From positions 192,817-256,816 of the forward strand of contig JBAZYP010000001.1 in NCBI GenBank assembly GCA_041659265.1: a stretch of DNA of 64,000 nucleotides, written 5' to 3'. This document shows positions 1-64,000 of this stretch, piece by piece. Made by a program: the position numbers and the translations under genes. The stretch is from Candidatus Pacearchaeota archaeon (GTDB lineage Archaea > Nanobdellota > Nanobdellia > Pacearchaeales > GW2011-AR1). The notes under the pieces are model-generated. The model did no database searches. It was not told the origin of the DNA and was given only the letters and a program-made list of their open reading frames with translations. How positions within the stretch are numbered: position 1 is the stretch's first letter; the number at the start of each line of letters is the position of its first letter.

Positions 1-1702
1 TTCTTGCTAAAGCTGCTGTTGAAGCTGCAGCTTCTAGGCAATAGTATCTTGCACCAAAAAATCCTTGATAACCATAAGAAGCATTTGCTAGAAGTTTAAA
101 TGCATTTGAACGAGCTTTTGATAATGGGTCTTTTTTTTCAGCATATTCTTTTTTGTATTTTTTTCTTTTTTCAATAATATCTCCTAACATTTCTGGAAAA
201 AAACCTGGTTTTTTAGAAAAGTAAACCTTTTTTTTATCAAGATCTACTTCTGTTGTATCTGATTCTTTTTTGTTTCTAAAAGTTGAACGAGAAAGATTAA
301 AGGTTACAATAACACTTCCATACATACTCGTAAAATCAAAGAATACAATATCTTCATATAAACCTGGTTTAGGTTGAAAAACAAATGCTCCTTCAAATCT
401 TTCTTCAGCCATTCTGTCTCCTATTTCAGAAATAGGTTTTTTTTCAATTATTTCATTATATTTTTCAATATTATGAATTAAATAATTTTCAACATGATTT
501 GACATTGAATATCTTGATACATTAAATAATGGTTCTCCAACTACTTTTGAAAACTCCATTAAATCAGGCCATATTTTTTCAGCTAATCTATAGGTAAGAA
601 TTGAGTCTTGAAGGTTATATTCAAAGAAAGTTTCCCATTCATCTATAGTTAATTTTGAAGAGTGTTTGAATTCAAACTTAACTTTTTTATCTCCTAAAAG
701 TTCTGAAGCTACATCGTTTAAAGACATAGTTTCTGATTGTAGATAAGGACCATAAACTACTTTAATAAATCTAAAAATATCCAAATGAACAATTCCTTTA
801 ATTTTTGCTGTCATTAATTTTCCTTTGGATAATGTTGGTTGAGTATTATCTACACCCAGGTTTAAACGTGTCTTATTTTTTTCAGCTCTTTGTCTTAAAT
901 AAGGCAGATCAAAACCATCTGAATAATAACCAGTTAGAATATCTGGAGAATATTCTTTAACATATTTTACAAAGGAATCTATCATTTCTTTTTCTGAATT
1001 AAATTTTTCAACGTAGTTATGTTTTAAAGATTCTTTTTTCCAAGATAGTACTTTTTTATAATTCTCTCCAATTAATGAAATCATTACTATTTCCCCTTTG
1101 CCTATTTCAAATTCATCTGTTTCTATATCATAGGCAAGAATTTTTGGCTTAAAATCTTCTTTATTTATCAAAGAATGTTTTTCTAGTTTAAGGCAGATAT
1201 CAACATCTAAACCTTTATCTATGCCTCCAAATTCATTAGAATTGTTTAAAATTTCTCCTTCAATTTTATACCAATGAAGTGGTTTAAATTTTTTTTCTAA
1301 AATATATTTTGTAATAAAATCTAAATCATATTCTCTTCTTTTATCTATTTCTTCAAAATCAAGCTTATTTGCAATATCATGGGCATCTTTTGCATTTGTA
1401 ATAAATATTTTTATTGCTTTAACTTTATTTCCTAGGAAGTTTTTGTTTTTTATTTCAGTAGATAATACAGAACAATTCCTCTGAGAATTTTCAATAGTTA
1501 TTTTTTCAATTTCAATTTGTAGTTCTTTTATTCTTTTTTCAGGGATATTTGGTTTTAATATTGCCCAGAAATAAATATCACAACTATCAATGATACATGC
1601 TTTTTTATTTTTGTCAGTTTTACCTATTATTCTTGCATAATTTTTGCCTTCAAAATCAAAATAATCATAATCTATTGGTATAAATTCAAATGAGTTTTTC
1701 AT
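1..1702 (-). CDS. polB: Family B DNA polymerase, N-terminal ~567 codons (3' end runs off the left window edge)
   Basis: Absent from the ORF track because no stop lies in the window. My translation from the ATG at 1702-1700 starts MKNSFEFIPIDYDYF. It contains Exo I 'ILAYDIETD', Exo II 'YYSDGFDLPYL', Exo III 'FEYNLQDS', Pol motif A 'FFDFTSMYGSVI' and motif B 'KLLANASYGYQG'. The frame was checked at the DIE codons. Confidence 0.85.
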   Translation of the reverse strand, partial: MKNSFEFIPIDYDYFDFEGKNYARIIGKTDKNKKACIIDSCDIYFWAILKPNIPEKRIKELQIEIEKITIENSQRNCSVLSTEIKNKNFLGNKVKAIKIFITNAKDAHDIANKLDFEEIDKRREYDLDFITKYILEKKFKPLHWYKIEGEILNNSNEFGGIDKGLDVDICLKLEKHSLINKEDFKPKILAYDIETDEFEIGKGEIVMISLIGENYKKVLSWKKESLKHNYVEKFNSEKEMIDSFVKYVKEYSPDILTGYYSDGFDLPYLRQRAEKNKTRLNLGVDNTQPTLSKGKLMTAKIKGIVHLDIFRFIKVVYGPYLQSETMSLNDVASELLGDKKVKFEFKHSSKLTIDEWETFFEYNLQDSILTYRLAEKIWPDLMEFSKVVGEPLFNVSRYSMSNHVENYLIHNIEKYNEIIEKKPISEIGDRMAEERFEGAFVFQPKPGLYEDIVFFDFTSMYGSVIVTFNLSRSTFRNKKESDTTEVDLDKKKVYFSKKPGFFPEMLGDIIEKRKKYKKEYAEKKDPLSKARSNAFKLLANASYGYQGFFGARYYCLEAAASTAALAR

Positions 1703-1799
1703 GTAAAAGAAATAAGGAAAATGAATATATAAATTTGTGGAAACTAAAAAAAATTCTTAATTAATAAGGTTTTAAAACCTGCAAATATATAGTCTAATT

Positions 1800-2135
1800 A
1801 TGAAGATAGTGTTGACAGATATGTTCTTAAAAAAGAGACATGAATTCAATGGAGATTTTGAAAAAATATCTATTGGAAGGGGGCTTGAAAATAGTTTAGT
1901 TATTCCAAGTAGTTTGTCTCAGGGGCCTTATTCTGAATTTAGTTCTTTTGTTTCAAGAAAGCATTGTGAGATATTGATACAAAATAGGAAATATTATTTA
2001 AAAGATAATTGCAGTGGAAATGGTACTTTTTTAAATAGGGATTTGATAGGAAATGAACCAAAAGAATTGAAAACTGGAGATTTTATTGGTTTAAGTGATA
2101 ATTATGTTCTAGCTATAGAAATTTACTATAGGTAA
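1800..2135 (+). CDS. Stand-alone FHA-domain protein 1
   Basis: FHA hallmarks in order: 'ISIGRG', 'FVSRKHCEI', 'SGNGTFLN'. The 111-aa protein is essentially the domain alone. Confidence 0.75.
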   Translation: MKIVLTDMFLKKRHEFNGDFEKISIGRGLENSLVIPSSLSQGPYSEFSSFVSRKHCEILIQNRKYYLKDNCSGNGTFLNRDLIGNEPKELKTGDFIGLSDNYVLAIEIYYR

Positions 2136-2162
2136 TTGTTACTAAATAATAGTAACAAAATA

Positions 2163-2178
2163 GAAAGCTTTAAATATA
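2163..2178 (+). promoter_or_regulatory. BRE/TATA-like box (GAAAGCTTTAAATATA)
   Basis: A purine-rich BRE-like AAAG followed by TTTAAATA, centred about 29 nt before the ATG at 2201. The same 16-mer recurs at 41089-41104. Confidence 0.5.
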
Positions 2179-2200
2179 TGTTTTTTCTAATATAATTAAG

Positions 2201-2593
2201 ATGGAATATGTTATAAAATTGATAAATGAGGACTCTTCAAAAAGTCTTGATTTGACTAAATTTCTAGAAGAAAAATCCGAAGTAGTTATTGGAAGGGGTG
2301 AAAATTGTGATGTAAGATTATTAAATGAGTTTGTTTCAAGAAGGCATTGTTCAATAACTTATCATCAACCAAGTTCATATTGTGTTTTACCTGATTTTAT
2401 TAATAGGAAATATTTATTATCAATAAGGGATTTAAATAGTTTAAATGGAACTATTATAAATAATTCTAGAATTTTAGATGATAAACCAATTACTCTAGGT
2501 GAAGGAGATCATATTGGAATTGGTGGTATAGAATATTATGTAAATATTTCAAATAAAGTTAGTTATGATTCTAAAACAAAGGAGATAAAATAA
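2201..2593 (+). CDS. Stand-alone FHA-domain protein 2
   Basis: 'VVIGRGENCDVRL', 'FVSRRHCSI', 'NSLNGTIINN'. Confidence 0.75.
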   Translation: MEYVIKLINEDSSKSLDLTKFLEEKSEVVIGRGENCDVRLLNEFVSRRHCSITYHQPSSYCVLPDFINRKYLLSIRDLNSLNGTIINNSRILDDKPITLGEGDHIGIGGIEYYVNISNKVSYDSKTKEIK

Positions 2594-2594
2594 T

Positions 2595-3056
2595 ATGGAA
2601 AGCAGTTTATTAACATTAACTTTAGGAAATAAAAAATTGATTCTTCCTAGAAGTTGCAAATTATTAACAATTGGAAGAAGTGAGTTAGCTAATATTATTG
2701 TAAATCATCCTCAAGTTTCAAGATTTCATTGTTATATTAATTTTCAAGATGAAAAATGCAATGAAAATGAAATAGCATTATATGATGGAAGTTTATATAC
2801 TGGAAGCCCTAGTTTAAATGGAACTTTTGTTTCATCTGGGTATAAGGATAGATTTCAAATGATAGGTAGTCAAGAAGATAATCTCTCTAAAGGATATATT
2901 ATAGAACCTAATGCAAAAATTAGATTGGGAAGAGAAAATGCACCAGTATTAAAATTAGAATTTAAAGAAGAATCAGTAAATTCTTTAGTTGATTGGAGAC
3001 ATAAGCACAAGGAAGGATATATAAAGAGTTTATTCGGAGGTTTATTTAAAATATAA
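2595..3056 (+). CDS. Stand-alone FHA-domain protein 3
   Basis: 'LTIGRSELANIIV', 'QVSRFHCYI', 'PSLNGTFVS'. It starts 1 nt after the previous stop. Confidence 0.7.
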   Translation: MESSLLTLTLGNKKLILPRSCKLLTIGRSELANIIVNHPQVSRFHCYINFQDEKCNENEIALYDGSLYTGSPSLNGTFVSSGYKDRFQMIGSQEDNLSKGYIIEPNAKIRLGRENAPVLKLEFKEESVNSLVDWRHKHKEGYIKSLFGGLFKI

Positions 3057-3057
3057 T

Positions 3058-3480
3058 ATGGCAAAAAAATTAGAAAAAATTGCTCAAGGAAATGAAAAAG
3101 CTAGATTTATTATTGCTTTACCTAATGTTAATATCGATGTAAGAGAGTATTCAAATCTATCAAAGGTTGGTGGAAGTATAGCTACTACATCTGCAGGAGC
3201 TGTAAGCCAATATCTTTTTAGAGAAGTTAAGAATCCAATAGTTGCTAGAACTATACTTGCAAATTTAAGAGATAGAATTGCTGGAAATGATAATTATGCA
3301 ATGAAATTAGCTGATGAATTTTCAAATGAAGATGGGACAGTAAGAACTGGTAGTGATAAACAAGATTCTGAAGAAATTGAAATATGTTATTATTTATCTG
3401 GAAGATATGGTGGAAATCCTAAATCTTATTTAGAACATTCTAGAAAGTTATTAGAAGAATTTAAAAGATTTGGATATTAA
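3058..3480 (+). CDS. Hypothetical protein, translationally coupled to the FHA triplet
   Basis: A 140-aa ORF that starts 1 nt after the FHA-3 stop. I recognise no motif. Confidence 0.5.
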   Translation: MAKKLEKIAQGNEKARFIIALPNVNIDVREYSNLSKVGGSIATTSAGAVSQYLFREVKNPIVARTILANLRDRIAGNDNYAMKLADEFSNEDGTVRTGSDKQDSEEIEICYYLSGRYGGNPKSYLEHSRKLLEEFKRFGY

Positions 3481-3546
3481 TATTTAACATTAATTTTATT
3501 TTACAATAATCTTATTAACTCTTAATTTATTATTAAATAGAAAAAG

Positions 3547-6500
3547 ATGGTGGAAATTCCAGTTATTAATGTAGATTTGAATGTAGATAAGTTTAAACCA
3601 GAAAATCTGGTTTGGGGTGATAAATATGATAAGAAAAAGGATAAGAAGAAAATCTATAAGATTTTAGCTTATCTTGCTGTAATAGCTGCATTAATTATAT
3701 TCTTTAGATTTGCGCTACTTGCATATTTGTATATAGCTAATTTACCTAAAATAAATAGTTATGATGCAAATATTGAAAGAATAGCTTTAAGTGAAGATGG
3801 AAAACAAGCTTATATTAAATTAACTGGTGGGAATCAAAAAGAGATAGAATCTATAAAATTTATATTTAGAACTAATGAATCTGAATTTATTTATGAAACA
3901 ACAGATGGGATTAAGGAAATTACTTATGAGGATAAGAGATTTTTAACTTATTTTGCTAATCCTGAATATGAAGGAAGTTATGATTATTCTATTAATGCAA
4001 TAGATATGGGTTTAGACAATTTTAAAGGAATAATAAAAGTTGAAGTTTCAATAAAATTTAAAGATGAAAAAACAGGGGAAGTTAAGGAAACTAAAACTAT
4101 TGATAGTTCTAAAAAATCAGATATTAACATTGTAAGAAGTGGAGGATCTGGTTCTGGTGGAGGAGGTGGAGGAGCTGGGGGTAGTGGAGGATCTGGAGGA
4201 ACAAGTGGAAATGAACCTATTACAACATGCAATCCAACTAAAACTTGTTTAAATTATGCTAATCTGTGCGGATCTAGAATGAGTGATGGATGTAATAATA
4301 TTTTAGATTGTTCTGCTAATTGTAAAACTGGAGAAGCCTGTTTGGGTAATTCATGCGTATCAAGTGAAATAAATCTTCCACTAACTTTTGAAACTCCTTA
4401 TAACTTGCCTACTGGTGGGAAAACTTGGTATGTGCATGATACTGGAAATATTAATATAAATGGAATTAATTTACAAGCAACAATTAATAATGCATCTTTG
4501 GGAGATGTTATAATTCTAGATGCAGGGGTTGTATATTATGGTAATTTTTTACTTCCAAATAAGAGTGGAAATGGATGGATATACATTATTTCAAGTAATC
4601 TTTCAAGTATGCCTGAAGGAGATAGAGTTGGTCCAAAAGATTCTATAAATATGCCGAAGATTTTGGCAAATCCTGAGGGCGGATCTTGTTATACTGCGTT
4701 ATTTACATTATTTGAAGCACATAATTATAGGTTATCTGGTATTGAAATCTTGACTGAAGGGTGTGTTTATTCTTTAGTAAGAATGGGATATGATATTAAA
4801 GGTGGAATCTGGAATTCTACTCCTGCAAAGACTATTGAACAACTTCCCTATAATATTACTCTTGATAGATGTTATATTCATTCAATTAATGACAGTGTTA
4901 GATCTAGAATCGGAGTTATAGCTGATGGAAGATATATTGCAATAATTGATTCATATATTTCGAATATTAAGGATTCCGCTGATGCTCAAGCAATATTAAA
5001 TTGGAATGGTTTGGGCCCATTTAAATATGTTAATAATTTTTTAGAATCCTCTGGAGAAAATTTTATGCCTGGAGGCAATGATCCTGCAATAATTGGTCTT
5101 GTACCATCTGATTTTGAAATACGTGGAAATTATTTTTTTAAACCACTTTATTGGAAAGAAAACCATTCTAGTTATAGGGGTTATAATTGGGGAATAAAAA
5201 ATTTATTTGAGATAAAAAATGCTAAAAGGTTGCTTGTTTCTGGAAATATCTTTGAGAATTCTTGGATTGATGCTCAAATGGGTTATGCAATTGTTTTAAA
5301 AGCTTCAAATGATGGTGGTAACGCTAATTGGTCTACTTTTACTGATATGATTTTTCAAGATAATATTATAAAAAATTCAGTTTCAGGAATTATGTTTAGT
5401 GCAAATGAACATTATAATGGTGGAACAACAGAAGGAATAAAAAGAGTAATAATAAAAAATAATCTAATTGATTTTACAAATTCAAATAATAATCTTCTTT
5501 CTGAATTTAATACTGATTTTTTGGTTTCATTTAGGGGTGGAGGGGTAATTGCAAGAGATATCATTGTTGATCATAATACTATGTTATCTCAAAATAATTC
5601 TAAATCTATGATAACTGCAGGCGATAGTTCAAATCAATATGAAAACGTAAGAATTACAAATAATATTTTAAGAAAAGGTTATTATGGATTTAAGGCATCA
5701 AGCACTGCTGAAGGAAATAATAGTGTAAATTATATTACTAATTGTAGTTTTAGAAAAAATTTGATGATTGAAAATATAAATCTGGGAATATATCCCTCTA
5801 ATAATCTTGGAGTTAATGATATGGGTGGAGTCGGTTTTGTTGATTTTATTAATAAAAACTATAGGTTAACTTCTTTAAGTCTTGGAAAAAACAGGGGAAC
5901 TGATGGAAAAGATTTAGGTGCGGATATTGACTCAATTGAGTATGCAACTAGATGCACACTTGATGGGAAGTGCCATACTCAATGCGTACCTCAATGTGCA
6001 AATAAGGAATGCGGTAGTGATGGATGTTATGGAACTTGCGGAAGTTGCGGTAATGGAGAATTCTGTAATTCAAATGGTCAATGTGAAAATAATATTGTGA
6101 ATGAACTAGAACCAGAACTTCCTAGATTTTATGTTGATACAAGTTATGATGAAAGTTATAATCGGCCTGCAGATATTATAGTAAGAAGTGGGGAAAATCT
6201 TCAAGCGGCTCTAGATAGTGTTCAATCTGGACAAATTCTTGAAATTGAAGCAGGAGCTTCATTTATGGGTAATTATGTAATTAGAAATAAAACTGGTAAT
6301 GATTGGATTTATATTCGAAGTTCAAGATATTCTGAACTTCCTGTTGAAGGAAATAGGGTAAATTCAAATGATTCTGATAAAATGGCTAGAATTATTTGTC
6401 CAAATCAATTTAATCCTGCTTTAAAAATAGATCCTGGAGTAAAAAATGTAAGATTAATTGGACTCGATATAACCACTAATTATAGTTTAAGAAATGATGC

Positions 6501-7641
6501 GCAATATGGGGTATTAAGAGTTGCACAAGGCGGAAGTAATAGTTTTATTTCTGAAAATATTATTATTGATAGATGTTATATTCATGGAACTCTTGAAGGA
6601 AATATTCGAGATGGATTAATGTTATATCAAGTTAAGGGGTTTGGATTAATTGATTCATATATTAGTGAAATTCATAGTGTTGGATATGAATCTCATCCAA
6701 TTCATATTTATATAACTCCTGGACCAACTAAAATCAAGAATAATTATATTGAGGGTGCTGGAATAAATTTATTTATTGGAGATAATAATGTAAGTATTAT
6801 TCCTGAAGATATTGAAATAATTGGGAATTATTTTTATAAACCTTTAACTTGGATGATAGGTCATTCTACATATGCTGGAATAAATTGGCTTGTAAAAAAT
6901 CTTTTTGAAATTAAAGCAGGTAGAAGAATATTAGTAAAAGGGAATATTTTTGAAAATGTATGGATACATGCACAACATGGGCAGGTATTTGTTATAACTC
7001 CAAGAGGTGGGGAAATTGAAGATTTGACTATTACAAATAATGTTGCAAGAAATTTTTATAATGGTGTTAATTTTAATAGTGCTGATGTATCAATAAATAG
7101 ATTATTGTTTAAAGATAATTTATTATATCAAACGAGTTTTAATATTTCTCCAACTATAATTCAACTTGCTGGAACTCCTGGAAAATATAATAATGTAAAT
7201 ATTATTCATAATTCTTTTCTTGCGAATCCCGAACATGGTTGGATTGTTTTTAATGGTGCTAGAGAAAATGAAGTAAATAATTTAAATGTTAAAGATAATA
7301 TTGCTATTCATGGAAATTATGGAATCTTTGGAAATACTTTAGGTGTTGGAATTAGGTCTGTAAATTTTTATTCAAATAATTATAATTTTACTCATAATCT
7401 ATTAATAAATAATCCTTATATAAACATGTATCAGGATAATATTACTATTAAAGGAAGTTATGTTAGATTTAATTCTTCAAATCTAGAAAATGTGGGTTTT
7501 ATTGATTATGCAAATAAAAACTATAGACTTAGTCAAACAAGTCCTTATAAAAATCTTGGAAGTGATGGAAAGGATTTAGGGGCTGATATTAATACTCTTG
7601 AAGAAGTAACTAGATGCGCAAAAGATGGCATGTGTAATTAA
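3547..7641 (+). CDS. Giant membrane-anchored surface protein with two tandem parallel beta-helix-like modules
   Basis: Lys-rich tail plus TM helix (ILAYLAVIAALIIFFRFALLAYLYI), a conserved ecto-domain and a Gly hinge (GGSGSGGGGGGAGGSGGSGG). Cys-rich knots precede each of two modules with PbH1-like turns (GNIFENSW, NNIIKNS, RCYIHS, IDSYISNI). Each module ends GxDGKDLGADI. Confidence 0.8.
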   Translation: MVEIPVINVDLNVDKFKPENLVWGDKYDKKKDKKKIYKILAYLAVIAALIIFFRFALLAYLYIANLPKINSYDANIERIALSEDGKQAYIKLTGGNQKEIESIKFIFRTNESEFIYETTDGIKEITYEDKRFLTYFANPEYEGSYDYSINAIDMGLDNFKGIIKVEVSIKFKDEKTGEVKETKTIDSSKKSDINIVRSGGSGSGGGGGGAGGSGGSGGTSGNEPITTCNPTKTCLNYANLCGSRMSDGCNNILDCSANCKTGEACLGNSCVSSEINLPLTFETPYNLPTGGKTWYVHDTGNININGINLQATINNASLGDVIILDAGVVYYGNFLLPNKSGNGWIYIISSNLSSMPEGDRVGPKDSINMPKILANPEGGSCYTALFTLFEAHNYRLSGIEILTEGCVYSLVRMGYDIKGGIWNSTPAKTIEQLPYNITLDRCYIHSINDSVRSRIGVIADGRYIAIIDSYISNIKDSADAQAILNWNGLGPFKYVNNFLESSGENFMPGGNDPAIIGLVPSDFEIRGNYFFKPLYWKENHSSYRGYNWGIKNLFEIKNAKRLLVSGNIFENSWIDAQMGYAIVLKASNDGGNANWSTFTDMIFQDNIIKNSVSGIMFSANEHYNGGTTEGIKRVIIKNNLIDFTNSNNNLLSEFNTDFLVSFRGGGVIARDIIVDHNTMLSQNNSKSMITAGDSSNQYENVRITNNILRKGYYGFKASSTAEGNNSVNYITNCSFRKNLMIENINLGIYPSNNLGVNDMGGVGFVDFINKNYRLTSLSLGKNRGTDGKDLGADIDSIEYATRCTLDGKCHTQCVPQCANKECGSDGCYGTCGSCGNGEFCNSNGQCENNIVNELEPELPRFYVDTSYDESYNRPADIIVRSGENLQAALDSVQSGQILEIEAGASFMGNYVIRNKTGNDWIYIRSSRYSELPVEGNRVNSNDSDKMARIICPNQFNPALKIDPGVKNVRLIGLDITTNYSLRNDAQYGVLRVAQGGSNSFISENIIIDRCYIHGTLEGNIRDGLMLYQVKGFGLIDSYISEIHSVGYESHPIHIYITPGPTKIKNNYIEGAGINLFIGDNNVSIIPEDIEIIGNYFYKPLTWMIGHSTYAGINWLVKNLFEIKAGRRILVKGNIFENVWIHAQHGQVFVITPRGGEIEDLTITNNVARNFYNGVNFNSADVSINRLLFKDNLLYQTSFNISPTIIQLAGTPGKYNNVNIIHNSFLANPEHGWIVFNGARENEVNNLNVKDNIAIHGNYGIFGNTLGVGIRSVNFYSNNYNFTHNLLINNPYINMYQDNITIKGSYVRFNSSNLENVGFIDYANKNYRLSQTSPYKNLGSDGKDLGADINTLEEVTRCAKDGMCN

Positions 7642-7743
7642 GTAATTTTAAAATCTTTTTTAATAATAGAAACAATTTATTTAAATTGTATTATCTTTTC
7701 AATAATCTTATTAAGTCTTAATCTTTTATAAAATTGAAAAAAG

Positions 7744-10700
7744 ATGGTTGAAATTCCGATAATTAATATAGAAGTTCCTAAACCTGAGAATCTGGTTTGG
7801 GGAGAAAATTATTCTGAAAAGAAAGATAAGAATAAAATTTATAAAATTTTAGCTTATCTAGCAGTTATAGCTGCATTAATCATATTCTTTAGATTTGCAT
7901 TACTTGCTTATTTGTATATTGCTAATTTACCAAAAATAAATAGTTACGATGCAAATATAGAAAGGATTGCATTAACTGATGATGGAAAACAAGCTTTTAT
8001 TAAATTAACGGGTGGAAATCAAAAAGAGATTGAATCTATTAAATTTATATTTAGGACAAATGAATCAGAATATATTTATGAAACTAAAGATGGAATAAAA
8101 GAAATAACCTATGAAGATAAACGTCTCTTAAGTTATTTTGCTCATCCGGAATATGAAGGAAGTTATGATTATACAATTAAAGCTTTAGATGTTGGACTTG
8201 ATAGTTTTAAGAGAATAATAAAAGTTGAAGTTTTGATAAAATATAAAGATGAAAAAAGTGGAGAGATAAAAGAAACAAAGATTGTTGATAGTACAAAAAA
8301 ATCAGATATTAATGTTGTAAGAAGTGGTGGATATGGTGGAGGAGGTGGAGGATCTGGTGGTAGTGGAGGATCTGGAGGAACAAGTGGAAATGAACCTATT
8401 ACAACATGCAATCCAACTAAAACTTGTTTAAATTATGCTAATCTGTGCGGATCTAGAATGAGTGATGGATGTAATAATATTTTAGATTGTTCTGCTAATT
8501 GCAAATCTGGAGAAAAATGTTTAAGTGGTTCTTGTGTATCGAATGAAATTGAACTTCCTGAAACTTTTGAAGTTCCATATATATTACCTGCTGGTGGAAA
8601 AACCTGGTATATTAATGATAGTGGAAATATTAATACCAATGGAGTTAATTTTCAGAATGCTCTTGTTAATGCAAGTTTAGGTGATGTAATTGTTTTACAA
8701 GCAGGTGTAACTTATTATGGGAATTTTAGGTTACCAAATAAAACTGGAAATGGTTGGTTATATATTATTTCTTCGGAACTAGGAAACTTGCAAGAAGGAA
8801 ATAGGGTAGATTCAAAGGATTCTATTCATATGCCTAAAATTAGTGCATATCCTGATGGAACAAATTGTTATACTGCAATGATAAATGAATGGGGAGCCCA
8901 TAATTATAGGTTTTCAGGAATTGAATTTGTAACAGATGGATGTGTATATAATTTAATTTTACTTGGATATCATTATTTTAGGTTAAATGAACCTATTTGG
9001 AATATTACTGGACCGGGTCATGTTGCTGATACAATTGAAAAATTGCCTTATAATATTACTTTTGATAGATGTTATTTGCATTCTACAAATGAAAGCGCAA
9101 AATCAAGAACGGGTATAATGCTTGATGGTAGATATATGGCTGTTATTGATTCCTATTTGTCAAATTTTAAGGATAGAAGTGATTCTCAAGCAATAAATGT
9201 TTATAGTGGTCCTGGACCTTATAAAATTGTCAATAATTATCTAGAATCAACTGGTGAAAATTTTATGTCTGGTGGAACTGATCCAAACATTTTAAATTCT
9301 GTTCCATCTGATTTTGAAATTATTGGAAATTATTTTTATAAGCCGGATAAATGGAATTCGAATAGTCCTGAATATAAAAACATAAGCTGGTGTATTAAAA
9401 ATTTGTTTGAACTTAAAAATGCACAAAGATTAATTGTTTCAGGAAATATATTTGAAAATAATTGGGGAATTTGTGGTGGACAAAGAGCAACTGCAATTGT
9501 AATAACTCCTAGAAATCAAAATGGCATGGCAAATTGGTCAGTTGTTCAAGATTTAATTTTTACAAATAATATAATTAGAAATTTTGGTTATGCTATGCGA
9601 GTTTTAAGTAATGATGATCTTCATAAATCTGAAATTACAAAAAGAATTGAAATAAATAATAATATTTTTGATGTTATTAATCATAATTATTATACTGGAT
9701 ATGGAATTGGATTTTCTTCTCCTTATAATAATACTCCATCTTATAATGTAGTTGTAAAAAATAATATATTTTTACATAATTATACTGGTGGAAGTTTTAT
9801 GTATGTTGGATTTGATCCATTAAAAATTACTCATTATTCGGTTCTTGATAATTTTACATATGAAAATAATATTGCAACACATGCAAATTATGGATTATTT
9901 GGAGATAATATTGGTACTGGAAATGATGCGATAAATCATTATGTTGATAATTATATTTTTAGAAGAAATTTATTAATTAATCGTCCAATTGATAGAACTT
10001 ATTCTTATTGGATAACGCATTTCTCAAGTTCATATCCTCCTGATAATTTAATGGTTCATAATATAAGTGAGGTAGGTTTTATGGATTATAATAATCAAAA
10101 TTATAGGCTTTTATCAATAAGCCCTGGAAAAAATAATGGAACTGATGGGAAAGATATTGGACCTAATTATGATACCATTGATGAAGCAACAAGATGCACA
10201 CTTGATGGTCAGTGTTATATGCAATGTTTTCCTAATTGTTCGGGAAAGGCTTGTGGTAATGATGGATGTAGTGGAAGTTGTGGAGTATGCAATAATGGAG
10301 AAAGTTGTATAGATTATAATTGTGAAATAAATTCTAGTAATTCAGATAAGATATGGTTTTTCGATTCATTCGAAGGAATGCTTCCAAAGGCTTGGAATTC
10401 TTCTATATGGGGTGAAGCATGGGACAATGATTCGGTTATCAATGTAAATAGTGAAATAGATTCATTAGGAAATTCTATAGGTGCTGCACTTAGCGGGGGA
10501 AATCAATCTTATAGGCAATGGTGGAATGGGCAAAATGATATTGGTAGTTGGTCAACTGCTGGCGGATTATATTCAGATTTTTCAAGAATTACTCAAATGC
10601 CTGATAAACTTGGAGAAAATGATACATTTTATTTAAGTTATCATATTAAATATGATCCTCAATTTTTTTGGGGAGATACAACCGGGTTAAAACAGATTAT

Positions 10701-11136
10701 TATTCAAAGTAATTCAAGAGTTGATGATAGATTGTATATTGGTCTTGGGGGATGGGGTGCTGGATATGTAGAACCCTTTTTCCAAGTAGCAGATGGAAAT
10801 CCTAGACATTTATATTCAAATATTAATAATATTAATGGAACACCTTATATTATGCCATTAGGAATCTGGGTAAATTTTGAATGGTTTGTTAAAATCTCTA
10901 ATGAGACAAATAAAAAAGGTATTCTTTATGGTTGGGTAAACAATGAATTACTTTGGAATTATACAGATATTGCAACTATTGAATCTGGAGAGTATGTTCA
11001 AATGATGATTAATCCTACATTTAATCCTCCAACATATGGTGAAAGAGATGATAATTTATCAGAAGTTCCTCAGAATTTTACTCAAAGAAGATATTGGGAT
11101 AATTTTTATTTTGGAAGTCAAAGAAGAGTAGGATAA
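7744..11136 (+). CDS. Paralogous surface protein: shared N-terminal cassette, one beta-helix module and a distinct C-terminal domain
   Basis: The first ~225 aa are near-identical to the 3547 product. The same Cys knot and beta-helix motifs are present (RCYLHS, IDSYLSNF, GNIFENNW). After a second Cys knot comes an unrelated W/G-rich ~290-aa domain. Confidence 0.8.
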   Translation: MVEIPIINIEVPKPENLVWGENYSEKKDKNKIYKILAYLAVIAALIIFFRFALLAYLYIANLPKINSYDANIERIALTDDGKQAFIKLTGGNQKEIESIKFIFRTNESEYIYETKDGIKEITYEDKRLLSYFAHPEYEGSYDYTIKALDVGLDSFKRIIKVEVLIKYKDEKSGEIKETKIVDSTKKSDINVVRSGGYGGGGGGSGGSGGSGGTSGNEPITTCNPTKTCLNYANLCGSRMSDGCNNILDCSANCKSGEKCLSGSCVSNEIELPETFEVPYILPAGGKTWYINDSGNINTNGVNFQNALVNASLGDVIVLQAGVTYYGNFRLPNKTGNGWLYIISSELGNLQEGNRVDSKDSIHMPKISAYPDGTNCYTAMINEWGAHNYRFSGIEFVTDGCVYNLILLGYHYFRLNEPIWNITGPGHVADTIEKLPYNITFDRCYLHSTNESAKSRTGIMLDGRYMAVIDSYLSNFKDRSDSQAINVYSGPGPYKIVNNYLESTGENFMSGGTDPNILNSVPSDFEIIGNYFYKPDKWNSNSPEYKNISWCIKNLFELKNAQRLIVSGNIFENNWGICGGQRATAIVITPRNQNGMANWSVVQDLIFTNNIIRNFGYAMRVLSNDDLHKSEITKRIEINNNIFDVINHNYYTGYGIGFSSPYNNTPSYNVVVKNNIFLHNYTGGSFMYVGFDPLKITHYSVLDNFTYENNIATHANYGLFGDNIGTGNDAINHYVDNYIFRRNLLINRPIDRTYSYWITHFSSSYPPDNLMVHNISEVGFMDYNNQNYRLLSISPGKNNGTDGKDIGPNYDTIDEATRCTLDGQCYMQCFPNCSGKACGNDGCSGSCGVCNNGESCIDYNCEINSSNSDKIWFFDSFEGMLPKAWNSSIWGEAWDNDSVINVNSEIDSLGNSIGAALSGGNQSYRQWWNGQNDIGSWSTAGGLYSDFSRITQMPDKLGENDTFYLSYHIKYDPQFFWGDTTGLKQIIIQSNSRVDDRLYIGLGGWGAGYVEPFFQVADGNPRHLYSNINNINGTPYIMPLGIWVNFEWFVKISNETNKKGILYGWVNNELLWNYTDIATIESGEYVQMMINPTFNPPTYGERDDNLSEVPQNFTQRRYWDNFYFGSQRRVG

Positions 11137-11206
11137 ATAATAATTATTTTCATAACATTAATTTTATTAATCTAGGTTTATTTTTAATATTGAGGTAAAG
11201 CTTCAT

Positions 11207-12226
11207 ATGGGTTTACAAATAGGTGAAATTATACCAAGAAAAGAACTTGAATTTAAGGATTTAAAAGGAAAAACTATTGCAGTAGATGCATTTAATGCAA
11301 TATATCAATTCCTCACTACTATTAGGCAACCTGATGGAACTCCTTTAAAAGATTCTAAGGGTAATATTACTAGTCATATCTCCGGGTTATTTTATAGGAA
11401 TATGAGTCTTATTCTTGAAGGAGTTAAACTTGTTTATGTTTTTGATGGAGAAGCTCCTGAGTTAAAAAATAGAACGAGGGAGATAAGAAAAGAAGCTAAA
11501 GAGAAGTATGAAGAGAAATATGAAGAAGCAAAAGCTGATGAAGATGTTGAAGGAATGGGAAAATATGCTAGAGCGTTTGTTAGTTTAGATAAGCAGAAGA
11601 TTGAGGAATCTAAAGAATTATTGCATGCAATGGGTATAGCAATTGTTCAAGCGCCTGGTGAAGGTGAAGCTCAAGCAAGTTATATGGCTTCACAAGGATT
11701 AGTATATGCTGTTTCAAGTCAAGATTATGATTGCTTGATGTTTAAAGCTCCTAGATTAATACAGAATTTAAGTTTAGCTAGAAAAAGAAGGACCCCAACT
11801 GGATTTAAAGAAGTTTATCCGCAAATGATTGAATTAAAAAATGTTTTAGATGAATTAGAATTAACTCAGGAACAATTAATATGCTTAGGGATATTATCTG
11901 GAACAGATTATAATCCTAAAGGTATAAAGGGATTAGGACCTAAAAAATCCTTGAAATTAGTAAAAGAATTTGTTACAAAAGAAGAAATATTTGATTCATT
12001 TAAAAATAATGAGAAGTATAAAATGGATTTTGATTGGGAAGAAATATATCAAGAGATTATTGAACCTAAGGTAGAAAAAGTAATTGATATTGATTTTCCA
12101 AAGATAGATAAAGATAAGATAAAAGAAATATTATTAAGATTTGAATTTAGTGAAGAAAGAATTCAAAGCCAATTAACAAAACTAGATGAAATAAAGAAAA
12201 ATAATCAGCAAAGAACTTTATTTTAA
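11207..12226 (+). CDS. fen: Flap endonuclease 1
   Basis: 'MGLQIGEIIP...GKTIAVDAFNAIYQFL', 'SHISGLFYR', 'VYVFDGEAPELK', 'GEGEAQASYM', 'SQDYDCLMF' are the XPG N/I region motifs of archaeal FEN1. Confidence 0.9.
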   Translation: MGLQIGEIIPRKELEFKDLKGKTIAVDAFNAIYQFLTTIRQPDGTPLKDSKGNITSHISGLFYRNMSLILEGVKLVYVFDGEAPELKNRTREIRKEAKEKYEEKYEEAKADEDVEGMGKYARAFVSLDKQKIEESKELLHAMGIAIVQAPGEGEAQASYMASQGLVYAVSSQDYDCLMFKAPRLIQNLSLARKRRTPTGFKEVYPQMIELKNVLDELELTQEQLICLGILSGTDYNPKGIKGLGPKKSLKLVKEFVTKEEIFDSFKNNEKYKMDFDWEEIYQEIIEPKVEKVIDIDFPKIDKDKIKEILLRFEFSEERIQSQLTKLDEIKKNNQQRTLF

Positions 12227-12243
12227 ATTTTTATAAAAAACCA

Positions 12244-12951
12244 TTATCTTGGATTTTTTAAATTCCTTCTTAATTCATTTTCTCTATTTTCAGTACTTAT
12301 TCTTTCAATATTTTCTCTTCTTCTTTTCTCTTCTTCACTAGCTGAATCTTTTAAATTTTTACCAAGAGATTTCATTATATAATCAATAAGTATTATAATT
12401 ATGATTCCAATTATAAATATTATAGTTCCGATCCAAAAGTTTACTATAGCAAATTTGAGTTCGTTTGCTAATCTATTAAGAATTCCTGACAAACAAACCA
12501 AACTAACTATTATAAATGATAAAATCATTCTAACAAATATATTAAATTTAGAGATAGAATCAATTATATCATATATTAGTTTTAATAAAATTATAAACAG
12601 AAGAAAAATTAGTATAAAATTCCATGACCATGAGAATGGCATTTTAAATAAAAATATCCATACTGGATTTAATAATGAGAAAATTTGTTTTGTGTAGAAT
12701 AATAGCGGACCTATAACAGGTGTTTTTCCTAGAATAATTGACATTTCTTGATTAAAATAGGATTTGTTTTGTTCAATATTTTTAAAACCTTCAAAATTCT
12801 TTTGAAGATCTTCAATTTTTTTAACTTGACCTGTTTCAGGATTAATTGTTGTATCAACTAATTTTTTTGTAGAGTCTACAACTTGTGCATTTAGATTAGA
12901 AAAGAATAATAGTATTATAAAACAAAAAATAAATAATATTTTTTTTATCAT
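12244..12951 (-). CDS. Hypothetical multi-pass membrane protein with signal peptide
   Basis: N-terminal signal ending 'NLNAQ', several hydrophobic helices and a charged C-tail. The architecture resembles the next two genes. Confidence 0.5.
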   Translation of the reverse strand: MIKKILFIFCFIILLFFSNLNAQVVDSTKKLVDTTINPETGQVKKIEDLQKNFEGFKNIEQNKSYFNQEMSIILGKTPVIGPLLFYTKQIFSLLNPVWIFLFKMPFSWSWNFILIFLLFIILLKLIYDIIDSISKFNIFVRMILSFIIVSLVCLSGILNRLANELKFAIVNFWIGTIIFIIGIIIIILIDYIMKSLGKNLKDSASEEEKRRRENIERISTENRENELRRNLKNPR

Positions 12952-12983
12952 ATCTCAAATAAGACGTTATTGGTTTATAATTT

Positions 12984-13757
12984 TTATCTTCCAGAATTTA
13001 CACCATAGGATTTTCTTAATTCGTCTGATTGAAGTTTATGAAGTAATTGTCCTTTTTCTACTATTCGTTTACCTGATTCTTCCATTGCACTATATTCTCC
13101 ATAAAAGATTAGTTTTCTTATTGGGCCAATAAATAAGAACATACAACATCCTGCAATTATTGCTAATATATAGGGTATATATTCTCCTGTTATCCAAATT
13201 TGATACCAAGATAATCCACTATTAATTGAATTGTTGATATTAATACTTAGTTTGTAGAGATATAATCCAAAATAGTACATAGCATAAAATATCCATAATA
13301 CTCTTGCAAATAAAGCATTATGGGCCATTACTGTTAAAGTTAATATAACCATAAATGGAATAATTGTAATAATGGTTGCACCCATCGCCCCATATTGGGT
13401 TATCATTACCTCATATAATTGTGGAGGTATAGCTAACATTGATAATATTGTTACAATCACACATATTATCATATTAATTGCTTTATTTTCTTCACCGAAA
13501 ATACTTGGAATTATTGTCATTAAAACGAAAAAAAGTAATAAACCGAAAAGAGTACGAGTAGCATAATGTTGAGTTCCAAAAAAAATCTCAAAAAATCCTT
13601 GGAATGTTCCTTGAATTCCTCTAGCTGCTGCTTGTGCAATTGGGTCAGATTGAGGATTTGAAGTAGTTTGTGCAAGAATTGATTCGGTAATTATTATAGT
13701 AATAAATATTGTTAAAATAGTAAATAAAATAATCTTACTATAACTCTCTTTTTTCAT
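12984..13757 (-). CDS. Hypothetical multi-pass membrane protein (paralogue family)
   Basis: Signal ending 'ILAQTT'. The core 'VMITQYGAMGATIITIIPFM' aligns with 'ILLPYGAFGAAIIVFLPIL' of the 13850 product. Confidence 0.5.
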   Translation of the reverse strand: MKKESYSKIILFTILTIFITIIITESILAQTTSNPQSDPIAQAAARGIQGTFQGFFEIFFGTQHYATRTLFGLLLFFVLMTIIPSIFGEENKAINMIICVIVTILSMLAIPPQLYEVMITQYGAMGATIITIIPFMVILTLTVMAHNALFARVLWIFYAMYYFGLYLYKLSININNSINSGLSWYQIWITGEYIPYILAIIAGCCMFLFIGPIRKLIFYGEYSAMEESGKRIVEKGQLLHKLQSDELRKSYGVNSGR

Positions 13758-13849
13758 GTTTATTGAAATGATTTTTTATTTATAAATGTTTCTTTAGAAA
13801 AAGTTCTATACTTACAAATATTTTTAAACTCTATATCACTTTTTATAAT

Positions 13850-14620
13850 ATGAAAAAAGAGATGGTTGTAATCTTAATTTTGTTTGTTAGCATATTTTTA
13901 ATTACAATAATAAGTGCTCAAACCGGGATTATTCCTGATAATAATATAGAAAGATTTTTTGATTGGGGTAGATCTTCATTTGGAACAATCTTTGCAGCTT
14001 TATTTGGTTCAGATGTTAGTGATGCTTTTTTATTCTCAAAAGTTTTGGTGTTTTTTTTGATTTTAGCTGTATCAGCAATGTCATTAAGAAGTATGGGTAT
14101 TTTTGATGTTAATAGGGGCGCGTTATTACTTGTTTCAGTAGTTGTTTCATTACTAGCTGTACGAAGTATGGGTCAAAATAAATTGTTTGAAGGAATTTTA
14201 TTACCTTATGGCGCATTTGGCGCAGCAATAATAGTATTTCTTCCAATCTTGATATATTTTGCATTTGTTCATACTAATGTTCCTGGGGGATTTTGGAGAA
14301 GAATGGCTTGGTTTGCTTATGGATTTATTTTCTTAATATTATTTATAACTCGATGGTATAGTGGAGATTTAGAATGGACAGTAAGAACTATTTATTTGGG
14401 AGGAATAGTTGCAATCGTATTTAGTATTATTTTTGATAGGGATATGCATAAATATTTTCAATTAGCAGATTATGATAGGGCTGCTGAAAATCTTGAAAGA
14501 AGAGCAAAACTAATGAATTTAGAAGATTTAGATAGGGCATTAAAACACGGAACTAGAGAAGATATAAGGCATACAAGGAAAAATGCTCATAATGTTTTTA
14601 GTCATGGTGGGGGAATTTAA
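13850..14620 (+). CDS. Hypothetical multi-pass membrane protein (paralogue family)
   Basis: Signal ending 'ISAQTG' and the same helix pattern as the 12984 product. It is transcribed divergently from that gene. Confidence 0.5.
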   Translation: MKKEMVVILILFVSIFLITIISAQTGIIPDNNIERFFDWGRSSFGTIFAALFGSDVSDAFLFSKVLVFFLILAVSAMSLRSMGIFDVNRGALLLVSVVVSLLAVRSMGQNKLFEGILLPYGAFGAAIIVFLPILIYFAFVHTNVPGGFWRRMAWFAYGFIFLILFITRWYSGDLEWTVRTIYLGGIVAIVFSIIFDRDMHKYFQLADYDRAAENLERRAKLMNLEDLDRALKHGTREDIRHTRKNAHNVFSHGGGI

Positions 14621-14758
14621 ACCTTAGCAAAAAATATTATATATTTTTTAGCTAGATAAAAATACTAATTTAATTGAAGTTAATTCATTTAAATTAGCTT
14701 ATTCTAAAGTATTAAACTATCGTTGAAAGATATAATAATATTAGATAAAAATACTAAT

Positions 14759-15538
14759 TTAATTTAGTAATTTAATTTCAATTCTAAATCTATGTTTAAA
14801 TGGAGCTATTTCTCCAGCTGGAACTATATCAACTATTTCTAGTTTTCTTTTGTGTTTATTAGCTTCTTCACCAAGTTGCTTAATTAAAAGATTAATTTCT
14901 GAATCTTTGCAAAATCCATAGTAATATAGTTTTGTTCCTTTTTTAGATGCTGCAAGTCCATATTCTAAAAAGGTATCTTTAAGATTTGGTCTAGCCATTA
15001 TCACCACATCAAATTTTCCTAATTGGGAATTTATTTTCTTTTTAACATCTCCTTGTATAATATCTATTTTTCCTTCGGGAATTCTATTTAATTTTAAATT
15101 TTCTTTAAAATATTTACAACATTCTCTTCCTAATTCTATGCCAACTATTTTCATAGGTCTTTTGTATTTGTAAATAACAATTGGATAGACCCCTATTCCT
15201 GCAAACATAACAAGGACTTTATCATTCATAGTTATTTTTTCAGAAATTCTTTGCCTTTCATTAGATAATCTAGGTGAAAAATAACATGACTCAACATTGA
15301 ATTTAAATGTACAAGCGTTTTCTTTGTGCAATGCAATTTTATTTTTTATGCCAAGAATATGTTTAGTTTTTATGGTTCTTAATCTTCCTTTAACATTTGT
15401 AGCTTTTTCTAAAACAGTTTTTATATGAGGTTTAGATAGTAATAATTTAGCTTCGGCTATCTTTTGTTTTTTTGTTTTACCTTCGCTTTTTATTATTGCA
15501 ATATCGCCTAATATATCATAGTCTGCCATTTTATTCAT
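14759..15538 (-). CDS. trm5: Trm5/Taw2-type (Met-10+-like) tRNA methyltransferase
   Basis: 'DILGDIAII', 'FKFNVESCYFSPRLSNERQRI', the SAM-binding 'VLVMFAGIGVYPI' and 'DVVIMARPN'. It is short and seems to lack the D1 domain. Confidence 0.65.
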   Translation of the reverse strand: MNKMADYDILGDIAIIKSEGKTKKQKIAEAKLLLSKPHIKTVLEKATNVKGRLRTIKTKHILGIKNKIALHKENACTFKFNVESCYFSPRLSNERQRISEKITMNDKVLVMFAGIGVYPIVIYKYKRPMKIVGIELGRECCKYFKENLKLNRIPEGKIDIIQGDVKKKINSQLGKFDVVIMARPNLKDTFLEYGLAASKKGTKLYYYGFCKDSEINLLIKQLGEEANKHKRKLEIVDIVPAGEIAPFKHRFRIEIKLLN

Positions 15539-15658
15539 TTAAAATGGTAGGGAGAGAAAATTTTATTTTTCGAATCTACCATTATATTATTCTATTATAT
15601 ATATTATTAAGAAAGATATTTAAATCTAGTTATCTTATTTATTAAAATAGGAAAAAAG

Positions 15659-15922
15659 ATGGTAGGTGTAAAATTTTTTGGTTATTTAGCAGCTGGAATT
15701 GGCCTTGTAGGTTTAGCATTATCTTCAAAAAAGATGATGGATTTAATTCCCTTTTTAAAGAGTGTAAGTCCTGCAGTTATACTTGTACCAAGTTTAATTT
15801 TGGTTGGAGTTGGTATTATTTTATTATTAGGTGATGGAAAATCTGGCGCAAAATCCAAATTAGGTACTGAAGTTCCTATTTATAAGGGAAAGGAAATAGT
15901 TGGATACAGGGTTTTGAAATAA
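15659..15922 (+). CDS. Small two-TM membrane protein
   Basis: An 87-aa ORF with two hydrophobic helices. The start context 'GAAAAAAGATGGT' matches other genes in the window. Confidence 0.4.
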   Translation: MVGVKFFGYLAAGIGLVGLALSSKKMMDLIPFLKSVSPAVILVPSLILVGVGIILLLGDGKSGAKSKLGTEVPIYKGKEIVGYRVLK

Positions 15923-16008
15923 TTTTTTTAAGAATTTATTATAAAATAGTTATAATATTCTAATATATATTTTAGAAAATATTCATTTAATTTCTATATA
16001 TTTTATAA

Positions 16009-16596
16009 ATGGATTTTTTATTTAAAATAGCTATAATGGATATAAGAATAGATAGATTAGTTCATTTTGAACAACCAGAACTATCTGATACAGAAGAAAT
16101 TCAATCAATAATTTTTAGATGTTTTAATAAGTTTGTTGGTAAGTTTTATGATTTACCTGTTTTAGATGGTTTAAAATCAATTTATTCGCTTTCGAATATA
16201 AAACATTTAATGGATGATCCGAATTATGAGGTCTGGGTTGCTAGGAGACTCAATCAAATGAATTGGGTTTTTGCATTAAAAGATTCTCCTGAAGAGGATG
16301 GAATTGAATTAAAAATGTTTTATGGAACCTCTCCTTATTCATGTAAAAAATCATTATATTTAGCTAAAGATAGGGTCTTAGAAAAAAATCGGTCTTATTT
16401 ATTTGGAGATGTTTTAGAATCTGCATGGCATACTTTTTCTAAATGTGGTTGTGTTGGTGATCTTAAGGTTAGTGAAGAATATATAAGAACTGAAACAAAT
16501 CAAAAATCTTTTGAAGAATTTGACATTCGGGTAAGGAATTTTAGATTTAAACCTTTAGAAGTTTTATTATATGAAAATTCATTTGAAACAGATTAG
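16009..16596 (+). CDS. Hypothetical protein
   Basis: A 195-aa ORF with no recognised motif. Confidence 0.4.
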   Translation: MDFLFKIAIMDIRIDRLVHFEQPELSDTEEIQSIIFRCFNKFVGKFYDLPVLDGLKSIYSLSNIKHLMDDPNYEVWVARRLNQMNWVFALKDSPEEDGIELKMFYGTSPYSCKKSLYLAKDRVLEKNRSYLFGDVLESAWHTFSKCGCVGDLKVSEEYIRTETNQKSFEEFDIRVRNFRFKPLEVLLYENSFETD

Positions 16597-16631
16597 GAAA
16601 AGAAATATTTTGATTTTATTTTAAATAAGTT

Positions 16632-18338
16632 TTATCTTCCTCCTCCGCCTCCACCACCCATTCCTCCTGAACCAGACCCACTAAATCCCCCTGAACTATG
16701 GCTTGAATGAGAGGCTCTTGAACTTACTGCAAAATTTGTTATGGAGGTATTCATGTTAGAGAAAGTTTTCATTGTTTTTATATCAATTATACCTTGATTA
16801 TTTAATTCTTTTAAGACTTGTTTAGCTACACCTAATGCTGAACCATATACTAGATATTCTTCCCAAAGGATTACTCCTTTATGAGATGATTTTTTTATTG
16901 TTAATGAATAACTTAACCATTTTTTAAAAGATTGCCATTTTTTATATTCAATATAATAATCTTCATTATATCTTATTAAAAATGGATTTTTATAGGAAAA
17001 TAATGCTACAAGAATTATTGAAAATATAGATAATATTAATAAAGGGATTAAAAAAGTAACAAAAGAAAAAATTGTTAATAAAACCATCCATCCAAAAAAA
17101 CCATCTGAACCTTTTTTATTTATATATTTTTTTGATTCTTTTTTTATTAAATCTTTTAATTCATCAAATAAGTCACTTATTTCTTTTTTTTCTGAATAAC
17201 TTCTTGAAGGACTATTAATATCAAAATAATTATCAGAAGAAATTGATTTATCTGATTCTTTTAATTTTTTTAAAATTTTATAAAATTTTTTTTCTATTTG
17301 ATCAAGATTAGAGGGTTCATTATTCAACTTAACTAAAAATTTGTCCTTTAAGATTTTATCAATAATTTTTATATCTATAATTTTTCTTCTATAGAAATCA
17401 AAAATCATTGTTGAAAAAAAATTATTATTAATATCTCCAAAGGGGTGATTGAAAAAAGCAGCAACTTCCCAAGGTTTTCTTTTTACAGGATAATCAGATA
17501 GTTGATCTGGAATATCTGTTTCATAATTTTCTTTACCGTATTTTTTCCAAAAATATATCAATAAAATAAATGGAATTAAATGTAAAAGAAAAACAATTAA
17601 TGAAATTAGGATGGCTATAAAAATTCTTTTTTTACTTAATTCATCAAATTCGAAATCATCTTGGATTATTATTTCCAGATTAGAAGTATTTCCTTCATAA
17701 GGAATATAAATAATTACATAATCTTTTGAATTGTAATTTGAAATTGAAATATGTTCTCCTTTAATAAAAAGCGTTGAATCTTTGTTTAAATCTACATGCC
17801 TATTTTTTGCATAAGGAATAAATTTAATATAATTTTTATTTTTAATATTAAAGATTGTTTTTGGGTTTAAACGATAGGTTGATTCAATAATATAAGTATT
17901 ATCTGGAAAAAATCCAAAATCATTTCCAAAAGTGCAACCATATTCATTATTTTCAGTATAATCAAAACAAATATTTTTTTTAGAAAAATCAGGTTCACTA
18001 TAGCAATAATCTTCTGTTTTAAAGTAGGATTTTCCGGTTTTACAACTAACATTTAAAATTGAGATTGTATCTTTATCAAAATTATCTTTTGAATAAATAT
18101 TAGTTTCAAAATCTCTAAAGAGGGTATGATAATCTTCATCAGGATTGAAATATAATTTTTCATTAATGATTGCTCCATTAATATCTAAATGGGCTGAATA
18201 AAAATTAAACTCATTATAATTATTTGATATTTTTCCGGTTATAATCGAATAAACAAAATTTATGGAAAGAGTTCCTAATAAAATTCCTGCTAATATTAGA
18301 ATTATTGAAATTATAATTAATTTATTTATCTCTTTCAT
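16632..18338 (-). CDS. DUF2207-like membrane protein
   Basis: N-terminal TM helix, a large ecto-domain, central TM helices and the characteristic C-terminal 'SSGGFSGSGSGGMGGGGGGGR' tail. Confidence 0.6.
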   Translation of the reverse strand: MKEINKLIIISIILILAGILLGTLSINFVYSIITGKISNNYNEFNFYSAHLDINGAIINEKLYFNPDEDYHTLFRDFETNIYSKDNFDKDTISILNVSCKTGKSYFKTEDYCYSEPDFSKKNICFDYTENNEYGCTFGNDFGFFPDNTYIIESTYRLNPKTIFNIKNKNYIKFIPYAKNRHVDLNKDSTLFIKGEHISISNYNSKDYVIIYIPYEGNTSNLEIIIQDDFEFDELSKKRIFIAILISLIVFLLHLIPFILLIYFWKKYGKENYETDIPDQLSDYPVKRKPWEVAAFFNHPFGDINNNFFSTMIFDFYRRKIIDIKIIDKILKDKFLVKLNNEPSNLDQIEKKFYKILKKLKESDKSISSDNYFDINSPSRSYSEKKEISDLFDELKDLIKKESKKYINKKGSDGFFGWMVLLTIFSFVTFLIPLLILSIFSIILVALFSYKNPFLIRYNEDYYIEYKKWQSFKKWLSYSLTIKKSSHKGVILWEEYLVYGSALGVAKQVLKELNNQGIIDIKTMKTFSNMNTSITNFAVSSRASHSSHSSGGFSGSGSGGMGGGGGGGR

Positions 18339-18389
18339 TATTATATTTATAAAATCTAGTTTAAATATTTGTTTGATTATGGTTAAATT

Positions 18390-18686
18390 ATGAAAAAAAA
18401 CTTTAGTGAAAGATGCTATGAAGTATTGAAAAAAGTACCCAAAGGAAAAGTTGTAACTTATAAATGGATTGCTGAAAAATTAGGTTCGAAAGCTTTTAGA
18501 GCGGTAGGAAATTCCATGAATAAAAATCCCAATATCCTAGAAGTACCTTGTCATAGGGTTGTTAAATCTGATGGAAGAGTTGGAGGATATGCTAAAGGAA
18601 TAAAAGAAAAAATAAAGATGCTAGAAAAAGAAGGTGTAATTATTGTTAATGGAAAAATTGATTTGAAGAAATATTGCTTAAAGTAG
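18390..18686 (+). CDS. ogt: Methylated-DNA-protein-cysteine methyltransferase (DNA-binding/active-site domain only)
   Basis: Active-site 'VPCHRVV' preceded by 'TYKWIAEKLG..AFRAVGNSMNKNP'. Confidence 0.75.
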   Translation: MKKNFSERCYEVLKKVPKGKVVTYKWIAEKLGSKAFRAVGNSMNKNPNILEVPCHRVVKSDGRVGGYAKGIKEKIKMLEKEGVIIVNGKIDLKKYCLK

Positions 18687-18722
18687 CTATATAATTAAAA
18701 ATGGCTTTTTTATCTTAAATTA

Positions 18723-19094
18723 ATGAGTTTAGAATTGGTTATTGAAAAGAAAGAAGAAAGTGAAAAAAGATTTCTTAATGTTTGGGTTAATCCTACTAAT
18801 AAATTGATTAGAATTGAAAATAATGAATTTAATACAGGTAGATATCTTACATTATATTCTAATGAAATAAATTCTCAAAATCCTTTATTAGTTTTTAATT
18901 ATCTAAAGAAATATTCTATAGATGGTTTATATTTAGCTAAATTAATTGAAGATGATGATTCTTTATTTGTTGAAAAACGTGAAAATTTAACACAAGGAAA
19001 TATTTTTTATTTGGAATTATATTTTCCAAAATCAAGTCTAATTACTTTAACTAATAATTCACTTTATTTTGGGTTATTATCTAGAAAGGGCTAA
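18723..19094 (+). CDS. Hypothetical protein
   Basis: A 123-aa ORF whose 3' end overlaps the convergent 19077-19907 gene by 18 nt. Confidence 0.35.
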   Translation: MSLELVIEKKEESEKRFLNVWVNPTNKLIRIENNEFNTGRYLTLYSNEINSQNPLLVFNYLKKYSIDGLYLAKLIEDDDSLFVEKRENLTQGNIFYLELYFPKSSLITLTNNSLYFGLLSRKG

Positions 19095-19907
19095 ATTTTG
19101 TTTAATTTTTTCTCTAACAATTTCTTCATCTTCTGGGTTAGTTACGCCCAACCAATCTTCTTCAGATTTATAGAGTTTTATTTTAATTTTATTTTCTTTT
19201 ATTAAATTTGATAATTCATTAGGTAAAAGAAATTCTATTTTTCTATCTCCTTTATTATTTATTTTGAATTCTTGAAGTTTTTTTTCAATTAAATCTATAG
19301 TTTTTGGATGAAGAGCAAATATATTCATACTGCATAAATCATCTTTAGATAATCCTCTTTTATCAATTTCAGATTTTTCAATATTTAATGTTTCAATTAA
19401 TTCTAAAACATTATTTTTATCATCAACTTTGAAAATTGCTCTATGTGTTTTTCCTGTATCTGGAATTACATCATATAATCTAAAACCGAGTGTTGCTTCT
19501 TCTTTACTTTCTTGAAGATGTTCATATAATTTTTTATAAGATTTTTCTCCATAAATATCATCTCCATTGCAAATAACAAAGGGAGTATCTAAAAATTCTT
19601 TTGCAGAACAAAGGGCGTCTCCTGTTCCCCATGGTCCGTCTCTAGAATCTGTATCAAATGTTTGAAGAGCATATTTAATTGGGATTCCTTGGTAATTATC
19701 TTTAAATTTTTCTTTTATTGAATCTTTTGTAGCATTACCAACAATAAGAACAATTTTAGAAAATCCAGATTTTAAAGCTTGATCTAAAGAATATTCAAGC
19801 AATGTTTCATTTGATGGACCAATTTTAGCAAGAGCTTTAATTTTTCCATTAAATCTTTTTGACATCCCTGCAACCATATAACAAAGGGTTATATCTTTAT
19901 TATCCAT
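19077..19907 (-). CDS. Sugar-phosphate nucleotidyltransferase family protein
   Basis: N-terminal 'CYMVAGMSKRFNGKIK' (G-x-G-x-R-like), then 'GPWGTGDAL' and 'ICNGDDIY'. Confidence 0.6.
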   Translation of the reverse strand: MDNKDITLCYMVAGMSKRFNGKIKALAKIGPSNETLLEYSLDQALKSGFSKIVLIVGNATKDSIKEKFKDNYQGIPIKYALQTFDTDSRDGPWGTGDALCSAKEFLDTPFVICNGDDIYGEKSYKKLYEHLQESKEEATLGFRLYDVIPDTGKTHRAIFKVDDKNNVLELIETLNIEKSEIDKRGLSKDDLCSMNIFALHPKTIDLIEKKLQEFKINNKGDRKIEFLLPNELSNLIKENKIKIKLYKSEEDWLGVTNPEDEEIVREKIKQNLALSR

Positions 19908-19949
19908 TTTAGAAAATATGATTAATTAGTATATAAAATTAATCAATAT

Positions 19950-20081
19950 AGGGCTTTGTCCGGAATTTTCTAGATTCCGAACAAGTTAAACATAAATATT
20001 TGGAATCACTAATTTTTTCAGGAGTAAATCCCGAAAAAATTAGACATTTTTTAAACTGAAAACTAAACTCCGGACAGAGCA
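19950..20081 (+). repeat. Copy E1 of a structured intergenic element family (MITE-like or sRNA)
   Basis: The termini GCTTTGTCCGGA and TCCGGACAGAGC are complementary. Hairpin 19954-19966/19974-19985. Hairpin 20011-20022/20030-20041 has loop AGTAAAT. CAATAT flanks both ends (19944-19949 and 20082-20087). Confidence 0.7.
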
Positions 20082-20202
20082 CAATATCATGCTTTGTAAA
20101 GAATTTCTATATTCTTTTAACTAGGATGCTATTATTAAGATTTAACTAAAAATAAATTAAGATTTGTCCGAACCGAAGGAGTTCTTAATATAGGATATAA
20201 AT

Positions 20203-22812
20203 TTAGTCAGCTGATTCTGCTTTAATTGCTTTTGGTGCTTCACCACCATGCCAAGTAAAACGAGGCCTTATTCTTATTGGATATAATCTTTCAGAATTAT
20301 CATCTAATAAAATGGCACTTCCTTTTAAATCTGGAAGATTGTTCATTGATTTTGAAATTCCTTCTAATAAATAACTCTGCATCATTGTATTAAGTGCAAT
20401 AAGGTCGTCTTTGTTAGTTAATCTATGGGAGATAACTATATCTGACTGAGTCATAACATCCCTATGAATCACTCCTGGTTGTTGGGTTGCTAAAACCATT
20501 GAAATTCCTGGTTGCCTTCCTTCTCTAAGTAATTGGATTAAGGCATTTGTAGCAGGAGTTTTTTCATGCATTGGCAAGAATTCATGGGCTTCATCTAAAA
20601 AAAGCCAGACAAGAGGCATTTCTTTTTTTTCTTCATAAGAGGAATTTATTCCATGATGAATTGATTCTATTTCTTCTTTTTTTCTAGCAAGAATTCTTTG
20701 GTCAAATAATTTTTTTGAAACAAGACCAATTATTAATCCTCTTACATTAAATTTTGCTGTAGATGAATAACATGAAAGATCTAGAACTGTTGTTTTACCT
20801 GCTGTTATTAAATCATCAATTTTTGTACCTTCTTCACCTGAACTAGCAAATACTTTCCAGGATTTAGCGGCTTGAAAAAGTGCCATAGCTGATTTTTTGT
20901 TTTCATCATTTGTATCCTTGTCTTCTCTTATCATATTAATTATATCATCTAAATCAAATATTCCTTTTTTTGCAAGATTATCAATTGTTTTTTGAATTAA
21001 AACTGATACAGGAGAGATCATTTCAAGTTCAAATATGGATAACCAATCTTCTATTGAAAGTTCGGCTGCACTTAATGCAAATTTCTTGTCAACAGGAATA
21101 TCTCTTTTTTCATATTCATGAAAATAACCAGCTGGTGCCCAAACTGTAACTGGAAGATTTTGGGTCTTTAAATCCCAGCCTTCTAATAAATCTGATTCTT
21201 TTTCATTTCTATATTTCATTGTCCAGAATATACCCATAGTATCAAAAATTATTGGGGCTATATTTTTTCTTGCTTCTTCTGGAAGATTTGATAATTCTTC
21301 AGCCAAGACTCCTATTGTGTAACTATTATGCACAATAATATTATTTGCTACAAAATTATGGTTTTCAGGAACGCAAATATCATAGACCTTAAAATTTCCT
21401 TCTAAAGATTCCATTGAGATTATTTCATCCCAATAAATATCGGATTCTGCAAGAAGTTTTAGTGGGTTATTTCTTTCAATTTCTGCTATTTGAAGTAAAT
21501 TTTGTCTTGAAGGAGAATAACGAATCCTTTCTCTTATCGATTTAGGATATTTATATCCAATAGCTCTACCAATTTCTGCCCAGTTATTTGGTTTAAAGGT
21601 TTCCCATATTTCTTTTGGAATAGTATCGAGATTCGGATTTCTTATTTTTGATAAAATATCTGATTTAGCAATAAAAACTTTTTCTTGTTTTTTCCCGAAA
21701 AAGCCTATTTCTTCTATAAATTTTACAACATTAATTGAATTTAAAACTAATTCATAAGATGTGAATTTTTTCATTTTAATCTTAATATTCTTTGTTCTTA
21801 ATTTTGATAAAATTCCGAATCTTAATAATAAATTTTGGATTTGTTTTATTAGTTTTTTTGAAGATGATGAATAAGAAATCTGCCATTTATTTTCTGAAGA
21901 ATAAATACTTCCATCACAACTAAATAAACGGTTTAAAAATAAAGCTAATAATTCTTTTTTTAGTCTTAAGATATTTTGGGAAAGTTCTTTTTCAATTGAA
22001 AGTTTTCCAAAGATGCCCTCTCTTTCGATAAGTTTTCTAATACTTCTTTTTTTAACTATATTCTTATTTCCTTTTATAAAATGGCCTTTATCATCTCTTG
22101 ATAAATTTGTTTCAAGGATTTTTGTTTTATATTTCTTTTCAGATATTCTAAAATTGCATTTCCCTTCATTTATTAATTCTAAAGAAGAATCAAAACGATT
22201 CAATGAGTCTTTAAATTCATTAATTATTTTTTCATCATTATTTGAAAATAAGACTACTTTTTTTGTATGTCCTTCAGCAATAAGATATGCTAGTAATTTT
22301 ATTTCATCTTCTGACATTATATTATTCCCAAATGAAGGGATAATTCTTGGAGTAGCAATTCTTGAACCTAATATTAGTTCACTTGCATTTTTCCATCCTT
22401 TTATTGTTAATAGTGGATGTTCTGGAGTAAGTTTTATTTCTTTACCACTTCTTAATTTTATTTTTAAAAGTTTATTAACTTCCCTAGAGAAAAATTCTGT
22501 TTTTTCTGAATTTTGAACTTTAAGTTTATTATTTAAACTAATTATTTTTTCATTATTAAATTCAATATCTTTTATTGGCATAAGGGAACCATCAGACATA
22601 CTTATTAAGGTATCTTCATGAAGACATTTTCCCCCACCTCTTTTACCAGCAATTAATATAACATGAGTTCTAGCAATATCTAGCCAAATTTTATTGGATA
22701 GGGAAGTGTAATTTCCCATAGTAACATAGCCTTTGCCAATATAAACAAGACCTCTGTTGCCAAATTTTTTCTTATCGTATTTATCTCTACCTATTATAAT
22801 ATCATATGGCAT
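20203..22812 (-). CDS. HerA/DUF87-like P-loop ATPase interrupted by an intein
   Basis: Joining the exteins restores Walker A 'GKRGGGK|SYTIG'. Also present are Walker B 'VWLFLDEAHEF' and 'REGRQPGISMVLATQQP'. Confidence 0.8.
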   Translation of the reverse strand: MPYDIIIGRDKYDKKKFGNRGLVYIGKGYVTMGNYTSLSNKIWLDIARTHVILIAGKRGGGKCLHEDTLISMSDGSLMPIKDIEFNNEKIISLNNKLKVQNSEKTEFFSREVNKLLKIKLRSGKEIKLTPEHPLLTIKGWKNASELILGSRIATPRIIPSFGNNIMSEDEIKLLAYLIAEGHTKKVVLFSNNDEKIINEFKDSLNRFDSSLELINEGKCNFRISEKKYKTKILETNLSRDDKGHFIKGNKNIVKKRSIRKLIEREGIFGKLSIEKELSQNILRLKKELLALFLNRLFSCDGSIYSSENKWQISYSSSSKKLIKQIQNLLLRFGILSKLRTKNIKIKMKKFTSYELVLNSINVVKFIEEIGFFGKKQEKVFIAKSDILSKIRNPNLDTIPKEIWETFKPNNWAEIGRAIGYKYPKSIRERIRYSPSRQNLLQIAEIERNNPLKLLAESDIYWDEIISMESLEGNFKVYDICVPENHNFVANNIIVHNSYTIGVLAEELSNLPEEARKNIAPIIFDTMGIFWTMKYRNEKESDLLEGWDLKTQNLPVTVWAPAGYFHEYEKRDIPVDKKFALSAAELSIEDWLSIFELEMISPVSVLIQKTIDNLAKKGIFDLDDIINMIREDKDTNDENKKSAMALFQAAKSWKVFASSGEEGTKIDDLITAGKTTVLDLSCYSSTAKFNVRGLIIGLVSKKLFDQRILARKKEEIESIHHGINSSYEEKKEMPLVWLFLDEAHEFLPMHEKTPATNALIQLLREGRQPGISMVLATQQPGVIHRDVMTQSDIVISHRLTNKDDLIALNTMMQSYLLEGISKSMNNLPDLKGSAILLDDNSERLYPIRIRPRFTWHGGEAPKAIKAESAD
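21325..22626 (-). mobile_element. 434-aa intein with LAGLIDADG homing-endonuclease domain, inserted in the Walker A loop
   Basis: It starts at Cys63 ('CLHEDTLISM', codon 22626-22624) and ends 'NIIVHN' (Asn496, 21327-21325), followed by the +1 Ser. The endonuclease blocks are 'LLAYLIAEGH' and 'LNRLFSCDGSI'. The boundary codons were checked on the sequence. Confidence 0.85.
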
Positions 22813-22897
22813 TCTTTAGAAATTACCTCTTTCATATATAATAGGGTATTTATCTGTTTTTAATGTTTTTGATAGAATTTAAACCAATAATCTTTAA

Positions 22898-23031
22898 TGA
22901 TTTGTCCAAATTTCAATGAAATTTGGCCAGTTTCGTACTAAATGTACGAAGAATGCTTTTTTTTCTAAAGAGTAAATCTTTAGAAAAAAAGTTGTAAACT
23001 AAATTATAAATATAAACTCTTGAACAGAGCT
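22898..23031 (+). repeat. Copy E2 of the structured intergenic element family
   Basis: Same layout as E1. Hairpin 22906-22913/22919-22926. Hairpin 22957-22970/22978-22990 has the identical AGTAAAT loop. The 3' end is GAACAGAGC. ATCTTTAA flanks both ends (22890-22897 and 23032-23039). Confidence 0.7.
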
Positions 23032-23205
23032 ATCTTTAAAATAATTAGATATAACTTTTAAATAAATGTATATAAATAGTAGAGATATTCGTATTATTTA
23101 GTAGAATTTTATGAAGTTCAATTTATTTAATTATTAATATTTATATTTGATAAAATCTAAAAATTATCTGTTAAATATTAAATTTTTTTGAATAGAGTTG
23201 AAATT

Positions 23206-23223
23206 CGAAAGGTTTTTAAATAC
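23206..23223 (+). promoter_or_regulatory. BRE/TATA-like box (CGAAAGGTTTTTAAATAC)
   Basis: Centred about 25-28 nt before the ATG at 23242. It lies inside the TTG-initiated 5' extension given in the ORF track. A near-identical box is at 43705-43720. Confidence 0.5.
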
Positions 23224-23241
23224 ATGAATTTTAAATCCAGC

Positions 23242-24279
23242 ATGGAAAAAAAGTCAAAGTCTGAATCTGGAGAAAATAATTTTCAAGAAACTGCTGAAGA
23301 AAGAGCTGCTGATTCAAATGATAGTTCTAAATCAAGTGGAAAGATATGGATGATAGCTACTTTAGTTTTAGCTGTTGGTTTAGTTATTATATTAGGTGCA
23401 TTATATTCAGGTTATAGTTTACCAGGATTATCTGGAGCTACTGGCAATTTTGTTAAAGGAGATGAAGCAGGTGGAAAACTTGTTGAATTCTTAAATACAA
23501 GAACTGGTGGTGGAGTAACTTATATTTCATCTGAAGATTTGGGTGGAAACTTATATCAAGTTACTGTTGCTTATCAAGGTCAAAATGTTCCTGTTTTTAT
23601 AACAAAAGATGGAAAATATTTTGTTCAAGGTGCTATTCCTTTAGAAGCTGGTGCTGAAGATCCTACTCAACAAACACCAACTACTCCTGAAACACCACAA
23701 GAAATCGCAAAATCTGATAAACCAGCTGTAGAATTATTTGTAATGACTCATTGTCCTTATGGAACACAAGCTGAAAAAGGATTTATTCCTGTTGTTAATA
23801 CTTTATCAAAGAATGCTGATGTAAAAGTTAGATTTGTACATTATTTCATGCATGGTGATAAGGAAGAACAAGAAACTTATAATCAATTATGTATAAGAGA
23901 AGAACAATCTGATAAGTATATGACTTATTTAAGTTGTTTCTTAGAAGCTGGAGATACTGCTGGTTGCTTAACTAAAGCAAATATCGATAAAACTAAATTA
24001 AATACATGTTTATCTAATAGTGCAGCTAAAGCAAAAGAATATTACAAGAAAGATTCAGAATTATCACAAAAATATGGAGTAGAAGGAAGTCCAACTTTAG
24101 TTATAAATGGAGTTATTGCTAACTCTGGAAGAGATTCAGCTAGTTTATTAAAGACAGCATGTTCTGGTTTTAATACTGAACCATCTGGATGTAGTCAGAA
24201 GTTATCAACTGCTTCACCTGCTCCTGGTTTTGGAACTGCTGATGCACCTGCTGGAAGCGCAACTGATGCTCAGTGCTAA
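23242..24279 (+). CDS. Membrane-anchored DsbA/thioredoxin-fold thiol-disulfide oxidoreductase
   Basis: One TM helix (IWMIATLVLAVGLVIILGALY) and the redox motif 'THCPYGTQAE'. I moved the start from 23188 (TTG) to the ATG at 23242 because the promoter-like box lies between the two. Confidence 0.6.
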   Translation: MEKKSKSESGENNFQETAEERAADSNDSSKSSGKIWMIATLVLAVGLVIILGALYSGYSLPGLSGATGNFVKGDEAGGKLVEFLNTRTGGGVTYISSEDLGGNLYQVTVAYQGQNVPVFITKDGKYFVQGAIPLEAGAEDPTQQTPTTPETPQEIAKSDKPAVELFVMTHCPYGTQAEKGFIPVVNTLSKNADVKVRFVHYFMHGDKEEQETYNQLCIREEQSDKYMTYLSCFLEAGDTAGCLTKANIDKTKLNTCLSNSAAKAKEYYKKDSELSQKYGVEGSPTLVINGVIANSGRDSASLLKTACSGFNTEPSGCSQKLSTASPAPGFGTADAPAGSATDAQC

Positions 24280-24297
24280 ATAAAAAGAGAATTTAAA

Positions 24298-24654
24298 ATG
24301 AAGATTTCTGAATTAAGACCTATGCAAGGAAATGTTGAAGTTAGTGGTATAATTAAAGAAGTTGGTGAACCAAGAACATTTTCTAAGTTTGGAAAGAACC
24401 TTACAATTGTTAATTGCATGCTTGAAGATGATTCTGGAAGTGTTAAATTATCTTTATGGAATGATGATGCTGGAAGATTTAAAGAAGGAGATGTTGTAAA
24501 GATAACTAATGGTTATGTTAATGAATTCCAGGGTGAAAAACAACTTACTTCTGGAAAATTTGGTAAAATAGAAAAAATAACTGATTCAGTTACAAAGAAT
24601 GAAGAACCAGTTGAAGAAATGGGTGATGAACCTATTGAAGAAGAATTCTTTTAG
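24298..24654 (+). CDS. OB-fold single-stranded nucleic-acid-binding protein with acidic C-tail
   Basis: 'GNVEVSGIIKEVGEPRTF....LTIVNCMLEDDSGSVKLSLWND...GDVVKITNGYV' is a typical archaeal OB fold. The tail is 'EEPVEEMGDEPIEEEFF'. Confidence 0.6.
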   Translation: MKISELRPMQGNVEVSGIIKEVGEPRTFSKFGKNLTIVNCMLEDDSGSVKLSLWNDDAGRFKEGDVVKITNGYVNEFQGEKQLTSGKFGKIEKITDSVTKNEEPVEEMGDEPIEEEFF

Positions 24655-24731
24655 TTTAAATGATTATATTTTGGAATTATAATATTTTGAAGTAAATATA
24701 TGTTTAAATATAAAAATTATTAGTTTCTTGT

Positions 24732-25508
24732 ATGGATAAATTAACAAAATTATGGGATCCAAAAAAAGGAGTTATGAAGATAGCTGGACTTATGTCTGGG
24801 AGTGGAAGTAATTTAGTAAAAATAATTGAACATGAACAAAAATTAAAAGATGAAAGAGGATTTTCACCTTATCATGTTGCTGTAATTTTTTCAGATAATC
24901 CTAAGAGTAATGCAGTAAAAATCGGTTCTGATTTTGCTTTACCTGTATTTACTTTTGATTTAGAAGCTTATTGCAGAAAAATTCAAGCTGATGTAAAGGA
25001 TATGAAAGCAAGAGAAGATTATGAAAAAAATGTTATAAATGTAATAAATCAATTTGAATGTCCTGTTTTTGCATATGCTGGTTATATGAGGAAAGCAACA
25101 GAATTGTTTGTTAATTCTGCTATTGGTGTAAACATTCATCCTGCTGATCTTTCAATTGTAGATAAAAAAGGTAAAAGAGAATATACTGGAGATAAAGCTG
25201 TGTTAAAAGCGTTAAAAGCAGGAGAAAAAGAAATAAGATCAACAACTCACTTAATAACCTCTAAAGTTGATAACGGGCCTTTATTAATGGTTTCAAGGCC
25301 TGTTAAAATAGACTATCCTATTTCTGATGATATAATAATAATGGATATGATGGCAAAACATTATCAAAATTCATTAAAAACAACTGGTGATTGGGAAATT
25401 TTTCCAAAAACACTTGAGTATATTGCTGAAGGAAGATATGCCAAAGACATTAAGGGTAGATTATATTTTGATGAAGTTCCAATTTTTAATGGAGTTAGAT
25501 TAGATTAA
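24732..25508 (+). CDS. purN: Formyltransferase family protein (PurN-like GAR transformylase)
   Basis: 'IAGLMSGSGSNL', 'VNIHPADL', 'STTHLITSKVDNGPLL'. Confidence 0.6.
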   Translation: MDKLTKLWDPKKGVMKIAGLMSGSGSNLVKIIEHEQKLKDERGFSPYHVAVIFSDNPKSNAVKIGSDFALPVFTFDLEAYCRKIQADVKDMKAREDYEKNVINVINQFECPVFAYAGYMRKATELFVNSAIGVNIHPADLSIVDKKGKREYTGDKAVLKALKAGEKEIRSTTHLITSKVDNGPLLMVSRPVKIDYPISDDIIIMDMMAKHYQNSLKTTGDWEIFPKTLEYIAEGRYAKDIKGRLYFDEVPIFNGVRLD

Positions 25509-25509
25509 A

Positions 25510-26655
25510 ATGACAACCTATGAATCTTCTGGAGTTAATATTAAATACGGGGATAGTGTATCTGAAATCCTTTATAATGCATCAAAAGCTACTTGGGATA
25601 TTAGAAAATTTGTTCTTGGTGAAGTAATTTCTCCATTTGATTCTTTTTCTGGATTAAGATATATTGATGTTTCTAATCTTCCTAATGGAACTGCATTATA
25701 TAATGGATATGATGGAATTGGAAGTAAAACTGAAATAGCTGAAAGAACAAAGAATCATAGGTATGCTGCATTTGATTTGCTTGCAATGGTTTGTGATGAT
25801 GCTGTTGTTAAGGGATTTGAACCTGTTATTGTTGGTAGTGATCTTCAGGTAAAATCTTTAACTAGAAAAGATGGAAAACCTTTTTTAGATGAAGTTAATC
25901 AGTTGGCAGAAGGATATGTTAATGCTGCTAAAATGGCTCAGGTTGTTATATTAAATGGAGAAACAGCAGAATTACCTACTCGGGTTAAAGGTTATGGAGA
26001 ATTTAATTATAATTGGTCAGCAGGTGTAATTGGATTTGGAAATAAAGAAAGATTATTTACAGGTTTTGAAATTAAAGAAGGAGATTATTTAATAGGATTA
26101 TATGAACATGGATTTAGATCAAATGGAATTAGTTTATTAAGAAAAATAATGGAAGAAACAAAAGGAAAAAATTGGCATAAAAAGAGAACAAAATTCGAAT
26201 TAAAAGAAACTTATGGTGAATTATTAAATACCCCTTCAACAATTTATTCAACTGCAATTGTTGATTTGTTCGGAGGATATAATTTAGAAAGAAATCCTAG
26301 AGCAGAAATTCATGGTGTTGTTAATATTACTGGTGGTGGAATTCCTGGTAAACTTGGAAGAGTATTAAAACCAAGTGGAATGGGTGCAATAATTGATACT
26401 CCATGGGAAATTCGTGATATAACTAGGGAAATAATAGATTTAGGAAAAATTAAATCAAAAGAAGCGAATAAAACTTGGTGTATGAATAATGGAATGATTG
26501 TTATAACACCTGAACCTGATAGGGTAATTGATATTATTCTTGAAAATGGGATAAATTCAAAAAAAATTGGTAGGGTAGTTAAAGAACAGGGAATAAAATT
26601 AGCTAATATTTTAACAGATTCTAAGAAGAAACCGTATTTTGTTTTTGAAGCATAA
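25510..26655 (+). CDS. purM: AIR synthase-like protein (PurM family)
   Basis: 'YESSGVNIKYGD', 'GYDGIGSKTEIA', 'DLLAMVCDDAVVKGFEP', 'NITGGGIPGK'. It starts 2 nt after the purN-like stop. Confidence 0.7.
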   Translation: MTTYESSGVNIKYGDSVSEILYNASKATWDIRKFVLGEVISPFDSFSGLRYIDVSNLPNGTALYNGYDGIGSKTEIAERTKNHRYAAFDLLAMVCDDAVVKGFEPVIVGSDLQVKSLTRKDGKPFLDEVNQLAEGYVNAAKMAQVVILNGETAELPTRVKGYGEFNYNWSAGVIGFGNKERLFTGFEIKEGDYLIGLYEHGFRSNGISLLRKIMEETKGKNWHKKRTKFELKETYGELLNTPSTIYSTAIVDLFGGYNLERNPRAEIHGVVNITGGGIPGKLGRVLKPSGMGAIIDTPWEIRDITREIIDLGKIKSKEANKTWCMNNGMIVITPEPDRVIDIILENGINSKKIGRVVKEQGIKLANILTDSKKKPYFVFEA

Positions 26656-26771
26656 AATGATTAAAATTCTTAATTTTTTTAGGGGTTTATAAACCAGACA
26701 CCTTTTTAGGGGTAAGCTTTTTATAGGGTTTATTTACAATGTAATATTATCTAAATTTTTTATGATTTAAA

Positions 26772-27113
26772 ATGGACTATAATAAAATATTAGCAAGAAC
26801 TAGAAAACAAGAAGCTGTTAAGCTATACAAAAAAGCGGAGATAGAGTTAGGTGTAAAATCCGATTTATTAAAACTAACTTATGCTGAAGTTGATGGAACT
26901 CCTTATGAAAGAGAATATAGGGTTAGAAATGAAAGAATAAATCAATTATTAAATCCAATTGTTATTGCTAAAGAATTATTAGAAGCTGGAAATTATCATG
27001 ATATGACGGTTATTGAACATTTATTGGCTGAACCTTTTTTATGTAAATCGGCTTTGGAATCTATTGCTTTTGGTATAAGTGAAATCGGTATTGATTCAAC
27101 TTTAATCCTCTAA
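26772..27113 (+). CDS. Hypothetical protein
   Basis: A 113-aa ORF with no motif. Confidence 0.35.
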   Translation: MDYNKILARTRKQEAVKLYKKAEIELGVKSDLLKLTYAEVDGTPYEREYRVRNERINQLLNPIVIAKELLEAGNYHDMTVIEHLLAEPFLCKSALESIAFGISEIGIDSTLIL

Positions 27114-27158
27114 TTAGATTTTTATAATATAGTTTATTTATTTTTAATAAGAAAAAAG

Positions 27159-30023
27159 ATGGTAGAAATTCCTGTTATTAATGTAGATTTAAATGTAGAT
27201 AAGTTTAAACCAGAGAATCTTGTTTGGGGTGATAAATATAATGCAAAGAAGGATAAGAAGAAAATCTATAAGATTTTAGCTTATCTAGCTATTATTGCTG
27301 CATTAATTATATTTTTTAGATTTGCTCTTTTAGCTTATTTGTATATTGCTAATTTACCAAAAATAAATAGTTATGATGCAAATATAGAAAGGATCGCTTT
27401 AAGCGATGATGGAAAACAAGTTTATATTAAATTAACGGGTGGAAACTCTAAAGAGATTGAATCTATTAAATTTATATTTAGAACAAATGAATCTGAATAT
27501 TTTTATGAAACAAGAGATGGAATTGGAGAGATATCTTATGAACAAACGAATTCATTCTTAAGTTATTTTGCTCATCCTGAATATGAAGGAAGTTATGATT
27601 ATTCTATTAATGCAATAGATATTGGTTTAGATAATTTTAAAGGAATAATAAAAGTTGAAGTTTCAATAAAATATAAGGATCAAAATACTGGAGAAGTTAA
27701 GGAAACAAAAACAATTGATAGTTCTAAAAAATCAGATATTAATGTTGTAAGAAGCGGAGGATATAGTGGAGGAGGCGGGGGCTCTGGAAGTAATGGCGGA
27801 GGATCAGGTGGTGGAAGTGGAAGTTCAGGAGGAGGAAGTGGAAATAATCAGGATAATAATAACAATAGTAGTAGTAATCCTATTTGTAGTTCGAATAATG
27901 ATTGTAATGATAATGTAATCTGTACTAATGATTTATGCATTTCTGGAACAAGGTGTGAACATAATCCTCAGGATAATCTTTGTGTACAAAATGAAAAATG
28001 TAATCCCGTATATGGATGTGAATATTTTGAAAATAATTCATTATTTATTGGATATGATTCATTAACTGGATATAGAATTGAAAAAGTTAATTGGAGTTCT
28101 TTAATTAATGTTATTGAATATGATAATGGCAGTTTAAAAAAAATAGGAACGAGTAATGGCTATGATTCTTCAGCGTTGTCTATTCAAAAAATAAGTTATG
28201 GTTTTGGAGGATATATGGAGTTTAGTGTAAATGAAACAAATACAAAAAAGAAAATAGGTTTTGGATATGGTAGCAATAGTACTAGCGATAGTGATCTTAA
28301 ATTTGCAATTGAATTGAACTCTAGTGGAAATATTTGGATTTGGGCTACTGTTTCTAATGACGCAAGACAACAATATGATCTAGGAATTAATTATCTAACT
28401 GGAGATAAGTTTAGAATCGCAATTGAACAATATCTTGATAATAATTTTATACCTCAATTTAAGGTAGTTTATTATAAGAATTCAGTTAAAATATTTGAAG
28501 ATAAGGAAATTAATTTTCCTCCAGGGATACATGATTGGTATATAGATAATTCTTTTTTTAGTCCTAATTCTTCAATTGAAAATGTAATTATCTCTTATCC
28601 AGGAAATTGGAAAAATGATAGTATAATTTATTCTTCTCCAAATGCTACAATTTATGGTGATGGAAGTATCAGTAGACCTATTGATTTTAGAACAATAATT
28701 ACCAATAAACTTCCTTTAAAGGATAATTTAACTATTATATTAAGGCAAGGTATTTATTCTTCTCCATTATTTAATTATCAATTGTATCCAAATAGTGGTT
28801 ATTACATAATTCAACCTTATAATAACGAACATATTATTATAAACGGTTCAATAATTATTAATGGAAATAGATTAATAGTTAGGAATCTTGAAATAATTGG
28901 TTTTGCTAACAATTCAAAAAGAGTAACTAATTTATCTGGAAGTAGTTTTCCTTTAGTTAATTTTACAGATGGAATAATAATTTATGGAGATGATGTTAGA
29001 CTTATTAATAATTATGTGCATGATATGAGGCAAGGAATTTCTGCATGGTCTAATAATGAGTATTCAGAGATTTATGGTAATATAATATTTAATAATGGTT
29101 GGGATGCTCCTGATCGGGGACATGGTCATGGATTTTATATTCAAAATGATGATGACATTAAAAGAATTATATCGAATGTTGTTTTTTCAAATCTAGGAGG
29201 TTATTCTATTCATGCATATACTCAGGCTGGAAATTTATCAAATTTATATTTTGAAAAAAATATTATTTTTAGAAATTCAAATCTAATTGGAAGTTGGTAT
29301 GGTGCTCCAGTTACTAATTTAACCATGAAATCAAATTATTTTTATTCTGAACTAGCTTTGGGTTATCAAAAACCCGATTATATTAATGATTTTGGAAATA
29401 TAATAAATAATTATTTTAATGGAGTAAGTATTAGATATTTTCAGAATTTAAGTTTTTATAATAATACTATGTTTAATAGAGCAGATAGCGATTCATTATC
29501 TTATATTTGTTATATGGAGCCTTGTTTTTTTAATAATAATATTGATTATAATTTATATTATAAAAATAGTACTGGTAATCCTTTACATATAGAGGGTTCT
29601 AGTCTAGGTAATTGGTTTAATTTGTCTTCTTGGCAGTCTGTAACTGGTTATGATATAAATAGCCAAGTTATAAGGAGTTTGCCACAGAATTTAATTATCA
29701 TTGAACCTAATATATATGAAATAGGTCGTGCAAATATTATTATTTATAACTGGCAGAATTTAACTTCTGTAAATATTAATATTTCTAATTTAGGATATTC
29801 TAATGGTGAAAATTATGAAATTAGGGATATACAGAATTATGATGAAATTTTATTAGAAGGTATTTATGATGGAAGTATGATTAATTTGCCTATGTATTTG
29901 ACAAAAACTCAGGGATTTAATGGCGATTTTACAGATTCTTATCATAATATTTCTGGAGGATATTTAACTCCAACACATACTGATTCAAGATTTAATATAT
30001 TTTTAATAAGAAAGAAAATTTAA
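27159..30023 (+). CDS. Third paralogue of the surface-protein family: shared N-terminal cassette with a different payload
   Basis: The first ~210 aa match the 3547 and 7744 products. They are followed by a Gly/Ser hinge, an N/D/C-rich knot (CSSNNDCNDNVICTNDLC), a ~250-aa domain and a distinct beta-helix ('IIINGNRLIVRNLEIIG', 'GHGHGFYIQND'). Confidence 0.8.
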   Translation: MVEIPVINVDLNVDKFKPENLVWGDKYNAKKDKKKIYKILAYLAIIAALIIFFRFALLAYLYIANLPKINSYDANIERIALSDDGKQVYIKLTGGNSKEIESIKFIFRTNESEYFYETRDGIGEISYEQTNSFLSYFAHPEYEGSYDYSINAIDIGLDNFKGIIKVEVSIKYKDQNTGEVKETKTIDSSKKSDINVVRSGGYSGGGGGSGSNGGGSGGGSGSSGGGSGNNQDNNNNSSSNPICSSNNDCNDNVICTNDLCISGTRCEHNPQDNLCVQNEKCNPVYGCEYFENNSLFIGYDSLTGYRIEKVNWSSLINVIEYDNGSLKKIGTSNGYDSSALSIQKISYGFGGYMEFSVNETNTKKKIGFGYGSNSTSDSDLKFAIELNSSGNIWIWATVSNDARQQYDLGINYLTGDKFRIAIEQYLDNNFIPQFKVVYYKNSVKIFEDKEINFPPGIHDWYIDNSFFSPNSSIENVIISYPGNWKNDSIIYSSPNATIYGDGSISRPIDFRTIITNKLPLKDNLTIILRQGIYSSPLFNYQLYPNSGYYIIQPYNNEHIIINGSIIINGNRLIVRNLEIIGFANNSKRVTNLSGSSFPLVNFTDGIIIYGDDVRLINNYVHDMRQGISAWSNNEYSEIYGNIIFNNGWDAPDRGHGHGFYIQNDDDIKRIISNVVFSNLGGYSIHAYTQAGNLSNLYFEKNIIFRNSNLIGSWYGAPVTNLTMKSNYFYSELALGYQKPDYINDFGNIINNYFNGVSIRYFQNLSFYNNTMFNRADSDSLSYICYMEPCFFNNNIDYNLYYKNSTGNPLHIEGSSLGNWFNLSSWQSVTGYDINSQVIRSLPQNLIIIEPNIYEIGRANIIIYNWQNLTSVNINISNLGYSNGENYEIRDIQNYDEILLEGIYDGSMINLPMYLTKTQGFNGDFTDSYHNISGGYLTPTHTDSRFNIFLIRKKI

Positions 30024-30024
30024 T

Positions 30025-31242
30025 CTAAATTCTAAACTTATTCAAACCATTAGCAACAATAATCGCAGCCTTTTTTTCTTCAAGATATTTTATTTCATCT
30101 TCTTCCAAATCAATCTTGTTTATATTATTCTTGTTTAGAATTAATGGAAGGATAAAATAATCTCTCATTGCTTTCTTTTTTGACATATGAGCGAATTTAG
30201 CATATTTTTCAACAATTGATTTCTTTTTTGCATTTTTTTGATTAGATAACCAAATTTTTAATATTCTTGAAGGTTGCTTGTATTGCTGGTAACGGGTTCC
30301 TTTTAATTTTGTTGCTGATGATATTCCTGCTGTTAGGAAAAAGTTTTGATAGACTAAAAATCTCCAATGCTGTTGTCTATAAATACGGCCTTTGAATATA
30401 TCTGCTTTTGAAAGATAATCATAGGCTTTTACAAGAGCTTTCCCTTGATATTCTATAGGAATATTTTCTTCAATCCAAAGAGTTATTTCATCCATATCTA
30501 AATTGGAATTATCGAAAAGATTAATTGTTGATTCATTAGTTGGTGATTGGAATAGTTTCTTTAAAATATTAAATATATCTTCTTGTTTTTCTCTTTCAAA
30601 TATTTCTGTAACAAATGCATCTTCTCCTAAACTTAATGCTGATTCTAGGTCATTAAGAGCTGAACGAACATCTCCTCTTGCTTTTTTTGCAATTAATAGA
30701 ATTACTTCTTTTTTTAAGGTTCTTTTTTCTTTTTTAAGAATATTTTCAATTATATCTACAATTATTGGATCTTTTAATTCTTTTAAATTAATCATCTGGC
30801 ATTTTTGCCTAAGTAGACCAAATTTCTTTTGCCAGATATCATTTGCAGTAATAATTATTGGGAAATTAGTTTTTTCAATAATTGTTATAAGTTCAGGTAA
30901 ACCTCCTCTATCTGAAGCTGTTATTCCATCTGCTTCATCCATTAAAATTAATTTCCCTCGATTAAATAAAGATTGCTGATTGGTTGCGGGTTTTAAAACT
31001 TCTTCTAATTTACTTTTATTTCTTAAATCACTTGCATTTAATTCGAATAATTCCAAATTAAGTTCTTTACCCATTGCTAATACTATTGAAGTTTTTCCTA
31101 CACCAACAGGACCATTTAAGATAAGTGCTTTTTTTCTTGGAAAAGATTTGTAGAAATTTATTACATCTTGTATAGCTGTCTCTTGACCTTTGATATCTTC
31201 AAAAGTCTTTACTCTATATTTTTCAATTAATGGTAATGTCAT
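30025..31242 (-). CDS. rfcL: Replication factor C large subunit
   Basis: 'IEKYRVKTFEDIKGQE', Walker A 'LNGPVGVGKTS' and 'ILMDEADG'. It is adjacent to rfcS. Confidence 0.85.
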   Translation of the reverse strand: MTLPLIEKYRVKTFEDIKGQETAIQDVINFYKSFPRKKALILNGPVGVGKTSIVLAMGKELNLELFELNASDLRNKSKLEEVLKPATNQQSLFNRGKLILMDEADGITASDRGGLPELITIIEKTNFPIIITANDIWQKKFGLLRQKCQMINLKELKDPIIVDIIENILKKEKRTLKKEVILLIAKKARGDVRSALNDLESALSLGEDAFVTEIFEREKQEDIFNILKKLFQSPTNESTINLFDNSNLDMDEITLWIEENIPIEYQGKALVKAYDYLSKADIFKGRIYRQQHWRFLVYQNFFLTAGISSATKLKGTRYQQYKQPSRILKIWLSNQKNAKKKSIVEKYAKFAHMSKKKAMRDYFILPLILNKNNINKIDLEEDEIKYLEEKKAAIIVANGLNKFRI

Positions 31243-31278
31243 CTTATTCTTTATTTAAAATGAATATAAAATTATTAT

Positions 31279-32253
31279 TTAACGGATTCCTCTTCCTGCT
31301 AAGACAAAACTTGCAAGAAGGGCTTCTAATTGTATGAATTCATCACTACCTTCGACTAATCTGAATTCAATTTCACCGGTTTTTTCAGTTAATCTTACTT
31401 TTAATTCGTCATCTATTTTTAAGTTCCAGACTTCTTTTTGTATTGATTTTATTATATCTGTTCCTGAAACAGATTCTTTTAACATTACATCAAGCAGTTT
31501 TTCCTTTGCTTTTAAGAAATCTCCGGCTAAAGCATATTCTAAAACTATTTTTATTTCAGCGGGTTCAGCTCCGGAAACAAGAGTGTTGATTAATTCAGGA
31601 GTTATTGAAGTTGAAATTGATGAAGATGCTTGCAAGAGATTAATTACTCTTCTAAAATCTCCTTCACTTACTTCATATAAAGTTTCAATTGTTTTATCTG
31701 AAATAGTTAAACCTTCTTTTTCTGTTATTATTTTTACTCTTTTTTCAATATCTTTTTTTTCAAGAAGTTTAAATCTAAATATTACGCATCTTGATTGAAT
31801 GGGATCAATAATTTTTGAAGAATAGTTGCATGACATAATAAATCTACAAGTTGAAGTAAAGTTCTCCATAGTCCTTCTAAGGGCTTGTTGAGCTTCTTTA
31901 GTAAGCGCATCAGCTTCATCTAAGAATATAACTTTAAATGGAACATTACCTATTGCTTTAGTTCTAGCAAAATCTTTTACTTTTTGTCTAACTACATCTA
32001 TTCCTCTTTCATCTGAAGCATTTAATTCAAGATAATTCTCTTTCCAATGGACGCCATATAATTCTTTAACTACAATTAAAGCTAAAGTTGATTTTCCTGT
32101 ACCAGCAGGTCCAGCAAATAATAGGTGAGGAATATTTAGAGCTTTTGTTAGATTCTGAACCTTTTTAATAATGTCTGATTGACCAACAACTTCTTCAAAC
32201 TTTTTAGGTCTATATTTCTCAGTCCAAATTACAGATTGATTTATTGGGTCCAT
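31279..32253 (-). CDS. rfcS: Replication factor C small subunit
   Basis: 'WTEKYRPKKFEEVVGQ', 'LLFAGPAGTGKST', 'VIFLDEADALT' and the 'SRC' motif. Confidence 0.9.
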   Translation of the reverse strand: MDPINQSVIWTEKYRPKKFEEVVGQSDIIKKVQNLTKALNIPHLLFAGPAGTGKSTLALIVVKELYGVHWKENYLELNASDERGIDVVRQKVKDFARTKAIGNVPFKVIFLDEADALTKEAQQALRRTMENFTSTCRFIMSCNYSSKIIDPIQSRCVIFRFKLLEKKDIEKRVKIITEKEGLTISDKTIETLYEVSEGDFRRVINLLQASSSISTSITPELINTLVSGAEPAEIKIVLEYALAGDFLKAKEKLLDVMLKESVSGTDIIKSIQKEVWNLKIDDELKVRLTEKTGEIEFRLVEGSDEFIQLEALLASFVLAGRGIR

Positions 32254-32346
32254 CTTTTTTATCTAATTTTAAAGAAACAAAATTGTTTTATAAATATTGT
32301 TATTCTGAAATGTTAAGGATTGTTAAGAATTTAGAAATTATTGAAA

Positions 32347-32457
32347 TTAACCAGTTCTTCTTTGCTTTCTTTTCTTCTTGACACGTCTAAGTCTCTTTCT
32401 TTGCCATTTCCAACGCATTTGGTTCTTCTTCTTCCACCTACGACTCGATCTTTTCAT
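32347..32457 (-). CDS. rpl41e: Ribosomal protein L41e (36 aa)
   Basis: Absent from the ORF track because it is shorter than 60 aa. My translation is MKRSSRRWKKKNQMRWKWQRKRLRRVKKKRKQRRTG, the extremely basic R/K/W pattern typical of archaeal L41e. Confidence 0.7.
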   Translation of the reverse strand: MKRSSRRWKKKNQMRWKWQRKRLRRVKKKRKQRRTG

Positions 32458-32541
32458 TTTAATATAAATATGATAGGAAAATATGAAAAGGATGGTTTAT
32501 AAATATTACTTTTTAATGTTTTTCCTAATTAAGGGGTAATT

Positions 32542-32919
32542 TTATTCAATCCTTTTATGTGGATGATAGGTTTTTTTAAGAACCAGTGAAGAATCTGCAT
32601 TTTTAAGAAGTTTATCAAGGCATTTTGCACCTAGTTTAATTTCTCTTGCATTTGCCCATATAGAGGCTGTAAAATCAGGGTCTTTTATATATCCCTTTGG
32701 AACAAATGTAATTTCTTCATTTATACCTATGTTATATCTTTCTTTTTTATTATTTTCTTTTAATGATTCTACAGCTTCTGTTAGGCTTTTTACTGAAATA
32801 TTTAATAAAAAATATGCATCGTCTTCCCTATTAATTCCTCTATGCTCATATTGCAATTCTATTAAATCTCCGTTTCTATAAAATGTGCAATCTGTTGATC
32901 CGTGAGGTTTATTTTGCAT
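32542..32919 (-). CDS. Hypothetical protein
   Basis: A 125-aa ORF with no motif. Confidence 0.4.
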   Translation of the reverse strand: MQNKPHGSTDCTFYRNGDLIELQYEHRGINREDDAYFLLNISVKSLTEAVESLKENNKKERYNIGINEEITFVPKGYIKDPDFTASIWANAREIKLGAKCLDKLLKNADSSLVLKKTYHPHKRIE

Positions 32920-32997
32920 AATTATAATAATTCTTAACCCTATTTATAAATAATCCATATTAACACTTTTTAGTATATATTCAATAGTGTTTAATAA

Positions 32998-33303
32998 TTA
33001 TTCAAGAAGTTTTGCTTCTAGTGTTTTTGCTAGAATTTCATCAAAAGGCATTATATCTTGAATTTCTTGATGGTAGCAGGAGGAGTCTAATTCGCATGAT
33101 TGTCTATCGTAATGTTTTTTGCAATTATGATTTGGAAGAGGGCCTCCTGCAAATTCATCATGATTAATTATACCAAGAATTGGCAAATTTTGATTATCTA
33201 TAATAAACCATTTACCTTCTATTTTTTCATTATCATCGATTTTTTCACAGGAATAATTAATTTTTATTAGATATTTCATTTTATTGATTTTAGATACCAA
33301 CAA
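32998..33303 (-). CDS. Hypothetical Cys/His-containing small protein (last gene of the sugar operon)
   Basis: A 101-aa ORF that overlaps the upstream epimerase gene by 28 nt. It contains 'HNCKKHYDRQSCELDSSCYH'. Confidence 0.4.
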   Translation of the reverse strand: MLVSKINKMKYLIKINYSCEKIDDNEKIEGKWFIIDNQNLPILGIINHDEFAGGPLPNHNCKKHYDRQSCELDSSCYHQEIQDIMPFDEILAKTLEAKLLE

Positions 33304-34199
33304 TAGGTTTTATCTAAACCTTCCTCCATATTTACTTTTGGGACCCATCCTAATATTTCTTTAGCTTTATTATTATCAAGGCAACTCTTTTTTTGTTCTC
33401 CTTTTTTTATTGGTTCGTATTTAGGATCAAATTCATTTTTAAAATATCTATTTAATCTTGAGAAAATTTCTATAATATCTGTTTCTTTACCAGTACCAAT
33501 ATTATAGGTATCACTTTTATTATCTTTTAAGGCTAGTAAGTTTGCATAAGCAACATCTTTTACATAAACAAAATCTCTTGTTTGAATTCCTCCAAATATT
33601 ATTGGAGTTTTTCCTAATATCATATTATTTAAAAATATTGATATAACTCCTGCTTCACCATGGGGATTTTGTCTTGGTCCATAGACGTTTGAATATCTTA
33701 AAGCAGTATATTTAAGTCCATAAGTTTTATTATAAAAATTAAGATATTTTTCTATAGCTAATTTAGCACAACCATAAGGAGAAACTGGATTTTCTTTATG
33801 ATCTTCTTTTGTTGGAAGTTCTTTTGTATCTCCGTAAATAGCTCCACCTGTTGAAGAGAATATTAAATGTTTAATATCATTTTTTCTTGAAAGTTCAAGC
33901 AGGTTTAATGTTGATAAAATATTTATATTTGCATCTTTAATTGGATCTTCAACTGATTTTCTTATATCTATTTGAGCTGCTAGATGGTAAACAATATCTG
34001 GTTTAACTTGTTCAAAAATATTAGAAACAGATTCGTGATTTGAAAGATCTATATTATGGAATTTTGCTTTAGGATTAATATTTTCTAATTTTCCTGTTGA
34101 AAGATTATCAATTATATGAACTTCTTCATTTTTTTTAATAAGCAAATCTGAAAGATGACTTCCGATGAATCCTGCTCCACCTGTAATAAGAATTTTCAT
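33276..34199 (-). CDS. NAD-dependent sugar epimerase/dehydratase (GalE-like)
   Basis: 'MKILITGGAGFIGSHL', 'YGCAKLAIEKY' (the YxxxK catalytic motif) and 'SNVYGPRQ'. Confidence 0.8.
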   Translation of the reverse strand: MKILITGGAGFIGSHLSDLLIKKNEEVHIIDNLSTGKLENINPKAKFHNIDLSNHESVSNIFEQVKPDIVYHLAAQIDIRKSVEDPIKDANINILSTLNLLELSRKNDIKHLIFSSTGGAIYGDTKELPTKEDHKENPVSPYGCAKLAIEKYLNFYNKTYGLKYTALRYSNVYGPRQNPHGEAGVISIFLNNMILGKTPIIFGGIQTRDFVYVKDVAYANLLALKDNKSDTYNIGTGKETDIIEIFSRLNRYFKNEFDPKYEPIKKGEQKKSCLDNNKAKEILGWVPKVNMEEGLDKTYCWYLKSIK

Positions 34200-35275
34200 T
34201 TTATTCTCCTTATGTTTTTTATAAATTCAGATGTTCTTGGTGGGCAACCTGGAATATTAATTTTCTTGGATTTATAAGAGCAATTACCAAAATTTATTAT
34301 TTCAAAATTATTCTCATTATTTTTTCCAATATTTAATTTAAGGTTATTTAATAGATTAGGATCTATTTTTTTTGTTTTTTTTAAAGATAGATATAATGCA
34401 CCAATACAATTACTGCAAGATTTATTGTTTATAATAGTTACTTTAAATTCTCTTTCTAAGAATTTTAAACCCGGCATATCTTTTTTAAAACTTATTTTAA
34501 TGTCTTTAACCCTTTCTCCAATAATTTTTATTTTATTTTTATTAATTAATTTAAGATGTTCTATTTTTTTTGGAGATATTCTCATAATTCTTGCGGATAT
34601 ATAATCTAGAGAGAATATATCCTTTGATGCAAGAATTATATTAGCTCTTTTTGGTTCATAAAGTTCATTTCCTATTATTCCATCAATTATTCCATAAACA
34701 TTATTTATTGAATTACTTAGATCATAAACTGCTTTAGATAAACCAATTTCATGGAATCTTTTTTTATCTTTATCTTTTAATAGTCCTTTTAAATTTTTAA
34801 TAGAACAGGAGATTGTACTAACATAATTTGTTTTTAATTTAGCAATACTTATTACAATATCAAAGATAAATACTTCTTCAGGCAGTTCAATTGAATTAAG
34901 TATTTTTCCATTTATTTTTATTTTTTTATATTTTGATTTTTTAAAGTCTATCATTTTAATATTCAATTTTTTACATTCATCAAAAATTCCTGTTTTTTTA
35001 TAGGCATCTATTGTATCAATATTTACACTTGAAGATTCTCCAACAACTAATTCTTTTGTTATTGGAATTAATAATTTAATAATGCATCTAAAAAATATCG
35101 GATTAGTAGTTTTTGCTTGATTCGATGAGAATATTCCTGTGCAATTTGGTTTTAATAGGACTTTTTTATTATGTATTGAATTTAAAATTCCAGAACTTTG
35201 TAAAATATTTTTTACTTTTGGTAAAAGCTCTTTTTCTTTATAATTTTCATGTTTTATTATCGAAACAGTTTTCAT
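34196..35275 (-). CDS. DUF362-like protein
   Basis: 'VLLKPNC' near the N-terminus and the overall length and pattern are reminiscent of DUF362. There is a C-terminal Cys cluster ('CSNCIGALY', 'GNCSYK', 'GCPP'). The call is from memory only. Confidence 0.45.
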   Translation of the reverse strand: MKTVSIIKHENYKEKELLPKVKNILQSSGILNSIHNKKVLLKPNCTGIFSSNQAKTTNPIFFRCIIKLLIPITKELVVGESSSVNIDTIDAYKKTGIFDECKKLNIKMIDFKKSKYKKIKINGKILNSIELPEEVFIFDIVISIAKLKTNYVSTISCSIKNLKGLLKDKDKKRFHEIGLSKAVYDLSNSINNVYGIIDGIIGNELYEPKRANIILASKDIFSLDYISARIMRISPKKIEHLKLINKNKIKIIGERVKDIKISFKKDMPGLKFLEREFKVTIINNKSCSNCIGALYLSLKKTKKIDPNLLNNLKLNIGKNNENNFEIINFGNCSYKSKKINIPGCPPRTSEFIKNIRRIK

Positions 35276-35276
35276 T

Positions 35277-36314
35277 TTAATTTAATAATCTCCTAGCTTG
35301 AATATAAGCTCCAATTAAATTAGGATTTTCTTGAGTTATCTCTTTTGAAGATTTTATATTTATAGAGGTTTTTTCTTCAGATAATCCCCCAGATATGCCA
35401 TTTTTAAATAATTTATAAGAATCCATAATTTCTCCTGAAAGTATGATTTCAAAATCTTTTTTATATGGTTTTAATTCTTCGTTTGCTTTTGCTATTGAAT
35501 AACCTAAAAAATTTCCCATTAAATGATACGCTATTTTAGCTGAAGATTTATCCCTAGCTAAAGAGGAAATTTCTTTTGCATCTTTTTTTTCACCTGTAAA
35601 CATTTCATATAGATTTGAAACTCCTCTTGCTGAAACTAAAGAACCTATTTTATAATCTTTTGAACCATTTTCAAGAACTTTTTTAATACTTTTTTCAATT
35701 GTTATTTTTTTTATATATGAATCTATTTTATCTAATGGGATTGAGAGATTTAATCCTAAATCATTTAACAAAGGATTATCTTCAGAATTAAAAATATGAT
35801 TTTTATTAAATCTTATTCTATTTAAGATAGTACCTTCTTCATCAATCACTGAACTACCTAAACCTGAACCTAGAACTAAATATAACAATGGTTTTTTTGT
35901 ATAATTAAAGATACCTAACCCCCCACAATCTGCATCGTTATCAATTGAAGTATTAGAAATACCGATACCTTTGAAAATTTCTGGAATATTTTTTCCAATA
36001 AATGAACCTAAAACTGTTGATCTATAAACTGAATTATCTGTTGCAATTAATCCTGCTAAACCAATACCTGCAACCAAAATCTCTTTATTTTTAGTAAATT
36101 CTAAAACTCTTTTTTCAAGATCTTCGACAGCATCTTTTTCAGCTAATGAATTATAATCATGTTTCCATGAATATTTATCAGTTATATTTCCATTTAAATC
36201 GAATAAACCCGCTTTAATCGCAGTACCCCCCATATCAAGCGCTAGTATTTTTTGTTCCATATTCATCCTCTTTTGAAAAACCCATTGATAATGCAAAAAC
36301 TCCGAGTATTCCAA
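35277..36314 (-). CDS. ROK/BadF-type sugar kinase
   Basis: 'ILALDMGGTAIKAGLFD', 'GIGLAGL', 'NDADCGGLG'. The true start is probably Met17 or Met19 (36266 or 36260), because the listed 5' end overlaps the upstream gene by 80 nt. Confidence 0.65.
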   Translation of the reverse strand: MEYSEFLHYQWVFQKRMNMEQKILALDMGGTAIKAGLFDLNGNITDKYSWKHDYNSLAEKDAVEDLEKRVLEFTKNKEILVAGIGLAGLIATDNSVYRSTVLGSFIGKNIPEIFKGIGISNTSIDNDADCGGLGIFNYTKKPLLYLVLGSGLGSSVIDEEGTILNRIRFNKNHIFNSEDNPLLNDLGLNLSIPLDKIDSYIKKITIEKSIKKVLENGSKDYKIGSLVSARGVSNLYEMFTGEKKDAKEISSLARDKSSAKIAYHLMGNFLGYSIAKANEELKPYKKDFEIILSGEIMDSYKLFKNGISGGLSEEKTSINIKSSKEITQENPNLIGAYIQARRLLN

Positions 36315-36834
36315 GAAATATATTAGATAAATAATCTGTATCTCTTGGAGGTTCTTTTATAACTATTCCTTTAGGAAGTCTATTATTGAAATATTCTTTT
36401 ATATTGTCTTTTTGTTTTTTTATTAAACCTATTTCATATTGCCAATTCTTTTTTTGATAAATTAGGTTGTTATTAATAAAATTCATTTCTTGGATAATTG
36501 ATTCATCTTCAGATAATTCTTGAGAATCAAATATTTCAATAGCTTTTTCAAGATGTGAACGTGCTTTTTCTATTTCCTGTTTTTCTGGTGGACAAGGTAT
36601 TACCATCTCATTAACATAACAAAGTGAATTATCTGATAAATAATAAATGGATCTATTCATTTCTTTTAATGTTTCTTCAGCTGGAATTATATATTCAATT
36701 AATGGATTTTTTTCTTGAAGATTTTTTATTTTTTTATTTCTATTTGTATTGAATGTTATTGGAGAAATTCCCCAATATAATCCTGTAAGAATTAAAGATA
36801 CTCCTGCAATTTTGAATATTTTTTTTTCTAGCAT
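36235..36834 (-). CDS. Hypothetical bitopic membrane protein
   Basis: TM helices at both the N- and C-terminus. It is embedded in the operon, 3 nt after the upstream stop. Confidence 0.45.
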   Translation of the reverse strand: MLEKKIFKIAGVSLILTGLYWGISPITFNTNRNKKIKNLQEKNPLIEYIIPAEETLKEMNRSIYYLSDNSLCYVNEMVIPCPPEKQEIEKARSHLEKAIEIFDSQELSEDESIIQEMNFINNNLIYQKKNWQYEIGLIKKQKDNIKEYFNNRLPKGIVIKEPPRDTDYLSNIFLGILGVFALSMGFSKEDEYGTKNTSA

Positions 36835-36837
36835 TTT

Positions 36838-37929
36838 TTATTTTGAATAAAAGTTTTCTATTAATAATGGACAAAGGCTTTGACATTTATTGCATCCTGC
36901 ATTACTTGATTCTGGATTGCAACTTCTTTTATGATTTCTTTCATGAGTTATTTTTCTATCCATTTCTTTAAGATAATCTAATCTGCACATATCTCCTGCA
37001 TGAACGCTAGTTAAAGTTGAAATGATTCCTTGTTCAGTATCAGCTAAAGTCGGAAAACCTACATGTTCTCTTGGTGGAATAGTTGTTATTTTACCTACAT
37101 TATACATGGCCGCAAATGCTGCTCCACTTGCTGAAGCATATTGATCACAATTATTGTTTACTTCTGTAACAATGGGGCCTAACATTTGGAATGGGACATA
37201 TGAACCATATTCTTCTCTTAGTCTAATTATTCCTGGGCCTATATCTGAAAGTGGTTGATGACTCATTGGTTCAACAATTGCTTGCATACCTATTTCATCA
37301 GCTATTTTATATAATCTCATTTGTTCAGAAAGTTCCCATAGGTGAGTTTTATCATAGGCTTCTGTTACTCCATTTGGTCTGAATGTAGAACCTATATGCA
37401 TAGTAACATTATATTCTTTGAATAAATTGAACATGTCATCTAGTATTGGTAGATAAGGACTATTTACATTATTTTTCATCATATAATTTAATAATACTCC
37501 GCCCTGTCTACTTGTTGTTAATATGTCTCTTTTTCCAATTTTATCTAGATCTGATAATCTTAGTGGAACAAGATTCATAGTCATATAATCAATTCCACCT
37601 AAAACTGAATCTTGTATTTCTTTGAAAAGTTTATCTGGAGTAACTTCTCCATTGTTTTCAACTGAAACCAGAATCGGTGCAACTTTTCCAAATGCAATAT
37701 TTGGGTAATTATCAATTCCATATCTCCAAAGTGGATAAGGAAATCTTTTTGTACTCAGGTCAATTATTGTATGGACTCCAAGTCTAGCTCCAATTGATAT
37801 TTTTTCTTTTTCATTTTCTATTTGTTCTTCTGAATTAGCACCTATAATTAGATTTATTTTTGTTTCTAAATCTTTTCCAACACCAATTCTAACTTGGTTC
37901 ATTTTGTTTCCTATTGTTATAATATCCAT
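36838..37929 (-). CDS. Divergent ThiC/BzaF-superfamily (radical-SAM-type) enzyme
   Basis: It is colinear with the ThiC blocks. NANIGNS matches 'NLIIGANS', DLSTGG matches 'IDLSTKR' and GVDFMTIHAG matches 'GIDYMTMNL'. GIVSRGGS matches 'TTSRQGG', GDGLRPG matches 'GSTFRPNG' and EGPGHVP matches 'EPMSHQP'. 'PFQMLGPIVTE', 'PREHVGFP' and a C-terminal 'CNKCQSLC' are also present. Confidence 0.7.
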   Translation of the reverse strand: MDIITIGNKMNQVRIGVGKDLETKINLIIGANSEEQIENEKEKISIGARLGVHTIIDLSTKRFPYPLWRYGIDNYPNIAFGKVAPILVSVENNGEVTPDKLFKEIQDSVLGGIDYMTMNLVPLRLSDLDKIGKRDILTTSRQGGVLLNYMMKNNVNSPYLPILDDMFNLFKEYNVTMHIGSTFRPNGVTEAYDKTHLWELSEQMRLYKIADEIGMQAIVEPMSHQPLSDIGPGIIRLREEYGSYVPFQMLGPIVTEVNNNCDQYASASGAAFAAMYNVGKITTIPPREHVGFPTLADTEQGIISTLTSVHAGDMCRLDYLKEMDRKITHERNHKRSCNPESSNAGCNKCQSLCPLLIENFYSK

Positions 37930-37932
37930 TTT

Positions 37933-39225
37933 TTATTTTCCATTTTTCATTGATTGAATATAAGGAGATAAAAATGAGCAAAGATAGCCGTCAAATATAG
38001 CTCCTGCTCCAGTTATGTTTCCTTTTCTTTTATTAGGGGGAAGATATGTTGCAGTAATACTTGTGGTTCTTTTAGAGTCTTTTTGATTTCCAAAAACAGC
38101 ATTATACTCCATGGAGTTATTAACATGAATTTTATCGTCATAATATTGATTCAATTCTTGCATATTTTTTACATGCTCTCCATGTTCTATATAATAAGTA
38201 GTTGCATAACATGCAAGTTTTACTAATTTTTTGATTTCACCTTTAAATTCAAGGTTAATACTTGTTCCAAGATAGAGTTTTATTCCAGCATGAGAATGAA
38301 CAACAACTAATCCCTCAAAATTCATATCTTCTAGTTTTTCTGTTCTTGATTTGTTTTCATTGCACATTTTAAGACCTTGATGCAACTGGTCTTCTTCAGC
38401 CTCATTTATTGAAAGAATATCTGCTCTTCTTGCAACATCGAAATATCCATTTAATTTAGGAAATTCATTATTAGTAATATATTTTGAAAAAGAGTTTGTT
38501 CCAATAAATATTCCTGCATTAGGATTTTTAGATTTTATATAATCGATTAATGAATGATAATCTTTTGGTTCTCCTTTATTTAATCCTCCAATTGCAACTA
38601 AAGTGCCCTCATCATCCGGAATATGGATATTAAATTTATCATTTAATTTAAGATTTTTTAATTCTCTTCCTTTTTTATCCGATAACATTAATTTGTACTT
38701 TCCATTTTCTAAGCATAATGTACTTGGTTTATAGTCATTAGGAACCGAATGTCTAAATAAATCTTCTAAATTTTTTTCTTTAATAAACTCTTCAATTGAA
38801 TTAGGTCTTGAACCACAATAAATTGTTCTTGCATTTCCAAATTCTTTATATGCATGATAACCTGCTCTAGCTGAAATTGCTGGACTTCCTCCTAATTCAG
38901 TTTTAACAACATGGCTATTTGATAAGTTTAAATCCGTTCGTGGTCCATTTCTAAAATTTTTTACTTCATCTTGAATAATTTTACCATCTAAAGAAAGCTC
39001 AATATCAGAATTTAGTCCTTTTTCAATAATTTCTTTAAAAGTTTTAATATTATTTTCATTAATATGTCCTCTTTTCAAATATTCTTGAGTTATATTATTT
39101 AACTCTTGATCAGTTACTTCAATTTTATAATCCATTGTAGCTTCTGTAATCCATGCAACAATTGGATTATGAAACATATTTTCTTCCATTAAGGTTTGTT
39201 CAAGACCTTTATGAATATTTATCAT
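37933..39225 (-). CDS. ADP-dependent sugar kinase-like protein (ribokinase superfamily)
   Basis: 'ELGGSPAISARAGY' resembles GGNAGIMAN, 'LSINEAEEDQL' resembles the NExE motif, and 'ITGAGAIFDGY' resembles the GxGD anion hole. Confidence 0.5.
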   Translation of the reverse strand: MINIHKGLEQTLMEENMFHNPIVAWITEATMDYKIEVTDQELNNITQEYLKRGHINENNIKTFKEIIEKGLNSDIELSLDGKIIQDEVKNFRNGPRTDLNLSNSHVVKTELGGSPAISARAGYHAYKEFGNARTIYCGSRPNSIEEFIKEKNLEDLFRHSVPNDYKPSTLCLENGKYKLMLSDKKGRELKNLKLNDKFNIHIPDDEGTLVAIGGLNKGEPKDYHSLIDYIKSKNPNAGIFIGTNSFSKYITNNEFPKLNGYFDVARRADILSINEAEEDQLHQGLKMCNENKSRTEKLEDMNFEGLVVVHSHAGIKLYLGTSINLEFKGEIKKLVKLACYATTYYIEHGEHVKNMQELNQYYDDKIHVNNSMEYNAVFGNQKDSKRTTSITATYLPPNKRKGNITGAGAIFDGYLCSFLSPYIQSMKNGK

Positions 39226-40643
39226 AATAATTCCTCCAATCTTTTTTGTAATTTTTCTCTTAAACCGGGTTCTATTTTATTTAATTCATTAAAGACTTCT
39301 TCTAATTTTTTTTGAGCTTTTGATTCGTTTCCTTTAATCCAGTTTAAATTTAGTGTAAGACTATTTTCATTACTTGATCCTCTGATAAATAGTCCATATT
39401 CATTATTATCAATCCTTATTCCATCATCATTTGGATAAGATGAATATGAATTAATTTTTGATAATTTATTAACTAATTCTGCTGAGTTATTTTCTGTATC
39501 AACTCTAATTTCAGGATAAAATCCTCTAATTTCTGAACCCATTTCTTTAATTTTTTCTCTTAATGTTTTATTTTCATTTTTTAATTTTTGACTAAGATGA
39601 ATGAATTCGAAGGTATTATAGACTCCATCATCAATTCCATCAGGTCCAAAATTATGTAAGGAAATTTCAGAACCTGGAATTAAATTTTCTTTACATATTG
39701 GAATAATATTATTTCTTCCTCTTTTTCTTTCAATTACTTCAATACCTCTTTTATTAAGATAGTCTTTAATAATCGAACTTACACAATATTCTGTTACAAA
39801 TTTATCACATCCAGAAAATTCAGCTCTTAAAGCTGAAATAATAGGTGGAGGAACCAGATAGTCATCAATTGCTAAACCAAATCTATCTCCATCCCCATCT
39901 ACAATTGCTATAAAATCATGTTCTAAAATATCCTTTATAGATTCAGATAACTTTTTGAAATTATCTGGATTTGATGGATCTGGTGAACCGGAAGTTAATC
40001 TAAAAAATGGATTAGGAGTTTCTCTAAATGAATAATATTTAACTCCTTTTCTTGATGCTAATTCTTTAAATATTTCAAACGAGGTTCCTTGTAATGCATC
40101 ATATATTATTTTTGAACCAGATTCAATTACTCCTATTTTTTTATCTAATCTATCGATATAATCTTCCTTAAGCAATCTTTCTGCATATATCACCTTTGAT
40201 CCATTTCTAATTTCATTCATTAAATGAGCTAGTTTTGGTTTATTAGATAAAGAATTAAAAATAAGTTTTATTCCATTAAATTCAGGTCTTTGATGAGAAG
40301 CAGTAATCATTGCTCCAGATATTCCTAATCTTTCCCTTTCAATATCAAACATTGGAGTAGTATTATTATATCCTGCATAAATAACATTAATACCTTTTTT
40401 GGTAAGTTCTTCAGTAAGTTCATCTATTATAATTGGAGTATTTATTCTTCCATCTCCTGAAAGCATGAAATATTTTTCATTTCTTTCTAATAATTTATTA
40501 GCAATGTTATTTCCAATAAAACTAAATGATCCCTTAGGAATATTTTTTCCTCTAGAATCTAATTGATGATAACCATTATCTAATTTTGATATCTTTTCAT
40601 ATAATTTAGCAAGTTTATCGAATTCAAATGGATTGTATTGCAT
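39222..40643 (-). CDS. Phosphohexomutase (PGM/PMM family)
   Basis: Active-site loop 'AMITASHQRPEFNGIKL' and metal loop 'VDGDGDRFG'. It is the first gene of the operon. Confidence 0.8.
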   Translation of the reverse strand: MQYNPFEFDKLAKLYEKISKLDNGYHQLDSRGKNIPKGSFSFIGNNIANKLLERNEKYFMLSGDGRINTPIIIDELTEELTKKGINVIYAGYNNTTPMFDIERERLGISGAMITASHQRPEFNGIKLIFNSLSNKPKLAHLMNEIRNGSKVIYAERLLKEDYIDRLDKKIGVIESGSKIIYDALQGTSFEIFKELASRKGVKYYSFRETPNPFFRLTSGSPDPSNPDNFKKLSESIKDILEHDFIAIVDGDGDRFGLAIDDYLVPPPIISALRAEFSGCDKFVTEYCVSSIIKDYLNKRGIEVIERKRGRNNIIPICKENLIPGSEISLHNFGPDGIDDGVYNTFEFIHLSQKLKNENKTLREKIKEMGSEIRGFYPEIRVDTENNSAELVNKLSKINSYSSYPNDDGIRIDNNEYGLFIRGSSNENSLTLNLNWIKGNESKAQKKLEEVFNELNKIEPGLREKLQKRLEELL

Positions 40644-41088
40644 AAAGAAGATAAAAATTCTTTTAATTTATTTGTTGTCCATATCTTTCCTTATCAAGAT
40701 AGTATTACAGATATAGGATATCTTCTCCAAGTGAATATATTTTTCAATATTATTATAAAAAGGGATATTGAAAACTAGTGTGAATATATTATATAAGAAA
40801 TTAAAAAATTTATAAATAAAAAATATATAGTTTTTAATTTATTAGGAATAAAATTATTTTATTGTTTTATTATTAGTTTGAATAATATTTATTATAAATT
40901 ATATAATAATAGAAGAAATCAATAGATATTATTCCTTTTTAATAGATTAAATTATTGAATACTTATTAAGGTATAAATTTAATTCTGATCCTTATTTATG
41001 ATTTTTATATATTCTAGAATATATTAAATAGGTTTAAAATATAAATAGCTAATATATTTTAGTATATTTTCACTAGTGAATATATTGG

Positions 41089-41104
41089 GAAAGCTTTAAA
41101 TATA
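41089..41104 (+). promoter_or_regulatory. BRE/TATA-like box (GAAAGCTTTAAATATA)
   Basis: The same 16-mer as at 2163-2178. It lies 4 nt after a GTGAATATAT/TTCACTAGTGAA site and about 130 nt upstream of the ATG at 41235. Confidence 0.45.
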
Positions 41105-41234
41105 TTCTTTCTATATAATTGTAAGTTAGGGCTTTTTATAGAGTATAAAAAGCAAAAAAATAAGAGTCCAATATAAAGAAGGACTATGAAAACATCATGT
41201 TTTCAAGCCCTCCGTTTTATAATATAACAACAAA

Positions 41235-42236
41235 ATGAAACGTAGGATAATAAAACAAGGCCATAACACGCTAACCATAACCTTGCCCTCAGAGTGGTCA
41301 AAAAAACTAAATCTGCAAGCAGGGGATGAAGTTGACTTATTAGAGGAATCTGGTACACTTGTCATAAATGGGAAGCAGAATAATGGTTTTAAATCAACTA
41401 CTTTAGATATTACTGGTTTTTCTGTACCTATGCTTTGGAGATTTTTTCAATCTGCTTATAGGGAAGGTTATGATGAAATAAGAATAAAATATGATCCAAA
41501 TGTTACTGAATATGAAGGGGTCTATAATTATTATGCAACTCATTTTGATTTTTCAAGAATAGGTGGAAATTTTACAAAAAAATTACCTGCTATTGAAATG
41601 TTAACTGATTTAGTCAATAGATTTATTGGCATGGAGATAATTGATCATGGTGAAGGATATTGTGTGATAAGAGAAATGGGAGAAGTTTCAGCAAGAGAAT
41701 TTGATAATTCATTACGAAGGATTTTCTTATTATTGATTGATCATTTTGATAAAGTTATTAGTGTTATTAAGAATAATAGGATCAATGATATGATGATTTG
41801 TAAAACAATTTATGCTATGGATATAAATGTTGATAGATTTATTGATTATTGTTGTAGAATAAATAATAAAATTAAAGATTCGAGTTTTCAAAAGAATAAA
41901 CCAGTTATGTTTTCTACATTATTTTTAATGGAATTAATGGGTGATGAATTCAAGTATATAGGTACTCATATTGCAAAATCCACAAAAAAAATTGATGAAA
42001 TAGTCCCTTTTATAGAGACTGTTAAAGAACATTTTGAAATGTATTATCATTTATTTTATAAGTTTAATAGAGAGAATGTAATTAAATTTGGATTAAATGA
42101 TTATAAGATATATAATGATCATTTTAAATGGAAAGAATCTAAGAATAAAGATGCTCAAAGTATTAGAAGACATTTTATGCAGATATCCAAATTCATATTC
42201 TGTTTAATGGAACTCAGGATTGAAATGGAGTTTTAA
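41235..42236 (+). CDS. AbrB/SpoVT-domain plus PhoU-like transcriptional regulator
   Basis: The N-terminus 'MKRRIIKQGHNTLTITLPSEWSKKLNLQAGDEVDL' is an AbrB-type swapped hairpin. The helical C-terminal ~200 aa resembles archaeal PhoU-like regulators. Confidence 0.65.
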   Translation: MKRRIIKQGHNTLTITLPSEWSKKLNLQAGDEVDLLEESGTLVINGKQNNGFKSTTLDITGFSVPMLWRFFQSAYREGYDEIRIKYDPNVTEYEGVYNYYATHFDFSRIGGNFTKKLPAIEMLTDLVNRFIGMEIIDHGEGYCVIREMGEVSAREFDNSLRRIFLLLIDHFDKVISVIKNNRINDMMICKTIYAMDINVDRFIDYCCRINNKIKDSSFQKNKPVMFSTLFLMELMGDEFKYIGTHIAKSTKKIDEIVPFIETVKEHFEMYYHLFYKFNRENVIKFGLNDYKIYNDHFKWKESKNKDAQSIRRHFMQISKFIFCLMELRIEMEF

Positions 42237-42452
42237 TAAATTTATTTCACTAAAGTGAAATTAGATAAAAATAGCTATTTTATCTTAAATGAATTAAGAT
42301 AAAATAATTTTTAAGTTAGATTAAATAAAAATTTGTGAAGTGTTTAGAATATAAAAATAAAAGAATTTTATTATAATTCTTAATTAATCAAAATTTCTTT
42401 ATTATTTAATCTATAGTAAACATTACCGCAATCTTTAAAAGGGGATTTAATA

Positions 42453-43196
42453 TTGATATCGAATATAAAATCCATTAAAATGATAGTTAAAAAACAGAAT
42501 AGCGTAGTAGATAAACAGGATACACAGAAAGATTTAATTCAACCAAATCAGATTTTGTTTAAACTTCCTGCATATGGGCCTGCTGATTATTATGCTTTAG
42601 GTCAGCAGATATTATCAGATGAATTAATTCTTCCAAGTGGTGAAGAAATTGCGAAACTTGTCCATAAATCTTATTGTATCAAAGAGTCATTAAATGAACC
42701 TGCATTTGAATATATTAGAACAGTTTTAAATGAATCACCTATTTCTATTTTTAATATTAATTATTGGACTGATATGGGGGTTTTTGTTTTTCCTGATATT
42801 AAAGTAGAGGGAATATATAAGAATGTTAAACAAAAAGAACTTGAAAAAATTTTGGAAAATGGAATTGAGATAAATAATGTTTTGTTCAGCAAGAATAGTA
42901 AATTTAGATTTGCTCCAAAGTGGAGCTATTATCTTGGAGAGCAGAATCATGAAAGTATAATTAATGATGGATATTTTATTGCTCAATTTGGAATTGAAGG
43001 TGCTAGAAGATTAAGCGAATTAGTTAAAATAACTGGAAAAAAACCTATTTCTTATGGATTTGATATTGAAGAAGGAAATCAACCAAAATTAAGGGTTTCA
43101 TTATTAGAAATTGAAAATGATAAAATTCATTTTGTTGGAAATAATGAATTTGGTTCTATACGTGGAAGAACTTTTGGAATTCAAGGGTATTTGTAA
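42453..43196 (+). CDS. Hypothetical protein
   Basis: A 247-aa ORF listed with a TTG start. An in-frame ATG (MIVKKQN) lies 27 nt downstream. Confidence 0.4.
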   Translation: MISNIKSIKMIVKKQNSVVDKQDTQKDLIQPNQILFKLPAYGPADYYALGQQILSDELILPSGEEIAKLVHKSYCIKESLNEPAFEYIRTVLNESPISIFNINYWTDMGVFVFPDIKVEGIYKNVKQKELEKILENGIEINNVLFSKNSKFRFAPKWSYYLGEQNHESIINDGYFIAQFGIEGARRLSELVKITGKKPISYGFDIEEGNQPKLRVSLLEIENDKIHFVGNNEFGSIRGRTFGIQGYL

Positions 43197-43267
43197 TTAT
43201 TATTTTTAAAATTTATTTTAATTAGTAATCTTTAAAAGATTGATTATTATTCTATAAACATAAATTT

Positions 43268-43340
43268 AGCCCCATAGTATAGTGGTCAAGTATACGAGGT
43301 TCTGGACCTTGTGACCCAGGTTCGAATCCTGGTGGGGCTA
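43268..43340 (+). tRNA. tRNA-Gln (anticodon CUG)
   Basis: Hand-folded cloverleaf: acceptor AGCCCCA/TGGGGCT, D arm GTAT-AGTGGTCAA-GTAT, anticodon arm CGAGG-TTCTGGA-CCTTG, T arm CCAGG-TTCGAAT-CCTGG, discriminator A. No CCA is encoded. Confidence 0.85.
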
Positions 43341-43350
43341 TAAACAAATC

Positions 43351-43369
43351 AAAATCCATTTTGGATTTT
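43351..43369 (+). terminator. Hairpin with T-run after tRNA-Gln
   Basis: AAAATCCA-TTT-TGGATTTT, a perfect 8-bp stem 11 nt after the tRNA 3' end. Confidence 0.35.
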
Positions 43370-43486
43370 GAGATGTTACGAATATCCTGGATGAGAACCG
43401 TAGGTATCGAATCCCGAGCATCTTTCACCTTGACAAAATATTTTTTTAATTAACAAGATGGGAGTGCGAGTTGGCGGACGCTATAA

Positions 43487-43522
43487 ATTAATTAAATTTG
43501 AGAAAGCAAATTTAGATTAATA
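43487..43522 (+). repeat. 36-nt direct repeat, copy A
   Basis: ATTAATTAAATTTGAGAAAGCAAATTTAGATTAATA is identical to 43635-43670. It can fold internally (TAAATTT/AAATTTA). Confidence 0.8.
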
Positions 43523-43634
43523 TCATAAACTCAGGAATTCGAAACTGGGGAACCCGGGGCGAATCCCGAGTAAAAGGACTTTTAGTAATTTAAATTAAAA
43601 TAAGAAAGCACTTTTAGGAGCTAGTGGGGCTATT

Positions 43635-43670
43635 ATTAATTAAATTTGAGAAAGCAAATTTAGATTAATA
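43635..43670 (+). repeat. 36-nt direct repeat, copy B
   Basis: Identical to 43487-43522. It is preceded by GTGGGGCTA, which equals the 3' end of tRNA-Gln. Confidence 0.8.
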
Positions 43671-43704
43671 CTTTAATTTAGCTTAATACTATTTTTTAGA
43701 GATT

Positions 43705-43720
43705 CGAAAGGTTTTTTATC
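43705..43720 (+). promoter_or_regulatory. BRE/TATA-like box (CGAAAGGTTTTTTATC)
   Basis: Same pattern as 23206-23223. It is centred about 28 nt before the TTG start at 43744, so the transcript may be leaderless. Confidence 0.4.
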
Positions 43721-43743
43721 TCAATTATATTTTTTATATTAAA

Positions 43744-43932
43744 TTGAAATGTATTTTATGTAAACAACAAATTGAGAAATATAATCCTATTTTTAATAGA
43801 TTAAAAATAAATGAGCTTAATGAAGTAGATATTTGTGAAGATTGTATAAAGAAGTTCTTTAATTGGCAGGGTGAATTATATGCAAAACTATTTCCTACTG
43901 AAGCTATGAAAAAGAGATTTGGGAAAAAATAA
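43744..43932 (+). CDS. Small zinc-ribbon-like protein
   Basis: 'CILCKQQ...DICEDC' gives two CxxC pairs. The ORF is 62 aa with a TTG start. Confidence 0.4.
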   Translation: MKCILCKQQIEKYNPIFNRLKINELNEVDICEDCIKKFFNWQGELYAKLFPTEAMKKRFGKK

Positions 43933-44007
43933 AATTTGTATAAATTATATCCCTTTATAGTAGTTACAAATAGTAAAATTTAAATATAAGTTTTACTTAG
44001 ATATTAT

Positions 44008-44301
44008 ATGGCAACAATGAATCCTTCGTTAGAACATTTGAATTTAACAGTTGAAAAACTTGTTGAAAAAGCAAATATATTTATGGATAAATATGAGACT
44101 TCAAGCGACTCTAAACAAAGAGCAGATCTTTTACATATGGCCTATGGAACGTTATATAGGGAAGTTCCTTTTATAGCAGGTATTGATTGCGATCCGAGTT
44201 ATATTCCTGAAGCAGAAAGTTCTCGATTAAGATTTTTAAGTCTTGTTTCAGTACCTAGATTTAAAGAAGATGAGAAAATTTGTTCTGTTTATATATTTTA
44301 A
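44008..44301 (+). CDS. Hypothetical protein
   Basis: A 97-aa ORF with no motif. Confidence 0.35.
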   Translation: MATMNPSLEHLNLTVEKLVEKANIFMDKYETSSDSKQRADLLHMAYGTLYREVPFIAGIDCDPSYIPEAESSRLRFLSLVSVPRFKEDEKICSVYIF

Positions 44302-44305
44302 TAAT

Positions 44306-44469
44306 TTAGATAATTTTAAACACTACTAATGCAATATAAATCTGAACAATAAGAATTAACTTCGTTAGATTACCTTAAAGACGACTAATGCAATATAAAT
44401 CTGAACAATAAGAATTAACTTCGTTAGATTACCTTAAAGACGACTAATGCAATATAAATCTGAACAATA
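44306..44469. repeat. 59-bp tandem repeat (~2.8 copies) duplicating the 3' end of the CPBP protease gene
   Basis: The ACTAAT phase marker occurs at 44325, 44384 and 44443. The full copies at 44325-44383 and 44384-44442 are identical by eye. The last partial copy is the real gene end. Confidence 0.8.
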
Positions 44470-45104
44470 TCTACAAGGATATGAATTAACCAGCATGAAA
44501 AAAGGTCTTTATATTTTTCAAAAATATAACTTGCAAATAAGGAATAGATTATTAGTCCTAATGTAACTATTATTGTAATTGGAAGATTGAACCAAGAATA
44601 ATAAAAAATTACATGGTGAAATGAAAAAGCAAGACCTGTTAATAGGTATGAACTTATTCTATTTTTTTTGTTTAATTCTTTAAAAATAAAACCTCTCCAG
44701 AAGAATTCTTCTAGAATTGAATTAATAAAAATAATATATAATCCAATAAATATAATATTAGTCGAATTAATATCTGCAGATGATTTAAGATTATTTGCTA
44801 TATTATCAAGATTTAAATAATTTTTAAAAATCAAAAATGCTGACAAATAAATTAATGATAAGAATAAACCTAATAATAACACTTTAAAAAAATTCTTTTT
44901 GAATATTTTATAATGGAAGTCTTTTTTTATTATATTTAATAATGGTTTTTTCAAAATAAAATATCCATAAAAGATGGGAAAAAGGAATATTAGTTTATAA
45001 ATTGAAGAAATGAAATAATTTGAATTAAGAAAATTATGAACTAATAATAGGATTATTAGGGGTAATATTAATAATACATATATCAATAAATTTTTTTTAT
45101 TCAT
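44424..45104 (-). CDS. CPBP-family (CAAX-type) intramembrane protease
   Basis: 'EEFFWRGF', 'FSFHH' and 'HILVD' motifs in a multi-TM protein. Confidence 0.75.
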   Translation of the reverse strand: MNKKNLLIYVLLILPLIILLLVHNFLNSNYFISSIYKLIFLFPIFYGYFILKKPLLNIIKKDFHYKIFKKNFFKVLLLGLFLSLIYLSAFLIFKNYLNLDNIANNLKSSADINSTNIIFIGLYIIFINSILEEFFWRGFIFKELNKKNRISSYLLTGLAFSFHHVIFYYSWFNLPITIIVTLGLIIYSLFASYIFEKYKDLFSCWLIHILVDIVQIYIALVVFKVI

Positions 45105-45182
45105 TTAATTTATACTTCTTTTAAGTTAATAAATCTTTGAAAAATATTTATATATATCTTATTACTTGATAAAAGATAAAAA

Positions 45183-45434
45183 ATGGAAGGGAAATTAATT
45201 GGTAGAGTCTTTAATTATTTTGAACATATTTCTGTAGCTGCTATAACTTTATCTGGACCATTAAAGTTAGGAGATACAATTCGAATTGTTGGAGGGGATA
45301 AAGATTTTACAGAAGTTATAGATAATATTCAAATTAATAAAGATAAAGTTAGTTCTGCGAAAGCTGGGGATAAAGTTGGTGTAAAAGTAAGCGAGAAAGT
45401 ATGTAGTGGATATAAGGTTTATAAAGTGGTTTAA
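45183..45434 (+). CDS. Small beta-barrel protein resembling EF-Tu domain 2
   Basis: 'GRVFNYFEHISVAAITLSGPLKLGDTIRIVG......AKAGDKVGVKV'. The call is from memory only. Confidence 0.4.
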   Translation: MEGKLIGRVFNYFEHISVAAITLSGPLKLGDTIRIVGGDKDFTEVIDNIQINKDKVSSAKAGDKVGVKVSEKVCSGYKVYKVV

Positions 45435-45514
45435 ATACCACTAACCTTTATCTATAAATCTCTTTTTAGCAATAATTTAAGTTAGAATAATGAATATTAG
45501 ATTATATTATTCAA

Positions 45515-45661
45515 TTACCATCTAATGCCTGTATCTTTAGGCTTTCCGTGTTGTTCAAATTTATCAGAATTTAAGCAATCAAAACAAGTATGTACTGTTC
45601 CATTATTATCCTTAATATAACCTTTGCCTTCACATTTAGGACATAAATCCTCTTTTGTCAT
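45515..45661 (-). CDS. 48-aa DnaJ-type zinc-finger protein
   Basis: Absent from the ORF track. My translation is MTKEDLCPKCEGKGYIKDNNGTVHTCFDCLNSDKFEQHGKPKDTGIRW. It has a CxxCxGxG motif plus a second CxxC. Confidence 0.45.
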   Translation of the reverse strand: MTKEDLCPKCEGKGYIKDNNGTVHTCFDCLNSDKFEQHGKPKDTGIRW

Positions 45662-45722
45662 ATATAATATATACTGAATCTTCTATATAACTATTGTGTT
45701 GTTATCGAATAATTATATAAAT

Positions 45723-46256
45723 TTACTTTTTCTTTTCTTTTTGATATTGTCTTTGATAAAGAATATCTTTAAAGATAATTACTTTTTCACCAACTGAAGG
45801 TTTATGAAAGTCGAATTCAAAATTAAATAATTCTTTTAATCTTTTTTGTTGAGCATATATTTCTTGTAAATTTAATCTATCATAGAAATTATCCTTAGAA
45901 TATTTTGAATCATCTAAATCAAAAATTTCCCATAATTCTTTATATTCTTTTCTTTCTTCCTTTGATAATAGTTCATAAGATAAATCTTTTAATGCATTTA
46001 TTCCTGATGCTTTAATACTTAAATTAATTTTATCAAGAATATCATTACTTTCTTGCGCCTTTATCCATTCTTCATATGTAAAATATGTTGAATATATATC
46101 ATTTGATTCTTGTTTATTAAAATCATCTAAAATAAATTCTATTTTTTGTCTAGGAATATTTGGTTTATAGGAAGCTTGAACTGAATTTGGATCGGAAGTG
46201 TTTAATCCTAAAAGCCCAATTAATCCAAGTTTTGAAAAAATGTTTCTGTTTTTCAT
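45723..46256 (-). CDS. Hypothetical secreted protein
   Basis: An N-terminal hydrophobic signal followed by a charged, helical remainder. Confidence 0.4.
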   Translation of the reverse strand: MKNRNIFSKLGLIGLLGLNTSDPNSVQASYKPNIPRQKIEFILDDFNKQESNDIYSTYFTYEEWIKAQESNDILDKINLSIKASGINALKDLSYELLSKEERKEYKELWEIFDLDDSKYSKDNFYDRLNLQEIYAQQKRLKELFNFEFDFHKPSVGEKVIIFKDILYQRQYQKEKKK

Positions 46257-46362
46257 TAAAAATTTTAGAGTAAGTAATATATAATCTTAATTATCTCCTA
46301 ATAGAAGTTTTTATATGGGGTTTTTTTTAGTATAATATTGTACTATTTTATTGTACTAATTA

Positions 46363-46387
46363 GCCCCTGTAGTGTAGTGGCCAAGAA
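46363..46387 (+). pseudogene. Orphan tRNA 5' fragment (acceptor 5' strand plus D arm)
   Basis: GCCCCTGTAGTGTAGTGGCCAAGAA matches the first 24 nt of tRNA-Glu at 47321 at 20 positions, with 3 mismatches and 1 indel. No anticodon or T arm follows. Confidence 0.6.
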
Positions 46388-46390
46388 AAG

Positions 46391-46400
46391 ATTTAAATAA
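46391..46400 (+). promoter_or_regulatory. TATA-like box for the LAGLIDADG gene
   Basis: ATTTAAATAA lies 21-30 nt before the ATG at 46421. Confidence 0.4.
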
Positions 46401-46420
46401 TTCTTTAAGTAAGTAATTAA

Positions 46421-47335
46421 ATGAAAATTAAGTTAAAAAAAGGTAAACAAAGAGAATTAATTCTTTTAGCTAAAAATGATAAAAACTGGAAAGAATTTGC
46501 AAAGTTAGTTAATATTTCTGAAAAATATTTATGTAACGATTTAAAGAATGAAAAAATATTAATTTCAGAAATGCTATATTTGAATCTTTGTAAAATTTCA
46601 AATAAAAATTTTGATGAATTTATTATTGAAAGATTAGATAATAATTGGGGAAAATCAAAAGGAGGAAAAATCTCTAGAGGAAATACTAAAGATTTTAAAG
46701 AGCCAAAAGAGTCTTTAGAATTAGCTGAATTAATAGGAATAATTCTTGGCGATGGTCATGTTGAAAAATTAAAGATCGGTTCAAAAATAAGATGTTATTC
46801 CATTGTTGTTACTGGTGATTCTAGACATGATAAAAAGTATTTAATAAAATATGTTAATAATCTATTTAAAAAATTATTTAATGAAAATGGGAGAATTCTT
46901 TATTCTAAGGATAAAAATAGCATCTATATTAAATTACATGGTAAGAAAATTGTAGATTTTATAGAAAGTAAAGGTGTTTTTGGAGGTAATAAAAAAAGAA
47001 ATAATCAGGGTATACCTAAATGGATTCTTATAAATGATTCTTATTTAAAAGCAACTTTACGTGGTTTAATTGATACTGATGGATGTATATATTATATTTC
47101 TAAAAATAATAGAAATTTAAGAATATCGTTTACGAGTTATATTCCTAATTTAATGAATGATGTAAGAAATTCATTTTTAAAATTAGGTTTTAATCCTTCT
47201 GAAATTATAAGATGTAAAGATATAACCATTAGTAGAAAAGAAGATATTAAAAAATACTTGAAAGAAATCGGTTTTTCAAATGATAAACATTTAAAAAGAT
47301 ATCAAAATTTAGTTCAATATGCCCCTATCGTCTAG
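46421..47335 (+). CDS. Free-standing double-motif LAGLIDADG homing endonuclease
   Basis: Motifs 'LAELIGIILGDGHV' and 'LRGLIDTDGCIY'. The last four codons (APIV) and the TAG stop lie inside tRNA-Glu. Confidence 0.85.
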   Translation: MKIKLKKGKQRELILLAKNDKNWKEFAKLVNISEKYLCNDLKNEKILISEMLYLNLCKISNKNFDEFIIERLDNNWGKSKGGKISRGNTKDFKEPKESLELAELIGIILGDGHVEKLKIGSKIRCYSIVVTGDSRHDKKYLIKYVNNLFKKLFNENGRILYSKDKNSIYIKLHGKKIVDFIESKGVFGGNKKRNNQGIPKWILINDSYLKATLRGLIDTDGCIYYISKNNRNLRISFTSYIPNLMNDVRNSFLKLGFNPSEIIRCKDITISRKEDIKKYLKEIGFSNDKHLKRYQNLVQYAPIV

Positions 47336-47394
47336 CTGGCCAAGGATTTAGCCTTCTCAAGGCTGCGACCCGGGTTCGAATCCCGGTGGGGGCA
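47321..47394 (+). tRNA. tRNA-Glu (anticodon CUC)
   Basis: Hand fold: acceptor GCCCCTA/TGGGGGC, D stem GTCT/GGAT (two G-U pairs), anticodon arm TAGCC-TTCTCAA-GGCTG, T arm CCGGG-TTCGAAT-CCCGG, discriminator A. Confidence 0.85.
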
Positions 47395-47455
47395 TATAAA
47401 ATAAAAATAATAATTTTAGAGAATATTATATAAAGATATTTTATTCTTTATATAA

Positions 47456-48625
47456 ATGGAAAAGAGGAAATTTTTTGGTTTATTAATTTTAATAATCTTT
47501 TATCTAACTGGGTCAAATTTAGCACAAGATAATTTTGTAAATCAAACAAATATTAATATAAGCGAAGAAACAAATTTATCTAATAATTCAATAGAAAAAA
47601 CTACAATAAGTTCTATTGAAGAAAAGGATAGTGTTAAAAAAGAGAATATTTTTATTAAAATCCTATCTAGTATTTCTTTACTTGAGATAATATTAATAAT
47701 TATTTTTATTATTTTATTAATTGATTTCTTTTTTTTCAAGACATTAAAAAAGTATTTTTTTATTAAACCTTTTAATTTTTTTAGAAAATCTGCAAAAGAT
47801 ATAGGTAGTTTAAAAATTAATAAATTTATTAATAGAAACTTTTATAGATTAGATTCTGAAGATAATTTACTTGATGCAATTGAATTTTTTGCAAGCAATA
47901 ATATTAATTCCATAGTTATTACTAAAGCTAATCGGGCATGTGGAGTTTTAGTTAAAAAAGATCTTTTAAAGTTGATAAATAATTTATCTTTTGATAAACT
48001 TACAAAAACTAAATTAAAAGAGGTTATAAAAAGAGATTTTTTATTTGGGAATCCTAAAGATAATCTTGATAAAGTTTTTAATCAGATTATTAAAACAAAA
48101 AACGGTATAATTCTATTTGAAGAAAATGGACTATTAATAGGAGTTGTAGATTATTTTGATATATTAAATGCTCTTGGAAGACAAAATTTAATTGTTGATA
48201 ATTTTCCAATAACAAGAGAAATTATGAATAGTAATGTAATTAATATTGATGATAATAAGAATTTGAATCAGTTAAAAGAATTATTTATAAAAGAAAATAC
48301 TGAATATGCAATAGTACTAAAAGAAAATAGGCCTATGGGGATAGTCACCATAAAAGATATTTTAGGGAGTATTTATAAAAATCTTGATTTAAATAATATT
48401 TATATAAGTAATGTTATGTCTCCTAGACTTGTAAATTTATATCCGTGGACACCAATATATGATACTTTGGAAAAATTCTTGGAAAAACGTTTTAATCAGA
48501 TCCCTATTATTGATGAAGATAAAATAATTGGAATTGTAAGTGTTATGGATATAGTCAAATCTTATTATAAATTATTAAATGAATTAAAAAATATAAATGA
48601 AAATTATGATATTCAGGTTGAATAA
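47456..48625 (+). CDS. Membrane-anchored tandem-CBS-domain protein
   Basis: Signal and TM segments followed by repeated CBS-like units ('AIEFFASNNINSIVI', 'IGVVDYFDILNAL', 'MGIVTIKDILGSI', 'IGIVSVMDIVKSY'). Confidence 0.65.
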   Translation: MEKRKFFGLLILIIFYLTGSNLAQDNFVNQTNINISEETNLSNNSIEKTTISSIEEKDSVKKENIFIKILSSISLLEIILIIIFIILLIDFFFFKTLKKYFFIKPFNFFRKSAKDIGSLKINKFINRNFYRLDSEDNLLDAIEFFASNNINSIVITKANRACGVLVKKDLLKLINNLSFDKLTKTKLKEVIKRDFLFGNPKDNLDKVFNQIIKTKNGIILFEENGLLIGVVDYFDILNALGRQNLIVDNFPITREIMNSNVINIDDNKNLNQLKELFIKENTEYAIVLKENRPMGIVTIKDILGSIYKNLDLNNIYISNVMSPRLVNLYPWTPIYDTLEKFLEKRFNQIPIIDEDKIIGIVSVMDIVKSYYKLLNELKNINENYDIQVE

Positions 48626-48753
48626 ATTAAATTCTTTTAAATTGCTTCAATAAATGATATTTTATTAAATATATCCTCTAATGCAGATAGACTTAAAAAC
48701 TGTATTTGGCTATTATAAGATAAGAAAAAAAGGTCAATAATTCATTAATTTAT

Positions 48754-49158
48754 ATGAAAAAGTCTCCCTTAAGCCAACTATCTTGGATTCTTATATCATT
48801 ATCAGTTTTAGTATTACTTTTAGTTTTTTTTATTTCTATTTTTCTTTATACAAGACCCCCTGAAGAAATAATTACTAATAAAAATAATAATGAGATTCCT
48901 GAATTAAAAACTCATATTATTAAAATTACTAAAGTAGGATTTGTTCCTAATGAAGTTGAATCAAGAATTGGAGATAGTGTGATTTGGATAAATGAAGAAT
49001 ATGTTTTTTATAAAGTAATATCTGATGATAAGGTTGAATTTCAATCTTCAAGATTATACAAAGGACAAAATTATACTTATGTAACTCTAAAGGAAGGGAC
49101 TTATGATTATCATTGCTCAGATCAACCATATCTTAAAGGAAAAATAATTGTTAAATAA
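48754..49158 (+). CDS. Membrane-anchored cupredoxin-like protein with incomplete copper ligands
   Basis: 'IKITKVGFVPNEVESRIGDSVIWINE' and 'GTYDYHCSDQPYLKGKIIV'. This is the plastocyanin-like C-terminal pattern without the usual His and Met. Confidence 0.5.
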   Translation: MKKSPLSQLSWILISLSVLVLLLVFFISIFLYTRPPEEIITNKNNNEIPELKTHIIKITKVGFVPNEVESRIGDSVIWINEEYVFYKVISDDKVEFQSSRLYKGQNYTYVTLKEGTYDYHCSDQPYLKGKIIVK

Positions 49159-49884
49159 TTAAAATATTCTAGGATTAAATACACCGAAGTATAAAAAAAT
49201 TAAGATTAAGAATATTATTGCTAAAATTACTATTAGTGGAATTGCTAATGCTGTAATTGCTTTTCCAATAGAAATATTATGTACATTAGAAAGTCCTATT
49301 ACAATTAAAACTATTGAATAAATAATACTTAAAAATCCTACAAAAGGTATTATAAATAGGGCTATTGAAGGTAGTAAACTATAAATTATAACCTTTAAAG
49401 TTTCTTGATAATTTTCAATTTTCTCATCTCCTTTAACTAATAGCAATAATCCTTGAATTAAGAATGCTAGGATAAACAACCCGATTAATCCTGGAATTAA
49501 CATAAATACTCCTATAATAAAACCAGACATAAGTGGGAAATATGATAATCCATTATTTCTTAAAATAAAATTACTTAAAATAAAATTAAGAGCGAATCCT
49601 ATGACTATTAATCCTAAACAAAATAAACCTAATATCTTTAAAGATATTCCTAATGATTCAGATTTAATATTTGAAAAAAATTCATTTGGGTCTGTAATAA
49701 TTTTTGAAAGTCTTTCAAATTCATTAGAATATTTCTTTTTAGAGTAATTTTTATTGGTTTTTTTTAAAATAAAAAAAGGATCAATTTCAGAATTTGAATA
49801 ACCTTTTTTATTCAATAGCTCATAAATATCTTTTTTAGAAAATCCTTGTTCTTTAGCTTTATCAATTATTTCTTTAATTCCCAT
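49159..49884 (-). CDS. Yip1-like multi-pass membrane protein
   Basis: A soluble N-terminal helix bundle followed by 4-5 TM helices. The call is from memory only. Confidence 0.4.
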   Translation of the reverse strand: MGIKEIIDKAKEQGFSKKDIYELLNKKGYSNSEIDPFFILKKTNKNYSKKKYSNEFERLSKIITDPNEFFSNIKSESLGISLKILGLFCLGLIVIGFALNFILSNFILRNNGLSYFPLMSGFIIGVFMLIPGLIGLFILAFLIQGLLLLVKGDEKIENYQETLKVIIYSLLPSIALFIIPFVGFLSIIYSIVLIVIGLSNVHNISIGKAITALAIPLIVILAIIFLILIFLYFGVFNPRIF

Positions 49885-49977
49885 TAATATAAAATAATAT
49901 ATTTTTCTTAATAAATATATCTATCTCAATATATATTTTATAAAAAGATTTAAATATGGGTAGTTCTTTTTTTAATT

Positions 49978-50154
49978 ATGAAGTTGGAATATTTATTTTA
50001 TGGAATAGGTATATTCTTTTTATTTTATACTGTTGCATATTTTGCATATAATTATTTATTTGATTTATCTGATTTTTTAAAGACAGTAATGCTTGTTTTA
50101 TCTGTAATAATATTTTTCATATTAGGGGAGGTTATGTCTGATAAAGATTTATGA
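49978..50154 (+). CDS. 58-aa two-TM membrane protein
   Basis: Absent from the ORF track. The sequence is MKLEYLFYGIGIFFLFYTVAYFAYNYLFDLSDFLKTVMLVLSVIIFFILGEVMSDKDL. Its stop overlaps the next ATG. Confidence 0.35.
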   Translation: MKLEYLFYGIGIFFLFYTVAYFAYNYLFDLSDFLKTVMLVLSVIIFFILGEVMSDKDL

Positions 50155-50453
50155 TGTATTCAGAATGGTTAGGTCCTTTTGGTTGGGGAATATTTTTTAT
50201 CGGATTAGTCCTTAGCGTAATCTTTTTTATTGTTAAAAAGAAATTTTATCCGATTATGTATATACTTTCAATTTGTCTATACATATTTACTTTTGGTTTT
50301 ATTATTGATGCATTTGATTTAGGTAAGAATTCTATTTTATTATTGCTTGCATTTTCTTCTTTATTATTTATCGGTGCTGGAGTTTATTTTTCATATAAAC
50401 TTAATCTAAAGAAGGCTAGATTTGAAGCATCTATCCCATCAAGAAAGAGATAA
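50151..50453 (+). CDS. Small three-TM membrane protein
   Basis: A hydrophobic 100-aa ORF coupled to its neighbours. Confidence 0.4.
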   Translation: MMYSEWLGPFGWGIFFIGLVLSVIFFIVKKKFYPIMYILSICLYIFTFGFIIDAFDLGKNSILLLLAFSSLLFIGAGVYFSYKLNLKKARFEASIPSRKR

Positions 50454-50455
50454 AT

Positions 50456-51031
50456 ATGGAATTAAAAGTAATCTTTGGTATTGTTATTCCTTTATGTTTA
50501 ATGATTATTATTGGAATAATTGGTAGTTTGGATATTGGTTCTGTTAATAAAGTTTATTCAAAACAAATTTTGGTTAGAGATCTTTTCAAAGGGGATAATA
50601 TCAGGGATAGTATAAAAATTGGTGAAGTTTATATTGATAATCAACATTTTATCACAAAAAGATTTGATTTGGAAAATATGGGAGTGTGTTTAAAAGATTT
50701 AGAAGGCGCTAAAGAAACTCTTGAAGCTGGAAATATAGAATATTCAGAAGGAGATTATCTTCCAGATGATTTATATAATTCAAGATCGAATTCAGATAAA
50801 AGTGTGGAAGTAAAAGCTAATTCAAAAAAAACTGTGAAAATCTTTTTAAGACCAAGCTATTCATATTATTATCAAAATCAGGATCAATTGATTGAGAAAT
50901 ATAAGGATTATGATGAGTTATTGATTTATGAAAAAAATGGCAATAAAGGTATTTATTATAATTATGACAGTTGTTATAATTTAAACTCAGAAACTTTAGC
51001 TAATGCAATTCATATTTCAATTGTTTCATAA
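50456..51031 (+). CDS. Hypothetical membrane-anchored protein
   Basis: An N-terminal TM helix. It starts 2 nt after the previous stop. Confidence 0.4.
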   Translation: MELKVIFGIVIPLCLMIIIGIIGSLDIGSVNKVYSKQILVRDLFKGDNIRDSIKIGEVYIDNQHFITKRFDLENMGVCLKDLEGAKETLEAGNIEYSEGDYLPDDLYNSRSNSDKSVEVKANSKKTVKIFLRPSYSYYYQNQDQLIEKYKDYDELLIYEKNGNKGIYYNYDSCYNLNSETLANAIHISIVS

Positions 51032-51139
51032 AAATAGATTCATAAAATTTAAATATAGTTAATTTGATTAAGATAAAGAAAAAAAAATAAATTAAGTTTA
51101 TATAATTGTTTTATCTGACGATAAAAATTTTCATATTCA

Positions 51140-51155
51140 TAAGCTTTAAATATTA
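51140..51155 (+). promoter_or_regulatory. BRE/TATA-like box (TAAGCTTTAAATATTA)
   Basis: Same core as 2163 and 41089, about 40 nt before the ATG at 51190. Confidence 0.4.
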
Positions 51156-51189
51156 TTTTGAATTAGAATAGATATAAGGAAAATAAAAA

Positions 51190-51795
51190 ATGGAAAAAAA
51201 GAATCAGAAAAAACCTAATGTAAAGAGTTTAAAGAAATTGCAAGAATCTTTAATACAGGTAGGCTTAAGGATTGCTAAACGTGGAGAAGGTGCTTTGTTT
51301 GTTGTTGGAGATATTGAATATAAAAATTTAGTTGAGCAGACTGTTCCTCCGTTTAAAGTTATGGACAATCAAAAACTTCTTGAATCTTTAGCATTAATTG
51401 ATGGTGCTGTTATAATTGATCCGGATGGAATGATGAAAGCATACGGGGTTATGATTAAGAGTACTACTGCATTTAAGAATTTTGGAACAAGACATAGTGC
51501 AGGATTATCTGCTGCTAAAGGAGATAATTTAGTAATTCTTATTTCTGAAGAAGATAAAAAGGTAAGAATAATGAAAAAAGGAAAGATGATTATGCAAATA
51601 GATGCACTTCAAAAGAATGTTGAAGATTCTGTTCATGGTGCTGTTGAAATGCTTGAATCTATTGGCGCTGGGACTCTTGGGACTATTGGAACTAGTCTTT
51701 TAATACCTGCATTAGGAATAACATTATTACCTGGAATTATTGTTTTTGGTTCAGCCTATTATTTAGGAAAATTAATGACGAAAAAGTGGAGATAA
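51190..51795 (+). CDS. Diadenylate cyclase (DAC/DisA_N domain) with C-terminal membrane helices
   Basis: 'GEGALFVVGD', 'IDGAVIIDPDG' (the DGA motif), 'GTRHSAGLS' (RHR-like) and 'VILISEEDKKVRI', followed by a hydrophobic tail. Confidence 0.7.
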   Translation: MEKKNQKKPNVKSLKKLQESLIQVGLRIAKRGEGALFVVGDIEYKNLVEQTVPPFKVMDNQKLLESLALIDGAVIIDPDGMMKAYGVMIKSTTAFKNFGTRHSAGLSAAKGDNLVILISEEDKKVRIMKKGKMIMQIDALQKNVEDSVHGAVEMLESIGAGTLGTIGTSLLIPALGITLLPGIIVFGSAYYLGKLMTKKWR

Positions 51796-52022
51796 GAATG
51801 CCAAAATCTAAAATTGCATCAAATTTTATAAGATTTACAGTATGGTTAACAGGCGTACTTGTTTCTTTAGCCGTAGGGTTTGGTATGATTAATAAGGTTT
51901 TAACTATTCCGTTAATAAGTGATTTTTCAAATGGAATAATTACTGAAATTGCAGGAGTAGTAGTTGTTGTATTCACATTAATAAGCGTAGTATTATCTGC
52001 TGTAAATAATTTAGGCAAATAG
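51786..52022 (+). CDS. Small two-TM membrane protein
   Basis: It overlaps the DAC gene end by 10 nt. It is preferred over the antisense ORF at 51737-52018. Confidence 0.4.
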   Translation: MEIRMPKSKIASNFIRFTVWLTGVLVSLAVGFGMINKVLTIPLISDFSNGIITEIAGVVVVVFTLISVVLSAVNNLGK

Positions 52023-52094
52023 TTTACTATAATTAAAATAAACAGAAATGTTTTTATATTAAAAAGTTGTTAATATATAAAAGAGGATGAATTA

Positions 52095-52526
52095 ATGATA
52101 AGCTGGTTGATAATAATAAGTTTAATTATAATAGCAATTTTTTTAATTAGATCAAATCATTTAAAGAAAAGATTCTTTATTTGGACTGTTTTTATTGTTA
52201 TTGTATTCTTATATGTAACAATAACATATGTAGATACAAAAAATAATCTAGATTTTTCTAATCCTCAAAAATTTTTTAGTTCATCAAAAGTATATCTTTC
52301 TTGGTTAGGTGGAGGTTTTGGAAATTTAAAATCTATAACAGGGTATGCTGTTAATATGGATTGGGAAACTGAAAATAATTTATCTAATGAAAATAAACAA
52401 GAATTTGATGTGAATGAAGTTGAAACTAAAAATAATCTTCAACCTCCGCAAAATAGTGAGGTATTATCTAAACCTGTAAATCAACAGATTCCTAATAAAG
52501 GCGCAAGAATTAAAGTAAAATCTTAA
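52095..52526 (+). CDS. Hypothetical membrane protein
   Basis: Two N-terminal TM helices and an N/E-rich tail. Confidence 0.4.
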   Translation: MISWLIIISLIIIAIFLIRSNHLKKRFFIWTVFIVIVFLYVTITYVDTKNNLDFSNPQKFFSSSKVYLSWLGGGFGNLKSITGYAVNMDWETENNLSNENKQEFDVNEVETKNNLQPPQNSEVLSKPVNQQIPNKGARIKVKS

Positions 52527-52528
52527 TT

Positions 52529-52798
52529 TTACTTATGTTCATTTAATTGACTATTTGATTCAAAAGTTGTTTTATTAATAATAATTTCAAAACCTAGATT
52601 TTTTATATCAAAACAAATAGGTTTCATTAAGTTTTTTTTATTTATTCTATCTAAATAGTAAAAAATATCTAAAAAACTAATTTCTTTATCTTCAATATTT
52701 GCATATTTTAGAATCTCATTTAATAGAAATGTATATTCAATTTGTGAAATATTATCTTGGTTATTTTTTTCTATCATGGTAAAGCGAGTAAAGAACAC
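52529..52798 (-). CDS. Hypothetical protein
   Basis: An 89-aa ORF. Confidence 0.3.
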   Translation of the reverse strand: MFFTRFTMIEKNNQDNISQIEYTFLLNEILKYANIEDKEISFLDIFYYLDRINKKNLMKPICFDIKNLGFEIIINKTTFESNSQLNEHK

Positions 52799-52962
52799 TA
52801 GTTTAATAGCACTATTTAAATAATGCGGTCTAAACTTAATATCTAATTTATTAAATTATAATAGAATGCTTTCTATTTATAGTTTATTGGGATAGAAAAT
52901 AAGGGTAAAAATGAGTAAAATTTGGTGATTTTTGGGAGTTTAAGGTGAAATTTTGAATAATA

Positions 52963-53283
52963 TTATAAACGAAACCTTTTGTAATTAAAAGTCCCTGATT
53001 CCATTAATCCATATTTAAGATCGTCTGCAGTTTTTATTAAATTTAATGGAGTATTTGTTTTTTTAAATGCATAAGCTAAATGGAATAATTCTATACAATT
53101 TTCAATAAATTCGTATGAAGATATTTTATTACATTTTCTATCCATATAGAGCAAGGAAAGTTGTAATTCTAACCCAAGATTACTCTCACCTATTTTTAAT
53201 GGTTTTTCTAATTCATCTTTAGAATAACCTCTGCCATTAGTAACAATATTTTCAATGTGTTTTTGAATCGGTGTTTTTTTCAT
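52963..53283 (-). CDS. Hypothetical protein
   Basis: A 106-aa ORF. Confidence 0.35.
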   Translation of the reverse strand: MKKTPIQKHIENIVTNGRGYSKDELEKPLKIGESNLGLELQLSLLYMDRKCNKISSYEFIENCIELFHLAYAFKKTNTPLNLIKTADDLKYGLMESGTFNYKRFRL

Positions 53284-53424
53284 AAAAAGCCAATAATAAT
53301 TTGATTTATAAATATTTTTATTGAAAGACTTAAACTAAGGACTATTAAAATGGGACATATAGTTCAAGCCAGAAGTCTTACTCGACTGTGTCTTTCATTA
53401 TAAGGCTTTATAATGAATTAAGAA

Positions 53425-53497
53425 AGCCACAGTCGAGGATCGAACTCGAGACCTTTACATTACCAATGTAACGCTCTACCAACTGAGCTACTGCGGC
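53425..53497 (-). tRNA. tRNA-Thr (anticodon GGU)
   Basis: Reverse-complement fold: acceptor GCCGCAG/CTGTGGC, D arm GCTC-AGTTGGTA-GAGC, anticodon arm TTACA-TTGGTAA-TGTAA, T arm TCGAG-TTCGATC-CTCGA, discriminator T. Confidence 0.85.
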
Positions 53498-53540
53498 ATG
53501 TAAATTAAAGAAATATGTGGCTTAAAAAGATTTGTAAATA

Positions 53541-53643
53541 CCTGCTTTGTTCGAGAAGTTTAATCAATTTCGAACAAGAACGCAATGACTAATACGTAAT
53601 CAATCTAGCTAAATTAAAATTATGTTCAATCCTGACAAGAGCA
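53541..53643 (+). repeat. Copy E3 (short form) of the structured intergenic element family
   Basis: GCTTTGTTCGAGAAGTTTAATCAATTTCGAACAAGAACGC...CCTGACAAGAGC. TAAATA flanks both ends (53535-53540 and 53644-53649). It lies 44 nt from the tRNA-Thr 5' end. Confidence 0.6.
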
Positions 53644-53880
53644 TAAATATTATTAAGAATTAATTAAAATTATAAAAGAAAAAAAAATAAAATTAATTCT
53701 TGCTTTTTTTCTTTTTTATAAGGTAGTAATAATAATGGTATAGATAATAAAGGGGAAAAGGTAGCTAAGATAATATATATGATCTTTAAAGATCATGGCT
53801 ATACTTTATTAATAACTGTTCCTTATCTTAAAGATGTTCTTTTTAGGGTTTTTCAAGATTTTTATAAAATCTTAATATAT

Positions 53881-54588
53881 CTAGTTTCTATCGTCCCTTT
53901 CGATATTACCAGATGAAGTTCTTGTTCCATTTGAACCTTCTTTTTGATAGGTTATTGTTATATCTCTATCAAAATTATAATCTCTATCGCAATCAAAAGA
54001 GAATCTTTTTTTCTCATTTTTAGCTAGAGTGTCTCCAGAATCTATTTTTTCACAGTCATCAATTTCTAAATCAACTAAAGTTATTGTTTCTGATGCTTCA
54101 TTTTTAATATAAAGAGTAATTCTATCTGTGCCTACACTATAATCATAAAGGAAAAATGGACTATTCAAGTAAGCTGATTCTCTTTCATAATATTCATCAT
54201 CATATCTTCCATAATCATTTAAATCACATCTACCATTTCTATTATCATCAAGACAGCAAGAAGTACCAATTTTGATATATGGCAATTCACAATATTCAAT
54301 GTTATCTGTTTGTTTTGGAATTTCATCATTATCACAAATTCCATTATAATTAGAATCCAGACAACAAGATAAACCAAATGTTCTATAGGGAGGATAACAT
54401 ATTGGTTGCCTATTGTTATTATAATCATTTGATTTTTCAACAACAATTTTTTGTTCTTGAGGATAATTTTTATTATAATCTAATAAAGACGGTTTAACTA
54501 AAATTACTGTTAATATAACTGTAATTAAAATTAATGAGATGATTACAAGAACCACTGCAACAATTACTGATGATTGTGCTTTTTTCAT
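53881..54588 (-). CDS. Secreted/anchored Cys-rich protein with two D-x-N-x-N-G-x-C-D repeats
   Basis: An N-terminal TM helix, then 'SCCLDSNYNGICDNDE' and 'SCCLDDNRNGRCDLND', which are calcium-loop-like. Confidence 0.5.
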   Translation of the reverse strand: MKKAQSSVIVAVVLVIISLILITVILTVILVKPSLLDYNKNYPQEQKIVVEKSNDYNNNRQPICYPPYRTFGLSCCLDSNYNGICDNDEIPKQTDNIEYCELPYIKIGTSCCLDDNRNGRCDLNDYGRYDDEYYERESAYLNSPFFLYDYSVGTDRITLYIKNEASETITLVDLEIDDCEKIDSGDTLAKNEKKRFSFDCDRDYNFDRDITITYQKEGSNGTRTSSGNIERDDRN

Positions 54589-54714
54589 TCTGGTATTAAC
54601 TTTTAACCTTATTTAAAACTATTTTACTACTATTACTAGGTACTAAATCAAAGTTTAATCTTATTCATTAGATTTATAAAATTAAAATAACATTAAAAAT
54701 TTAGGAGGTGTAAA

Positions 54715-54864
54715 ATGAGTGAAGAAAATAATTCTATGGAAGAGTTGACATCAGAACTAGCTTTTATCGGAGAAAAATTAAGTGAAATATCAAAATGCTT
54801 AAAGAAGATGTCTAGTTGGACTGATGCTGATGAAGATAAATACGGCGATAAGGATGAAGAGTAA
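54715..54864 (+). CDS. 49-aa acidic protein
   Basis: Absent from the ORF track. AGGAGGTG lies 5 nt before the ATG. The sequence is MSEENNSMEELTSELAFIGEKLSEISKCLKKMSSWTDADEDKYGDKDEE. It is preferred over the antisense ORF at 54693-54929. Confidence 0.4.
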   Translation: MSEENNSMEELTSELAFIGEKLSEISKCLKKMSSWTDADEDKYGDKDEE

Positions 54865-54881
54865 TTATTATACTCTATTAT

Positions 54882-55223
54882 ATGCATTTTTATAAACCCT
54901 TTTTTCAAATTTTTTTTATGTTTTTTCAATATAATGAACCCACTTTAGAACATGCAAGAGACGTCTTAAATGATCATGAAGATAGTTTTGAACTTATTAG
55001 ATTAAAATATGAAAATTCAAAAGAATCTCTTGATTTTGATGACTTAGGTAAACTTGAATCAATTAGTTCTGATTGTATTGATATTTTATTAGCATCGGTT
55101 GTTCAAGAAGAAGTTAGTTTAAAGACCTCAATAGATGATTATAAACAAAGTGTATTTTATCAATCTAGTAGATTAAAGAGAGATGTTTCCATGTTTGCTG
55201 GAAGAAATTTAAGTTTGGTATGA
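54882..55223 (+). CDS. Hypothetical protein
   Basis: A 113-aa ORF whose true start may be internal. Confidence 0.3.
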   Translation: MHFYKPFFQIFFMFFQYNEPTLEHARDVLNDHEDSFELIRLKYENSKESLDFDDLGKLESISSDCIDILLASVVQEEVSLKTSIDDYKQSVFYQSSRLKRDVSMFAGRNLSLV

Positions 55224-55286
55224 TATTTGTACTGATAATAATTTCCATATACTAAACTTTAAAAAGATATTTTTTATAATATTGTT

Positions 55287-56042
55287 ATGAAAAAGATATT
55301 TTTATTATTAATGATTATTTTTGCTTTACCAATGGTTATTTCTTGGGATGATTGTTCAACTGGAATTACAAATTGTTCCTACCCCGGAATATGCGGATCT
55401 TACACTGATTCAAATAAGGATAGTATATGTGATCATTCTCAGGAAGAACCTCAATTAACTAGAGAAGAATTAGATGATTTAATAACTGGAAATGATTTAA
55501 AAGAAAAGACTGTAAAAGAAGTTGCTAATATCTATAAAATAGATCCTAATATTTTTTCTAATGAATTATCGAATTATTTAGATAAAAAAATTGAACCAGA
55601 TAATACTTTTCAGTTACTTCATGATAATTATGGTCTTGAACCAACTATAGCTAAAGAAATAGCTATAAATCTCTCTTATGGGGATAAAATATTTATTGAA
55701 GAAGTTGCTACTAGTTCAGAAAAAGATTATTATCTTTTAAAAATTTCTATAGTAACGATTCTTATTTATTTATTTAGCTGGGTTTTAGCTAAGAAAAATA
55801 TTATTTCAATGATAAAACATAAAAAAATTTGGAATATGTTTTTACTTGTTAGTTTTTTAATTTCTGGAATTCTTGGAATATTACTTGTTATTAGGATTGA
55901 ATGGGGAATTACTTTTGGAAGTATTCCTTTTAATATGCTTTTTTGGCATGTAGAAGCTGGAATTGTTATGTCGATTATATCAATTTTTCATATTTTGTGG
56001 CATATAAGTTATTTTAAGTCTTATTTAAGGAAGTTAAAATAA
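55287..56042 (+). CDS. Membrane protein with Cys-rich N-terminal region and His-containing TM bundle (DUF4405-like)
   Basis: 'CSTGITNCSYPGICGSYTDSNKDSICDHS' and, later, 'WHVEAGIVMSIISIFHILWHISYF'. Confidence 0.4.
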   Translation: MKKIFLLLMIIFALPMVISWDDCSTGITNCSYPGICGSYTDSNKDSICDHSQEEPQLTREELDDLITGNDLKEKTVKEVANIYKIDPNIFSNELSNYLDKKIEPDNTFQLLHDNYGLEPTIAKEIAINLSYGDKIFIEEVATSSEKDYYLLKISIVTILIYLFSWVLAKKNIISMIKHKKIWNMFLLVSFLISGILGILLVIRIEWGITFGSIPFNMLFWHVEAGIVMSIISIFHILWHISYFKSYLRKLK

Positions 56043-56100
56043 ATATTGCTCTTTTTTTTAATCGATTAGATTTATATACTATCTAAGTTAATTTTAAATT

Positions 56101-56589
56101 ATGAAAGATGAAATGGGTAATCTGGAAAAATTGAAATTAGAATATTCTAAATTTGAGAAAAAATATCCTCTTCCTAATTTTAATAAATTAAATGAATTTT
56201 TTGATGTAGAAGAAATTGAAGTTGAATCTGATTTTTTACTTAGAAAAATAAGAAGATTAATTTCAGAAAGAGTAACTGGATATGCTCGTTTTGTTGATAT
56301 AATTTTAAATCCAAGCAATGCTCCCATGTTCTTTTTTAAATTAATAAAAAAATTAGATAATAAAGATAAAGAATCATTATCAGAAGTTTATGAGATTCTT
56401 GGTAAACTTGAAGTTGAGATATTAACTCTTGATTTAGAATATTCTGAAAAAAATGAAGCTGAATTTATTATTAAATGTACTAATTTATTTGAAAATAATG
56501 TTAAAAATAAATTTTTAGAGATTGTAAAAAAGATGAATGGAATAGAAAATAATTCTAAAAAAGAGAATGGTGCAAGTTATTTTGGATAG
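56101..56589 (+). CDS. Hypothetical protein
   Basis: A 162-aa helical, charged ORF. It is preferred over the antisense ORF at 56094-56327. Confidence 0.4.
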   Translation: MKDEMGNLEKLKLEYSKFEKKYPLPNFNKLNEFFDVEEIEVESDFLLRKIRRLISERVTGYARFVDIILNPSNAPMFFFKLIKKLDNKDKESLSEVYEILGKLEVEILTLDLEYSEKNEAEFIIKCTNLFENNVKNKFLEIVKKMNGIENNSKKENGASYFG

Positions 56590-56596
56590 GGATTAA

Positions 56597-56851
56597 TTAT
56601 TTTTTATATTTTATAGATTGTATTAATAATATTAACCATAAAGTACCGTTTAAAAAAGAGATTATTCCTGAGAATTTTAGATTTAAAGTAAAGAAACATA
56701 TGGACATGATATATAATCCAATTGTTGTTAATAAAGATGTTTGAATGGTTAGATTGGCTTTTTTCTTTAAATATCCATAAATAACTTGGTATCCTAAAGA
56801 GTAGCTAAAAAGAATATTGCATAATGCAATTATTAGATCTTGCCACATCAT
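56597..56851 (-). CDS. 84-aa three-TM membrane protein (PQ-loop/SemiSWEET-like?)
   Basis: Three helices with 'LGYQVIYGYLKKK' after TM1. Its start overlaps the pheT stop by 1 nt. Confidence 0.35.
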   Translation of the reverse strand: MMWQDLIIALCNILFSYSLGYQVIYGYLKKKANLTIQTSLLTTIGLYIMSICFFTLNLKFSGIISFLNGTLWLILLIQSIKYKK

Positions 56852-58506
56852 TATCTTAATGCCTCTAAATCAATTTCTAGCAATGCTACAGGCATTTTTA
56901 TCTTATTATTCTTAAGGATGAATGGAGCAATTTCTCCCATTATTCCAATCACTTTGCCTTTTATAAGTATTTTAGCGCATCTACCTAAAATAAATGATGG
57001 ATTTTCACATTCTTCAATTTCATATTTTTTATCAAGCATTCTAGTTAAATAATCGATTATTTGTTTAATATCTGTGAAATTAGATTTTTCATGACAAATA
57101 GAAATACATAGTGATTCTCTTTCAGCAATTCCTGTTTCCATATCTTCATCAGAATAAAAAACTTTTCCAATTTCGAAAATCTTTTGAGGGTAAGTAGCAT
57201 CTGTATTTTCTCCTAAAATTTGAATTATTTGAGCAAGAAGAGAGGATCTTAATATATTATTTTCAGTTTTTGAATTCTCAATTTCAATTATATCTTGATT
57301 TTTATAATCTTTAATTCCAATTCTTTTAAATTGTTTTTCTTTTGTTGAAAGGTGGTAGGTTGAAATCTCTTGATAGTTTAGACCAATTAGAATTTCTGAA
57401 ATTTTTCTTTTTAGGATTGAGATAGGGTCTTCTTCACCTATTGTTGATATTTTTGGTATTTCTGAAATAAAATTTTCATATCCATAACTTATAGCTATTT
57501 CTTCAGCTAAATCAACTTCATGAAGGATATCTGTTCTGTAAGAAGGAATTAATGCATAGGAAATTTCTTTTTCTTTTATATAACCAATCCCCATTTTTTC
57601 AAGATTTTTTATTATATCTTTTTCAGATAGTTCAAGACCAAGTATTTTATTCATATTTTGCAATGAAAATTCCATTTTTTCATTTTCAAGATTTGGAGAC
57701 AAGAATTTTTCTTTATCCTGGATTTCCATTGCATAAATTTTCCCCCCTATTTCTGATAATGAAGTTACTATCATATTGAGTGTTTTTTTTAGGTATTCTT
57801 GATTGAAACCAGAACATTCTATAAAAACTTCTTTTGTTGATTCAGTTATTTTTCCAGTTCTATCTGAATTAATTATTGGGGGCATTGATAAAATCTCTCC
57901 AGCACTGTCTTCAAAAATTGGAAACATTTCTTGGTCTTTTAATAATGAAGCGTATTCTCTTCCTGTTGGATGTTGAGATAATATTTGCCTGCCTGTAATC
58001 TCTTTTGGAAAATCTAAAGGTTGGAATCTAATTTCTTCAGGTTTTTTAGCTAAAAATTTTATAGGTAGTGTTATTTGTTCTAGAGGATAGATTCCTATTG
58101 CTAATTTTTTTCTAGATCTTCCATAACTTCCATGAAGTTTTTCTTGAAGATCAATAATTTCTTTAATTCTTTCATCGTTTAATTTAAGATTTTTTACAAT
58201 CGCACATACTGTAAATGGCCTAACTTTTTTTACAGATTTATCTATTATAACTTTATAATCTTTTTCTGGTTTTTCAACTTCATATTTTTTTAAACCGGAT
58301 TTTTTTCCTGTAAAAGAATTAAATGCTCTAACAAAACCGGACATTGATAATAAATCGGGCCTATTAGCAGTAACATCTACAGACAATGATTCGTTATTTA
58401 CTTCTTCAACAGGAGTACCCATCATAGTAATTTTATTCTCAGTATCTTCATTGATTTTTCCAATATATTTTTCAAGTTCTTTTTTGTTTAAAGTTAGAAT
58501 GGTCAT
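56851..58506 (-). CDS. pheT: Phenylalanyl-tRNA synthetase beta subunit (archaeal type)
   Basis: 'MTILTLNKKELEKYIG....VDVTANRPDLLSMSGFVRAF'. The 551-aa length and the B3/B4-B5 layout fit. Confidence 0.85.
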   Translation of the reverse strand: MTILTLNKKELEKYIGKINEDTENKITMMGTPVEEVNNESLSVDVTANRPDLLSMSGFVRAFNSFTGKKSGLKKYEVEKPEKDYKVIIDKSVKKVRPFTVCAIVKNLKLNDERIKEIIDLQEKLHGSYGRSRKKLAIGIYPLEQITLPIKFLAKKPEEIRFQPLDFPKEITGRQILSQHPTGREYASLLKDQEMFPIFEDSAGEILSMPPIINSDRTGKITESTKEVFIECSGFNQEYLKKTLNMIVTSLSEIGGKIYAMEIQDKEKFLSPNLENEKMEFSLQNMNKILGLELSEKDIIKNLEKMGIGYIKEKEISYALIPSYRTDILHEVDLAEEIAISYGYENFISEIPKISTIGEEDPISILKRKISEILIGLNYQEISTYHLSTKEKQFKRIGIKDYKNQDIIEIENSKTENNILRSSLLAQIIQILGENTDATYPQKIFEIGKVFYSDEDMETGIAERESLCISICHEKSNFTDIKQIIDYLTRMLDKKYEIEECENPSFILGRCAKILIKGKVIGIMGEIAPFILKNNKIKMPVALLEIDLEALR

Positions 58507-58811
58507 TTTACATAGACTCCTTGCATTTTTTTATAATCATTTTTAATTTTTTCAGTAAAACATTTTTCTATATCAATTTTTTGAGAATTTGCTATAGCAA
58601 GTATTGTAAATAAAACATCTGATAATTCTTCTTCTATTTCTCTACCATCGCTTTTTGATTTGGATTTTTTACCACCGAATTTAATATTCATTGCACGTGA
58701 CAATTCTCCTACTTCTTCAACTAATCTAGCTAGCATTGATAATGGTTCCCAGTAATCGCCATAATGCAAAATTAATTTTTCAACATCTTCTTGAGCGGTT
58801 TTAATTTCCAT
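58503..58811 (-). CDS. MazG-like nucleotide pyrophosphohydrolase
   Basis: 'LVEEVGELSRA' and 'EELSDVLFTILAIAN' give the EExxE/ExxD helix pair. Confidence 0.7.
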   Translation of the reverse strand: MEIKTAQEDVEKLILHYGDYWEPLSMLARLVEEVGELSRAMNIKFGGKKSKSKSDGREIEEELSDVLFTILAIANSQKIDIEKCFTEKIKNDYKKMQGVYVK

Positions 58812-58812
58812 A

Positions 58813-60348
58813 TTATTTATTCCAGATTTTCATTTCTCTTAATTTATTTAGATCGCAACCATAAATATCCCTAAAATCTTTTATATTGAAAAATTCCATT
58901 AATATTCTATCAAAACCAGGCCCCCATGCAAGAACTGGAATATGTTTACCAAAGAAGGGAATTGTAACTTCTGGTCTAAACATTCCTGCGCCACCTAGTT
59001 CAACCCATTTATTAAAGATAGGATGAAATACATCTATTTCCACACTCGGTTCGGTATAAGGGAAATAACTGGGTCTTATACGGATATTTTCATAACCCAT
59101 TTTTTTAAAGAATTCTTTTAGATATCCTAATAATTGCCTGAAATTTGCATTTTCATCAATAACAATTCCTTCTGTTTGATTGAATTCAAAACCATGAGTT
59201 ACATCTACTGTTTCATTTCTAAAACATTTTCCAATTGCAAAATATTTTGCAGGATATTCTTTATTATCTGCAATTTTTTTTAAGGTTTGAGCTGAAATAC
59301 ATGTGGTATGGGTTCTTAACAAGACTTTTTTTGCATCTTCTTCTTTCCATTCATATTGCCAGCCTTTAGAACCTTTAATTTTACCTTCATGGGATTTTTT
59401 TATTTCTTCAATAAGTTTTTTATTTAGTAGTTTTGCTTTTTTATTTGCAATAAAGAATGTGTCTTGCATTTCTCTTACTGGATGATCTTGAGCTGTAAAA
59501 AGAGAATCAAAATTCCATAAACCTGAGACAGTCATATTACCTGTCATTTCTTTAAAACCCATCTCTAACCAAGTTTTTTTTGCATAATCTGTAGCTTGAT
59601 TTACAAAATGCCTTTTACCACCATATATTTTTGGAACCGGGCTTGATATGTCGTATCTTCTGAATTTTTTTCCATGCCAGCCCTCTCCTTTAATTAATGC
59701 AGGAGTAACTGATTCTATCATATCTTTAGAATATGAAAAATCATGTTTGAAAACTCTTTCTCCAGTTTTAGTAAGATTAAATTCTATTATTGAAATATCT
59801 CTTATATTTATTATTTCTTTTCTTAATTTTAGATTTTCAAGAGAATATTTTTCTTCTGGAGCAAGATCAACTAAGTTTCTTGGAAGGGTTTCGAGGAATT
59901 TTTCTTCTAATGTTTTTTTTGTTAATTCTTCTTTTTTACCTGAAAGAATTATATTTCCATTAATTAGATTTATCAAAGCTTTTCTTTTTAGGGCGCCTAA
60001 AGCTGCTTTAAATTCATTTTCATTTAATTTTGAAATATCTTTAGCTTCTTTTAATGAAACTGAATTTTTTAATGCAACTATATTAGATAATCTTCTTTCT
60101 GGAAGACCTTGTTTTAGGTATAAAAGACCATTAATCCCTATGTCTATTATTTGTTCTTTATGAAGGGTCATAGTAATAATATCTTTATTTGAAAGGAATT
60201 CTAAAGCTCTCACAATAGATGTTTTATCAAGGTCAGTTTCATTACCAAGACAATCTAGATCCTTGCATTTTTTTAAATGCGGGATAAGTTTTACTTCATT
60301 AGGACTTAATGATTCTATTAATTTTTGAAGATTTTCATCCTTTTCCAT
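58813..60348 (-). CDS. pheS: Phenylalanyl-tRNA synthetase alpha subunit (archaeal type)
   Basis: Class II motifs 'HPVREMQDTFF', 'LRTHTT', 'FRNE' and 'GAGMFRPEV...AWGPGFDRI'. Confidence 0.85.
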   Translation of the reverse strand: MEKDENLQKLIESLSPNEVKLIPHLKKCKDLDCLGNETDLDKTSIVRALEFLSNKDIITMTLHKEQIIDIGINGLLYLKQGLPERRLSNIVALKNSVSLKEAKDISKLNENEFKAALGALKRKALINLINGNIILSGKKEELTKKTLEEKFLETLPRNLVDLAPEEKYSLENLKLRKEIINIRDISIIEFNLTKTGERVFKHDFSYSKDMIESVTPALIKGEGWHGKKFRRYDISSPVPKIYGGKRHFVNQATDYAKKTWLEMGFKEMTGNMTVSGLWNFDSLFTAQDHPVREMQDTFFIANKKAKLLNKKLIEEIKKSHEGKIKGSKGWQYEWKEEDAKKVLLRTHTTCISAQTLKKIADNKEYPAKYFAIGKCFRNETVDVTHGFEFNQTEGIVIDENANFRQLLGYLKEFFKKMGYENIRIRPSYFPYTEPSVEIDVFHPIFNKWVELGGAGMFRPEVTIPFFGKHIPVLAWGPGFDRILMEFFNIKDFRDIYGCDLNKLREMKIWNK

Positions 60349-60388
60349 AGTAACACTATTAAATTATGTTTTATAAATTTAGTCATAT

Positions 60389-60847
60389 CTAAAAATTTTT
60401 ATCAAAAGTTGAATTTTTTGATTGTTCAGTTGAACTTTTGAGAGTTATAAACAATGCAGATATTTCTTTAGATGAGTTTTTGTCTTTTGAATATGCTTTT
60501 ATAACTGCTTTTGATTTTTTGCATAATTCAATATTTTGCATTATTCTTGCTAATATTTTTGCTTTTTCTTTTTTTTGTAAGGTTTTTAGATTGTCTATAT
60601 CTATTACAATTTCAATATTGTTTTTTTTTGCTAATTTGCAAAGATATTCATTTAACCCTGAATCTCTTTGTTTAAATCCGTCTTTTCTATCGTGAAATTC
60701 AGGTGAAAATAAAACATTTACATCTTTATTTTCTAATACTTTCCTATTAAAATCTTCATCTTGTGCTTTAACTATTACCTCTTTTCCTTCTTTTTTATTT
60801 TTTTCAATTTGTTTTCTTAAATCATTTAAATTTGTTGTATTAATCAT
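60389..60847 (-). CDS. RNase P protein component 3 (Rpp30-like), short form
   Basis: 'VNVLFSPE....GLNEYLCKLAKKNNIEIVIDI...' and 'AVIKAYSKD' follow the p30 TIM-barrel pattern. The call is from memory only. Confidence 0.45.
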   Translation of the reverse strand: MINTTNLNDLRKQIEKNKKEGKEVIVKAQDEDFNRKVLENKDVNVLFSPEFHDRKDGFKQRDSGLNEYLCKLAKKNNIEIVIDIDNLKTLQKKEKAKILARIMQNIELCKKSKAVIKAYSKDKNSSKEISALFITLKSSTEQSKNSTFDKNF

Positions 60848-61536
60848 GTGCCTATAATTGTTCCCTCAAAATGTTTTTCATTTAAAAGGTTATCTAAATT
60901 GTTAGCATTTGAACTGATTATACATGTCTTTATTTGATTCTTTTTTATTATTTTTGCAGCTTTAATATCTAAAACAAAATGTTGTCCTAATTCAAATTTC
61001 TTTTTTTTAATTAAATCTAAAAATTTTTCATAAGAAATCTCGTGTATGAATTTTGCATTCTTAAATTTTTTTGGATCTTTATCATATAATCCTTTTACAT
61101 CGGTTATGTTGATGAAGGTAGTTTTAAAATGATTTGCAAGTCTTGCTGCTACTGCATCAGAGGTTTCATTTTTTGTATATCTTAAGGCTCCACAAAAGAT
61201 TATATTATGGATTTTAAGAAGATTTTCTATATCTTTCATATCGTTTGGAATTCCCTTATTTGACTCTTTCCCAAAGAAATATGTCATAAATCTTGAATTA
61301 AATCTGGTTGAAGCTATACCTAGAAGAGATTGAAGATATTTTTTCTTTTTTATTTGTTGATTTTCTAATCCATTAATATAAACTCTAGCAGTTTTTCCTC
61401 CGCCGCAAACAATAACAAACTTATATTTATTAACATTTTTTTTAATAATTTTTTTAAATTCTTCTAAGTTTTTTTCATTTATTTTATCAGGTACTATTAC
61501 ACTTCCACCAAGACTAATTACTATCACCTTTTTCAT
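60844..61536 (-). CDS. pyrH: Amino-acid-kinase-fold UMP kinase (archaeal PyrH-like)
   Basis: 'VIVISLGGSVI', 'VIVCGGGKTARVYI', 'SDAVAARLA', 'DVKGLYDKDP'. Confidence 0.65.
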   Translation of the reverse strand: MKKVIVISLGGSVIVPDKINEKNLEEFKKIIKKNVNKYKFVIVCGGGKTARVYINGLENQQIKKKKYLQSLLGIASTRFNSRFMTYFFGKESNKGIPNDMKDIENLLKIHNIIFCGALRYTKNETSDAVAARLANHFKTTFINITDVKGLYDKDPKKFKNAKFIHEISYEKFLDLIKKKKFELGQHFVLDIKAAKIIKKNQIKTCIISSNANNLDNLLNEKHFEGTIIGT

Positions 61537-61577
61537 ATTTATAATTATTCAAATCTTTATATAAATCTTATTAAATT

Positions 61578-61681
61578 AATGGCTTTGTTAGAGAAGTTCA
61601 ATGAGCTTTAAACAAGAAAGCTACTATTAATATTTAATAAGATTAATTAAAAAAAATCAGGTTTAATCTTTGAGAAGAGCC
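61578..61681 (+). repeat. Copy E4 (short form) of the structured intergenic element family
   Basis: GGCTTTGTTAGAGAAGTTCAATGAGCTTTAAACAAGAAAGC...CTTTGAGAAGAGCC. The first ~40 nt align closely with E3. TAAATT flanks both ends (61572-61577 and 61682-61687). Confidence 0.6.
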
Positions 61682-61831
61682 TAAATTTATAGATAAAATA
61701 AAAATGGCATATTGATAATTAGCTAGATTTTATGTATGGATAAGATGAAGATAGACTTTTATTTTTTTAGTGAATTAATTTAGAAATAATTTTTTTAATT
61801 ATAATTGGAAGGTTCATTAAAGTGATGAAAT

Positions 61832-62119
61832 TTACACTGTAAAAAGATTATTATCAACAACATCAAATATTTTTAGTCTTGCTCCTGCATCTATCCAGCC
61901 ATGAGCATAATTAAGACATGCAAATGCATTTACATAATCTAATTTAGATTCGAAATGAATTGAATCTGCAAGATAACAATCAACCATCATTGTAATTTCT
62001 CTAGCTTCAATTTCTTTTCCTTTAGTTATTGATTTTTTTGCAATTTCTAGAGCTTTAAGAGATAATTTTCTATATTTTTCTATTTTTTCTTTTGTAACTT
62101 TATCTAAATTTTTATCCAT
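61832..62119 (-). CDS. DUF357-like small protein
   Basis: 'CYLADSIHFESKLDYVNAFACLNYAHGWIDAGARL'. The call is from memory only. Confidence 0.45.
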   Translation of the reverse strand: MDKNLDKVTKEKIEKYRKLSLKALEIAKKSITKGKEIEAREITMMVDCYLADSIHFESKLDYVNAFACLNYAHGWIDAGARLKIFDVVDNNLFTV

Positions 62120-62343
62120 AAATTAATAATTAATAAGAATTATTTAAAACTTTGTTTAAAAAAATTGAATTAAGATTTAATTAAAAAAATAGTTTTTAAA
62201 CATATCCTATCAAAAGGAAGGTTTTGGAATATGTTTTTAATATATACCCTTTAAATCACCAAAATCATTTAAATAACCAGAATTCACTAAATTTTATTAA
62301 AAAGGGGAAAAGGGAGGAGTCTAACTTCTCCCTCCTTTATATT

Positions 62344-63699
62344 CTAGTTTTTTCCGTATAGAATTGAATAAGGAGTTAATTTGTTAATCATAAATCTTGC
62401 GCCAACGAATTCTGAGACTACTGCAGATATCACTGAGTTACCAACTGCTGCTTTTAATATTCCCCCAACAAGTGGAATTCTAGCTTGATTAGAATATTCA
62501 TTAACTATTTCCATAATTTGGTTTTGAGATAAAATTACTTTAGTTGCCATCATTTTATTATGCCTTTTAATATTAATATTTTTTCCAGGTCCTGGACATT
62601 CTATTAATTGAACTGCAGCATCTTTCATTAAGAATTCTATTTTTTTTAATCCAGATTCTGTTCCTGTGAAGTTTGGAACAGGAGGGGCTATAATTTTAAT
62701 TTCTTTTTGCTGTTGAGGGATGGGCATACTAGGTATATTCATTTGCAAAGGAATTATTTTTTTAGCAGGTTCAGTAGAAAGATTTTTAGAAAGTTTTTCT
62801 GGACCTGCGCCTGCAATAGATTGTTCATATCCTCCTTCAGAGATATTTGATGTATTCATATTTCCTTGATTTTGATTAGGTTGCATTTGACCTTGCATAT
62901 TTGGATACATCGGTTGATTTGGATATTGCGGATTTTGACCTTGCATATTTGGATACATCGGTTGATTTGGATATTGTGGCATTTGAATTATTATTGGCTG
63001 CATGACTGGTTGTTGAGCTGGTTGTTGAGCTGGTTGAATATTTTGTTGTGGTAAATTTTCTTGAGGAGTTATAGGATTTGCATTTGTTTGTTGAAAATTT
63101 CTATTTGGATGAAAAATTTTTCTAACCGGTCTTTGTCTTAATCCTTGATTTCTATTTGGAACAAAATATTCTTTTTTTGGAGATTCTTTTGTTGATTTTT
63201 CTTGAATATTCTCTAAATGACTTTCAAAATCAGATTTTATTTTAGGATCTTTTTCTTTAATTTCAATTGGCTGATTTTTTGGAGGTTCAATAATTGTTTG
63301 TTTAGGTGTTTCTTTTTTTAAATTTTGAATTGGGTTTGTTATTATTTGTCTTCCTTTAGAAAAATTATTTGTAGAAGGATATTTTTGCCTTAAAACAATT
63401 GATTTTCTTAATTCACCTATATTTTTTGTTTGAGATTTTGTTTCGTTTAAATTTTTAGGAAGATCATTTTTTTGAATAATAATAAAATCTGATTTTTGTA
63501 AAGTTTCAGGATCAGTCTCTTCATTATTATTTTCTAAATTTGCATCAAAACCTTCTTTATTATAAGTTCTTTCTTTATATGGAATTTTTTCTATTCCACT
63601 ATCTAAACGAAATTCCTCATATGATGTTGCAAAAATTTCTTCTATAAAATATCTTAAGAAAAATATTCTATGTTCTGGTTTTATTTCTGAAAGTCCCAT
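62344..63699 (-). CDS. Q/P/N-rich low-complexity protein with a C-terminal domain resembling the N-domain of secretion/pilus ATPases
   Basis: The central 'QPAQQPAQQPVMQP...YPNQPMYPNMQGQ' is repeated twice. The C-terminus 'IECPGPGKNINIKRHN....VISAVVSEFVGARFMINKLTP' resembles the GspE/FlaI N-terminal region, but no ATPase domain follows. Confidence 0.4.
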   Translation of the reverse strand: MGLSEIKPEHRIFFLRYFIEEIFATSYEEFRLDSGIEKIPYKERTYNKEGFDANLENNNEETDPETLQKSDFIIIQKNDLPKNLNETKSQTKNIGELRKSIVLRQKYPSTNNFSKGRQIITNPIQNLKKETPKQTIIEPPKNQPIEIKEKDPKIKSDFESHLENIQEKSTKESPKKEYFVPNRNQGLRQRPVRKIFHPNRNFQQTNANPITPQENLPQQNIQPAQQPAQQPVMQPIIIQMPQYPNQPMYPNMQGQNPQYPNQPMYPNMQGQMQPNQNQGNMNTSNISEGGYEQSIAGAGPEKLSKNLSTEPAKKIIPLQMNIPSMPIPQQQKEIKIIAPPVPNFTGTESGLKKIEFLMKDAAVQLIECPGPGKNINIKRHNKMMATKVILSQNQIMEIVNEYSNQARIPLVGGILKAAVGNSVISAVVSEFVGARFMINKLTPYSILYGKN

Positions 63700-63711
63700 A
63701 ATAAAAATTAT

Positions 63712-64000
63712 TTAATATCTTGGAAGAGGTCTTGGTCTTAATTCTGTTGAGAAACCATCTTCATTTCTTTGTGATTGCATATTTCTTTCTTTTACTTTTT
63801 CTTCCATTAACATAATTCCTTTTGATATTACTTTGTTTTGTTCAAGTAATGAATCTAATTTTCTTAAAAATTCTGTATCAATATCCCCATATCTTTCTGG
63901 GAAACCTTCTTTATATTTTTCTGCAAATGTTTTTGCAGATATTTCAAATAATTCTAGAAGTTTTGATATATTGTTTGATAAATCATCAAATTTTACTGCA
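63712..64000 (-). CDS. Hypothetical protein, C-terminal 95 codons (5' end beyond the right window edge)
   Basis: My translation is ...AVKFDDLSNNISKLLELFEISAKTFAEKYKEGFPERYGDIDTEFLRKL...RNEDGFSTELRPRPLPRY*. It is absent from the ORF track. Confidence 0.4.
   Translation of the reverse strand, partial: AVKFDDLSNNISKLLELFEISAKTFAEKYKEGFPERYGDIDTEFLRKLDSLLEQNKVISKGIMLMEEKVKERNMQSQRNEDGFSTELRPRPLPRY

Follow-up and report, generated by a model that had tools for sequence, protein, structure and literature searches.

Three genes in one stretch of archaeal chromosome begin with almost the same protein segment and continue into different sequences, which raises the question of what the common segment does and how it came to be joined to its partners. 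The window, that is the whole stretch of 64,000 nt analysed here, is part of the chromosome of an uncultivated archaeon, represented by a MAG of Candidatus Pacearchaeota (DPANN). Members of the DPANN are believed to spend their lives attached to other cells and, to our knowledge, there is hardly any information on the molecules involved in this contact. The open reading frames in question, A (3547-7641), B (7744-11136) and C (27159-30023), were all found in the window, and all gene features located below are on the + strand. We consider it probable that A, B and C, together with two further paralogues on the same 257-kb contig (P0157 and P0158), belong to one multigene family whose products are surface proteins, anchored in the membrane and equipped with glycan-recognising or glycan-degrading payloads.

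The segment common to the three genes, here called the N-unit, comprises about 197 aa: aa 1-197 of A (3547-4137), aa 1-193 of B (7744-8322), and aa 1-198 of C (27159-27752). According to BLAST the amino acid identity is 89% between A and C, 82% between A and B, and 79% between B and C (81% for the last pair in the MAFFT alignment); the pairwise nucleotide identities among the three are 88, 83, and 84%. Exactly three copies were detected in the window by tblastn. In gene A the unit is predicted to consist of a Lys-rich tail (aa 1-32), a TM helix (aa 33-64; 3643-3738) and an Ig-like ecto-domain (aa 70-197; 3754-4137), and a Gly/Ser hinge follows (aa 198-221; 4138-4209). The sequence AAAAAGATGGTNGAAATTCC at the gene starts occurs in the window solely at 3541, 7738, and 27153, and not once in 100 shuffles. 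Farther upstream A and B have the string CAATAATCTTATTAASTCTTAAT in common, which is present solely at 3504 and 7700. The copy in front of A (3504-3526, + strand) is A/T-rich and TATA-like, lies at -43 to -21 from the ATG, and is a putative archaeal promoter. Its twin 5' of B (7700-7722) is the second of two exact copies in the window; two copies were obtained in 0 of 100 shuffles. A sequence-only reading of this DNA had claimed the common unit, the common start context and the upstream string shared by A and B, and all three were borne out.

The surroundings are those of a housekeeping chromosome region. At 26% GC, the window codes for archaeal FEN1, the small and large subunits of RFC, and TYW2, and tRNA-modification, purine, and sugar-nucleotide genes are also among the neighbours. 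A DsbA-like gene is present in the window. Next to A, B, and C neither a recombinase nor a reverse transcriptase was seen, nor any mobile element, and the only long direct repeats in the window are the paralogous gene segments themselves. DGR targets are common in Pacearchaeota and Woesearchaeota. For the genes described here this class was rejected, since no RT was found among the 33 ORFs scanned (a set leaving out about 10 ORFs of at least 150 aa and all shorter ones) and the long direct repeats are just those of the paralogues. A phage region or phage tailspike was rejected because the N-terminus is predicted to be a TM helix with an Ig-like domain and the neighbours are housekeeping genes, and silent-cassette antigenic variation because every copy is a complete gene with its own start and silent cassettes are missing.

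A profile HMMER scan of 1.84 billion representatives matched 96 clusters, with E<1e-10 for 72; against the N-unit profile the scores of A, B, and C are 391-413 bits. In nearly all 96 the unit starts within about 60 residues of the N-terminus (the latest starts, in P0224 and P0238, are at 114-127), and in nearly all family members a TM segment lies ahead of the domain. The pattern I..L.GG..I..I.F.F......Y.T..G...Y.I characterises the beta domain of about 130 aa between TM helix and hinge, and nine columns of the N-unit alignment (A4) are nearly invariant. In most members a G/S hinge and then 8-12 Cys follow. About 14 members possess a second, C-terminal TM segment, so that the N-unit is not always the sole anchor. 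No family in Pfam or NCBIfam matches the unit. The named members and two related genome loci belong to Pacearchaeota and Woesearchaeota MAGs; a profile search of genome contigs with a narrower alignment (A6) gave at least two Woesearchaeota genome loci. A metagenome pattern match (L002; 55% GC) was discarded as a chance match unrelated to the family. Judged by these comparisons, the N-unit is a lineage-specific, previously undescribed domain family.

The AF2 model of the N-unit, calculated from a 46-sequence alignment (mean pLDDT 82.5), contains a helix at aa 33-64 and the strands of a beta-sandwich at aa 73-196. Foldseek returned Ig-like matches only, the best being 4kdv (E 6e-4, target-normalised TM 0.57, 8% identity), and further ones being Fabs, FN3 domains, and the Ig-like domains of Kir channels. 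The ecto-domain therefore models as an Ig-like beta-sandwich, with weak scores that point to a resemblance to BIg/FN3-type stalks at the level of the fold only.

Several features argue that A, B, and C are surface proteins, in agreement with the sequence-only reading: the Lys-rich tail in front of the TM helix, the even number of Cys in the knots (8 or 10 per knot), and the enrichment of N-glycosylation sequons, with 1.5-2.7 per 100 aa as compared to 0.84 in housekeeping proteins. The DsbA-like gene of the window is a further sign of extracellular proteins. The N-unit would be a signal-anchor whose Lys-rich tail remains cytoplasmic and whose single TM helix crosses the membrane. The Ig-like beta-sandwich beside the membrane would be a stalk or docking module common to the family, and the flexible Gly/Ser hinge together with the disulfide-bonded Cys knots would keep the payload off the cell. 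We infer this topology as well as surface display, a glycan target, and a link to symbiosis.

Downstream of the hinge gene A encodes Cys knot 1 (4222-4359; 8 Cys), which is partly inside a tract identical to B (4180-4322), followed by beta-helix module 1 (4369-5982), Cys knot 2 (5983-6132; CxxxCxxKxCGxDGCxGxCGxC type), and beta-helix module 2 (6154-7641). The knot 2 motif is also found in P0122, P0157, and the metagenome contig L003. Module 2 shows 36% identity to the first module in both A and B and, by its sequence, arose from module 1 by an old duplication within the gene. In gene B the hinge and Cys knot 1 (8323-8538) precede a beta-helix (8539-10221) and a stretch coding for Cys knot 2 and a W/G-rich C-terminal domain of aa ~900-1130 (10222-11136). 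Homology between A and B extends to about aa 890, at 58% identity; beyond it they differ, A continuing with its second knot and beta-helix and B with an unrelated C-terminal domain. The latter has no Pfam match even at E<5 and no similarity to A or C; its AF2 pLDDT without an alignment is below 50, and the knots of B were likewise unmodelled.

AF2 predicted aa 266-826 of B, with pLDDT mostly >90 (blocks of the B beta-helix 80-98), as regular short strands forming a right-handed parallel beta-helix. With Foldseek 83 PDB matches at E<=0.001 were obtained, and the best 50 of the 83 are beta-helix glycosidases, lyases, an epimerase, and tailspikes. They include GH136, tailspikes (HK620 and Det7 among the best), PL6, RbmB, GH28, and AlgE4 at E 6e-8 to 1e-4, the value for PL6 being about 5e-7. 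The profile of the payload family matched 6kfn, 7dmk, and 7o79 (PL6) over 30-140 positions (E 1e-6 to 3e-4). Many polar residues (K, E, N, R, D) are invariant in this family, as would be expected for an active-site groove. On the basis of the models we are confident that the A/B payload is a right-handed beta-helix resembling glycan-cutting enzymes and phage tailspikes, despite the lack of any Pfam match to A, B, or C at E<0.1, PF13229 included. The beta-helices of all three could nevertheless be binding modules only. Pfam at E<5 with the C-terminal domain of B, the middle and C-terminal domains of C, and the knots yielded nothing useful, NCBIfam yielded nothing, and single-sequence PDB searches matched Gly/Ser linkers only. 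Module 1 of A has 911 homologues, with a best identity of 47-48%; those with a name come from bacteria, and PF13229 is present in many of the homologues (at about 40% identity). These relatives would fit an acquisition of the A/B payload by transfer and are silent on its present target.

In gene C a Gly/Ser/Asn hinge with an N/D/C-rich knot of 8 Cys (27753-28019) leads into a payload consisting of a middle domain, a beta-helix, and a C-terminal domain (28020-30023). The only similarity to A and B downstream of the hinge is a weak beta-helix match (25% identity, E 2e-4). P0122 is 53% identical to the entire C payload, yet it has a different anchor. Other homologues of this payload carry PF22842 (Pel9A-like; these at 25-35% identity) and PF13229, and searches with C and with its isolated segments gave no Pfam match, PF22842 included. 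In the PDB the profile of the C payload matched GH120 and PL6 caps.

The domain order proposed for the three payloads was thus correct, and the proposed likeness to polysaccharide lyases and hydrolases holds at the level of the fold, as seen by AF2, Foldseek, and profile matches. The claim of a cassette boundary at the hinge stands in part. It applies to C as compared to A and B, since the payloads are unrelated. Between A and B, with payloads homologous as far as aa 890, there is no sharp step: the best-conserved DNA is the end of the hinge and knot 1, from where identity falls gradually.

With P0157 and P0158 the genome contains at least five paralogues, and together with the 96 clusters they extend the earlier claim that one N-terminal anchor is fused to different payloads. 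Among 48 family members the payloads include Beta_helix (14), Laminin_G_3 (10), NosD (6), GH114, subtilase, cohesin, LRR, PKD, and others. Where the N-units of two members are 60-94% identical, similarity between the payloads is in many cases undetectable. Inside this genome the N-units are 79-96% identical, as compared to 25-37% with most units of other genomes; the partial N-unit of P0159, from another Pacearchaeota MAG, reaches 67-74%. P0157 and P0158 carry different types of the first 20 aa, are 100% identical from aa 30 to 375, and from aa ~375-390 onward only about 25% identical.

In the reading we prefer, the N-unit would have been fused repeatedly at the hinge to unrelated payloads over evolution, mostly right-handed beta-helices of the polysaccharide-binding or polysaccharide-cutting kind plus accessory domains. 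In this genome it is mainly strong purifying selection, with occasional gene conversion between paralogues, that keeps the unit near-constant, and this hints at a partner or a constraint common to all copies. The displayed glycan tools would likely serve to attach to or digest the surface of a partner cell or environmental polysaccharide; that the payloads act on a host surface, as was suggested earlier, may be the case.

For the N-unit dN/dS is 0.09, and 0.03 for the TM and proximal half; dS is 0.91 between A and B and 0.48 between A and C (range 0.5-0.9). The beta-helix of A and B has a dN/dS of 0.34 at the same dS of 0.91. As the dS of the N-unit is as high as that of the payload, the unit is kept mainly by purifying selection in old paralogues. 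Recombination can be recognised as well. The identical tract of A and B is 143 nt long (A 4180-4322), the next longest identical run being 25 nt, and dS is 0.03 within the tract versus 0.91 in the flanks. In one block of the N-unit P0157 sides with A and C against B and P0158, whereas in a second block it sides with B and P0158 against A and C. The tract and these mosaic blocks show that local gene conversion has taken place among the paralogues.

We considered whether payloads are actively swapped. The N-unit and the GGN-repeat hinge would then be homology handles by which recombination between paralogues or strains replaces the payload of a locus, changing surface specificity in populations. 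Such swapping is suggested by the contig L003 (JGI Ga0172379_10053877), which is 100% identical to window 2066-4118 (FHA genes and the unit of A), diverges from A at 4119-4148 onward, and continues into a payload resembling that of P0157/P0158 (93-96% aa identity in the knots, 25-46% beyond). The conversion tract of A and B starts at 4180 in the same hinge, which therefore looks like a recurrent recombination boundary, and the abrupt drop between P0157 and P0158 and the C payload on another anchor in P0122 would also be accounted for. However, the swap was seen in one contig of a fragmentary assembly only, and two other assemblies of the same strain (L009 and L011) end at the N-unit rather than running through. 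L003 could be a mis-join, for example to a sixth paralogue or to the gene of a related strain, which would look alike. Moreover, a dS of 0.5-0.9 means no recent exchange for most copies, and all copies are complete genes without silent cassettes. We regard an active swapping system as rather unlikely; the earlier notion of a cassette system that diversifies is suggested by the data, which demonstrate local recombination. A more far-reaching version is unlikely in our view, namely that N-unit and GGN hinge are a dedicated exchange platform by which Pacearchaeota and Woesearchaeota swap bacteria-derived glycan payloads through hinge recombination, changing partner or substrate specificity, with L003 as a true locus variant. 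If it were true, it would represent for cells what the swapping of tailspikes is for phages.

Conversely, A, B, and C could be a plain family of old paralogues, shaped by duplication, domain accretion, and purifying selection, with the recombination signals being incidental. The equal dS of N-unit and payload in A and B, the low dN/dS of the unit, the tandem arrangement of these adjacent genes homologous over about 890 aa, and the chromosome context free of adjoining mobile functions agree with this. It does not explain the 143-nt tract, the incompatible block patterns of the five N-units, the lower dS of A and C than of A and B though the payload of C is unrelated, or the much higher identity of N-units within the genome than to most other genomes, and we consider it improbable. 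It is very unlikely that the N-unit is an export signal or pro-region which is cut off so that the payloads are released as free polysaccharide-feeding enzymes: the payload folds are those of polysaccharide-degrading enzymes and the bacterial payload relatives P0001 and P0123 have ordinary signal peptides, but a folded domain of 130 aa under very strong purifying selection with a 32-residue helix and a tail of 30 aa does not look like a signal peptide that is cleaved off, and hinge and knot spacers suit a tethered design. A Sec-type cleaved signal peptide was rejected, as the tail of about 30 aa and the predicted helix at aa 33-64 differ from a short n-region and an h-region of 7-15 residues; an archaeal class III (pilin) signal was rejected as well, no pilin-like motif being seen in the N-unit by eye. 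Cleavage of the anchor after export is possible.

The preferred reading, a surface protein family on a common anchor, has parallels elsewhere. Conserved N-terminal parts, variable C-terminal parts, and recombination at the junction are known from CdiA/Rhs polymorphic toxins and the variable lipoproteins of Mycoplasma. A, B, and C likewise combine a conserved N-terminal anchor with unrelated C-terminal parts, but unlike CdiA/Rhs their payloads are not toxins and are not followed by immunity genes, and neither an invertase nor a phase-variable repeat or a silent cassette was observed. The N-unit is a new anchor module, while the modular manner of its use is known. It provides a searchable marker for what Pacearchaeota and Woesearchaeota display on their surface, a repertoire which is dominated by glycan-active folds with bacterial named relatives and offers candidates for attachment or for digestion of partner surfaces. 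If the hinge is truly an exchange point, it would show how small genomes vary surface specificity.

Phage tailspikes (P22, Sf6, HK620, CUS-3, Det7) evolve by exchange of whole modules (PMC5380687). With tailspikes and depolymerases the family has in common a small conserved N-terminal attachment domain and a right-handed beta-helix, which here may likewise be exchangeable. In contrast to tailspikes, attachment would be by a TM helix and an Ig-like domain in the cell membrane instead of a virion-binding dome, the locus is an archaeal housekeeping one, and the structural match of the B payload is accompanied by only 10-13% sequence identity. The 'hypothetical external' proteins of Nanoarchaeota have a single N-terminal TM helix and an elevated density of non-synonymous SNPs, and are thought to mediate host contact and to evolve fast (PMC6142677). 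By description they are similar, being DPANN surface proteins on one N-terminal TM helix, whereas that study gives SNP densities and not a common anchor domain or shuffling. As for the beta-helix enzymes, no single family stands out and profile matches span only 30-140 residues, but fold and N-terminal cap motif are shared with PL6 alginate lyases, GH136 lacto-N-biosidase, GH28, GH91, RbmB, and AlgE4.

Three genes of the window, A (3547-7641, 1364 aa), B (7744-11136, 1130 aa), and C (27159-30023, 954 aa), had been proposed in the sequence-only reading to carry one conserved N-terminal anchor fused to different payloads. All three open reading frames were found as described. Their first ~197 aa, comprising a Lys-rich tail, a TM helix, and an ecto-domain, are pairwise 79-89% identical at the protein level (BLAST) and 83-88% at the DNA level, and exactly three copies of this unit were detected in the window by tblastn. 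The two short DNA strings assigned to these genes occur there only and were not found in shuffled sequence. The string upstream of A and B is A/T-rich, is located at position -43 to -21, and may be a TATA-type promoter giving a nearly leaderless transcript.

The order of the payload modules had likewise been described correctly. It had also been claimed that the cassette boundary lies at the Gly/Ser hinge. This holds for C, which shows no significant similarity to A or B downstream of the hinge, but between A and B there is no single step at this point. Their homology extends to ~aa 890 with 58% identity; the end of the hinge and the first knot are the best conserved DNA, and identity declines gradually through the beta-helix. 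Beyond ~aa 890 gene A continues with a second knot and a second beta-helix (36% identical to the first), whereas B continues with an unrelated, W/G-rich domain. The knots contain 8 or 10 Cys each. A DsbA/thioredoxin-like protein is encoded between the paralogues (23188-24279) and could form the disulfides of the knots outside the cell.

The unit did not match any Pfam or NCBIfam model, and no description of it was found in the literature searched. A word-index protein search with the unit gave zero matches. This search missed even A, B, and C, with the unit as well as with the beta-helix of A as query (C was recovered with its own payload), and its negatives are therefore not trustworthy for this family. 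Instead, 1.84 billion representative proteins were scanned in full with HMMER, which gave 96 clusters (72 with E<1e-10). The anchor module is new to the libraries searched; its modular use follows a known principle. The family proteins are about 100 to 4914 aa long. In nearly all of them the unit starts within the first ~60 residues (at the latest at residue 127) and a hydrophobic segment is situated just N-terminal of the domain; in most, a G/S hinge and then 8-12 Cys follow. Both related loci found, that is at least two among the reference-genome matches listed, come from Woesearchaeota MAGs. About 14 of the 96 representatives possess a further TM segment, followed by a basic tail, at their very C-terminal end (e.g., P0161, P0164, P0168, P0169, P0176, P0178, and P0188), and these proteins may be tethered at both ends.

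AlphaFold2, run on a 46-sequence alignment of the unit, predicted a helix (aa 33-64) and a beta-sandwich (aa 73-196) with a mean pLDDT of 82.5. Foldseek matched this model to generic Ig-like domains only, the best being the bacterial Ig-like adhesin domain 4kdv (E 6e-4), followed by Fabs, FN3 domains, and Kir channels. According to the positive-inside rule, the Lys-rich stretch directly before the helix suggests an N-in, C-out orientation.

The proposal that the payloads include beta-helices was borne out by structure prediction: B was modelled, with an alignment of beta-helix homologues, as a confident beta-helix from aa ~266 to 826. Its best PDB neighbours (E 6e-8 to 1e-4, 10-13% identity) all act on glycans, namely GH136 lacto-N-biosidase, the Det7 and HK620 tailspikes, PL6 alginate lyases, GH91 enzymes, RbmB, GH28, and AlgE4. 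At the level of sequence profiles the match of the A/B payload to PL6 lyases is confined to the cap region. At E<=0.001 the A/B beta-helix module retrieves 911 relatives, of which the closest have 47-48% identity; those named are bacterial (Planctomycetota, Blastocatellia, and Deltaproteobacteria), and many contain PF13229, with fusions to FN3, CBM6, PKD, or dockerin domains. The 28 invariant columns of the beta-helix alignment are rich in K, E, N, R, and D, which would fit an enzymatic role without proving it. The payload of C (protein P0121) has a single close relative, P0122, with 53% identity across the full payload; PF22842 (Pel9A-like) and PF13229 appear in remoter relatives, and its profile touches GH120 and PL6 caps. 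The C-terminal domain of B, the middle domain of C, and the knots received no assignment with Pfam or, for B, with AlphaFold2. The payloads of 48 other family members comprise Beta_helix (14), Laminin_G_3 (10), and NosD (6) as well as MopE-type Cys motifs, disintegrin-like, Ig, GH114, subtilase, cohesin, LRR, NHL, and PKD types. The density of N-glycosylation sequons in A, B, and C is two to three times that of the housekeeping proteins of the window.

Family pairs with 60-94% identical units often have no detectable payload similarity, and P0122 carries the payload of C behind a different TM segment and linker, although its hinge and knot are of the same kind. Fusions at the hinge have thus arisen repeatedly; the proposed cassette interpretation is partly supported. 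The dS between the units is high, at 0.91 for A-B, which equals that of the A-B beta-helices, 0.48 for A-C, and 0.52 for B-C; A-C thus lies below A-B despite the unrelated payload of C. With dN/dS of 0.09 for the unit, 0.03 for the TM helix and proximal half, and 0.34 for the beta-helix, these values show that the paralogues are old and that strong purifying selection, rather than recent duplication, maintains the unit.

Within this background A and B share an identical tract of 143 nt (4180-4322, dS 0.03), the next longest identical run being 25 nt. P0157 and P0158, two further paralogues on the same contig, show 100% identity between aa 30 and ~375, after which the value falls to ~25%. In the first 20 aa, A, C, and P0157 share one sequence type and B and P0158 the other; in the last 40 aa of the unit, A and C remain together while P0157 falls in with B and P0158. 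This pattern is incompatible with a single tree, and the sequences point clearly to local conversion events among the paralogues. P0191 and P0192, from elsewhere, have units identical over ~130 aa that then diverge inside the unit, so mosaic units also occur outside this genome.

Active swapping of payloads may occur but is not proven. Scanning metagenome contigs with a degenerate pattern recovered Ga0172379_10053877 (3487 bp), whose first 2053 nt match window 2066-4118 without a difference, covering two FHA genes, a 140-aa gene, and the unit of A. Three synonymous differences follow, and from the hinge on the payload differs from that of A; its identity to P0157/P0158 reaches 93-96% in the knot region and drops to 25-46% past it. 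Further assemblies of this strain match the window at 100% identity but stop at or within the paralogous genes, at 10409 within B (L006), 45 nt into the unit of C (L009), and ~24 nt into that of A (L011). Ga0172379_10053877 consequently represents a genuine variant of locus A or an assembly artefact in which this locus was fused to a sixth paralogue or to the gene of a related strain.

The two FHA genes (2201-2593 and 2595-3056) and, after them, the 140-aa gene (3058-3480, no Pfam match) are arranged head-to-tail directly upstream of A on the same strand; a third FHA gene further upstream is seen on L011 (window 1800-2135). Any connection with the anchor's cytoplasmic tail is purely speculative.

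The family resembles phage tailspikes, in which a conserved N-terminal attachment part is combined with exchangeable beta-helix glycan modules (PMC5380687), and the structural matches of the B payload include tailspikes. In the present family, by contrast, attachment is by a membrane anchor encoded on a cellular chromosome. The window (26% GC, three tRNAs, no rRNA) encodes archaeal FEN1, small and large RFC subunits, and TYW2/Trm5, that is, replication and tRNA modification genes, and at NCBI P0157 and P0158 are annotated as hypothetical proteins (WC867_00570 and WC867_00665) of a MAG labelled 'Candidatus Pacearchaeota archaeon'; the window thus belongs to the chromosome of a DPANN archaeon. 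A reverse transcriptase did not turn up in the 33 ORFs that were scanned (~10 long ORFs and all short ones lay outside the scan), nor did the window show any template/variable repeat, invertase, or phage gene. For Nanoarchaeota, elevated non-synonymous variation has been described in proteins that have a single TM helix at the N-terminus, and a function in host contact was proposed for them (PMC6142677).

Several further features were observed in the window. A DUF2207-type membrane protein (16632-18338, minus strand, 568 aa) is encoded between the paralogue loci, and an 869-aa ORF (20203-22812, minus strand) carries an intein that includes a homing endonuclease of the LAGLIDADG type. An independent ORF for a LAGLIDADG endonuclease (46421-47335) ends inside or beside the tRNA-Glu(CTC) gene (47320-47395). 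A 59-nt unit is repeated three times in tandem at 44306-44482 (92% and 75% identity), the last copy overlapping the 3' end of an Rce1-like CAAX protease gene (44424-45104, minus strand), and a 48-nt tandem duplication (62866-62961) is situated within a 451-aa ORF without Pfam match (62344-63699, minus strand).

Follow-up and report, generated by a model that had tools for sequence, protein, structure and literature searches.

Prokaryotic MITEs derived from IS5-family elements, such as those related to IS1106 in Neisseria and those of Sulfolobus and haloarchaea, are short, non-coding, intergenic sequences present in many copies; their inverted repeats match those of a DDE insertion sequence (IS), they are flanked by duplications of fixed length, and they have the potential to form hairpins. 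Duplications of 8 bp are made, for instance, by the ISH1 group. In a census of 8220 archaeal genomes, a Woesearchaeal genome was found to contain MITEs at very high density (PMC11602168), and the termini of IS903B have been described as GGCTTTGTTGAA (GGCTTTGTTGAATAAATC), with a 9-bp duplication (PMC10569121). Mobile DNA in the reduced genomes of DPANN archaea is poorly catalogued, and no description of the family presented here, or of its IS, was found in the searchable literature. MITEs as a class are known; what is new is this family and its IS in DPANN archaea, i.e., a new and not surprising member, which does not challenge the current understanding of transposons.

The window, that is the whole 64-kb stretch of DNA analysed here, has a G+C content of 26% (A+T 74%) and encodes archaeal-type proteins, namely FEN1, both PheRS subunits, a DUF357 protein and an intein-bearing ATPase. 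The PheRS alpha subunit finds its best identity, 75%, in Candidatus Pacearchaeota genomes, and the host is therefore a DPANN archaeon. Four short elements of this window, hereafter E1 to E4, are very probably copies of a MITE family of DPANN archaea (Pacearchaeota and Woesearchaeota) that would have depended for their transposase on an IS5-family IS of about 1 kb. This was one of the two readings offered in the original prediction, and it is strongly supported by 8-bp duplications, by the presence of the same ends elsewhere and by a partner IS5-family IS. Away from the elements, the + strand of the window carries, between 2201 and 11136, two ORFs with FHA domains, followed by an ORF of 140 aa and two very large ones (1364 and 1130 aa); these last three have no match in Pfam.

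Four intergenic elements, their flanks and their neighbours

All four copies are present where they had been placed, on the + strand and between genes. E1 is a MITE copy of 130 nt (19952-20081, ends G-GCTTTGTCCGGA... and ...TCCGGACAGAGC-A), and E2 is a copy of 134 nt with degenerate ends (22898-23031, T-GATTTGTCCAAA... and ...TTGAACAGAGC-T). E3 (53543-53643, ends T-GCTTTGTTCGAG... and ...CCTGACAAGAGC-A) and E4 (61580-61681, ends TG-GCTTTGTTAGAG... and ...GAGAAGAGC-C) are decayed copies of a shorter subtype. With a size of 101-134 nt and a location outside every ORF of at least 80 aa, the elements are short and non-coding, as MITEs are. A search of the window for G[CA]TTTGT...AGAGC with a spacing of 50-200 nt returns E1 to E4 as its sole intergenic matches. 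The common ends that had been proposed hold for the GCTTTGT start of E1, E3 and E4 and for the AGAGC end of all four, but E2 starts with GATTTGT. The termini of E1 can indeed pair, over their full 12 nt and with a single T.G pair that corresponds to a T/C difference; terminal inverted repeats thus measure 12 nt in E1, are degenerate yet recognisable in E2 to E4, and reach 12-16 nt in the wider family. The end motif and the duplications are what places E2 to E4 in the family. Over their first 40 nt E3 and E4 had been called nearly identical, which overstates an actual identity of about 80%, and the fetched data contain no close relatives of either.

Just downstream of E1 and on the same (+) strand, two fragments are tentatively seen as solo left ends. 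One (20091-20121) consists of GCTTTGT followed by a short hairpin (GCTTTGTAAAGAAT...ATTCTTTTAAC), and the other (20161-20183) is GATTTGTCCGAACCGAAGG, with one mismatch to GCTYTGTYCRRA. No right ends matching these fragments were found; older insertions may have left them behind. Position 20183 is where a Logan contig of the window's own strain breaks.

Direct repeats had been noted on both sides of each element; they are real, and better than first claimed. They become 8-mers once one terminal nucleotide is added at each end of the element. Read in this register (N-GCTTTGT...AGAGC-N, i.e., one nucleotide, then eight), E1 is bordered by CAATATAG (19944-19951) and CAATATCA (20082-20089), which agree at 6 of 8 positions, and E2 by two identical copies of ATCTTTAA (22890-22897 and 23032-23039, 8/8). 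The target-site duplications of E3, TAAATACC (53535-53542) and TAAATATT (53644-53651), agree at 6 positions out of 8, and those of E4, TAAATTAA (61572-61579, after which comes a left spacer of 2 nt) and TAAATTTA (61682-61689), at 7 out of 8. Under the same flexible rules, random positions of the window give a repeat of at least 6 nt in 1.4% of cases and of at least 8 nt in 0.14%, and the joint chance of all four flanking repeats is about 1e-9. The duplications at the four window copies are far beyond chance, and each copy has the flanking duplication of fixed length that is characteristic of MITEs.

TATA-like boxes do exist upstream of the elements, as had been pointed out, but for E1, E3 and E4 they are explained by the divergent neighbour's own promoter. 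The boxes lie 24-31 nt (E1), 23-31 nt (E3) and 20-29 nt (E4) from the divergent start, which is the ATG at 19907, the 5' end of a tRNA-Thr at 53497 and the ATG at 61536, respectively. Such distances are the expected promoter position for a leaderless archaeal gene or a tRNA. The box next to E1 is TATATAAA (19931-19938, - strand), upstream of the divergent gene 19077-19907, and the one next to E4 is TTTATATAAA (61556-61565, - strand), upstream of an amino-acid-kinase gene; relatives that are free of the element retain the TTTAAATA-to-ATG layout. E1, E3 and E4 all begin 45-46 nt from the divergent start (19907-19952, 53497-53543 and 61536-61581), just beyond the TATA box, and either insertions are tolerated only there or promoter-adjacent DNA is targeted.

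The order of the genes for DUF357, amino-acid kinase, RNase P p30-like protein, PheRS alpha and PheRS beta is conserved in Pacearchaeota and Woesearchaeota, where it is seen in loci L001-L037, around 7000-10000. Between the DUF357 and kinase genes lies a spacer of 54 nt to about 1 kb, in which a gene on the opposite strand is often inserted. This spacer, which holds E4, measures 295 nt in the window versus 54 nt, without element, in the distant relatives L012, L013 and L027, whose spacers are too diverged from the window to define a precise empty site. Look-ups of the neighbours of E1 and E4 recovered one strain only, with E4 present and 100% identical in four samples, and among these samples of a single strain none of the four loci was seen as a precise empty site. 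A look-up of the last gene of the window, aimed at a longer contig, returned no record.

E1 and E2 flank a gene (20203-22812, - strand) for an 869-aa P-loop ATPase with Walker A AGKRGGGK and Walker B LFLDEAHEF, HerA/DUF87-like by eye, in which a LAGLIDADG-type intein sits exactly in the Walker A loop. A composite transposon formed by E1, this gene and E2 was ruled out, as each element has its own, different duplication.

The same ends in other genomes and a probable partner insertion sequence

Further copies, a search for which had been proposed, are present beyond the window in DPANN genomes and groundwater metagenomes, with the same 12-nt ends and unrelated flanks. In a set of 80 related genomes, covering 1.2 Mb around PheRS, one element (L020, 965-1060) reads GCTTTGTCCGGA...TCCGGACAGAGC and has GGTCTATCT on both flanks, and a second one (L022, 691-850) reads GCTTTGTAGAAAGT...ACTTTCTACAGAGC and is flanked by TGAAAATTG; the interiors of both are unrelated to that of E1. 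A search of the PheRS loci for full-length elements, as end pairs within 3 kb, returned only noise. Metagenomes were scanned with the 22 specified end bases of the element, which gave 54 loci; 45 of them are low-GC, on groundwater contigs of 27-38% G+C, and the nine high-GC loci look like chance or coding matches. Together with L020 and with L081, which is the window's own E1, the low-GC loci amount to 47 copies at 37 distinct sites, and many of the element matches are located at contig ends. The termini of E1 are those of the MITEs in L020 and on more than 40 metagenome contigs and those of the IS described below.

One element of 96 nt recurs without any change at more than 15 different sites and so has the multiple copies expected of a MITE; further subfamilies of 87, 95, 107-108, 115-116 and 120 nt have only their ends in common. 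In the fixed register, the wider family shows a duplication of 8/8 at 18 of the 34 sites with enough flank, of 7/8 at six and of 6/8 at four. When the left flank of one site was compared with the right flank of another as a control, the maximum was 6/8, reached by 7 of 1122 pairs. Duplications of 9 bp occur at two sites of the wider family. Identical copies at many sites, together with duplications of fixed length, are the signature of recent transposition.

A partner transposase with matching inverted repeats had been suggested as something to look for, and it was found in another genome (L145), in an IS5-family IS. This complete element of about 1 kb (L145, 620-1625) has perfect 14-bp inverted repeats (GCTCTGTCCGGAAT / ATTCCGGACAGAGC) and two overlapping ORFs of 140 and 176 aa which, when joined, give a 309-aa DDE_Tnp_1 transposase (Pfam PF01609, E 7e-18, 65.5 bits versus a cut-off of 23). 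Its best NCBIfam model is transpos_IS5_2 (IS5 family, E 8e-25), with 88 bits for a curated cut-off of 140, and all other IS families score far lower; because it stays below the curated IS5 cut-off, the L145 transposase is a divergent IS5 relative without named subgroup. The IS has no target-site duplication around it and may be defective, with its two frames (frameshift or overlap) and AIGGSG in place of the expected catalytic D. An element that combines the same ends with a transposase, as expected for the autonomous partner of MITEs, is thus available in a genome other than that of the window, and the 64-kb window itself contains no transposase homologue. A scan of viral contigs with the transposase also found nothing.

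Except at the T/C position, the left end of MITE subfamily L115 is that of the L145 IS over about 24 nt. Ends of the IS come in a C-type, GCTCTGT, found at both ends in L145, and in a T-type, ACAAAGC, found at the downstream end in L124; the existence of both types accounts for MITEs that always have one T-end and one C-end, and a wobble pair in an RNA is not needed to explain them. L124 contains a truncated second copy of the transposase, ending ...ACTCCGGACAAAGC, and a lone end ...ATTACTCCGGACAAAGC, at 1822, directly follows the DDE_Tnp_1-type C-terminal frame, which reads through it. A search with this C-terminal fragment returned 19 close homologues, each of them on a short contig broken by repeats, and one led to L145.

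Mobile DNA is nested in L124 (533-1822), where 1.3 kb contain a MITE of 96 nt, the truncated IS5-like copy and an IS6-like gene (zinc ribbon, HTH and DDE_Tnp_IS240) that is frameshifted. In L138 (1-1325), the same IS5-like element is cut by another IS on the opposite strand. L135 (9756-10991, - strand) has an intact ORF of 411 aa with a SWIM zinc finger, a zinc ribbon and a DDE domain (IS240/IS66-like) and no visible terminal inverted repeats, which may be a domesticated or unusual transposase. The L145 IS (520-620) and one MITE (L020, 5700-5800) are found 9-12 nt downstream of a tRNA 3' end, and E3 is located 46 nt upstream of tRNA-Thr; this adjacency may reflect a preference for tRNA- or promoter-proximal DNA.

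Hairpins and rival readings

E1 and E2 fold much better than shuffled sequences (z-scores of -8.5 and -5.95, respectively), whereas E3 and E4, with z about -1, are no better than the shuffles. Two hairpins had been described as maintained between E1 and E2 by compensatory changes, and both exist; the first one is longer than described and competes with the terminal stem, because the conserved TTTGTyC lies within it. The second is as proposed, with 14 pairs and an identical GAGTAAATC loop region, and consists in E1 (20010-20042) of an internal palindrome made of a T-run, a stem, a GTAAA loop, a stem and an A-run, which is homologous to the palindrome with the GTAAA loop in E2 (22958-22990). In this hairpin 27 of 28 cells are paired and five pairs are changed on both sides, a weak statistic with n=2 sequences, since the observed value is reached by 20 of 500 shuffles. 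All changes go from one Watson-Crick pair to another and are therefore without strand information. As for the remaining strand signals in E1, the + strand gives the better terminal stem (T.G), and full pairing of the internal hairpin requires the - strand, where the A.C of the + strand becomes a G.U; these contradictory signals fit a DNA palindrome better than a strand-specific RNA. Of the argument that covariation favours selection on structure, what holds is that one E1/E2 hairpin covaries, with n=2 and no consistent strand signal. The hairpin with the GTAAA loop was sought in all subfamilies and is present in E1 and E2 only, with a weaker, reversed version in L112. Among eight variants of the 96-nt subfamily, the sole consensus structure is the terminal repeat, with zero compensated pairs, and no alignment is possible between the interiors of different subfamilies.

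Many subfamilies contain an internal, inverted and partial copy of the left end (CGAACAAG / GGACAAG), located 15-60 nt inside the element. It is found in E1-E4, L091, L099, L108, L113 and L135, which gives these elements a layout with three repeats and a 5' hairpin whose formation competes with that of the terminal stem; it is absent from the ends of the L145 IS. This internal copy might reflect an architecture in which the transposase recognises three sites.

Palindromes in mobile DNA can persist through processes at the DNA level or through recognition by the transposase or by host proteins, and the five compensated pairs of E1 and E2 leave room for some structural constraint. It is conceivable, though unlikely, that the host has co-opted some of the copies, one candidate being the E1/E2 palindrome with its T-run/A-run stem and invariant GAGTAAATC loop, which might act as a bidirectional terminator, an insulator or a protein-binding hairpin just upstream of the neighbouring promoters. 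Transcription of the elements into small RNAs, from the bidirectional TATA boxes of their neighbours, might be an alternative.

The second reading of the original prediction, according to which the elements are independently transcribed, structured small RNAs, each with its own TATA-box promoter and with a terminal stem formed by the conserved 5' and 3' ends, does not hold up and has to be considered highly improbable. It would account for the folding of E1 and E2, for a hairpin that keeps 14 pairs and an identical loop through five double changes, for a T.G pair of the terminal stem that works on the + strand only, and for AT-rich TATA-like boxes upstream of the elements. However, the E1, E3 and E4 boxes occupy the promoter position of the divergent neighbour, the orthologous spacer is free of the element in relatives, and E3 and E4 fold no better than shuffled sequences. 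The terminal repeat is all that is kept in the eight 96-nt variants, so that no internal structure is conserved, and the two stems of E1 point to opposite strands. No known RNA family had been recognised, and this is confirmed by the lack of any Rfam match in the window at gathering thresholds and, for E1, even at E<10. Finally, target-site duplications and the occurrence of one identical element at many unrelated sites are expected of transposition and not of RNA genes. That nothing real is present, and that E1 to E4 are a chance similarity of AT-rich intergenic DNA, has practically no probability left. Short repeats and hairpins are common in a genome with 74% A+T, and E3 and E4 are weakly structured; against this, the four flanking repeats have the joint chance given above, the exact end pattern of E1 (22 bases) does not occur in any of 100 shuffles of the window, and ends and duplications recur in many other genomes. 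The chance reading is already refuted.

Even as MITEs, the elements could have been mobilised by another transposase. IS6-family ends are GGCTCTGTTGCAAA and the duplication is 8 bp, so that an IS6/IS26-family transposase would go with the 8-bp duplications and the GGCTCTGT-type ends seen here, and in L124 a DDE_Tnp_IS240 (IS6-like) gene adjoins a MITE and a lone element end. This gene carries, however, a frameshift, lacks matching ends of its own and disrupts the other element, and the lone end at 1822 follows an IS5-like DDE_Tnp_1 C-terminus whose frame runs into the repeat. As the complete L145 element, with its perfect matching repeats, also encodes DDE_Tnp_1 and not IS240, mobilisation by an IS6/IS26-family transposase is extremely unlikely.

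Several other candidates were tried and rejected. A tRNA-like molecule or an intron-containing tRNA, suggested by a 7-bp 'acceptor' (GCTTTGT/ACAGAGC), does not fit at the positions of the D- and T-arms, and ARAGORN and Rfam detect only three ordinary tRNAs. A likeness to 5S rRNA seen by eye (CCGAAC...AAGTTAA) has no RF00001 match at E<10, and four unlike copies of a divergent 5S rRNA are implausible. Box motifs of C/D or H/ACA guide RNAs are not visible by eye. Integron attC sites were discarded as well, the ends being GCTTTGT...ACAGAGC and not RYYYAAC...GTTRRRY core sites, and the copies being scattered, each with its own duplication, unlike cassette arrays next to an integrase.

Proposed mobilisation and comparison with known elements

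For the MITE family, the terminal inverted repeats, which are 12-14 bp long and read N-GCTYTGTCCGGA in the copies preserved best, would be the sites bound and cleaved by a DDE transposase, supplied in trans by the IS5-family IS of about 1 kb with the same ends. The enzyme would cut the target with an 8-bp stagger, occasionally of 9 bp, and repair of the gaps would leave direct repeats on both flanks; the terminal stem and the internal hairpins would then follow from the palindromic layout of the DNA. We infer that transposases of the L145 type mobilised the window copies and, taking IS903 and other IS5-family elements as the model, that the chemistry is of the cut-and-paste type. A related but different transposase may have moved E3 and E4, since their ends are closer to the IS903B/ISHvo2 type. 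As the window contains no transposase of this kind, and as its copies are diverged, with ends and duplications partly decayed, E1 to E4 are most likely old and immobile insertions in promoter-proximal intergenic DNA.

In place of a candidate new RNA family, DPANN archaea have a documented family of mobile elements together with the transposase that is its likely partner. Repeats that break metagenome assemblies can be masked with the end motif N-GCTYTGTCCGGA and the 8-bp duplication, and the end motif can also serve to trace recent transposition, and possibly gene flow, among populations of Pacearchaeota and Woesearchaeota.

Compared with the IS5-derived MITEs of other prokaryotes, to which it is alike in the properties listed at the outset, the family differs by its GCTYTGTCCGGA ends, its 8-bp duplication, its subfamilies of 87-160 nt and its DPANN host, as well as by subfamilies that are alike at their ends only and that in many cases carry an internal inverted copy of the left end. 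IS6/IS26 elements also have an 8-bp duplication and GGCTCTGT-type ends, but with a DDE_Tnp_IS240 domain instead of the DDE_Tnp_1 domain encoded by the element with matching ends here. The nearest annotated relatives of the L145 transposase are haloarchaeal IS5-family proteins, e.g., that of ISHvo2, with 26-28% identity over 80-90% of the protein, and all 50 of 50 such matches are on haloarchaeal plasmids. The left end of ISHvo2, GGCTCTGTTGAAAT, which is the only end compared, has GGCTCTGT in common with the DPANN IS; ISHvo2 differs by this low identity, by its host lineage and by repeats that diverge after position 8. The IS903 group of the IS5 family is similar in its DDE transposase, in its long duplication (9 bp in IS903B versus 8-9 bp here, so that both ends and duplication length agree with the IS5 family) and in the start of its repeat, GGCTTTGTTGAA in IS903B compared with GGCTTTGTTAGAG in E4 and TGCTTTGTTCGAG in E3. 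IS903 is nevertheless a bacterial element with a single ORF of about 307 aa and a 9-bp duplication, versus mostly 8 bp here, and the DPANN transposase is only distantly related to it (below the NCBIfam IS5 cut-off). GGCTYTGT, the first eight bases, is common to the DPANN IS, IS903B and the left end of ISHvo2, and the ends of E3 and E4 are even closer to this IS903B/ISHvo2 type.

Follow-up and report, generated by a model that had tools for sequence, protein, structure and literature searches.

The seven-gene locus at 33276-40643 of the window (the whole 64,000 nt stretch of DNA analysed) may represent a conserved DPANN operon for a sugar-phosphate pathway centred on a radical SAM enzyme of the ThiC family that has acquired a new function, a reading to which we assign a probability of roughly 45%. 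The enzyme, here called ThiCL, lacks residues that ThiC requires for making the thiamin pyrimidine, and so probably makes another, uncharacterised metabolite. Most likely it represents a third functional type within the ThiC superfamily, with a sugar phosphate or a phosphorylated ribosyl compound as its substrate; this compound would then be phosphorylated or nucleotide-activated. The window comes from the genome of a Pacearchaeota (DPANN) archaeon described as tiny and symbiotic.

ThiCL (36838-37929, minus strand, 363 aa) had been recognized as ThiC-like in the preliminary description of this DNA, and a Pfam profile search agrees (PF01964, E 6e-54). A profile of the ThiCL family also matches the PDB entries 3epm and 4s25, with E values of 1e-42 to 1e-44, showing a shared core fold region. 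The NCBI and JGI annotation of the window protein is ThiC. Against the NCBIfam ThiC equivalogs (TIGR00190 and NF009895), however, ThiCL scores only 185 and 169 bits, under half of the respective cut-offs of 410 and 460. It is about 70 residues shorter than ThiC, without the N-terminal domain, and has one more invariant Cys, placed eight residues before the cluster motif. By sequence comparison, ThiCL belongs to a rare and isolated clade confined to DPANN archaea and CPR bacteria: its relatives, all from DPANN and CPR records, form 63 clusters at 90% identity, and a library clustered at 50% identity contained a single full-length representative (618 bits), followed by a match of 207 bits. By pattern scan, the clade occurs at six loci among 185,579 species genomes, and on 21 metagenome contigs.

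Alignments to CcThiC, AtThiC and NCBIfam-verified ThiCs allowed residues to be mapped onto the roles described for ThiC (PMC4389238, PMC11117688). ThiCL retains all of the ThiC residues for SAM, the second metal and the Fe-S cluster; Leu250, Arg334, Arg377, Glu480, Glu413, the second-metal pair His417 and His481, and the C-terminal C-x2-C-x3-C motif, which is also present in verified short ThiCs, are all kept. Also retained are the residues that anchor the phosphate (Arg184 and Ser140/Arg141) and the 2′-OH-binding Glu. In contrast, residues that recognize and process aminoimidazole ribotide (AIR) are replaced, namely Asn219 by Ile, His313 by Asn, Asp374 by Ser or Ala, Tyr440 by Gln and Cys474 by Thr, together with Tyr277 by Ile in the DPANN subgroup only. 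The ThiC variants N228D, D383A and C474S form no HMP-P (PMC11117688), and the replacement of Asn219, Asp374 and Cys474, where such tested substitutions fall, argues that ThiCL is not an HMP-P (thiamin pyrimidine) synthase.

A precedent for such a change of product is 5-hydroxybenzimidazole synthase (BzaF/BzaA/BzaB, TIGR04386), a ThiC paralogue in which the same radical start leads to another product. The active site of BzaF is nearly identical to that of ThiC, with three hydrogen-bonding differences only, and Asp383 is changed to Asn. ThiCL carries many more changes, and is thus more diverged from ThiC than is the one member known to have another function; it scores 136 bits against the TIGR04386 cut-off of 700, and no cobamide genes were found near ThiCL.

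Recomputed open reading frames and junctions confirmed the seven closely packed minus-strand genes described initially at 33276-40643. From 5′ to 3′, the successive junctions are a 4 nt overlap, two gaps of 3 nt, an 80 nt overlap, a 1 nt gap and a 4 nt overlap. The 80 nt overlap assumes a TTG start for the ROK-like gene, and shrinks to 26 nt with the annotated ATG. An eighth, Cys/His-rich ORF (32998-33303, minus strand; ATG form 32998-33279, 93 aa) is a gene in the public annotation and, as had been noted, overlaps the end of the GalE-like gene (by 4 nt in the ATG form). It forms a singleton cluster with no homologue in any related locus, and as an orphan its membership of the cluster is doubtful. 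Close gene packing is general in the window, which belongs to a compact genome, and the coupling by itself is therefore unremarkable. What goes beyond chance is the conservation of the gene set between genomes.

The initial assignments of the four sugar-phosphate partners hold at differing depths. The first gene (39222-40643, minus strand, 473 aa) encodes a divergent alpha-D-phosphohexomutase of the PGM/PMM type, which has the Pfam domains PGM_PMM_I, II and III and the motifs TASH, DGDGDR and GSEISLH, and aligns over its full length with Pseudomonas aeruginosa PMM/PGM (3bkq, E 1e-17); its best NCBIfam match is archaeal GlmM, at 111 bits versus a cut-off of 439. The GalE-like protein (33276-34199, minus strand, 307 aa) is an extended SDR of the NDP-sugar epimerase/dehydratase family (Pfam Epimerase, E 7e-68; motifs GGAGFIGSH and YGCAK), scoring 199.5 bits against TIGR01179 (galE), under the cut-off of 262. 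The ROK-like ASKHA protein (35277-36314, minus strand, 345 aa from the TTG; 35277-36260, 327 aa in the publicly annotated ATG form) can be placed in its proposed family weakly and by its N-terminal half only, where the Pfam ROK match reaches 37 bits. It matches the sugar kinase 3r8e (E 1e-7) and has DxGGT and NDAD motifs, while the zinc motif CxCGxxGC and the ExGH motif are absent from its sequence and alignment.

The fourth partner, which we call K430 (37933-39225, minus strand, 430 aa), had no Pfam, NCBIfam or PDB sequence match, and a word-index search returned three relatives only. The earlier description as an ADP-dependent-type sugar kinase holds at the level of predicted fold: an AlphaFold (AF2) model with a pLDDT of 88 gave as its best Foldseek matches the ADP-dependent phosphofructokinases and glucokinases 3drw, 5od2 and 5k27 (E about 1e-12, TM 0.55-0.61), covering the large and small domains of this branch of the ribokinase superfamily. 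Identity to that family is approximately 12%. Across nine K430 homologues the NxxE motif is invariant, but the catalytic Asp of the kinases' GXGD motif is always Ala (TGxGA). Because of this replacement, K430 is suggested to phosphorylate an acidic acceptor, for example phosphate, or merely to bind a ligand; missing the Asp, it could also be inactive.

The DUF362 protein (34196-35275, minus strand, 359 aa) was correctly described as DUF362-like and Cys-rich (PF04015, E 9e-34). It combines a LarA-N-like domain with a C-terminal module containing four invariant cysteines (C287, C290, C332 and C344); K148, K160, N161, K163, H175 and D198 are also invariant. The 18 top Foldseek matches of its AF2 model (pLDDT 94) were all racemases of the LarA family (E 3e-5 to 7e-4), nickel-pincer nucleotide enzymes of the lactate racemase superfamily, and DUF362 and LarA_N belong to one Pfam clan, which also includes DUF2088 (PMC11770544). 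The likeness is partial (TM about 0.42); the protein has the four-Cys module in place of the LarA C-terminal domain, and no larB, larC or larE genes were seen near the cluster. The module resembles, at a non-significant level, the motifs around the proximal cluster in the small subunit of [NiFe]-hydrogenase. The remaining gene (36235-36834, minus strand, 199 aa) is a lineage-specific insert, a singleton with no Pfam or NCBIfam match that recurs, among the related loci, only on contig L031 of the same organism. It does have hydrophobic segments, as expected of the membrane protein proposed earlier, but hydropathy places one at each terminus, so that it is not strictly bitopic.

Context was counted over 12 independent archaeal-type loci carrying ThiCL. 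A ROK-like gene lies near ThiCL in nine of these, a phosphohexomutase gene in eight, a DUF362 gene in seven and a kinase-like gene in six; the cluster members are thus not scattered, with ThiCL, ROK-like and DUF362 genes adjacent or near to each other in 7-9 of the 12 loci. The ThiCL proteins of these loci are 60-70% identical, and the gene order is shuffled. Linkage of the members is further supported by a fusion of the kinase-like gene to the mutase gene in one genome (locus L036, 915 aa), and by a ROK-DUF362-ThiCL triad of DPANN type on a bacterial-type contig that encodes MurJ, PolyA_pol and BlaR/BlaI, an apparent transfer. At another locus (L041), an IS110 element sits within a triad that is otherwise intact. 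Partners are missing, wholly or in part, from three of the 12 loci: two have no partner gene within 10 kb of ThiCL, and the third (L040) has the mutase and kinase-like genes without ROK or DUF362. Additional members occur elsewhere, including a cupin PGI (L038) and a transaldolase (L007).

The gene set recalls Leloir-type activation of NDP-sugars, which uses a kinase, a phosphohexomutase, a sugar-1-phosphate nucleotidyltransferase and GalE. All four are encoded at locus L008 in one tight, coupled, single-strand run (PGM, kinase-like, NTP_transferase, GalE, ThiCL, F9, ROK), with the GalE-like gene directly upstream of ThiCL. The window cluster has three of these activities, with an NTP-transferase gene 14 kb away, but each of its enzymes falls well under the threshold of its named equivalog, and among them stand a DUF362 protein and a radical SAM enzyme, neither of which belongs to the standard route. 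Seven CPR loci show another arrangement (Tmk-like kinase, ThiCL, Pol-beta nucleotidyltransferase-like protein and NUDIX hydrolase) that shares no orthologous partner with the DPANN contexts; for this reason, a ‘phosphorylate then nucleotidylate’ theme uniting the two is offered as an interpretation.

From its residues and its neighbours, we infer that ThiCL would cleave SAM reductively and abstract a hydrogen adjacent to the carbon that carries the phosphate in its substrate. The substrate would be a sugar phosphate or a phosphorylated ribosyl compound other than AIR, and the enzyme would cause it to rearrange or fragment. The mutase and K430 would supply the substrate or process the product; the ROK-like kinase and the DUF362 protein, the latter perhaps as an isomerase/epimerase or an electron donor, would also participate. 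The GalE-like SDR of the window, the NTP-transferase of L008, and the P-loop kinase, Pol-beta nucleotidyltransferase and NUDIX protein of the CPR loci make it probable that the compound is nucleotide-activated. The preliminary description envisaged a rearranged sugar or nucleotide-sugar of unusual type, or a cofactor, and such a product would fit this gene context. The ROK kinase, mutase, GalE, PGI and transaldolase are also housekeeping enzymes that might cluster for other reasons, which we count against a dedicated pathway.

Two of the alternatives keep AIR as the substrate. ThiCL could be the HMP-P synthase of these reduced organisms, with the adjoining ribokinase-superfamily and P-loop kinases, which could in principle phosphorylate HMP-P, standing in for ThiD. 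Its PF01964 match, public annotation and preserved SAM, metal and cluster residues agree with this, and the window contains PurN-like and PurM-like genes (the latter 10 kb from the cluster) that could provide AIR. Yet the linkage to PurM is not conserved, the equivalog scores are far too low, Tyr440 and His313 are replaced in addition to the three positions where tested changes in ThiC stop HMP-P formation, and none of about 13 ThiCL neighbourhoods contains thiD, thiE, thiM, thiN or thi4. We consider this improbable, and by formal family cut-offs ThiCL is not assigned to thiamin synthesis. Slightly better placed, though still unlikely, is the use of AIR with the radical cascade steered to another heterocycle or ribose fragment, in a novel cofactor or base route. 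Both known family members, ThiC and BzaF, use AIR; ThiCL keeps the phosphate anchor and Glu413; its changes at Asp374 and Asn219 recall the variants D383A and N228D, which turn AIR into a C4 aldehyde phosphate and formate (PMC11117688); and a PurM-like gene in the window and the nucleotide-type partners of CPR ThiCL are compatible with such a route. Against it, the contacts to the aminoimidazole, Asp374 to N3 and Tyr440 stacking on the C5 amino group, are gone (PMC4389238, PMC11117688), no purine gene is linked to ThiCL in the other loci, and the DPANN partners are sugar-phosphate enzymes. We count the PurM-like gene, by which AIR may be available, against the sugar-phosphate reading. A complete purine pathway is generally missing from DPANN and CPR organisms, which we count against the use of AIR.

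The other two alternatives dispense with a ThiCL-centred pathway. The cluster might be a set of housekeeping sugar-activation genes (glucokinase, phosphoglucomutase and GalE) with ThiCL and DUF362 as unrelated passengers, an idea in keeping with the general tight packing, the central-metabolism enzymes in some clusters and the loci that lack partners. We regard it as unlikely, given that the association recurs at 60-70% ThiCL identity despite the shuffled order, that the triad appears on a bacterial-type contig and around the IS110 element, and that the partners are highly atypical of housekeeping enzymes (K430 without its Asp, the ROK-like protein without zinc and ExGH motifs, and scores far below equivalog cut-offs). 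An anti-phage defence or nucleotide-depletion module is disfavoured as highly improbable. The kinase, nucleotidyltransferase and NUDIX partners of the CPR loci might point there, and the NUDIX protein matches the PADLOC candidate family PDC-S07 (E 9e-8), with a very weak match for the nucleotidyltransferase; but the seven window proteins and the CPR Tmk-like kinase match no PADLOC model, the DPANN partners are metabolic enzymes, and 50,697 phage records contained no ThiCL, only distant matches to canonical thiC.

The sugar-phosphate pathway centred on ThiCL would probably be controlled by the divergently encoded AbrB/MazE-domain, PhoU-like putative regulator (41235-42236, plus strand), which has Pfam MazE_antitoxin at its N-terminus and is named ‘phosphate uptake regulator’ by JGI. 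The regulator gene is found near ThiCL in six loci, the window included; its orthologues sit next to the cluster in L013/L041, L036, L040 and, in two copies, L038. Between it and the mutase gene lie 591 bp (40644-41234) that hold all of the window's exact copies of AATATATTCAC, at 40731-40741, 40780-40790 and 41076-41086; the total for one mismatch is not above chance. We infer that this region is a candidate operator/promoter, and the core ATATATTCA occurs twice beside the orthologous regulator in L036.

Between positions 33276 and 40643, the minus strand of the window carries seven ORFs in a head-to-tail arrangement, and ORF calls bore out the preliminary description of an array with overlapping or 1-3-nt junctions. 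In order of transcription, the genes encode a divergent phosphohexomutase of the alpha-D type (39222-40643), a 430-aa kinase-like protein (37933-39225), a ThiC-like protein (ThiCL, 36838-37929), a lineage-specific protein that is hydrophobic at both ends according to hydropathy and homologue searches (36235-36834), a ROK-like ASKHA protein (35277-36260), a DUF362 protein (34196-35275) and a GalE-like extended SDR (33276-34199). The successive junctions are a 4-nt overlap, two 3-nt gaps, an 80-nt overlap, a 1-nt gap and a second 4-nt overlap; use of the publicly annotated ATG of the ROK-like gene shrinks the 80-nt overlap to 26 nt. The last gene also overlaps by 4 nt a minus-strand 93-aa Cys/His-rich ORF (32998-33279), for which no relative was found among public protein clusters or in the related loci. 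The window has a G+C content of approximately 26%, and archaeal replication factor C subunits are encoded beside the cluster. Its ThiC-like protein is identical to one annotated in a Candidatus Pacearchaeota MAG contig, which makes the source a DPANN archaeon. Because tight junctions are frequent throughout this genome, the packing alone is no evidence of function.

ThiCL matches the Pfam ThiC family PF01964 (E 6e-54), and its scores fall below the ThiC equivalog cut-offs (NF009895, 185 versus 410 bits; TIGR00190, 169 versus 460; NF006763, 129 versus 650), which control ThiCs passed in the same search at 445-627 bits. Against the BzaB model TIGR04386 it scores 136 bits, with a cut-off of 700. 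Judged by its sequence, ThiCL is not ThiC. Residues were mapped by pairwise alignment to Caulobacter ThiC, the numbering of which (used below) agrees with the published His417, His481, Cys474, Asp374 and Arg377; by alignment of a 20-sequence family profile with Arabidopsis ThiC; and by a direct multiple alignment that included five short ThiCs scoring above the NCBIfam cut-offs. Residue roles were taken from the ThiC structure paper (PMC4389238) and a 2024 intermediate-trapping study (PMC11117688). ThiCL keeps Leu250 and Arg334, which contact the SAM adenine, Arg377 (SAM carboxylate and substrate phosphate), Glu480 (SAM ribose), His417 and His481 (second metal), Glu413 (substrate 2'-OH) and the C-terminal Cys motif that holds the [4Fe-4S] cluster; the SAM, second-metal and cluster positions L58, R141, R184, E288, H224, H289, C346, C349 and C353 of ThiCL are invariant.

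The remaining substrate contacts are different. Asn219 (substrate 3'-OH) is replaced by Ile, His313 (phosphate) by Asn, Asp374 (imidazole N3) by Ser/Ala, Tyr440 (which stacks on the 5-amino group) by Gln and Cys474 (the H-atom relay) by Thr, and across 20 family members all five replacements show little or no variation. Tyr277, a further phosphate contact that corresponds to ThiCL position 86, is Ile in the DPANN subgroup and Tyr in CPR. The SAM, metal and cluster apparatus is intact, whilst the phosphate and 2'-OH pocket is partial; the substrate pocket of ThiCL would be lined by Ile28, Asn119, Gln142, Ser181, Gln248 and Thr282. The ThiC variants N228D, D383A and C474S use up AIR yet yield no HMP-P (PMC11117688). 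BzaF, the sole further paralogue to have been characterized, differs from ThiC at just three hydrogen-bonding positions (PMC12661338), whereas several AIR contacts are changed in ThiCL; Asp383 is Asn in BzaF, in contrast to Ser/Ala at that position in ThiCL. The comparison with ThiC and BzaF therefore indicates an active site of which the radical-generating half is retained and the substrate half rebuilt.

ThiCL also has an extra invariant Cys eight residues upstream of the cluster motif. Its C-x2-C-x3-C spacing (versus the textbook C-x2-C-x4-C) was considered as a hallmark and rejected, since NCBIfam-verified short ThiCs have x3 too. The extra Cys recurs, together with a CPL ending, in a second clade of short ThiC-like proteins of approximately 360-400 aa that is also sub-threshold, at 195-233 bits against the ThiC models (the single proteins P0189, P0192, P0195, P0199, P0201 and P0242, and positions 1628-2725 of L042, a Rhodopseudomonas infernalis locus). 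Members of this clade retain Asn219, Tyr277 and His313, with Asp374 changed to Thr and Tyr440 to Met. The ThiC-like gene of L042 was discarded as a guide, as its only coupled neighbour is an unannotated 424-aa protein that has no relation to the kinase-like protein.

The ThiCL clade is rare and sharply set apart. A word-index search recovered 63 clusters at 90% identity, hosted by Pacearchaeota, Woesearchaeota and Nanoarchaeota, by the CPR groups Paceibacterota, Shapirobacteria and Parcubacteria, and by a few probably mis-binned MAGs, and a pattern scan found six loci among 185,579 species-representative genomes plus 21 metagenome contigs. An exhaustive search of 1.84 billion representatives at 50% identity gave one full-length ThiCL, at 618 bits, with the superfamily's next-best member at 207 bits. 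A phage origin was rejected, as phage records gave distant canonical thiC matches only. Searches of the accessible literature on ThiC-like enzymes of DPANN and CPR and on DUF362 function returned no description of the clade or the cluster.

The conservation of the cluster was assessed by calling ORFs in all fetched loci, searching them with the window proteins and combining the results with precomputed Pfam neighbourhoods. The partners of ThiCL recur, in variable order, across 12 independent loci with a DPANN-type ThiCL and usable flanks: the ROK-like protein in nine, the mutase in eight, DUF362 in seven, the kinase-like protein and an AbrB/PhoU-like regulator in six each (for the regulator, the window included), and an adjacent GalE-like gene in two. 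The order is ROK-DUF362-ThiCL in locus L001 and ThiCL-ROK-DUF362 in others, and locus L008 has a tight single-strand run of PGM, kinase-like, NTP-transferase, GalE, ThiCL, small protein and ROK genes. A natural 915-aa fusion of the phosphohexomutase with the kinase-like protein (L036, 4475-7210) argues that these two act together. A cupin-type phosphoglucose isomerase takes the usual place of DUF362 in L038; the L007 cluster is extended by a class-III aminotransferase, an IMPase-family phosphatase, a Zn-ADH and a transaldolase; and in L041 an otherwise intact triad of ROK-like, DUF362 and ThiCL genes is split by an IS110 transposase. In L001 the DPANN-type triad sits amid bacterial genes (MurJ, class-II CCA/poly(A) polymerase, BlaR/BlaI), which suggests that the module was transferred as a unit. 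In L040 the mutase and kinase-like gene are present and ROK and DUF362 were not found; within 10 kb of ThiCL, L037 and L039 contain none of these partners.

A different context, likewise conserved, accompanies ThiCL in seven CPR loci, comprising a thymidylate-kinase-like P-loop kinase, ThiCL, a protein of approximately 300 aa whose Pol-beta nucleotidyltransferase signature is weak, and a NUDIX hydrolase. The ThiCL module appears to have moved between DPANN and CPR, two unrelated groups of ultrasmall symbionts. Among minor features of the neighbourhoods, a protein family of approximately 100 aa (Y-x-V-K-G-V-E-E-V-x-D-x-x-D-E-F-E) adjoins ThiCL in five loci (L008, 11089-11403; L036, 9376-9675; L038, 11647-12075; L041, 4198-4689; L017, about 4565-4813), and a second small family (C-G-x-[IV]-T-V-L-W-T-G-I...) is found in L036 and L038; neither family has a Pfam match, and neither is present in the window. 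The L036 cluster also holds an acyl-carrier-like PP-binding protein (8634-8927) and an AsnC-type regulator.

The kinase-like protein had no match in Pfam, NCBIfam (E<=0.01), a phmmer search of the PDB or a six-sequence profile search of the PDB, bar a spurious hit of 16 bits, and the word-index search found only three relatives among 5.8 billion proteins. Only structure prediction with Foldseek placed the protein: its AlphaFold model (pLDDT 88) has ADP-PFK/GK structures as its top eight Foldseek neighbours (E 7e-13 to 1e-11, TM 0.55-0.61), followed by adenosine kinases. The modelled protein has an ADP-dependent sugar kinase fold, with a predicted ribokinase-like large domain and a small lid, so that its earlier designation as an ADP-dependent-type kinase was right at the level of the fold. 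An NxxE motif (N274, E277) is invariant among nine homologues, as is Ala409 of a C-terminal TG-x-G-A motif, where it replaces the catalytic base Asp of GXGD; we take TG-x-G-A to be the counterpart of the ribokinase/PfkB GXGD on the basis of sequence pattern rather than residue-level structural superposition.

The mutase has Pfam PGM_PMM domains I, II and III above cut-off, reaches no equivalog cut-off, and aligns over its full length with P. aeruginosa PMM/PGM, including a catalytic Ser loop (TASHQ) and a metal loop (DGDGDR). The ROK-like protein matches PF00480 at 37.4 bits (cut-off 22.9) over residues 24-157 only, in its N-terminal half, with DMGGT and NDAD motifs and a PDB match to 3r8e (E 1e-7). 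Its sequence lacks the Zn motif CxCGxxGCxE and the sugar-binding ExGH, and in the 3r8e alignment the Zn-motif region has the residues 'KNH' and is devoid of a Cys cluster; a separate canonical ROK with the Zn and ExGH motifs is encoded in L013/L041. The GalE-like protein, with GxxGxxG and YxxxK motifs, a Pfam Epimerase match (E 7e-68) and a TIGR01179 score of 199.5 bits (cut-off 262.3), is by these signatures a predicted NDP-sugar SDR.

In the DUF362 protein (PF04015, 117.7 bits, cut-off 24), four Cys are invariant, as are Lys, His and Asp residues. The sole significant Foldseek neighbours of its model (pLDDT 94) are LarA-family nickel-pincer racemases, in agreement with the Pfam clan that DUF362 and LarA share (PMC11770544). 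A profile search against the PDB did not return LarA, and likened the Cys module to the [NiFe]-hydrogenase small subunit at a non-significant E of 3; no larB/C/E maturation genes were seen in the neighbourhoods. Asgard DUF362 relatives were tried as a guide and proved uninformative, their context comprising a GHMP kinase, an OMPdecase-RraA fusion, ApbA and CoA transferases, and no ThiC-like gene.

To our knowledge, the ThiC fold supports only two reactions, HMP-P and 5-hydroxybenzimidazole synthesis; AIR is the starting compound in each case, and the two are among the most complex rearrangements catalysed by enzymes. The association of ThiCL with the mutase/kinase-like pair, the ROK-like protein and DUF362 is conserved in the DPANN loci, and our leading reading, which we hold at a probability of roughly 0.45, is a conserved DPANN sugar-phosphate operon around a ThiCL whose substrate is not AIR but another ribosyl compound or a phosphorylated sugar. 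ThiCL would abstract hydrogen from this compound in a SAM-dependent manner, and the substrate or product would be further phosphorylated or nucleotide-activated, because ThiCL has a phosphotransferase partner in both contexts and, in some loci at least, a nucleotidyltransferase partner as well. As its general base is missing, the kinase-like protein may phosphorylate an acidic acceptor, for instance a phosphate, which is the kind of step that ThiD performs after ThiC; a non-catalytic role would fit equally. DUF362 could be an epimerase or isomerase, given its LarA-like fold and the phosphoglucose isomerase in its place in L038, or an electron donor via an Fe-S cluster bound by the four Cys. 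The preliminary description had suggested an unusual sugar or nucleotide-sugar for the envelope, or a new cofactor route; its observation of the cluster is confirmed and this interpretation is supported in part.

Other explanations fit parts of the data. AIR might still be the substrate, converted to a new product; the window does hold PurM-like and PurN-like genes 10 kb from the cluster, but no other ThiCL locus has this linkage, and we regard this as unlikely. It is similarly doubtful that the neighbours are unrelated housekeeping genes, an idea with which the commonness of tight junctions and the partnerless L037 and L039 are compatible, and which sits poorly with the recurrence of the partners and the mutase fusion. 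That ThiCL is a true thiamin ThiC, as its superfamily match and retained radical residues might imply, is improbable: when the ordinary thiamin-operon alternative raised at the outset was checked, no thiD/thiE/thiM or other thiamin gene was found in the window cluster or in approximately 13 neighbourhoods (+/-10 kb) with Pfam listings, and the equivalog scores are low. A defence system can be given very little credence, as the window proteins are without any PADLOC match.

Returning to the sugar-phosphate operon, its fullest form is rather tentative, and somewhat less probable than not. ThiCL might represent a third catalytic type of the ThiC superfamily, one that would rearrange a phosphorylated sugar, a ribosyl compound or an NDP-sugar by previously unknown radical SAM chemistry. 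Its partners would be a LarA-like Fe-S protein and a new kind of ADP-kinase-fold enzyme that lacks the catalytic base, and the product (a building block for glycans, a lipid head group or a cofactor) would be peculiar to ultrasmall DPANN/CPR episymbionts, with the module exchanged between domains. A rebuilt pocket with retained radical machinery would extend ThiC chemistry to a new substrate, and the restriction of ThiCL to ultrasmall symbionts points to a lifestyle-tied function, for example, a surface glycan or salvaged-sugar route. The cluster is not categorically new, since all component folds are already known; a third ThiC-family reaction is nonetheless a credible prospect here, as is a new DPANN/CPR-restricted pathway. 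ThiCL is currently mis-annotated as ThiC, and the thiamin-synthesis capacity of DPANN and CPR is thereby overstated. The kinase-fold and DUF362 proteins belong to uncharacterized families, for which the cluster offers an assay context.

Between the cluster and the divergent AbrB/PhoU-like regulator, AATATATTCAC occurs in three exact copies (40731-40741, 40780-40790 and 41076-41086); at one mismatch its window-wide count is not above chance. The core ATATATTCA is repeated beside the orthologous regulator in L036 (3891-4000), so these repeats may be a candidate operator. Downstream of the cluster lies a tiny, highly basic, eL41-like ORF (about 32380-32456, minus strand; MKRSSRRWKKKNQMRWKWQRKRLRRV...).

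Elsewhere in the window, the PurN-like (24732-25508) and PurM-like (25510-26655) genes are adjacent on the plus strand, one base apart, and both score under their NCBIfam cut-offs (75 versus 150 and 174 versus 236 bits); the pair is unusual for a reduced DPANN genome and a possible source of AIR. Three huge paralogous plus-strand ORFs (3547-7641, 7744-11136 and 27159-30023; 1364, 1130 and 954 aa) have near-identical N-termini, MVEIP[VI]IN...KPENLVWG...KIYKIL, and no Pfam match. An 869-aa minus-strand ORF (20203-22812) includes an intein that carries a LAGLIDADG endonuclease, and a separate plus-strand LAGLIDADG ORF (46421-47335) terminates within, or right next to, a tRNA gene (47321-47394). 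Lastly, a plus-strand homologue of diadenylate cyclase with a DAC domain (51190-51795) suggests that this Pacearchaeote may use c-di-AMP signalling.
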